From: an uncultured virus (IMG/VR IMGVR_UViG_3300036766_000639)
Taxonomy: Duplodnaviria > Heunggongvirae > Uroviricota > Caudoviricetes
Length of the DNA: 20,000 bases
Direction: 5' to 3' (one strand)
IMG/VR virus record: IMGVR_UViG_3300036766_000639
Shown: positions 1 through 20,000 of the stretch, in pieces
How positions within the stretch are numbered: the first letter of the stretch is position 1
How the letters are laid out: every line of letters starts with the position of its first letter
Position numbers and translations under genes: made by a program
Notes under the pieces: generated by a model
Databases searched by the model: none
The model's input: the letters and a program-made list of their open reading frames with translations, nothing else
What the model was told of the DNA's origin: nothing

Positions 1-430
1 CGACGATTCGTTCCTTGCCAGGCGGCACATGCATGACTCGGCGCCAATCCTTGCCGCCCATGATCAGTGCAACATCCTTGCCCCGCACGATCGAGCGCGC
101 GAACTGCACGACCTCCGGGCTCTCGCCCCGGCCAGGCCGCGTCTCCAGGCCGATCAGCGTCGGTCCGAAAACCGTGTTCTCGGCGGTGAACACGACACCG
201 AGCCGGTCCGGCCGCTGGGCGCTGGTGCCAATGCCGACTTTCCATCCGCAGAAGTACGTCTTGCACTCCTCGGGTCGGCTCTCGTAGATGCCGCAGCACT
301 TGTTGCCCCGACGCAGGTGCTGGCACGGCACGTACCGCCCCTTCTCGACGCCCGGCACTGCGAGCACCGTGCAGCACGCCGAACAGTCGCCGCACGACCG
401 TTGCTTGATCTGTGGGAGCGACGTCTTCAT
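1..430 (-). CDS. YkgJ-like CxxCxxCC cysteine-cluster protein (3' end runs off the window)
   Basis: Not in the ORF track; translated by hand from ATG at 430: MKTSLPQIKQRSCGDCSACCTVLAVPGVEKGRYVPCQHLRRGNKCCGIYESRPEECKTYFCGW... The CxxCxxCC...C...CxIYxxRPxxC pattern is typical of the family. The frame stays open to position 1. Confidence 0.8.
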   Translation of the reverse strand, partial: MKTSLPQIKQRSCGDCSACCTVLAVPGVEKGRYVPCQHLRRGNKCCGIYESRPEECKTYFCGWKVGIGTSAQRPDRLGVVFTAENTVFGPTLIGLETRPGRGESPEVVQFARSIVRGKDVALIMGGKDWRRVMHVPPGKERIV

Positions 431-439
431 TCGCCGATG

Positions 440-467
440 AATCTACGCCATAGATTTAGTTTGTCAA
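440..467 (-). promoter_or_regulatory. sigma70-type promoter TTGACA-N16-TAGATT for the CxxCxxCC gene
   Basis: Perfect -35 at 462-467 and -10 TAGATT at 440-445. ATG lies 9 nt downstream of the -10 with no SD. Confidence 0.65.
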
Positions 468-472
468 GCGGC

Positions 473-748
473 TCACTTCACGAGCCGAAACGAACGCCTG
501 CGCGCCTCGACGTCTGACGAGGCTGCCAGGATCTGGTCGGACTCGAACTGCTCACGCATGTGCTGTTGAAATACGCTCTGCCCGTGTTTTTTCTGACAGT
601 CGGCCGAGCAGGCGTGCGCTCCCACCTTGCCGGGCTCCGGGTGGATGCTGTGGCGCTGCCATTTTTCCGGCACGCGCCAGATCCCCATGCGGAAGTCCCA
701 GACGGCGCTGGCCGTCAGCCCGCACTCATCGCATTGGACGAAAATCAC
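473..748 (-). CDS. small Cys-rich hypothetical protein (CxxC...CxxxC)
   Basis: 91-aa ORF with CDEC and CSADC motifs, packed between neighbouring minus-strand genes. Confidence 0.65.
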   Translation of the reverse strand: MIFVQCDECGLTASAVWDFRMGIWRVPEKWQRHSIHPEPGKVGAHACSADCQKKHGQSVFQQHMREQFESDQILAASSDVEARRRSFRLVK

Positions 749-757
749 CCGCCGAGA

Positions 758-964
758 CTACCGCCCTGGAGAGCTACCAATCAACCTCTCACAGGCTTCG
801 CAGAGCACATACGTCGGCATCATCGCTGGCACTCGGTTCCCGGCCTCGGCCTCGATCAGTGTCTCGGGGTTCGCCTCTCCGCACACGGCGTCGAACTCGT
901 CGCCCTTGTGCGCGACGTGCACGAGCACGCGCTCGCGCGGAACCACTCGCAGCCGAGCTGTCAC
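758..964 (-). CDS. small hypothetical protein, possible Zn-binding (H...C...CxxC)
   Basis: 68 aa. The GTG start overlaps the TGA stop of the Gp157 gene (GTGA at 961-964). Contains CEAC. Confidence 0.65.
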   Translation of the reverse strand: MTARLRVVPRERVLVHVAHKGDEFDAVCGEANPETLIEAEAGNRVPAMMPTYVLCEACERLIGSSPGR

Positions 965-1470
965 TTGATCACCAGCGTCTGATCGCCCAGCTCGATGTGC
1001 GCGCCCGGAACAACCTCGCCGCGGCCGTGGGCCGCCATGATGGCCGTCTTGTCCGGCGGTGGTCGCTTGGCCTCGGCGCGGTAGTCGTCCGGCACGGCGT
1101 CCTCGTTGTCGATGATGACCCGTTCCTTGGCCGCCGACAGATAAACCGTGAACAGCGGCGTCTTGATCTTGTCACGCTGGGCGATCTGCATGCTCTCGCG
1201 GACGTACTTGCGCAGCCGCTCCTTGTTGCCCTCGATGGACTTGCGCCGCTTGGCGATACGGACCTCCTCGGCCCGGAGCGCCTCCATGTCGGCATCCAAG
1301 TGCCTGATCACCTTGGCGCAGCCCTCGACCTTGTCGTCGATGGCGCCGCCAATCGCATTGAGAGCGGCGTCGAAATCCGAATCGACCTCGCCGGTTTCCT
1401 CGTCAACGTAATCGCGACTGTTGCTGAGGAGCTTCGCGTATTCACCTACCAACTCGTAGAGCTTCGCCAT
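961..1470 (-). CDS. Siphovirus Gp157-family protein
   Basis: Start reassigned to ATG 1470 (MAKLYELVGEY...) after a purine-rich SD (GGAGAAGAAG). The sequence DEETGEV...IDDKVEGCAKVIRHL...EEVRIAKRRKSIE...KIKTPLFTV...VPDDY...PDKTAI...VPGAHI...LVIK matches the Gp157 pattern. 169 aa. Confidence 0.9.
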   Translation of the reverse strand: MAKLYELVGEYAKLLSNSRDYVDEETGEVDSDFDAALNAIGGAIDDKVEGCAKVIRHLDADMEALRAEEVRIAKRRKSIEGNKERLRKYVRESMQIAQRDKIKTPLFTVYLSAAKERVIIDNEDAVPDDYRAEAKRPPPDKTAIMAAHGRGEVVPGAHIELGDQTLVIK

Positions 1471-1493
1471 GGTTCTTCTTCTCCGTTCTGGTT

Positions 1494-1949
1494 CTACTTC
1501 TGTGCTGCCCACGCGCCGACCGGCACCGTGAGTGCCGTCGCGGGATCCAACCCCAACTGAAGCCGCCGGTAGAGCGTACTTCGTCCCATGCCGATCCGCC
1601 GGGCATGCTCCAGCGGGGTTGCCTTGATGCCGTCCAGCTCGACCCGAAGGGCCTGCCCACGATACCTGGCCAGATACCGACACCTCGATGAGCAGTACAG
1701 GCGGCCAGGGAGCGATGCTCCACCGCACACGCCGCACTCGGCCGGGCCGTATCGCTCCAGGCGAGACATGAGCCGCCCGCCACCGGCCAGGCGCTCGCGC
1801 AACGTCAGCACATGAACATCAGGGTCACTGTCCGGCGACCGGTCTTCCTCGTATGCATCAAGGCACGCGCGACAGTAGATGCAACCGGCAGCAGCAATCT
1901 GGCCGCATCCGGCGCTGCATGGCACACCCTGTGGAAATCTGGCGATCAC
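1494..1949 (-). CDS. Zn-finger plus C-terminal HTH DNA-binding protein
   Basis: Two Cys clusters (CSAGC...YCRAC; CGVC...YCSSRC) followed by an HTH-like segment EHARRIGMGRSTLYRRLQLG. An alternative start is ATG at 1769. Confidence 0.6.
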   Translation of the reverse strand: MIARFPQGVPCSAGCGQIAAAGCIYCRACLDAYEEDRSPDSDPDVHVLTLRERLAGGGRLMSRLERYGPAECGVCGGASLPGRLYCSSRCRYLARYRGQALRVELDGIKATPLEHARRIGMGRSTLYRRLQLGLDPATALTVPVGAWAAQK

Positions 1950-1956
1950 TCACCGG

Positions 1957-1984
1957 ACATTACCCGGTCACCTGCGATTGTCAA
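1957..1984 (-). promoter_or_regulatory. sigma70-type promoter TTGACA-N16-TAATGT at the head of the early-type block
   Basis: -35 at 1979-1984 preceded by a T-tract, and -10 at 1957-1962. The GTG at 1949 lies 7 nt after the -10. Confidence 0.65.
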
Positions 1985-2025
1985 AAAACTTGAAAGTCAG
2001 GGATCGGGGTCGCTTCCGTTGATCT

Positions 2026-3222
2026 TCAGGCGTCCCACCCGCCGACCTGCACGTCAACAACGTCCCACCCGCCGATGATGGCAGAGTCTAGCAGTCTTCC
2101 GGAAAAGGCTTCATACGAAAGCCCCTTGCCTGGCTCGCTCTTGTGAGCTTTGACCTTGATCATGCTGCCTGATCTCATGTACTTGCCGTTCTTGCCTACG
2201 ATGCTGAGCGCATAGATGCTCTGCTCCGCGGTCTTGCCGCCGCTCCCTTCCAGCATCCTGAGCATGACCGCGAGCACCTGTGGCGTGGTCATCTCAGCCA
2301 GGCGCTGGCGGTTGCTCTCGTTGAGATTGTCGTGCATCGCGACGGCCGCCTCGGCCGTGTAGTGGTCCACGTAGACCCCGTGGACCTTCATCGGCGTCTC
2401 GCCCTCGGCCACGACGCGCAGCTTGTCGATCACGGTCGTGCCGTGCGCCTCGTCGAGCATCATGTCGAAGCGCTCAACCGTCATGCTCTCGCCAACGATG
2501 AACGGCAGCGTCGGGTCATGGCCGACGATCTGGATCGTGTCGGCCATCTCGTAGTCGCCGGGAACGGTGGACGACGGGAACGTGAACATGCCCGTGTGCG
2601 GGTTGTACTTGAGCACCTGCGTGCCGACGAGCGAGATGTGTCCATCCGGGTTCTTGAGCATCCCATGGGGCTGGCTCACGACTGCGTCGCCGAAGTCCTT
2701 GCCGCCGCGGCCTGAGAAGTCGCCTGGTGACTTCACCGATTTCGGAGCTGGCGAGAAGTCACCGTAGAGCGACCTCGCGATGGCCTCGGGCTGCATCAGC
2801 GCCGAGTCGCCGCTCTTGCCGATGATACGGAAGACCTGCTGGGTCAGCTGGATCTTGTCGCCAGGCTTGATCGAGCCCATGGCGCTCACGAACTGGTCTT
2901 CCTCGGTCACCCGGCCACCGGTGCCTGCCACGGCGTCGAGGTGTGCGAGCGCCGCGTCCACGGTCTCGCTGAGCCTGCTCAGCGCCTCACGCGGGGAGCC
3001 GCGCAAGACGTCAAGCGCGTTGGTGCCGCGTGTGACTTTCTCGGCCGCCTCGGCCAGCGCCGTAATCACAGCGTCTGTCTGGGACCGGAGCGCCGTGCCG
3101 AACGCTCGATGCATTCTGACCATCTCGACGGCTTCCTTGAGCGAGTCGGACTCAGGCGCGGGCTTGCCCGGACGACCTTCGGCCAAGATTCCACGCACTT
3201 CGTCTGCTACCGACTGAGCCAT
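2026..3222 (-). CDS. multi-module putative internal head/prohead-core-type protein (398 aa)
   Basis: Start reassigned to ATG 3222 (SD GGAGGA, MAQSVADEVRGILAE). Has several [LIV]-x-E acidic junctions (ILAE, SLKE, VTEE, IVGE, MLDE). The segment KVHGVYVDHYTAEAAVAMHDNLNESNRQRL recalls a module I associate with T4-like head proteins (from memory, unverified). Confidence 0.6.
   Translation of the reverse strand: MAQSVADEVRGILAEGRPGKPAPESDSLKEAVEMVRMHRAFGTALRSQTDAVITALAEAAEKVTRGTNALDVLRGSPREALSRLSETVDAALAHLDAVAGTGGRVTEEDQFVSAMGSIKPGDKIQLTQQVFRIIGKSGDSALMQPEAIARSLYGDFSPAPKSVKSPGDFSGRGGKDFGDAVVSQPHGMLKNPDGHISLVGTQVLKYNPHTGMFTFPSSTVPGDYEMADTIQIVGHDPTLPFIVGESMTVERFDMMLDEAHGTTVIDKLRVVAEGETPMKVHGVYVDHYTAEAAVAMHDNLNESNRQRLAEMTTPQVLAVMLRMLEGSGGKTAEQSIYALSIVGKNGKYMRSGSMIKVKAHKSEPGKGLSYEAFSGRLLDSAIIGGWDVVDVQVGGWDA
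2031..2075. repeat. 15-bp exact direct repeat CGTCCCACCCGCCGA x2 (period 30)
   Basis: Copies at 2031-2045 and 2061-2075 encode GGWD twice at the C-terminus of the 398-aa protein. Confidence 0.85.
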
Positions 3223-3253
3223 AAGATCCTCCGCTTGAGCTGGTGCGAGTCTA

Positions 3254-6253
3254 CTACAGAAGCGCGTGTCCGAGCGCGCCAGCAAACCCGGAATCCTCCG
3301 CCTTGGCACTCTTGCCGCCGGTGATCTCCGCGTCCTCTGGATGCACGGTCTGCAAACCGGCCTTGTCCCACTTGACCTTGACCGCTCCGCTTCCCTTCTT
3401 GGGGTTGTCTGACGGCCAGCGCCCGTACTCGTTGCTGACGACCGTTCCCATCTCACCCTTCTTCGGGTGGTACTCGCGGTACATGCTCGCCCTCATCGCG
3501 GCGGGGCTGAACTTCACGCGCGATCCTGCGTGGAATGACGGCTTAGCCATCTCGGTCGCCTCGTCCAGATCGATATCCTCGTTGGACTTCTGCACCGTGA
3601 TCTTCGGCAGCTTGCCGCTGGAGACGAAGGCGTCGATCTGCTTCACCAGCTTCGTGACCGGCGGGAAGCCGTCGTTGAACCGCTTGCTGAGAGACCACTT
3701 GAGCTTCTCCATGGCCTCCGACGAGTCGCTGCCTTCGACGTCCTTGACGTCGTCTCGGACCTTGCCCAGGGCGCCAAGCAAGAGACTGAGCCGGTGGATG
3801 TTGCCGCGGCCGCCGCGCTTGGTTTCACCGGCGATCTGCTTCTTGTCGTACTGCGTGAGGTGGCTCGACAGGATTGTCAGAAAGGTTCCGACCTTGCCGT
3901 TCGTGGCCTCTGTCAGGTTGGCGCCGTCGCCGTCGAGACTGTCCTCTTTGACAGCACGTAACGGCTTCATCTCGTAACTGAAGTCGTCCGGCTTGCCGCC
4001 ACTCTTGGCGATGATGCCCTTGGCCTGCTTCACGGCGTCGTCCTCATCACGAGCTGTGACCGTGTGAACCGGAAGCTTCTTGCCGGACTTGAGGTTGGTG
4101 GCCCATCCAGAGAACTTTTTGCCGCCGCCCTCGCTGAGCTTGTACTTATTGATCGCAGCCACGACCGCGGCCTCGATGTCTTCACCGGACGCGGCCGCAT
4201 CGGCGCCAGCCTTGTGGATCTTGCCGAGGTCCATGATGTGGAACTGGATGTTGTTGCCGTGCTGCTTGAACAGCCGGTTGATCTCGGCATCGAGCTTCTT
4301 GCCCTTGAGTTTGGCAGCCTCATCCAGCTCGCCGATGCCAGAGGCCAGAGCGTCGCCAAGGCTCTCCGCCTTGCCCTTCTCTACCTTCGCGGCGGCAGAG
4401 CGCGCCTGCTCGGCCGAGTCGAACGGACCGGCGACCTTCTTCCAGCCGTCAGCTTTCCTCTGGAAGACGTTGAACTTGCCGTCTTTGGCTGGCATCACGT
4501 CCGTGTCGCCGATCTTGTTCTCGCCGGAGCCCTGCGGATCGAGACCGCCCTCGTCGAGCGACTCCTTGACAAGCTCGCTGCGCTTCTTCTTCTCCATCGC
4601 CGCGATCAGTTCCTTGACGAGCTTGCCGCCCTTGTCGTCGTAGACCTTGTGCGACCGACCGCTCATGCCAGGAAAGTCCTTGCCGCGCATGCGATCGAAG
4701 TCGATGCGGCCAGCCGGGCCAGACAGCTCGAACTCGCCCATGCCCATGTGCTTCAGCTCCATCCCCTTGATGATGGCGTCCGGTTGCCAGGTGTGACCCA
4801 GGAACGCGGTGTCCACGAAGTAGCTCTTGCCGTCGAAGAAGTGGTGGCCGTTCTGCTCCTCGGTGAGCGCGCCCTCCATGACGAGCGCAACCTCGAAGGC
4901 GTCATCGGCGGACTCGGCAGAGACCTTCTTGGCAACGGACTCGTTGATAACGAGCCGCTCGTACAGCTCGGCCGCTTCGCGCCCTGCCTCGTCGAGGTCG
5001 CCGCCGCTGAGCATCTTGTCGTATGCCTCGGCCATGCTGACGCGCTCGTCCGGGGCGATATCGTGGATCGACTCGCGCCCTGGAACGGCGTCGTAGACAC
5101 TCGTGAACTTCTCCTCAGCCGTGTACTGAGTCGGCTTCAACACCTTGGCTACGCCCAGCGGATCGACCGTCTCAGGCTTCGCCGTTTTGTTGTCGCGAAC
5201 GACGTCGTCGATGATCGCGGCGACTGCCGCGTTCACGTTCACCGTGGTCTCGCCCGGCTTGTCCGGCGGCAGCGCGTATGCCGGTTCGTATCCAGCGTCG
5301 CCCGGATCAGCATGAGCATCCACGCTCACGGCGGACTCGCGGCCCTCGCCGACCCAGCCCATCGCCTTGAGCTTGGCACGCGACGGATTGTGAAACGCGG
5401 CGTCCATGACCTGGTAGCCGGTCTTCTTCTCGCCGCCCATTTTGTCGAGCGCAGCGTCGGCCGTCTTCGATCCGGTGAAGATGTCGTTGCCGACAGCCTT
5501 GCCGGTCTTCTTGTCGATGATGACGAACCACTGGCCGGAACGAGATGACTCGCCCATTGCTGACGACAGGTCGCCGCTGAGGCCCTCGCTCTTGGTCTTC
5601 TTGGCGCGCGACTTCTCGCAGTCGTCGCATCCACAGTCCTCCGGCTCGCCGCCGCATCCGCAGTCGCCCTTGGCTTCTTCCTTCTTGCGGACGGGCTTGT
5701 CGCCCTTGACCTTGTAGTGCGACTCGTCGCCCTTGCCCTTCATCCACCAGGCCAGCGCCCAAGGGTTTTCAATGTCCTTGTGCTTCTTCTTCATCGCGAG
5801 GACCGTGCCCTCAAACCCTGGCGGGGATACTTCGCCGAGGTTCGCGCTCACGGCATCGCTCGACGCGGCCATTGGCTCGCGATCGCCGACGTAGTGCGGA
5901 GCCCGCGTCGAAGTGGCCCGCTGCGTGATGCTCCTGATCGCGTAGTCCACGATCTGCTTCTGCTCGCGAGCGTCCAGCTCCATTCCCTTGGCCGCCTTTT
6001 CCAGGGCTGCACGAAATCGCTTCTGGTCGTGATCCGAAAGGCTGCCGAAACCGCCACCGCCACCGCCTCCCTGGCCGCCCTTGCTTATGGCGGCCCGGTA
6101 GAGCTTCACACCCTCCCCTTCGAGTGCGCCGAACAGCTCGACGACGTCCAGTGGCAACTTGTCGAGCGTTCGCTCGTCGAGTTCGTTGTCCTCGACCAGG
6201 GCTTCGAGGACCCGCGCTTCGATTACGCTCGCCATATACTCGGTCATCATCAT
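3254..6253 (-). CDS. large Lys/Glu-rich polyprotein-like putative internal head protein (~999 aa)
   Basis: Start reassigned to ATG 6253 (ATGA overlap with the stop at 6250-6252). Small basic domains are separated by acidic LDEA/LDEG/LTEA/LSEG linkers. Includes a PPGFEGTVLAMKKKHKDIENPWALAWWMK module and a C-terminal SH3-like module. Ends in a double TAG stop. Confidence 0.75.
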   Translation of the reverse strand: MMMTEYMASVIEARVLEALVEDNELDERTLDKLPLDVVELFGALEGEGVKLYRAAISKGGQGGGGGGGFGSLSDHDQKRFRAALEKAAKGMELDAREQKQIVDYAIRSITQRATSTRAPHYVGDREPMAASSDAVSANLGEVSPPGFEGTVLAMKKKHKDIENPWALAWWMKGKGDESHYKVKGDKPVRKKEEAKGDCGCGGEPEDCGCDDCEKSRAKKTKSEGLSGDLSSAMGESSRSGQWFVIIDKKTGKAVGNDIFTGSKTADAALDKMGGEKKTGYQVMDAAFHNPSRAKLKAMGWVGEGRESAVSVDAHADPGDAGYEPAYALPPDKPGETTVNVNAAVAAIIDDVVRDNKTAKPETVDPLGVAKVLKPTQYTAEEKFTSVYDAVPGRESIHDIAPDERVSMAEAYDKMLSGGDLDEAGREAAELYERLVINESVAKKVSAESADDAFEVALVMEGALTEEQNGHHFFDGKSYFVDTAFLGHTWQPDAIIKGMELKHMGMGEFELSGPAGRIDFDRMRGKDFPGMSGRSHKVYDDKGGKLVKELIAAMEKKKRSELVKESLDEGGLDPQGSGENKIGDTDVMPAKDGKFNVFQRKADGWKKVAGPFDSAEQARSAAAKVEKGKAESLGDALASGIGELDEAAKLKGKKLDAEINRLFKQHGNNIQFHIMDLGKIHKAGADAAASGEDIEAAVVAAINKYKLSEGGGKKFSGWATNLKSGKKLPVHTVTARDEDDAVKQAKGIIAKSGGKPDDFSYEMKPLRAVKEDSLDGDGANLTEATNGKVGTFLTILSSHLTQYDKKQIAGETKRGGRGNIHRLSLLLGALGKVRDDVKDVEGSDSSEAMEKLKWSLSKRFNDGFPPVTKLVKQIDAFVSSGKLPKITVQKSNEDIDLDEATEMAKPSFHAGSRVKFSPAAMRASMYREYHPKKGEMGTVVSNEYGRWPSDNPKKGSGAVKVKWDKAGLQTVHPEDAEITGGKSAKAEDSGFAGALGHALL

Positions 6254-6753
6254 GGGCTGCCTACCAGATTCTCCGTGCCTTGCACGGCTGCGACGATACT
6301 CACAGTGAGCACTGCTCCGACCACAAAACCACCGATCAGCGCGAGATGCGGAGCATTTCGATCGAACCAAGAACGCTCAGCGGCCGTCCATGCACGCTTC
6401 GTCTCGGCTTCGGACGCGATCAGGTAGCTCTCATAAATTTCGCGCTCGCGACCCCAGGTGTTGAGGTCCACTTCGTAGAGCCGACGCAGCTCATCGTACG
6501 AGACGATGTACCGGGCGGACCGCATGGCCTTCTCCTGCGACATGAGGATGCCAGACCTGCCGTCGGGCACGGTCTCGCCCGCCTCCATCGGGATGACCCA
6601 GCTGGCCGCGGACGGAATGGCATCAGCGTCAGGCCGCTCCGGCAACTTGGCTGCCACCAGCGGTGACGGGAGCGTGCGCTTCTCGGGCGATGCAGCTGTA
6701 GTGGCCGAACAAGCGACCGCCAGGACCAGCAGCATCGGCAATACAAGGCGCAT
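6250..6753 (-). CDS. lipoprotein with coiled coil and C-terminal TM helix (spanin-like)
   Basis: Start ATG 6753: MRLVLPMLLVLAVA-C lipobox, a helical middle region, and a C-terminal hydrophobic segment LALIGGFVVGAVLTVSIVAAV. 167 aa. Confidence 0.65.
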   Translation of the reverse strand: MRLVLPMLLVLAVACSATTAASPEKRTLPSPLVAAKLPERPDADAIPSAASWVIPMEAGETVPDGRSGILMSQEKAMRSARYIVSYDELRRLYEVDLNTWGREREIYESYLIASEAETKRAWTAAERSWFDRNAPHLALIGGFVVGAVLTVSIVAAVQGTENLVGSP

Positions 6754-6777
6754 GCGTCTCTCTTTGAAAGTCCGCCG

Positions 6778-6823
6778 CGCCAGCGCCCCGAACACTTTAG
6801 GAGGGTCCGGTGGGGCGCTGGCG
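6778..6823. repeat. intergenic 12-bp perfect inverted repeat (CGCCAGCGCCCC / GGGGCGCTGGCG, 22-nt loop)
   Basis: Arms at 6778-6789 and 6812-6823, between the 85-aa gene and the lipoprotein gene. No adjacent U-tract. Confidence 0.8.
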
Positions 6824-6848
6824 GGCAGATTTGGTCGTCAGTCGATGC

Positions 6849-7106
6849 TCAGGCTTCGTTGGCCTCGTCGAGGATGTTCTCATCGTTCGCATCGACGGCG
6901 ATGCTCATCGTGATCGCACCCTGCTGCTTGAGCAGGTTCAGGCGCTTGTACGCCGGGTCGCCCTGGTCCTCGCCATGCGTCAGGTCGCGCATGGACACGC
7001 CCAGGATCGCGTCGTCGCCTGGGCTGCCGTTTGCCGCGAGTGTCTTGTTGATCGGAAACCCGATCTCCAGCGGGGCAGCTGTCTGATTCTCAACAGTGAT
7101 GATCAT
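6849..7106 (-). CDS. small acidic hypothetical protein, possibly virion structural (85 aa)
   Basis: Strong SD GGAGGA before ATG 7106 and typical codon usage. Confidence 0.75.
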   Translation of the reverse strand: MIITVENQTAAPLEIGFPINKTLAANGSPGDDAILGVSMRDLTHGEDQGDPAYKRLNLLKQQGAITMSIAVDANDENILDEANEA

Positions 7107-7232
7107 GTCGTTTTCCTCCAGAGAAAGACTGGTGGGGGCCTAATCCACCCAAAGCCAGAACGCTACCACATGGCCCGCCGACCAAGAAGTTTTCGACGCG
7201 CGTGGTACTCTGAAGATCAACCGGAGGTTCTC

Positions 7233-7649
7233 ATGGACGAAGCTGTCACCACCCTGCTCAGTACGGGCGCCCTCATCCTTGGCCTGACTGCCTTTATCGG
7301 CACCTTTATCATCCGCCGCATCGTCGAAACGGCGGTCCCGACTGCGCGCAAGCAGGCAGACGCCAACGCTCCCGGCGCCACGTATTCGACCCCGTTCTCC
7401 CGCTGGTGGAACGAGGTCATCCTGTACGCCATGCCAGCCATCATCGGCGGCAGCTGCGGAGCCGTGAACCTCGGGGAAGCACTGAACAGCGACGCTGGCA
7501 AGACCCTCTGGGGCAGGATGTTCTTCGGCATGATCGTCGGCTTCTTCTCGGGCTTCATCTACAAGGTAGCCCGCAAGCTCCTCAAGAAGACCACCGGCGT
7601 GGATCTCGAACCGGAGCGCGGCGGAAGCATCGAGCCGCCGACTCCGTGA
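7233..7649 (+). CDS. holin-like membrane protein with 3 hydrophobic segments (138 aa)
   Basis: Start reassigned to ATG 7233 (SD GGAGG at 7223-7227). TM candidates are ALILGLTAFIGTFII, VILYAMPAIIGGSCGAV and MFFGMIVGFFSGFIY, followed by a basic tail KVARKLLKK. This is the only credible plus-strand gene. Confidence 0.65.
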   Translation: MDEAVTTLLSTGALILGLTAFIGTFIIRRIVETAVPTARKQADANAPGATYSTPFSRWWNEVILYAMPAIIGGSCGAVNLGEALNSDAGKTLWGRMFFGMIVGFFSGFIYKVARKLLKKTTGVDLEPERGGSIEPPTP

Positions 7650-7662
7650 CTTTGTTGCGCGC

Positions 7663-7890
7663 CTAGCCCTCTTTCTTCCTGGGCACGTATATGTGGACGA
7701 CGTCGTCGCTCGTCTTCTCATGATCGGCCTTTGCCGCCTCGGCCGCCTCGCGCGTTAGGTAGTGGCCAATCAGGTACAATTCGTCGCCGTCTTCCTCGAA
7801 TGAGTCCACGCCGACGACGTTGAACCCCTCGTCTGGAATGAACCGATCCATGGCTCTGACTCGCGTCATCACCGTGTCCATGAAGCTCAT
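7663..7890 (-). CDS. small acidic protein downstream of the SAS (candidate antitoxin/partner, 75 aa)
   Basis: Start reassigned to ATG 7890 (MSFMDTVMTRV...FNVVGVDSFEEDGDELYLIGHY...), downstream of its own promoter. Confidence 0.7.
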   Translation of the reverse strand: MSFMDTVMTRVRAMDRFIPDEGFNVVGVDSFEEDGDELYLIGHYLTREAAEAAKADHEKTSDDVVHIYVPRKKEG

Positions 7891-7911
7891 ATTTACCTGC
7901 CTTTCGCCTAC

Positions 7912-7940
7912 AAGGTAATAGCCTGACAACCGTTTGTCAA
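7912..7940 (-). promoter_or_regulatory. sigma70-type promoter TTGACA-N17-TACCTT with an overlapping dyad TGACAA-N4-TTGTCA
   Basis: -35 at 7935-7940, -10 at 7912-7917 and dyad at 7924-7939, all within the 55-bp gap after the SAS stop. Confidence 0.65.
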
Positions 7941-7945
7941 GCGGC

Positions 7946-8935
7946 CTAGTCTAGGCACCCAAACGGCGACTTGGACAGAACCTCTGGACATTTTGGCTGC
8001 TCTCCAGGCTTCCCGCCTTCGTCGATGTTCGAGTAGTAGTCGGACATGTCAGCCGCGTACTTGTCCATCTGCTTTCGCAGCTCTGGCGTGTCGTTGATCC
8101 GGTCGATGTAATCGCGCTGATCGGTCTCGGTCGGCTTGTAAATGTGATGGCTCCACTCGGCCCACTTGTGCTGGTTTGGCGTACGAAACTGGACCTCCTT
8201 CGCCAAGCCATCATCGTCAGTGAACTCCGCATGGATCGATCTGTACCCATCTGAGCGCCCGCGCGTGAGCATGTCCTCGGATGAGAGAATGCGGTCGCCG
8301 TACTTGTCCTGGAACTTCTTGAACATCTCGCGCACGCCGTTGTTGTCCTCGGCCAGGACACGCGCGCCGGTCAGATCCTTGAGCTTGTCGGCACGATTCA
8401 GGTGCGGTCGGCTCATGTCGAATTTGCCGCCTGGGAGCGGCTTGTGGTGCTTTCTGCTGAGCTTGCCGAGCACGCTCGACAGCGTCTTGATTCGCCCGGA
8501 CACCCGATGGTAGCAGCCCTTCTCCTTGCCATTCACCATCTTGCACGGACCACCGAGCGTCTCCGGGGCGCCCTTTGGCACAATCTCTCTGAGAACACCG
8601 AGCATTCTATCCAAGGATGCAGCGTGGCGACCGATCTGGCGCTTGGCGACCTCAATGTGCTTTCCGAAAGACAGGCTGCTGTCGAGATTGCCCATCAGCC
8701 AGTCGTGCCTCAAATCGCGCACGGCGCTCTTGAGGTTGCCGCGCTCCTTCGCTGCGCGCTTGACGGCCTCCTCGTCATCGCGGACCTGTCCGCCGCCGCC
8801 CTGGCCAGCCTTGTATCTGACCCAGGAGCCGGTGCCGACCTTGATGCGTTTTCCGTCGCCCCACGGCCTGACCGTGCCAGGCTTGAACGTCATCTCGGAC
8901 AGCACTGCTTCGCTCAACTCTTGCGAGAACGTCAC
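7946..8935 (-). CDS. RelA/SpoT-family small alarmone synthetase (monofunctional SAS) with an N-terminal extension (329 aa)
   Basis: Start reassigned to GTG 8935 (SD GGAGG; GTGA overlap). Synthetase motifs: GRIKTLSSVLGK, DLTGARV, GYRSIH, EVQFRT...WAEWSH.IYK. No HD hydrolase domain. Confidence 0.9.
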   Translation of the reverse strand: MTFSQELSEAVLSEMTFKPGTVRPWGDGKRIKVGTGSWVRYKAGQGGGGQVRDDEEAVKRAAKERGNLKSAVRDLRHDWLMGNLDSSLSFGKHIEVAKRQIGRHAASLDRMLGVLREIVPKGAPETLGGPCKMVNGKEKGCYHRVSGRIKTLSSVLGKLSRKHHKPLPGGKFDMSRPHLNRADKLKDLTGARVLAEDNNGVREMFKKFQDKYGDRILSSEDMLTRGRSDGYRSIHAEFTDDDGLAKEVQFRTPNQHKWAEWSHHIYKPTETDQRDYIDRINDTPELRKQMDKYAADMSDYYSNIDEGGKPGEQPKCPEVLSKSPFGCLD

Positions 8936-9708
8936 GCTGCCTCCGGCCATTTCGCGGCAAGTTTGCCTACAGTAACTTGTAACCTGGCAGCCGTTTCCCG
9001 GTCCAGTTTCCAGCCCGTCAACGCCTTGGCGAATGCGTCCTTGAACCGCGACACCGAGAACTTCCCGCCCCATGTCTCGTGGTCGGCTGTCGAGAAGCTC
9101 CGAACCCAGATCCTCTCCGCCAGGGCCTCTAGCAACCCCGTGACTGATATGGCGCGCGATGGGTTCACCTCTAAGGCGTCGCGGTCCTGCAAATACAAGG
9201 CGAATGTCGGGCTATCCCCGGTCAGCTCGGCGCCGAGCTGCACAATGCCGAGGCCGACATCGCTCATCTCATCCGCGACGCGCTTCAGCGCAGCAAGCGT
9301 CGGCCGCAGCTCATCATCCTTGTAGCCCCAGACATTGACCACCTCGAACCCGGCCACGGACAGCTCGGCGCTCGTGTTGCCGATGCCGTCCCGCACGGCT
9401 TCCAGCACGTCGGCGACCACTTCGGCCAGAGCCCGGATCTTCTCAGACGCCGGGCGCTGTGACAGCGACGACATGAGCATGTTGTGAGCCGCCCGGCGTA
9501 GGCGTCCGCGTAGTTTGGACACCTCTGGCCGCGAGCCATGCAGGGCCTCGGCGATCGGCTTCACCAGCTCAGACAACTGCTTGAGTCTGAATCGACTGGT
9601 GCCGACAACCGACACCGCGACCGCCGTTTGCTCCAGCTCTGTGCGCGCGCTTTCGATATTGCGCGGCAAGAGCGGGTCACCGGCGACGCGAAGCAGGTTC
9701 GTAGGCAT
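8932..9708 (-). CDS. hypothetical protein, C-terminal half possibly a degenerate zincin-like fold (258 aa)
   Basis: Tightly packed ORF. The segment ALYLQDRDALEVN...GLLEALAERIW resembles HExxH-region architecture but lacks the His residues. Confidence 0.7.
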   Translation of the reverse strand: MPTNLLRVAGDPLLPRNIESARTELEQTAVAVSVVGTSRFRLKQLSELVKPIAEALHGSRPEVSKLRGRLRRAAHNMLMSSLSQRPASEKIRALAEVVADVLEAVRDGIGNTSAELSVAGFEVVNVWGYKDDELRPTLAALKRVADEMSDVGLGIVQLGAELTGDSPTFALYLQDRDALEVNPSRAISVTGLLEALAERIWVRSFSTADHETWGGKFSVSRFKDAFAKALTGWKLDRETAARLQVTVGKLAAKWPEAA

Positions 9709-9711
9709 GGT

Positions 9712-10041
9712 TCAAAGGTTTGAGGCCAAAAATGCCGCGAGCGCCTCTCGGGCAGCCTTCGGATCCGTCTTGCCCTTCGCCTCGATGACGTCGAGCTGCT
9801 TGTTGGTGTCTTCGGCCTGGGTCCGGATACGGGCCTTCTCGACCTCGCCCTCCAAATGCACGCGCTCGACCTGTTCGCGGGCGCGCTCGATGAGCTTCGG
9901 CGACACGGTCACCGGCTGAGCGTCTGGCGCACGTGGGCCGAACACGCGCCAGAGCGCGACGCCTACGACGCCAGCGCCGAGCGCGAGCGCCCACCACCAT
10001 CGCCTGATGAACCGCCAGGCCGCCTGAGCCTGCTTCTTCAT
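9712..10041 (-). CDS. N-terminally anchored membrane coiled-coil protein (i-spanin-like, 109 aa)
   Basis: Start reassigned to ATG 10041 (ATGA overlap): MKKQAQAAWRFIRRWWWALALGAGVVGVALW followed by a charged helical region. Confidence 0.65.
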   Translation of the reverse strand: MKKQAQAAWRFIRRWWWALALGAGVVGVALWRVFGPRAPDAQPVTVSPKLIERAREQVERVHLEGEVEKARIRTQAEDTNKQLDVIEAKGKTDPKAAREALAAFLASNL

Positions 10042-10214
10042 CCCTCGACCAGACGCTGACGACGATCGCCGCCTGACATGTCGTCGGTCAGCATTTCCCG
10101 GCCTTGACTGTCTTTGATGTTCGACTGGCCGCACTCCTGGCAGACCACCTTGACCTTCCCGTCCAGAAGACCCTCGGTCAGCACGTGTTTGGACCCGCAC
10201 TTGTCGCACTGCAT
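10038..10214 (-). CDS. small zinc-ribbon protein (58 aa)
   Basis: Below the track cutoff; translated by hand: MQCDKCGSKHVLTEGLLDGKVKVVCQECGQSNIKDSQGREMLTDDMSGGDRRQRLVEG*. Has two CxxCG knuckles, an upstream GGAG, and a stop overlapping the next ATG. Confidence 0.8.
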   Translation of the reverse strand: MQCDKCGSKHVLTEGLLDGKVKVVCQECGQSNIKDSQGREMLTDDMSGGDRRQRLVEG

Positions 10215-10217
10215 CGG

Positions 10218-11189
10218 TCAATCTCCTGGCAGGTCGTCTGGCACCCACCGGTTGTGTTTCTGTCCCGGAGCCCAGTCTCGCGCGCCGGAGAGTTTCACGC
10301 CACCCTCCTCGTTGGACTCCTCGTCGTCAGATTCATCGTCATCGTCCGCCTCGGGCTCGTCGGCACTCGTCTGCCCCCCGTCACGGGTGACGGCCAATAT
10401 GGCAGCCAGCTCGTCGTCCGACATGTCGCCCAAGCCTTCGAGCTTGGTCATCACGTGCTCGATGATGCGCTCGACCACCTCCTCTACCGCGGCGTCATCG
10501 TTCTCGTAGATGGGCCAGCCGCGCATCATCACGTGCGCGAACAGCGCCGCCCTGGCCGCGCTCTTGAGCAGGGTTTCGGCCACAAAGTGAGTGCCGAGCG
10601 CCACCGCTGTGACGTGCCCGATCCCGCCGAGCGCAATGGTCCCGGCGATCGTCGTGCCAATGGCCTTGGCGGCGCCCTTGAGCGCATGCTTGTCGTGCTT
10701 GCTGAGCTTCTGCCTGAGCGCGAGCTTCTTGAGCGCGTGGCCAGCGTCCTTCATCTCGCGAACCTCAGACACCACGGACTTCGTGGCATCGAGGCTCTTG
10801 CGCTTCAGAGCCGCGGCCATAGCGTGCCCTGTCTTGGCGCGAAAATCGCGATCGGTTGCCAGCTTGCGGGCGTCGGCTGGAAACCCCTTGATCTTGGCGA
10901 GAAGCCCCTTGGCAATCGCCGGAGCCTTGGCCAGGGCGGACTTCGCCTTGTCAGCGATGCTCGTTGGCTCGGCGACCTCATCGTCCGCGTCGTCCGCGTC
11001 CTTTTCAGGCTCTGCGCCCGATTCGGGCCCGCCACCGGCGCCAGGCGTCGCAGACTTGCCGGTGGCCTTGTCGATCCATCCCTTGGCCGTTTTGATGACA
11101 GTTCCCTGGGACCACTTGCGCTCGGTTCCAATTTTGAACCCGCGCTCGTGCAGCGCCCCCTCCAGCTCTGCCGCGGTAGTCCGGATCAT
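10218..11189 (-). CDS. putative head-packaged protein with shared N-terminal module, basic helices, hydrophobic segment and acidic tail (323 aa)
   Basis: Start reassigned to ATG 11189 (ATGA overlap; SD GAGGG). Begins MIRTTAAELEGALHERGFKIGTERKW. Hydrophobic stretch AIGTTIAGTIALGGIGHVTAVALG, then a D/E-rich C-terminus. Confidence 0.75.
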   Translation of the reverse strand: MIRTTAAELEGALHERGFKIGTERKWSQGTVIKTAKGWIDKATGKSATPGAGGGPESGAEPEKDADDADDEVAEPTSIADKAKSALAKAPAIAKGLLAKIKGFPADARKLATDRDFRAKTGHAMAAALKRKSLDATKSVVSEVREMKDAGHALKKLALRQKLSKHDKHALKGAAKAIGTTIAGTIALGGIGHVTAVALGTHFVAETLLKSAARAALFAHVMMRGWPIYENDDAAVEEVVERIIEHVMTKLEGLGDMSDDELAAILAVTRDGGQTSADEPEADDDDESDDEESNEEGGVKLSGARDWAPGQKHNRWVPDDLPGD

Positions 11190-12124
11190 GTGCCCTCTCG
11201 CTCGGCGGTCACCGGCGACCTCTCCAGCTCGCGCGCAATGTCCTTGCGCTTCAGCTCTCCTGGGTGGCCGGACTTCGTCTGGAAGTACCGCCTGAACAAG
11301 ATGTCGGCCATCTCGGTGCCGCTCACGCGACGCATGTAGATGTAGAACATGAGTGCGGCGTCGTCCGGCGCGGACTGCAAGTGCTTGTGCGCCCTCGGAG
11401 AGAACTGCCTGAGCTTGGCGAGCCACCTGTGGAAAGCGTCGCGCGGCTTGTTCGCGATACGATCCTGCGCGTCTGGCATGTCCTTGCCGCCGACCATCTT
11501 CGGCAGGTCCTCTTGCGGGATCATGTCGATGATCTTGCGAGCCGAGCGAAGCAAGGCGTCGCCAGCGGACACGATGCCGGTCTCCTTCTTGAGGAGATCG
11601 AGCACCTTGCTGGAGACCTTGAACGCGCCCCGCTTGGTTTGCTTTTCGTCGCCAGGGAATGCCAGCGCCGGGTCTTCTCGGCCCTCGCTCAACCCGTCTC
11701 CGACTTTCACTTCCTGCACCGGCATCCCGTATCCGTGATCCTTGCTCGACGTACTGGGCTTGCCGAGCTGAGGCTCGCCGGGCCCGCGCCTGCTGAAGCC
11801 CGCGACGATGCGGGCCAGATCCTCATCCGGGACGTTCGCGATCACTGCGCTGGCGGCGCGACCACGGGAGTCGAAGTAGACAATCGCCTCCGATCCGTCG
11901 GCCTTGTCGAACTTGTGCCGAGCAGGCGTGTTGGCGAGCACGAACCGCTCGGCCTTGGCACGCCATTCAGGATCATCTTGCTGGACACCGATCACACTGG
12001 ATCCGCGCTCAAACTCCGGGTGACCAGGCGCTTCTTCTGATACGGTTCTGGCTTTCAAAGGCATCGGACTGCCTGAAAAGCCCGACGGATCGATATAGCC
12101 CATCAAATTGGCGAAGCGACTCAT
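11186..12124 (-). CDS. two-module hypothetical protein (312 aa)
   Basis: ATGA-coupled on both sides. Two compact regions are separated by a low-complexity linker ending in GLSEG. Confidence 0.75.
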   Translation of the reverse strand: MSRFANLMGYIDPSGFSGSPMPLKARTVSEEAPGHPEFERGSSVIGVQQDDPEWRAKAERFVLANTPARHKFDKADGSEAIVYFDSRGRAASAVIANVPDEDLARIVAGFSRRGPGEPQLGKPSTSSKDHGYGMPVQEVKVGDGLSEGREDPALAFPGDEKQTKRGAFKVSSKVLDLLKKETGIVSAGDALLRSARKIIDMIPQEDLPKMVGGKDMPDAQDRIANKPRDAFHRWLAKLRQFSPRAHKHLQSAPDDAALMFYIYMRRVSGTEMADILFRRYFQTKSGHPGELKRKDIARELERSPVTAEREGT

Positions 12125-13455
12125 CGCGGTCTCCTTTGCGCAGCGCGGACCATGGTATCAGCTCTCGCCTGTGGTGGCTTGCGTCCCAGGGGGCGCCGAC
12201 GAATCACAGGGCCATCGGCATAGCTCTGGTACCGGCCGGATTCCGAATCGGCCGGAGAAGCCGACGGGCTGATTCCCACGCCGTGCGCGGTATCGGCCTG
12301 TATGACAACCTCGGCCACTGCCTGCGTCTTCGCTCGGTCGCGGCCGGACGTTCGAGACTGAACATCTTCCAGTGGAACCAGGAGGACTTCGTCCTGGTAC
12401 TTCACCTTCAACGCCGATCCGGGAGACCTCGGTTTGTACGGCGTGAGCATGGACGCGCTCGTGGAGCCCTTGGGAACAGCCGCCCACTGATAGGGGATCA
12501 CGTCGAACTTGATGTACTCGACCGTGACCTCGGGCGGCCCATCGAACGCAGCGAGCGTGTGGATATGCCATCCCTTGCCAGGGTGCATGACCACGGCCCG
12601 CGACGTCCGGACAACAACCTGATCGCCCTTGCGGAGAGTCCGGCTGTCCTCGTTCGATAGCCGCTCCAAGAATGCCGCAAGCCGATCGGATTCCATCAGA
12701 ACGCGCCCGAGCCTCTCGGCCCACTCTTTCTTCCCCGAGCCAATGCTGGGGTCCGTGAGGCTGCGCTTCTCGACGCCCGGATGAGCGTTCACCAGGTCGA
12801 GCAGCGGCCTGATCGGAATGCCAACGCGGATGACGTTCATCTCCTCGTCCGCTCCAACGGCGAGCAGAGCAGCCCACCGATGATGTCCATCGACGATGTA
12901 GCCATCCTTGCTAATGACGATCGCGTTCTTGATGCCGTCGAACTTGCCGTCGAGGTACGCGCCAGCCATGCCAATCGTTTTTTCGGCCTGAATCTCCTCT
13001 TGGCTGGCCTTGAGCTGGCCGACCTTGACCTTGCCCTCGGTGATGCGAACACCGCTCGCCTTGAGCTTGCCCAGGAAGTCATCGCGGACCTTGTTGTCCG
13101 GGAACTGCGGCATCTTGTCGCGCGTGATGCCAAGGTTGTCGTGACACACCGGAGGGTTGATCTTGCAGAGGTCGGCGGACTTATCGATCCCTCTCTCGAC
13201 GGCCTTGGCGAGCTTCTCGTGGCCTGGGCCGGTGAGCTTCAGCTTGTACTTTTCGATGACGGTCGCCGCCTGCGTCTTCGGCTCCGCTGGCTTCTCAGCC
13301 GCCTTCGTCTTCGGCTCCCCTGGCTTCTCGGACGCGGCCTTGTCTACCGGCTTCCACTTCGAGCCCGCCCAGACGTAATCACGTCCCCAGAACACCCTGC
13401 GGTCGCCCGTCTTGGCGTCTCTCTCCAGCAATGCTGTCACGACGTTGCGGATCAT
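12121..13455 (-). CDS. ParB/Sulfiredoxin N-terminal-domain protein with shared N-terminal module and SH3-like C-terminal region (444 aa)
   Basis: VKVGQLKASQEEI...AIVISKDGYIVDGHHRWAA is the ParB/Srx DGHHR signature. ATGA-coupled on both sides. Confidence 0.85.
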   Translation of the reverse strand: MIRNVVTALLERDAKTGDRRVFWGRDYVWAGSKWKPVDKAASEKPGEPKTKAAEKPAEPKTQAATVIEKYKLKLTGPGHEKLAKAVERGIDKSADLCKINPPVCHDNLGITRDKMPQFPDNKVRDDFLGKLKASGVRITEGKVKVGQLKASQEEIQAEKTIGMAGAYLDGKFDGIKNAIVISKDGYIVDGHHRWAALLAVGADEEMNVIRVGIPIRPLLDLVNAHPGVEKRSLTDPSIGSGKKEWAERLGRVLMESDRLAAFLERLSNEDSRTLRKGDQVVVRTSRAVVMHPGKGWHIHTLAAFDGPPEVTVEYIKFDVIPYQWAAVPKGSTSASMLTPYKPRSPGSALKVKYQDEVLLVPLEDVQSRTSGRDRAKTQAVAEVVIQADTAHGVGISPSASPADSESGRYQSYADGPVIRRRPLGRKPPQARADTMVRAAQRRPR

Positions 13456-13700
13456 TGCCCAGCCTTTGAAGCGGCCGAGGCCGCGTACAGAAACTCTACA
13501 ACACCCGGCGACCCGTGCGCTTCGAGATAAAAGCGCAACGCTTTCCCAAACACCTCTCCAGGCGAGATGCCCTCGGCGGCGGCCTGCCTCACAAGCGTCT
13601 GCCAGGTGACGCCTGTGATCAGGAGCATCATCACCTCGTCGGCGCCTTCAAGCAGACCAGGCGGAATGTCGTTGGCAGCTGTTGCGTGCGCCCTGGCCAT
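13452..13700 (-). CDS. small protein, possible ribbon-helix-helix (82 aa)
   Basis: Short strand MMLLIT followed by helices WQTLVRQAAAEGISPGEVFGKALRFYL, an RHH-like pattern. The stop overlaps the next ATG. Confidence 0.6.
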   Translation of the reverse strand: MARAHATAANDIPPGLLEGADEVMMLLITGVTWQTLVRQAAAEGISPGEVFGKALRFYLEAHGSPGVVEFLYAASAASKAGQ

Positions 13701-13702
13701 AC

Positions 13703-14503
13703 TCAGAATCCGCCGATTCTTTTCTCCAGGATTTCGCCAGTCTGACCGCTGAACACCGCCAACGAGGTCACCTCAGACGCTCCGAGCATGTCGCCTCGAC
13801 TATGGAAGCGCACCGAGCTTCCCTGCTGTACGACCTCGGCGAACTCCAGCGCGACCTCAACGATGCGCGGCTTGCCGTTCGGGAACCACGCCTCGTAGGT
13901 CACTTCGCATCCAGTCATGACTGTCACGAGGCCCTCGGAGCCGTCATGCGACAGCCCGCTGTTCTCGAACACGAGCATGGCTTTCGGCGGCTCGCTTACG
14001 CGCACGCTGCCTTCGCGGTAGAGCGGGTACGTGAAGTACCGCAGCCACTTGACGGCTGCTTCGATGGGCGGCTCGCGAGCCGGGTCGCCTTCCCTTGGCC
14101 CAAGCCCAACGGCACTTGCCGCCGACTTCAAAAACCCGCCGAGGTTCGTGGTCTTCGAGTCGTCGGGCTCATGATCGCGCGCGAACACGGCCGTGAAACT
14201 CAGGCGACGCTCGCCGCCATGCGTCCACTGATAGATGGGATGCGACCCGCCGGGAATGTTGCGCGGGTTCCATTCGCTCGATCGACTGTCGGTCAACGAT
14301 TCGGGCCAATACTGGAGCGCGATCTTAGTCGCGTTTCCACCGGCGGCGGCGCGTGCCGCAGCATCGGTGCCACCCCTGTTTGATGCCCATGGGACGATCT
14401 CGTCATCTGCCGTGTCGATAGCCCAAAGGTAGACCTGCTTCAGCCTCGGCAATGGCTGAAGGCCGGTGATCGACGAGACGATGCTTGTTGGAAGCGCTGG
14501 CAC
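13703..14503 (-). CDS. contractile-tail tube-initiator / CIS-tube-like baseplate protein (266 aa)
   Basis: LQYWPESLTDSRSSEW...IPGGSHPIYQWTHGGERRLSFTAVF...EPPKAMLVF...VMTGCEVTYEAWFPNGKPRIVEVALEFAE follows the CIS tube/tube-initiator pattern. Confidence 0.8.
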   Translation of the reverse strand: MPALPTSIVSSITGLQPLPRLKQVYLWAIDTADDEIVPWASNRGGTDAAARAAAGGNATKIALQYWPESLTDSRSSEWNPRNIPGGSHPIYQWTHGGERRLSFTAVFARDHEPDDSKTTNLGGFLKSAASAVGLGPREGDPAREPPIEAAVKWLRYFTYPLYREGSVRVSEPPKAMLVFENSGLSHDGSEGLVTVMTGCEVTYEAWFPNGKPRIVEVALEFAEVVQQGSSVRFHSRGDMLGASEVTSLAVFSGQTGEILEKRIGGF

Positions 14504-14513
14504 TATTTACCAA

Positions 14514-15140
14514 TCATCGGTTATCGACGATCGCGTTGACGCTCTCCACCGTGGTTGCCGCCGCCACCTGCGCCTTCAGCGCAGCTCCGCCATCGCGGAT
14601 TGCGCGGATTGCGGTCACGGCCGCAGCATGGAACTCCTCCACCGCCGCCGCGTCTTCCAGCGATACGGAATCGAGATCGTTCTTCACGAAGAAGACGACC
14701 GGATACGCGAAACTTGGCGCATTTCTGCTGTTGAATGCACCGGTGATGTTCAGCTGCGACACCTCGGACAGACCAAACAGCTTGCCGCTTGCAGGAGGGT
14801 ACTCGAAGCCACCAGCGGCAATCAGCGCGACAGTTTTTTGTCTGATGTCGGCTAGCTTTTGGGTTTGGGCCTTAACAAAAGGCACGCCCGCGCCAGCGTG
14901 CGCAGCAATGATCTGATCTAGGACAACCAGGTCCGCTTCAGAAATCCCTACAGCAAACACAAACTGCGCCACAGCAGACTGTGTCTGGCCAACTACACCA
15001 ATAGTAGGCTGCTGAGACAGCGCCGAAGCGGCTACTTCATTCATCAACGATGATGAGTCGAACGCTCCGTTAGCAGCTTGCGCATCCCCATAGCCGATAT
15101 GGGTAGTTCCGATCCTTTGATCTGGTCTTGGGCCTGGCAT
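14514..15140 (-). CDS. DUF4376-like tail-fibre-associated protein (208 aa)
   Basis: Directly follows the fibre gene. C-terminal pattern IAAGGFEY...SQLNITG...ALKAQVAAATTVESVNAI. Confidence 0.65.
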   Translation of the reverse strand: MPGPRPDQRIGTTHIGYGDAQAANGAFDSSSLMNEVAASALSQQPTIGVVGQTQSAVAQFVFAVGISEADLVVLDQIIAAHAGAGVPFVKAQTQKLADIRQKTVALIAAGGFEYPPASGKLFGLSEVSQLNITGAFNSRNAPSFAYPVVFFVKNDLDSVSLEDAAAVEEFHAAAVTAIRAIRDGGAALKAQVAAATTVESVNAIVDNR

Positions 15141-15149
15141 GTTCAGTTC

Positions 15150-17336
15150 CTATATATCCGATGGTCCGCCGACCTCCAGGCGCACCAACGCCCCGAGAAG
15201 TTTAGAGGTGTTGGAGAAAAAGCTACCGCCCACGCGGCACTCAAACTGCGTGCTTCCATACGCATACGCAGGCGCACCAGGAAGCAGGCTAAGTATTTGC
15301 CTGCCTAGCCCAACACCAGCAGCCGACGCTAGTAGCGAAACCACAGGCACAGGTGGCACAGGTATATAATAGTTCGTGTCCCATTTATGGAGGGTTGCTG
15401 TCACCCCGGTGCCCGCCTGGTCAATCAAAAGTTTGACCTCCAAGATCGCGCAGCCTGGCGGTATAACAAGCGCCACAACCCAAGTGCAAGTGCCTAGTTG
15501 GTTGTTCCAGTGCGCCTCTGTTGCTGGCGCAGAGGCAGCGATGTACGACCCGTTACTGCTGACCAGATTGAAATCGCTAACCGGAACGACGTAGGTGACT
15601 TCGCGGACAGTGTCGTACTGATAGCTTCCTTCGTTGCGTACATATTCCTCAAGATAAAGAACGCCGCCAAGACGGAGGCTTTCCATGTACGGCGACGTGC
15701 TCCACGCGGCATCCGACCAAGGAACGGCTGTGACGAACTTACCCCGCATGTCCACGCCGGTATTCTGATACGCGGTCTTAGACGCCTTCTCGGTAGTGTC
15801 ATCCGCATTCCAGAATTGATCGCCGCCGCCGCCCCAGCGTGCGTTGACGGTGAAAACCATGCCTTTTTCGAGTGCGGGAGCCGTCTTCGCATAAACCCTG
15901 GCGCGGACATTCGAGGATTGCGAAAGACGGTAGGCGTGCAGCAGCTTATACGTATGCGGGATCGTGTCCTGATCCGCCGTGGAGTCCGTGCCACTAATGC
16001 CGAAGGCATTTGGCCCAAAGTCTTGATCTACGACCTTCAGGATGTACGGCGTGTCCCAACGCGGAACATTGATCGTCTGCTTGTTGCCTGCCTTGGACAG
16101 CGACAAAACCAGGTCCAGGGCCGGGGATATAACGGACGTTACCCGAGCTACAGCGCTCTGAGCGATCCGACTCAACGCTCCAGTCGGTACGAGATCCAGT
16201 CCCATGCCGCGAAGCACCGGCAGCGAAACCTCTCCGATGGCCGCACCTTCGTCGTCAACGACTGAAGCCTGCGGTTGCAGGAACATGCGCAGGTCCGCCA
16301 CGTAGAACGTGCTGGGACCTACACCAAGGTCTACCGCCGCTTCCAAGTGCCACACGAAGTAGCCAGCAACAGGCGCGGTGAACGTCCCGACCAGCTGCGC
16401 GTACGAGAACGTGCCCACATGAATCGCGGCGCTGCTCGCCACTTGGGCGGTGCTTTGGAGCACATCCGCCGCGTCGTAAAACGTGACGATCAAGCGCAGG
16501 CCATTGGTGCCATTGGTGTACGCCCCAACAGTCACGCCCGAAAGCCACAGCGACACGTCGATGTCTTGTCCCGCGCGCACAGGCACAACGCCGCCGTCCA
16601 GGGGGTTGAGGCTGCTGTACTGGCCGGGACCGATCTTGGCCGTGGATGCGACGTTGGGAATCGCAATCTCCAAGGCGCTTGTTCCAGAGCGCGGATTCGT
16701 ACCGTTCACAGCAACAGTGGCTGCGCCTGTAACCTCCCCAGTAAACCCAGGAATGGTCTGCAAAAAACCGGGAATGGCGTTGCCGTCGCTCTCGTCGAAG
16801 GATCCGTTTTTGATAATCTGATGCCAAGACCGAGATGCCGCACCGGCAACTTGCTTCCATGGCAGCGTGCTCTCCGCCACAGATACGGCGCTGGCCGGGA
16901 TCACTCCAGCTCCTGGCACGGCAACGACACCGAGAACGATCAACTCATTCTTTTCCGGCGCAGCGTTGTAGTCGGCCACCGAGTAGACGCGAAGCTCTGC
17001 CACCGTTGCCGAACTGATCGTGTATTCGGCGAACAGAACCACGTAGACCGTGGAATTGGCGAATGCCGTAAGCGGGACCGAGATGGTACCGCCGCTCCTA
17101 CGCAAGGTGAGCGAGAATCCGAGCAACGATTCGTAGACAGCGAGGTGTCGGCCAAGAGAGTCCGAATCCAACTGAGCCGTCAACGGAGCGAGGCTCGGGG
17201 CAAGAGCGAAGCCACGATAGATGCCGCGCGGGATGACACCCGCGAGCTTGGCGTTCAGCCCCTCCGAGACGTAGGTCTCGGCGAACCGCATCTTGACGTC
17301 GCTACTTGGGAAGCTCTGAATTGTGGTGGCGGCCAT
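15150..17336 (-). CDS. tail fibre / receptor-binding protein with a CBM-like jelly-roll domain (728 aa)
   Basis: Beta-rich. Has an N-terminal anchor LAGVIPRGIYRGF and a CBM-like start IIKNGSFDE...PRSGTSALEI. Located after the tail-collar gene, with SD AGGAG. Confidence 0.7.
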   Translation of the reverse strand: MAATTIQSFPSSDVKMRFAETYVSEGLNAKLAGVIPRGIYRGFALAPSLAPLTAQLDSDSLGRHLAVYESLLGFSLTLRRSGGTISVPLTAFANSTVYVVLFAEYTISSATVAELRVYSVADYNAAPEKNELIVLGVVAVPGAGVIPASAVSVAESTLPWKQVAGAASRSWHQIIKNGSFDESDGNAIPGFLQTIPGFTGEVTGAATVAVNGTNPRSGTSALEIAIPNVASTAKIGPGQYSSLNPLDGGVVPVRAGQDIDVSLWLSGVTVGAYTNGTNGLRLIVTFYDAADVLQSTAQVASSAAIHVGTFSYAQLVGTFTAPVAGYFVWHLEAAVDLGVGPSTFYVADLRMFLQPQASVVDDEGAAIGEVSLPVLRGMGLDLVPTGALSRIAQSAVARVTSVISPALDLVLSLSKAGNKQTINVPRWDTPYILKVVDQDFGPNAFGISGTDSTADQDTIPHTYKLLHAYRLSQSSNVRARVYAKTAPALEKGMVFTVNARWGGGGDQFWNADDTTEKASKTAYQNTGVDMRGKFVTAVPWSDAAWSTSPYMESLRLGGVLYLEEYVRNEGSYQYDTVREVTYVVPVSDFNLVSSNGSYIAASAPATEAHWNNQLGTCTWVVALVIPPGCAILEVKLLIDQAGTGVTATLHKWDTNYYIPVPPVPVVSLLASAAGVGLGRQILSLLPGAPAYAYGSTQFECRVGGSFFSNTSKLLGALVRLEVGGPSDI

Positions 17337-17354
17337 GGTCCTTCTCCTACTAGA

Positions 17355-18077
17355 TCACCACACTAACTCGATTATATGATTTAGCTGAATGACCAGTGTC
17401 TTGGTCTCATCCGGGAACGTCATATACACGAGCATGACGTTGTTCGCATCGAACAGCCCAAGCTCGAAGAACTGCGGGTTGTTGCCGAGCTGATCAGCGC
17501 TCGCCTCGGCCGCGAGCACGATGGCCGTGACCTCGGTGATGGCTGGCACGCCCGAGGTGAACAGCACGTCCGAGTTGGCCATGGCCTTGCGGAACGTAAA
17601 CAACGGCTCGGCCGCCTTGTGGCACCGACGCGCCTCGGCGAGCAAGTGCGTCCCGCCGACGTATGGCGCGACCAGCGTGATCGAGTTGTTGGTGTTCACG
17701 AACAGAACCTGGCCCCAGCCGTCCTCCTCGGAGCCAGGCTGACCGGCCGCATTCACGAACGCCGACGGCAGCGGGCCTGGCTTGATCCAATCGCCCACGG
17801 CGACGTCGGCCAAGAACGTCGTGCCAGATCCGATCACGGCCGCCGACCCGTTCGTGAACTCGCAAAACCCGCCACCGGCAAGCGGTGTGCCTTCGGACTG
17901 CAAGTCGCGGAAAGTCGGGTCCGGCGTAATCGGCGTCTTCGGTGGCAGGTCGATGAACCCGCCTTCGCCGATCTTGAAGTGCGTGATCTCGGCCTGAACA
18001 TCGGCGACGTCGCGCGCGTACACCCGCGCAAGGATCTCGCGCCATCCTTCCTGGACGATTGCTTGGACGGTCGCCAC
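17355..18077 (-). CDS. tail-collar fibre (DUF3751-like) baseplate protein with an inserted beta module (240 aa)
   Basis: EGWREILA...ITHFKIGEGG...P...L at the N-terminus and FELGLFDANNVMLVYMTFPDETK at the C-terminus. Confidence 0.75.
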   Translation of the reverse strand: MATVQAIVQEGWREILARVYARDVADVQAEITHFKIGEGGFIDLPPKTPITPDPTFRDLQSEGTPLAGGGFCEFTNGSAAVIGSGTTFLADVAVGDWIKPGPLPSAFVNAAGQPGSEEDGWGQVLFVNTNNSITLVAPYVGGTHLLAEARRCHKAAEPLFTFRKAMANSDVLFTSGVPAITEVTAIVLAAEASADQLGNNPQFFELGLFDANNVMLVYMTFPDETKTLVIQLNHIIELVW

Positions 18078-18096
18078 GTACTCTCCTGGTCTGACC

Positions 18097-19845
18097 CTAC
18101 GGGGTCGTCGAAACGCTGCCTGAGACTATCAGATGTGAAGGATCAACCGGAATCACATCTGCGGGAATGAGATCATAGTAGAAGCCGACGCTTGCCACAG
18201 CGGTCACGGCCCGGCCCGCGACCGCCTGGACCGACACGTTGATTGGCACCTGGACTGGCCCAATGACCTGGACGACCTCGGTGACGCGCACATGAGCCGG
18301 GATGACACCGAGAATTTTCGCGACCAACCGTTCCAGGACTCCATCCAGCAGAGCGTCAGGATCGGAGAAAACCTCGACCGGCACGACCTCGACGCGGATC
18401 ACGCTCGCCCGACAGTAGCCGCAGCTCGGCGCAATCCGGCACTGGTAGCTCGCGTTGGCCTCGGTCCCGAAGTTCGGCGCGGTGCCTGCCAGGATCTCGA
18501 ACTCCCATTCGCCCGGCAGTCCTTCGACCGGCAGCGTCTCCAGGAAATGCTTGACCCCCGGAATGGTCGGGAACTCGGCGTACCAGAACCCGATGGCTGC
18601 AACCGTGTGCATGTCCGCCGGGCCCACGCGCACGCGCCAGCGCCCGCCTGTGAGGTCCGTGGCGCTGAGGATTGGCATGGCCTGCGTGTACGACGAGATT
18701 GCGTCATCGACGCTCGTACCATCCGGCAGGGGGCCCGGCGGCGGCGTGATGCCGTCGGTCGTCCAGTCGGGCGTCTCCCAGCAGAACAGATCAAGCGGGA
18801 TCGTGTCTGCGGCGATCTCGTCGAAGCGAGGCCGCAGCGGATCGAGGGTCGTGTAGAATTTGCCGCTGCCAGGCGGAACCTCGAACACCTCGTTGAGCGG
18901 AAGCGCTGACGGCACCGTATCCAGCCGCCACAGCGCGTATGCCACAGCTCGGTACCCGGCAATCTTGGCAATGATGTCGTACGACTTCTGGGCGCCCTTG
19001 AGCGAGAGCCACTGGCTGATGTCGTGCACGGAGCTGCGCTGGAACGACTCCGGCTCGTGCGTGTCCACTTCCAGCCCGAAATCCTCGCCGAGGAACTGGA
19101 TGAGCGCTGGCGGCCTGATCACCGCCGCTCCGCGGACGCCCTGGGTCACGACCGATGACACCGCCAGGCCCGTCGTGGAGCCCTGATACGGGCCCTCTAG
19201 GACGAGGGCGAGGTTGCTGGTCACGCTCAGCACCCTGGACGCGCGGCCGCCCGCTCGCGGGGCCACGTAGTCGCCAGGAGAGACCTCGGCGAGGAACAGG
19301 GTCCCGGTGCCGACCGCGCTTGTGGAGCCAGCCACGAATTGGACCGATCCCGTCAGCATGTCGCCAGCCTGCACGGCCGACGTTGGCAGCTCGGCGCTGC
19401 CCACCAGCTCTACCGTCGGACCGATGTCGCGGAGCTTGTGAACGGCGTTGACCGTGTACTCGCGACCGGCGGCGTCCTTCAGAATCCACCCAACGGACAC
19501 CTTCCCCAGTGGCGAGAACGGATCGGTGTCCAGATCCTCCAGCCTGGAGTCGATGGTCCGGCCGGTGGACCCCGTGACCGAGTCAAGGATGTTGACCTCG
19601 ATGCGCCCCTGGAACTGAGTGCGGACGCGATCCGGATCGCGCAGATCGCCGAACCTACGGGCGAACCGCAACAGCTCGTCGAACGTCGGCCTCAGCGCAT
19701 CGGTGAACAGCTCCAGTCGGCCGCCGCCGATACCGGCATCAAGCCGACGATCGATCGCAGGCAGGTCTCGAAACAAGACCTGCTTCGCCCAGTCGTACTG
19801 CCCAAAAGGACCGTGTCCAAACGGACCGTAGCCGAAGCCTGGCAT
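18097..19845 (-). CDS. baseplate wedge / P2 gpI-like phage tail protein (582 aa)
   Basis: LFRDLPAIDRRLD, LIQFLGEDFGL...WLSLKGAQKSYDIIAKIAGY and the C-terminal VIPAHV are typical of wedge proteins. It precedes the collar and fibre genes. Confidence 0.7.
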   Translation of the reverse strand: MPGFGYGPFGHGPFGQYDWAKQVLFRDLPAIDRRLDAGIGGGRLELFTDALRPTFDELLRFARRFGDLRDPDRVRTQFQGRIEVNILDSVTGSTGRTIDSRLEDLDTDPFSPLGKVSVGWILKDAAGREYTVNAVHKLRDIGPTVELVGSAELPTSAVQAGDMLTGSVQFVAGSTSAVGTGTLFLAEVSPGDYVAPRAGGRASRVLSVTSNLALVLEGPYQGSTTGLAVSSVVTQGVRGAAVIRPPALIQFLGEDFGLEVDTHEPESFQRSSVHDISQWLSLKGAQKSYDIIAKIAGYRAVAYALWRLDTVPSALPLNEVFEVPPGSGKFYTTLDPLRPRFDEIAADTIPLDLFCWETPDWTTDGITPPPGPLPDGTSVDDAISSYTQAMPILSATDLTGGRWRVRVGPADMHTVAAIGFWYAEFPTIPGVKHFLETLPVEGLPGEWEFEILAGTAPNFGTEANASYQCRIAPSCGYCRASVIRVEVVPVEVFSDPDALLDGVLERLVAKILGVIPAHVRVTEVVQVIGPVQVPINVSVQAVAGRAVTAVASVGFYYDLIPADVIPVDPSHLIVSGSVSTTP

Positions 19846-19912
19846 ATCTCGTCAAATCCTCGCGGCCGCCACGCACGCAGCTTACCTAGCCTATGCCGTA
19901 CCGACAAGGCTC

Positions 19913-20000
19913 TTACTTGGTGGTTCGCACGGCCCCGCGCTCTAGCAGCAAGTTGAACACCTTGCTGTTCACAGCCTCTTGAACATCGGTGTTGTAGGTC
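19913..20000 (-). CDS. 3' end of an upstream gene (partial)
   Basis: Open frame ...TYNTDVQEAVNSKVFNLLLERGAVRTTK* ending at TAA 19913-19915. Confidence 0.5.
   Translation of the reverse strand, partial: TYNTDVQEAVNSKVFNLLLERGAVRTTK

Follow-up and report, generated by a model that had tools for sequence, protein, structure and literature searches.

Why does a phage carry an alarmone synthetase (SAS) behind its tail genes, and is this enzyme meant for the cell that produces it or for the next host? The question is raised by a gene in a stretch of 20,000 nucleotides, called the window here, taken from the end of a 71-kb fragment of a large uncultured phage. A preliminary description regarded the gene as a possible toxSAS in a late structural operon, perhaps delivered with the virion, and held that the described phage examples are mostly prophage toxin-antitoxin (TA) modules. 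This last statement omits the MuF-Apk2 toxins and the polyvalent proteins, as they are described in PMC10083569 and PMC5512222. Indeed, the idea of a virion-delivered alarmone synthetase is already in print, both in the Apk2 papers (PMC10083569) and in the work of Iyer, Burroughs, Anand, de Souza and Aravind from 2017 (PMC5512222), in which the RelA/SpoT domains that occur in phage-type polyvalent proteins are predicted to act as injected effectors. The Apk2 literature presents virion carriage and injection of phage-borne alarmone-synthetase toxins as an open question (PMC10083569).

In this study, we analyze the gene, its relatives and their loci by means of profile searches, sequence comparison and structure prediction, and weigh the possible roles of the enzyme against each other.

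The synthetase gene and its product

The gene is a stand-alone, synthetase-only RelA/SpoT homolog (RSH) in a phage (Table 1). It is encoded on the minus strand, a point missing from the preliminary description. At full length the open reading frame covers 7946..9073, but translation begins with the GTG at 8935-8933, where the start codon shares nucleotides with the TGA stop of the upstream gene (8934-8932) in the sequence GTGA. A GGAGG is found 4 nt 5' of the GTG, the equivalent junction in an 82%-identical relative (L006) is TGATG, also with GGAGG upstream, and none of the homologs reaches further N-terminally. These observations confirm that the gene is translationally coupled to the gene at 8932-9708 and thereby, as had been proposed, to the gene run behind the tail module. 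A scan around the gene showed no sigma-70-like promoter on the minus strand and no terminator, which is weak evidence either way. The dN/dS value relative to L006 is 0.33, and the gene is therefore under purifying selection.

Pfam RelA_SpoT (PF04607) matches the protein with an E value of 1.3e-14 (54.8 bits, cut-off 27), and is the sole Pfam match; the TGS and ACT regulatory domains are absent. All four synthetase motifs were found to be present, namely syn1 RxKxxxSxxxK (R148/K150/S154/K158), syn2 DxxGxR (D187/G190/R192), syn3 GYRSxH (G230-Y-R-S-x-H235) and syn4 ExQxRT (E247/Q249/R251/T252), along with H263/Y266/K267. The earlier observations of intact motifs at about 8130-8500 and of a missing hydrolase domain are thus both borne out, the latter by Pfam, NCBIfam and PDB searches, which gave no HD or other hydrolase domain. 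The NCBIfam models of long RSH enzymes score far below their cut-offs. Among 71 aligned family members, R148, K150, S154, K158, D187, Y231, H235, E247, Q249 and T252 are invariant, and G190 and R232 each occur in at least 90% of them; the invariance of R192, G230, S233 and R251 is limited to the six closest members. An AlphaFold model, built from 6 sequences, is confident only for residues 190-329 and poor for 1-190, and the ESM Atlas yielded RelA_SpoT clusters only, with scores below 0.9.

Two cysteine pairs had been pointed out as unusual for an SAS. Both exist, but only the C-terminal one is conserved. C316 and C327 are each present in 60 of the 71 aligned members, and two cysteines 8-14 residues apart occur within the last 32 aa of 120 of the 154 family members, the stand-alone ones having a median of 0 cysteines elsewhere. 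The pair C131/C141, on the other hand, sits in a local insertion that only 3 of the 71 have. The two-cysteine tail corresponds to no Pfam domain, and no description of it was found in the literature searched. A zinc site composed of H163/H164 and C316/C327 was also considered, but was rejected since the two histidines are found in only 13 and 8 of the 71 members.

The N-terminal module is common to the SAS, the N-terminus of gene 10218-11189 and an internal stretch of a 534-aa protein encoded in another part of the contig (hmmsearch E values of 1e-4 and 1.4e-6; hhalign E 2e-5, with 44% identity over 36 columns), and its HMM matches 37 of the 154 family members. Linkers resembling the Gly-rich one behind it are also present in gene 10218-11189, the 999-aa protein at 3254-6253 and one of the related loci (L009). 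We predict the N-terminal module to be a targeting or leader module. In another locus, L008, six ORFs have a near-identical N-terminal leader, the SAS being one of them; a second is ParB/Srx-like, as read from its sequence, and a third reads as an ART, with the motifs R / S-T-S / E-x-E. No significant homology was detected between the leaders of the window and of L008, and the match of the ParB-like N-terminus to the SAS module is not significant.

Table 1. Coordinates of the features in the window (all on the minus strand).
Feature	Position	Strand	Basis or remark
75-aa acidic protein (partner gene)	7663..7890	-	own RBS, 56 nt downstream of SAS stop
SAS gene	7946..8935	-	329-aa synthetase-only RelA/SpoT homolog; GTG start 8935, TAG stop 7946-7948
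C-terminal tail PKCPEVLSKSPFGCLD with C316, C327	7949..7996	-	family hallmark
RelA_SpoT synthetase core, syn motifs 1-4	8135..8497	-	Pfam; residues 193-313 of the long ORF
Insertion with first Cys pair (GPCKMVNGKEKGCY; C131, C141)	8510..8551	-	lineage-specific
Gly-rich linker GQGGGGQ after N-terminal module	8786..8806	-	read from sequence
N-terminal module, about 46 aa, helix + beta-hairpin (KpGTvRpWgDGkRiKv..GsWvrY)	8798..8935	-	hmmsearch, hhalign
258-aa protein, gene coupled to SAS	8932..9708	-	GTGA overlap; conserved in L006, L016
110-aa protein, N-terminal transmembrane helix + coiled coil	9712..10041	-	conserved upstream of SAS block
323-aa protein, SAS-type N-terminal module then Gly-rich linker	10218..11189	-	hmmsearch/hhalign
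ParB/Srx-like protein	12121..13455	-	phrog_2859, E 8e-26
Tail-type genes upstream of SAS	13703..19845	-	weak to moderate Pfam/PHROG matches
Tube-like gene	13703-14503	-	Pfam/PHROG, weak to moderate
DUF4376 gene	14514-15140	-	Pfam/PHROG, weak to moderate
Tail-type genes	15150-17336, 17355-18077	-	Pfam/PHROG, weak to moderate
Tail-fibre-like gene	18097-19845	-	Pfam/PHROG, weak to moderate

Relatives, fusions and gene neighbourhoods

A word-based homolog search suggested a very small family, with 4 to 7 members, a picture that was overturned by an exhaustive profile search (4425 matches at E<=1e-3, 393 at E<=1e-10 and, as cluster representatives, 92 at E<=1e-30). The SAS domain is C-terminal in 144 of 154 members, ending at most 15 aa from the C-terminus. 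The 54 longest members (383 aa or more) were scanned with Pfam for their architectures; 38 show RelA_SpoT as their only Pfam domain, and the other 16 have further domains. Phage_portal_3 is fused to the SAS in six of the 54, InPase in four, Zeta_toxin in three, and LPD1, ddrB-ParB and ART in one each, the ART together with a portal; one weak MuF match was below the cut-off. Several effector domains are combined in the relatives P0084, P0088, P0090, P0091, P0113, P0124, P0129, P0154 and P0165. Because it is fused to the portal, the synthetase of the portal fusions is a physical part of the virion, and the InPase, Zeta-toxin, LPD1, ddrB-ParB and ART fusions mark virion-carried polyvalent proteins.

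The nearest solved structures to the SAS core are RelQ and RelP. The family profile matches RelP/RelQ at 1e-25 to 1e-21, compared to 1e-12 for CapRel and 1.6e-8 for FaRel2; it is also far closer to long RSH enzymes than to these two, and does not match a Tas1-type structure. By this ranking, which covers CapRel and FaRel2, the SAS probably lies outside those named toxSAS subfamilies for which structures have been solved.

A profile scan of viral contigs gave no further relatives, and further loci of diverse family members were retrieved by DNA pattern search. In all ten loci examined (the window, L005, L006, L008, L009 and L012-L016) a homolog of the 75-aa partner is encoded downstream of the SAS. 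The partner family comprises 16 clusters, in none of which Pfam recognises a domain, and no description of it was found in the literature searched. We predict the partner to be an immunity protein or inhibitor. In the window, L013, L014 and L016, the SAS keeps the same position, in that it follows a tube-like tail gene and precedes a lipoprotein/TM gene and Gam, with no Pfam-recognisable structural gene within the 6-kb flanks of L013, L014 and L016. Among more distant relatives, the SAS lies between terminase and portal in L008, and in L009, where it forms the C-terminal end of a protein at least 447 aa long, behind a Gly-rich linker, the order is SAS, partner, MuF, DUF2213, cement protein and major capsid protein. 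The order in L012 is a portal-SAS fusion, an HD_4 hydrolase, a protein with a partner domain and MuF, and in L015 MuF is located about 4.3 kb upstream of the SAS.

It is important to point out that the contig itself contains no capsid, portal or terminase genes, and that the SAS in the window follows tail genes, not head genes. Of the proposed late structural operon, the position after the tail genes stands, but the structural assignment depends on weak tail matches. The ParB/Srx-like protein has a relative in one domain of 'structural protein 5', a giant polyvalent protein of F116-like Pseudomonas phages, and is 36% identical over 135 aa to a 3799-aa protein of Epa33 that carries LPD23 and LPD3. 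PDB sequence searches with genes 8932-9708, 3254-6253 and 12121-13455 gave nothing useful.

Possible roles of the enzyme and its partner

We now turn to the function. The reading to which we give slightly more credence than doubt is that the SAS is a toxin-like enzyme which travels in the virion and is restrained by the 75-aa acidic protein. The enzyme would be packaged, perhaps through its N-terminal module and the Gly-rich linker after it, and would act as a toxin, while the partner, by our prediction, would bind the enzyme and keep it silent in the cell that makes it. For the stand-alone form, we infer from the fused relatives and from the gene position that packaging is plausible. The virion association put forward in the preliminary description has strong indirect support, in that the clade is fused to portal, polyvalent and ART proteins and has relatives near terminase, portal and MuF. 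The reading also draws on the constant gene pair and the elevated dN of its two genes, on the leaders or N-terminal modules shared between ORFs, on the ParB-like gene with its polyvalent relative and on the published precedents. Against it count the position behind tail genes in a contig without capsid, portal or terminase genes, the flanks of L013, L014 and L016, the lack of detected homology between the leaders of the window and of L008, the absence of the module from the ParB-like gene, and the 38 long relatives in which RelA_SpoT is the only Pfam domain.

A different explanation, in which nothing is packaged, is that of a classical toxSAS-antitoxin pair (type II TA-like) acting in infected or lysogenic cells by abortive infection or superinfection exclusion, which may be likened to PhRel/Gp29-Gp30 of phage Phrann. 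Prophage defence modules with toxSAS are documented (PMC7229694), and the pairing of toxin and small partner in 10/10 loci fits such a module, as does the elevated dN of both genes, which is the highest in the neighbourhood (0.18 vs 0.05-0.12). The best PHROG and PADLOC matches, phrog_4773 and PDC-S33, are likewise SYNTH-domain families of about 350 aa. However, a profile scan of 185,579 species genomes found no relative and so no sign of a prophage, there is no integrase among the 105 contig ORFs scanned, and the gene is coupled into a post-tail run and belongs to a clade with portal and polyvalent fusions. We consider a TA module unlikely. As to the toxSAS label given earlier, the constant partner and the HD_4 hydrolase of one locus speak for it, but RelP/RelQ score far better than CapRel/FaRel2, which also counts against the TA module.

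That same affinity to RelP/RelQ, together with motifs of the housekeeping (guanosine) type, would suit an unpackaged late metabolic or regulatory enzyme, whose (p)ppGpp or (p)ppApp tunes nucleotide metabolism, transcription or lysis timing, with the small partner as a regulator instead of an immunity protein. Many genes of nucleotide metabolism are found in the remainder of the contig (ThyX, PAPS-reductase-like, nucleoside 2-deoxyribosyltransferase-like and DHH), and lysis-like membrane genes are located just downstream of the SAS. This option gives no reason for the fusions with portal, polyvalent and ART proteins, for the C-terminal location of the domain in 144/154 members or for the hydrolase and partner arrangement of L012, and we judge it to be distinctly unlikely. 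The least probable of the options, in our view a rather remote one, is a tRNA 3'-CCA pyrophosphokinase like CapRel/FaRel2/PhRel2, packaged or not, that shuts down host translation. CapRel and FaRel2 are detectable relatives, and tRNA-targeting toxSAS are described as keeping the same canonical ATP-site residues (PMC11782079), so the motifs do not speak against a tRNA target. Against it stands the profile, which is far closer to RelP/RelQ and long RSH enzymes. The alarmone-hydrolase-type HD_4 gene after the portal-SAS fusion in L012, an arrangement as in (p)ppApp/(p)ppGpp systems, points the same way. This last point is weak, since alarmone-type hydrolases can also reverse tRNA pyrophosphorylation.

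Regarding the product of the presumed virion-carried enzyme, the syn2/3/4 signature GAR / SxH (GYRSIH) / FR is of the guanosine type and weakly suggests a (p)ppGpp-type product. The call is weak because motif signatures failed to switch specificity in the experiments on Apk2, and because the tRNA-modifying toxSAS retain canonical motifs as well. According to a preprint, (p)ppGpp restricts at least phage T7, and the T7 portal inhibits RelA and SpoT (bioRxiv 10.64898/2026.01.27.700999), which means that a phage raising (p)ppGpp is not obviously helped.

A more elaborate version of virion carriage was also considered, in which a widespread clade of virion-carried (p)ppGpp-type synthetases, a small acidic immunity family and a C-terminal Cys redox latch occur jointly. 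The enzymes would be loaded into the capsid via portal or polyvalent fusion, or as stand-alone cargo with a short phage-specific N-terminal leader, and the acidic immunity proteins would keep them off in the producing cell. The Cys pair, usually the protein's only cysteines, would form a disulfide in the released virion, and its reduction in the cytoplasm of the next host would switch the enzyme on. With all of its parts taken together, we regard this scheme as speculative and quite unlikely.

The natural portal-synthetase fusions, in which the enzyme is necessarily part of the particle, offer a handle on the virion-carriage question, and further handles are the stand-alone forms with short shared leaders and the obligatory small partner. 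The guanosine-type motifs also set the clade apart from Apk2. If it is true that a phage brings its own (p)ppGpp synthetase, this would be a notable viral manipulation of the stringent response, because (p)ppGpp has been reported to restrict some phages.

Comparison with known systems

The toxSAS modules (CapRel, PhRel, PhRel2, FaRel and FaRel2) likewise consist of a synthetase-only RSH and a small partner, which is neutralising there, and some of them are phage-borne. Our family profile, however, is much less similar to CapRel and FaRel2 than to RelP/RelQ, the partner, as read from its sequence, has no YxxY motif of the kind described for ATfaRel2 and pZFD, and the context is virion morphogenesis and not a defence island or prophage.

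According to published work, the MuF toxin Apk2 is accompanied by a hydrolase and by a small immunity protein that is not an enzyme (PMC10083569, PMC11699363, PMC12226406). As in the SAS clade, the RelA/SpoT-fold toxin domain is C-terminal and encoded within virion morphogenesis modules, and a small non-enzymatic partner ORF follows, with an HD-type hydrolase in L012 as well; MuF adjoins or is near the SAS in L009, L012 and L015. In MuF-Apk2 itself, an N-terminal MuF domain is joined to a C-terminal (p)ppApp synthetase, and the toxin goes with a small Tis1-like immunity protein and the Aph1 hydrolase. The differences are that the SAS of the window has no MuF domain (PF04233) by Pfam, MuF being a separate gene near the relatives, that it has syn motifs of the guanosine/RSH type and not RYT / GxN / YH, the syn2/3/4 signature given for Apk2 (PMC12226406), and that the species genomes give no sign of a temperate lifestyle for its phage.

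With the polyvalent proteins, among whose domains are RelA/SpoT, DdrB-like ParB, InPase, Zeta and ART, the clade shares the repertoire of fused domains (InPase, Zeta_toxin, LPD1, ddrB-ParB, ART and portal) and the predicted role of an injected early effector, and the ParB-like gene of the window is related to the F116/Epa33 polyvalent protein. Polyvalent proteins carry several effector domains (2 to 15) per polypeptide, while the SAS of the window has a single catalytic domain. The domains in the window are 'disaggregated' into stand-alone ORFs, two of which have in common the short N-terminal module with a Gly-rich linker behind it, and no zincin-like MPTase processing domain was seen there.

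The housekeeping small alarmone synthetases RelQ/RelP (SAS1/SAS2), finally, are the best match to the SAS core in both sequence and fold, with syn motifs identical in type. Compared to them, the SAS of the window has an extra 146-aa N-terminal region and the Cys-pair tail, is encoded by a phage together with a conserved small partner, and belongs to a clade that is fused to virion proteins.

The synthetase gene and its reaction

The window covers bases 51467-71466 of a linear IMG/VR virus record of 71,466 bp (completeness ~37% by CheckV), in which nearly all genes lie on the minus strand. The GTG start of the synthetase overlaps the TGA stop of the gene directly upstream, 8932-9708 (GTGA), and is preceded four bases upstream by GGAGG. 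In the close relative L006 (82% DNA identity), the same junction reads TGATG, with GGAGG ahead of it, and none of the synthetase homologs compared has an earlier start. The synthetase is thus translationally coupled to the gene run after the tail module, as the preliminary description had proposed. Its dN/dS relative to L006 is 0.33.

The 329-aa product matches RelA_SpoT (Pfam E 1.3e-14, 54.8 bits against a cut-off of 27; nt 8135-8497), and the Pfam scan finds no second domain. NCBIfam, PHROGs (phrog_4773) and PADLOC (PDC-S33) match the synthetase core only. In sequence as in fold, the solved structures closest to it are small alarmone synthetases of the RelQ/RelP type. All catalytic residues of the synthetase motifs syn1-4 are present, most of them invariant among 71 family members. 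These results confirm the earlier claim that the gene is a real, intact, synthetase-only RelA/SpoT homolog.

The syn2/3/4 motifs (GAR / GYRSIH / QFR) fit the guanosine-type signature and not that of the (p)ppApp synthetase Apk2 (RYT / GxN / YH), both as given in section 16 of PMC12226406, where swaps of these motifs left the specificity unconverted. The family profile scores RelP/RelQ best (1e-25 to 1e-21), followed by long Rel/RelA (1e-18 to 1e-15), CapRel (1e-12) and FaRel2 (1.6e-8), and among the solved structures a Tas1-type chain gives no match. The motifs and this ranking tentatively favour a (p)ppGpp-type product; the alternative would be (p)ppApp synthesis or tRNA pyrophosphorylation. 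A caveat on the (p)ppGpp-type reading is that, according to part of a 2026 preprint (bioRxiv 10.64898/2026.01.27.700999), (p)ppGpp restricts T7, whose portal inhibits RelA and SpoT.

Genomic surroundings

Tail-type genes lie upstream of the synthetase on the same strand and are followed by an overlapping gene run (see table). The other 51 kb of the contig contain no capsid, portal, terminase or integrase gene, so that the late structural operon described earlier is backed solely by the tail-type matches. Those 51 kb (bases 1-51466) hold nucleotide-metabolism and accessory genes, among them three PAPS-reductase-like genes, ThyX, a DHH phosphoesterase, an R2K ATP-grasp protein, DUF1643, DUF3310, DUF5662 and a nucleoside 2-deoxyribosyltransferase-like gene, a content suggesting that this phage of ~190 kb chemically modifies nucleotides or DNA. 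Three independent contigs of this lineage (the window at 19845-20000, L005 and L006 at their ends) are cut off inside the tail-fibre-like gene (69450-71466 of the window's contig) or shortly upstream of it, which suggests that a hypervariable region or a genome end lies here.

Coordinates of features in the window and in two related loci
Feature	Coordinates	Strand	Remarks
Tail-fibre-like gene	18097-19845	-	weak to moderate match
Tail-type gene	15150-17336	-	weak to moderate match
DUF4376 gene	14514-15140	-	weak to moderate match
Tube-like gene	13703-14503	-	weak to moderate match
ParB/Srx-like gene	12121-13455	-	first in overlapping run
Gene	11186-12124	-	second in overlapping run
Gene	10218-11189	-	third in overlapping run; then 175-nt gap
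Membrane protein gene	9712-10041	-	after 175-nt gap
Gene	8932-9708	-	directly upstream of synthetase
Synthetase ORF	7946..9073	-	ORF call; real start GTG at 8935
75-aa acidic partner	7663-7890	-	56 nt past synthetase; own RBS
138-aa membrane protein gene	7233-7649	+	strong GGAGG RBS; three to four hydrophobic helices
167-aa lipoprotein/TM gene	6250-6753	-	LAVAC lipoprotein-type signal; C-terminal TM helix
999-aa protein gene	3254-6253	-	N-terminal helix; GGQGGGGGGGF linker; CGCGG..CGCDDC cluster
Leader-bearing ORFs	L008 4978-7675, 12933-13433, 16846-17643		low-GC phage
HD_4 gene, 180 aa	L012 5248-5790	-	RelA/SpoT-type hydrolase fold; directly after portal-synthetase fusion

The ParB/Srx-like protein is 36% identical over 135 aa to the 3799-aa 'structural protein 5' of F116-like phages (6481-17880 in Epa33), which carries LPD23 and LPD3; its residues ~258-390 have no match in L006.

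The 138-aa membrane protein, kept at 88% in L006, is encoded by the sole plus-strand gene of the region, which converges on the synthetase-partner unit; a holin-like or exclusion role is conceivable. Farther downstream follow an 85-aa gene, the lipoprotein/TM gene, the 999-aa protein, a 398-aa protein and Gam. By our own reading, the lipoprotein/TM layout would be that of a unimolecular spanin (u-spanin-like). The 999-aa protein, without a match in any family library, is perhaps of the cargo type as well; ~220 nt inside its gene in L005 do not align to the window.

Related loci, domain fusions and the cysteine tail

Pattern-based IMG/VR scans added seven loci, each on its own contig (L010 and L011 duplicate the contigs of L008 and L009). 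Three of these, L013, L014 and L016, are deep relatives of the window's phage (contigs of 82-198 kb; synthetases 27-32% identical) and share the order tube-like gene, 13452-type gene, 11186-type gene, membrane protein, synthetase, partner, 85-aa gene, lipoprotein/TM gene, Gam, the lipoprotein/TM gene thus being kept just downstream of the synthetase block. The ParB-like and 10218-11189 genes are absent from all three, and this segment of the block is therefore variable. In the low-GC locus L008, the synthetase lies between large terminase and portal, and in L015 a MuF gene is found 4.3 kb upstream. In L009 a protein of at least 447 aa carries the synthetase as its C-terminal domain, behind a long Gly-rich linker; next come the small partner, MuF, DUF2213, cement protein and major capsid protein. 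L012 encodes a 988-aa portal-synthetase fusion, then the HD_4 protein, a partner-domain protein and MuF; by analogy with the hydrolase Aph1 for Apk2, the HD_4 gene is likely an enzymatic immunity.

Word-based searches gave only 4 to 7 relatives of the synthetase; an exhaustive profile search of cluster representatives gave 4425 at E<=1e-3, 393 at E<=1e-10 and 92 at E<=1e-30. The synthetase domain ends at most 15 residues from the C-terminus in 144 of 154 members examined, whose lengths are <=345 aa (95), 346-600 aa (39) or longer (20). Among the 54 matches of >=383 aa scanned with Pfam, 38 have RelA_SpoT alone and 16 carry extra domains, some more than one: Phage_portal_3 (six proteins: P0056, P0071, P0115, P0129, P0146, P0162), InPase (four), Zeta_toxin (three), and LPD1, ddrB-ParB, DUF5661 and ART (one each, the last in P0129 together with the portal domain), as well as MuF and DSPc (one each, below cut-off). 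A synthetase domain fused to a portal protein is part of the particle by construction.

Of the two Cys pairs noted earlier, C131/C141 lies within a local insertion present in 3/71 members. The pair C316/C327, within the tail P-C-P-x-x-V-x-x-x-F-G-C-L, is a family hallmark: each Cys is found in 60 of 71 aligned members, and in 120 of 154 the last 32 residues include two Cys at a spacing of 8-14 residues (10 in 104). Elsewhere in the stand-alone forms, the median number of cysteines is zero. A His/Cys zinc site is unsupported, since H163 and H164 occur in only 13/71 and 8/71 members; that the tail forms a disulfide or redox latch is speculation.

Partner, leaders and relation to known systems

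In 10/10 loci (window, L005, L006, L008, L009, L012-L016) the synthetase is followed on its own strand by a homolog of the 75-aa partner, which is the next ORF in nine; in L012 it is the N-terminal domain of a larger ORF, after the hydrolase gene. The partner is acidic (17 D/E vs 9 K/R), and none of the 16 clusters in its family bears a name or a Pfam domain. Together with the synthetase it has the highest dN of the neighbourhood relative to L006 (0.18, against 0.05-0.12 for the others).

Residues 1-46 of the synthetase form a helix plus beta-hairpin, followed by GQGGGGQ. The product of gene 10218-11189 has the same module at its N-terminus (hmmsearch E 1e-4; hhalign E 2e-5), a 534-aa protein encoded elsewhere on the contig contains it internally (E 1.4e-6), and the module HMM matches 37/154 family members, most often in stand-alone forms, at their N-terminus. 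Six ORFs of L008 start with another leader, 'MKDKSKLxRKvITxKxGxxxTVWVK', which is nearly identical among them and has no detectable homology to the module; they include the synthetase, a ParB/Srx-like ORF and an ART-like one with ADP-ribosyltransferase-like R / S-T-S / E-x-E motifs. Such leaders may mark a set of effector domains for common targeting or processing.

On balance, the evidence leans modestly towards a virion-carried effector with a cognate small inhibitor, which is the best-supported reading of the synthetase. The concept of a virion-carried alarmone synthetase is already in print, and the novelty is therefore confined to the clade, its portal fusions, the partner family, the Cys tail and the stand-alone leader-bearing form. 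No report of portal-synthetase fusions was found in the literature searched, although Figure 5C or the supplements of Iyer et al. 2017 (PMC5512222) may show some. The excerpted text of that paper predicts phage-type polyvalent proteins, with RelA/SpoT and DdrB-like ParB among their domains, to be packaged and injected, and the domains fused in the present clade are ones that it lists. The window synthetase, having a single domain, is not itself polyvalent. The arrangement of synthetase and partner, with the hydrolase in L012, is that described, in excerpts of PMC10083569, PMC11699363 and PMC12226406, for MuF-Apk2 and Bxa: a toxin domain, a small non-enzymatic protein and sometimes a hydrolase. 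With neither a MuF domain nor Apk motifs, the window synthetase is not a member of the MuF-Apk2 family; its clade, however, is one on which MuF-Apk2-type and polyvalent systems draw.
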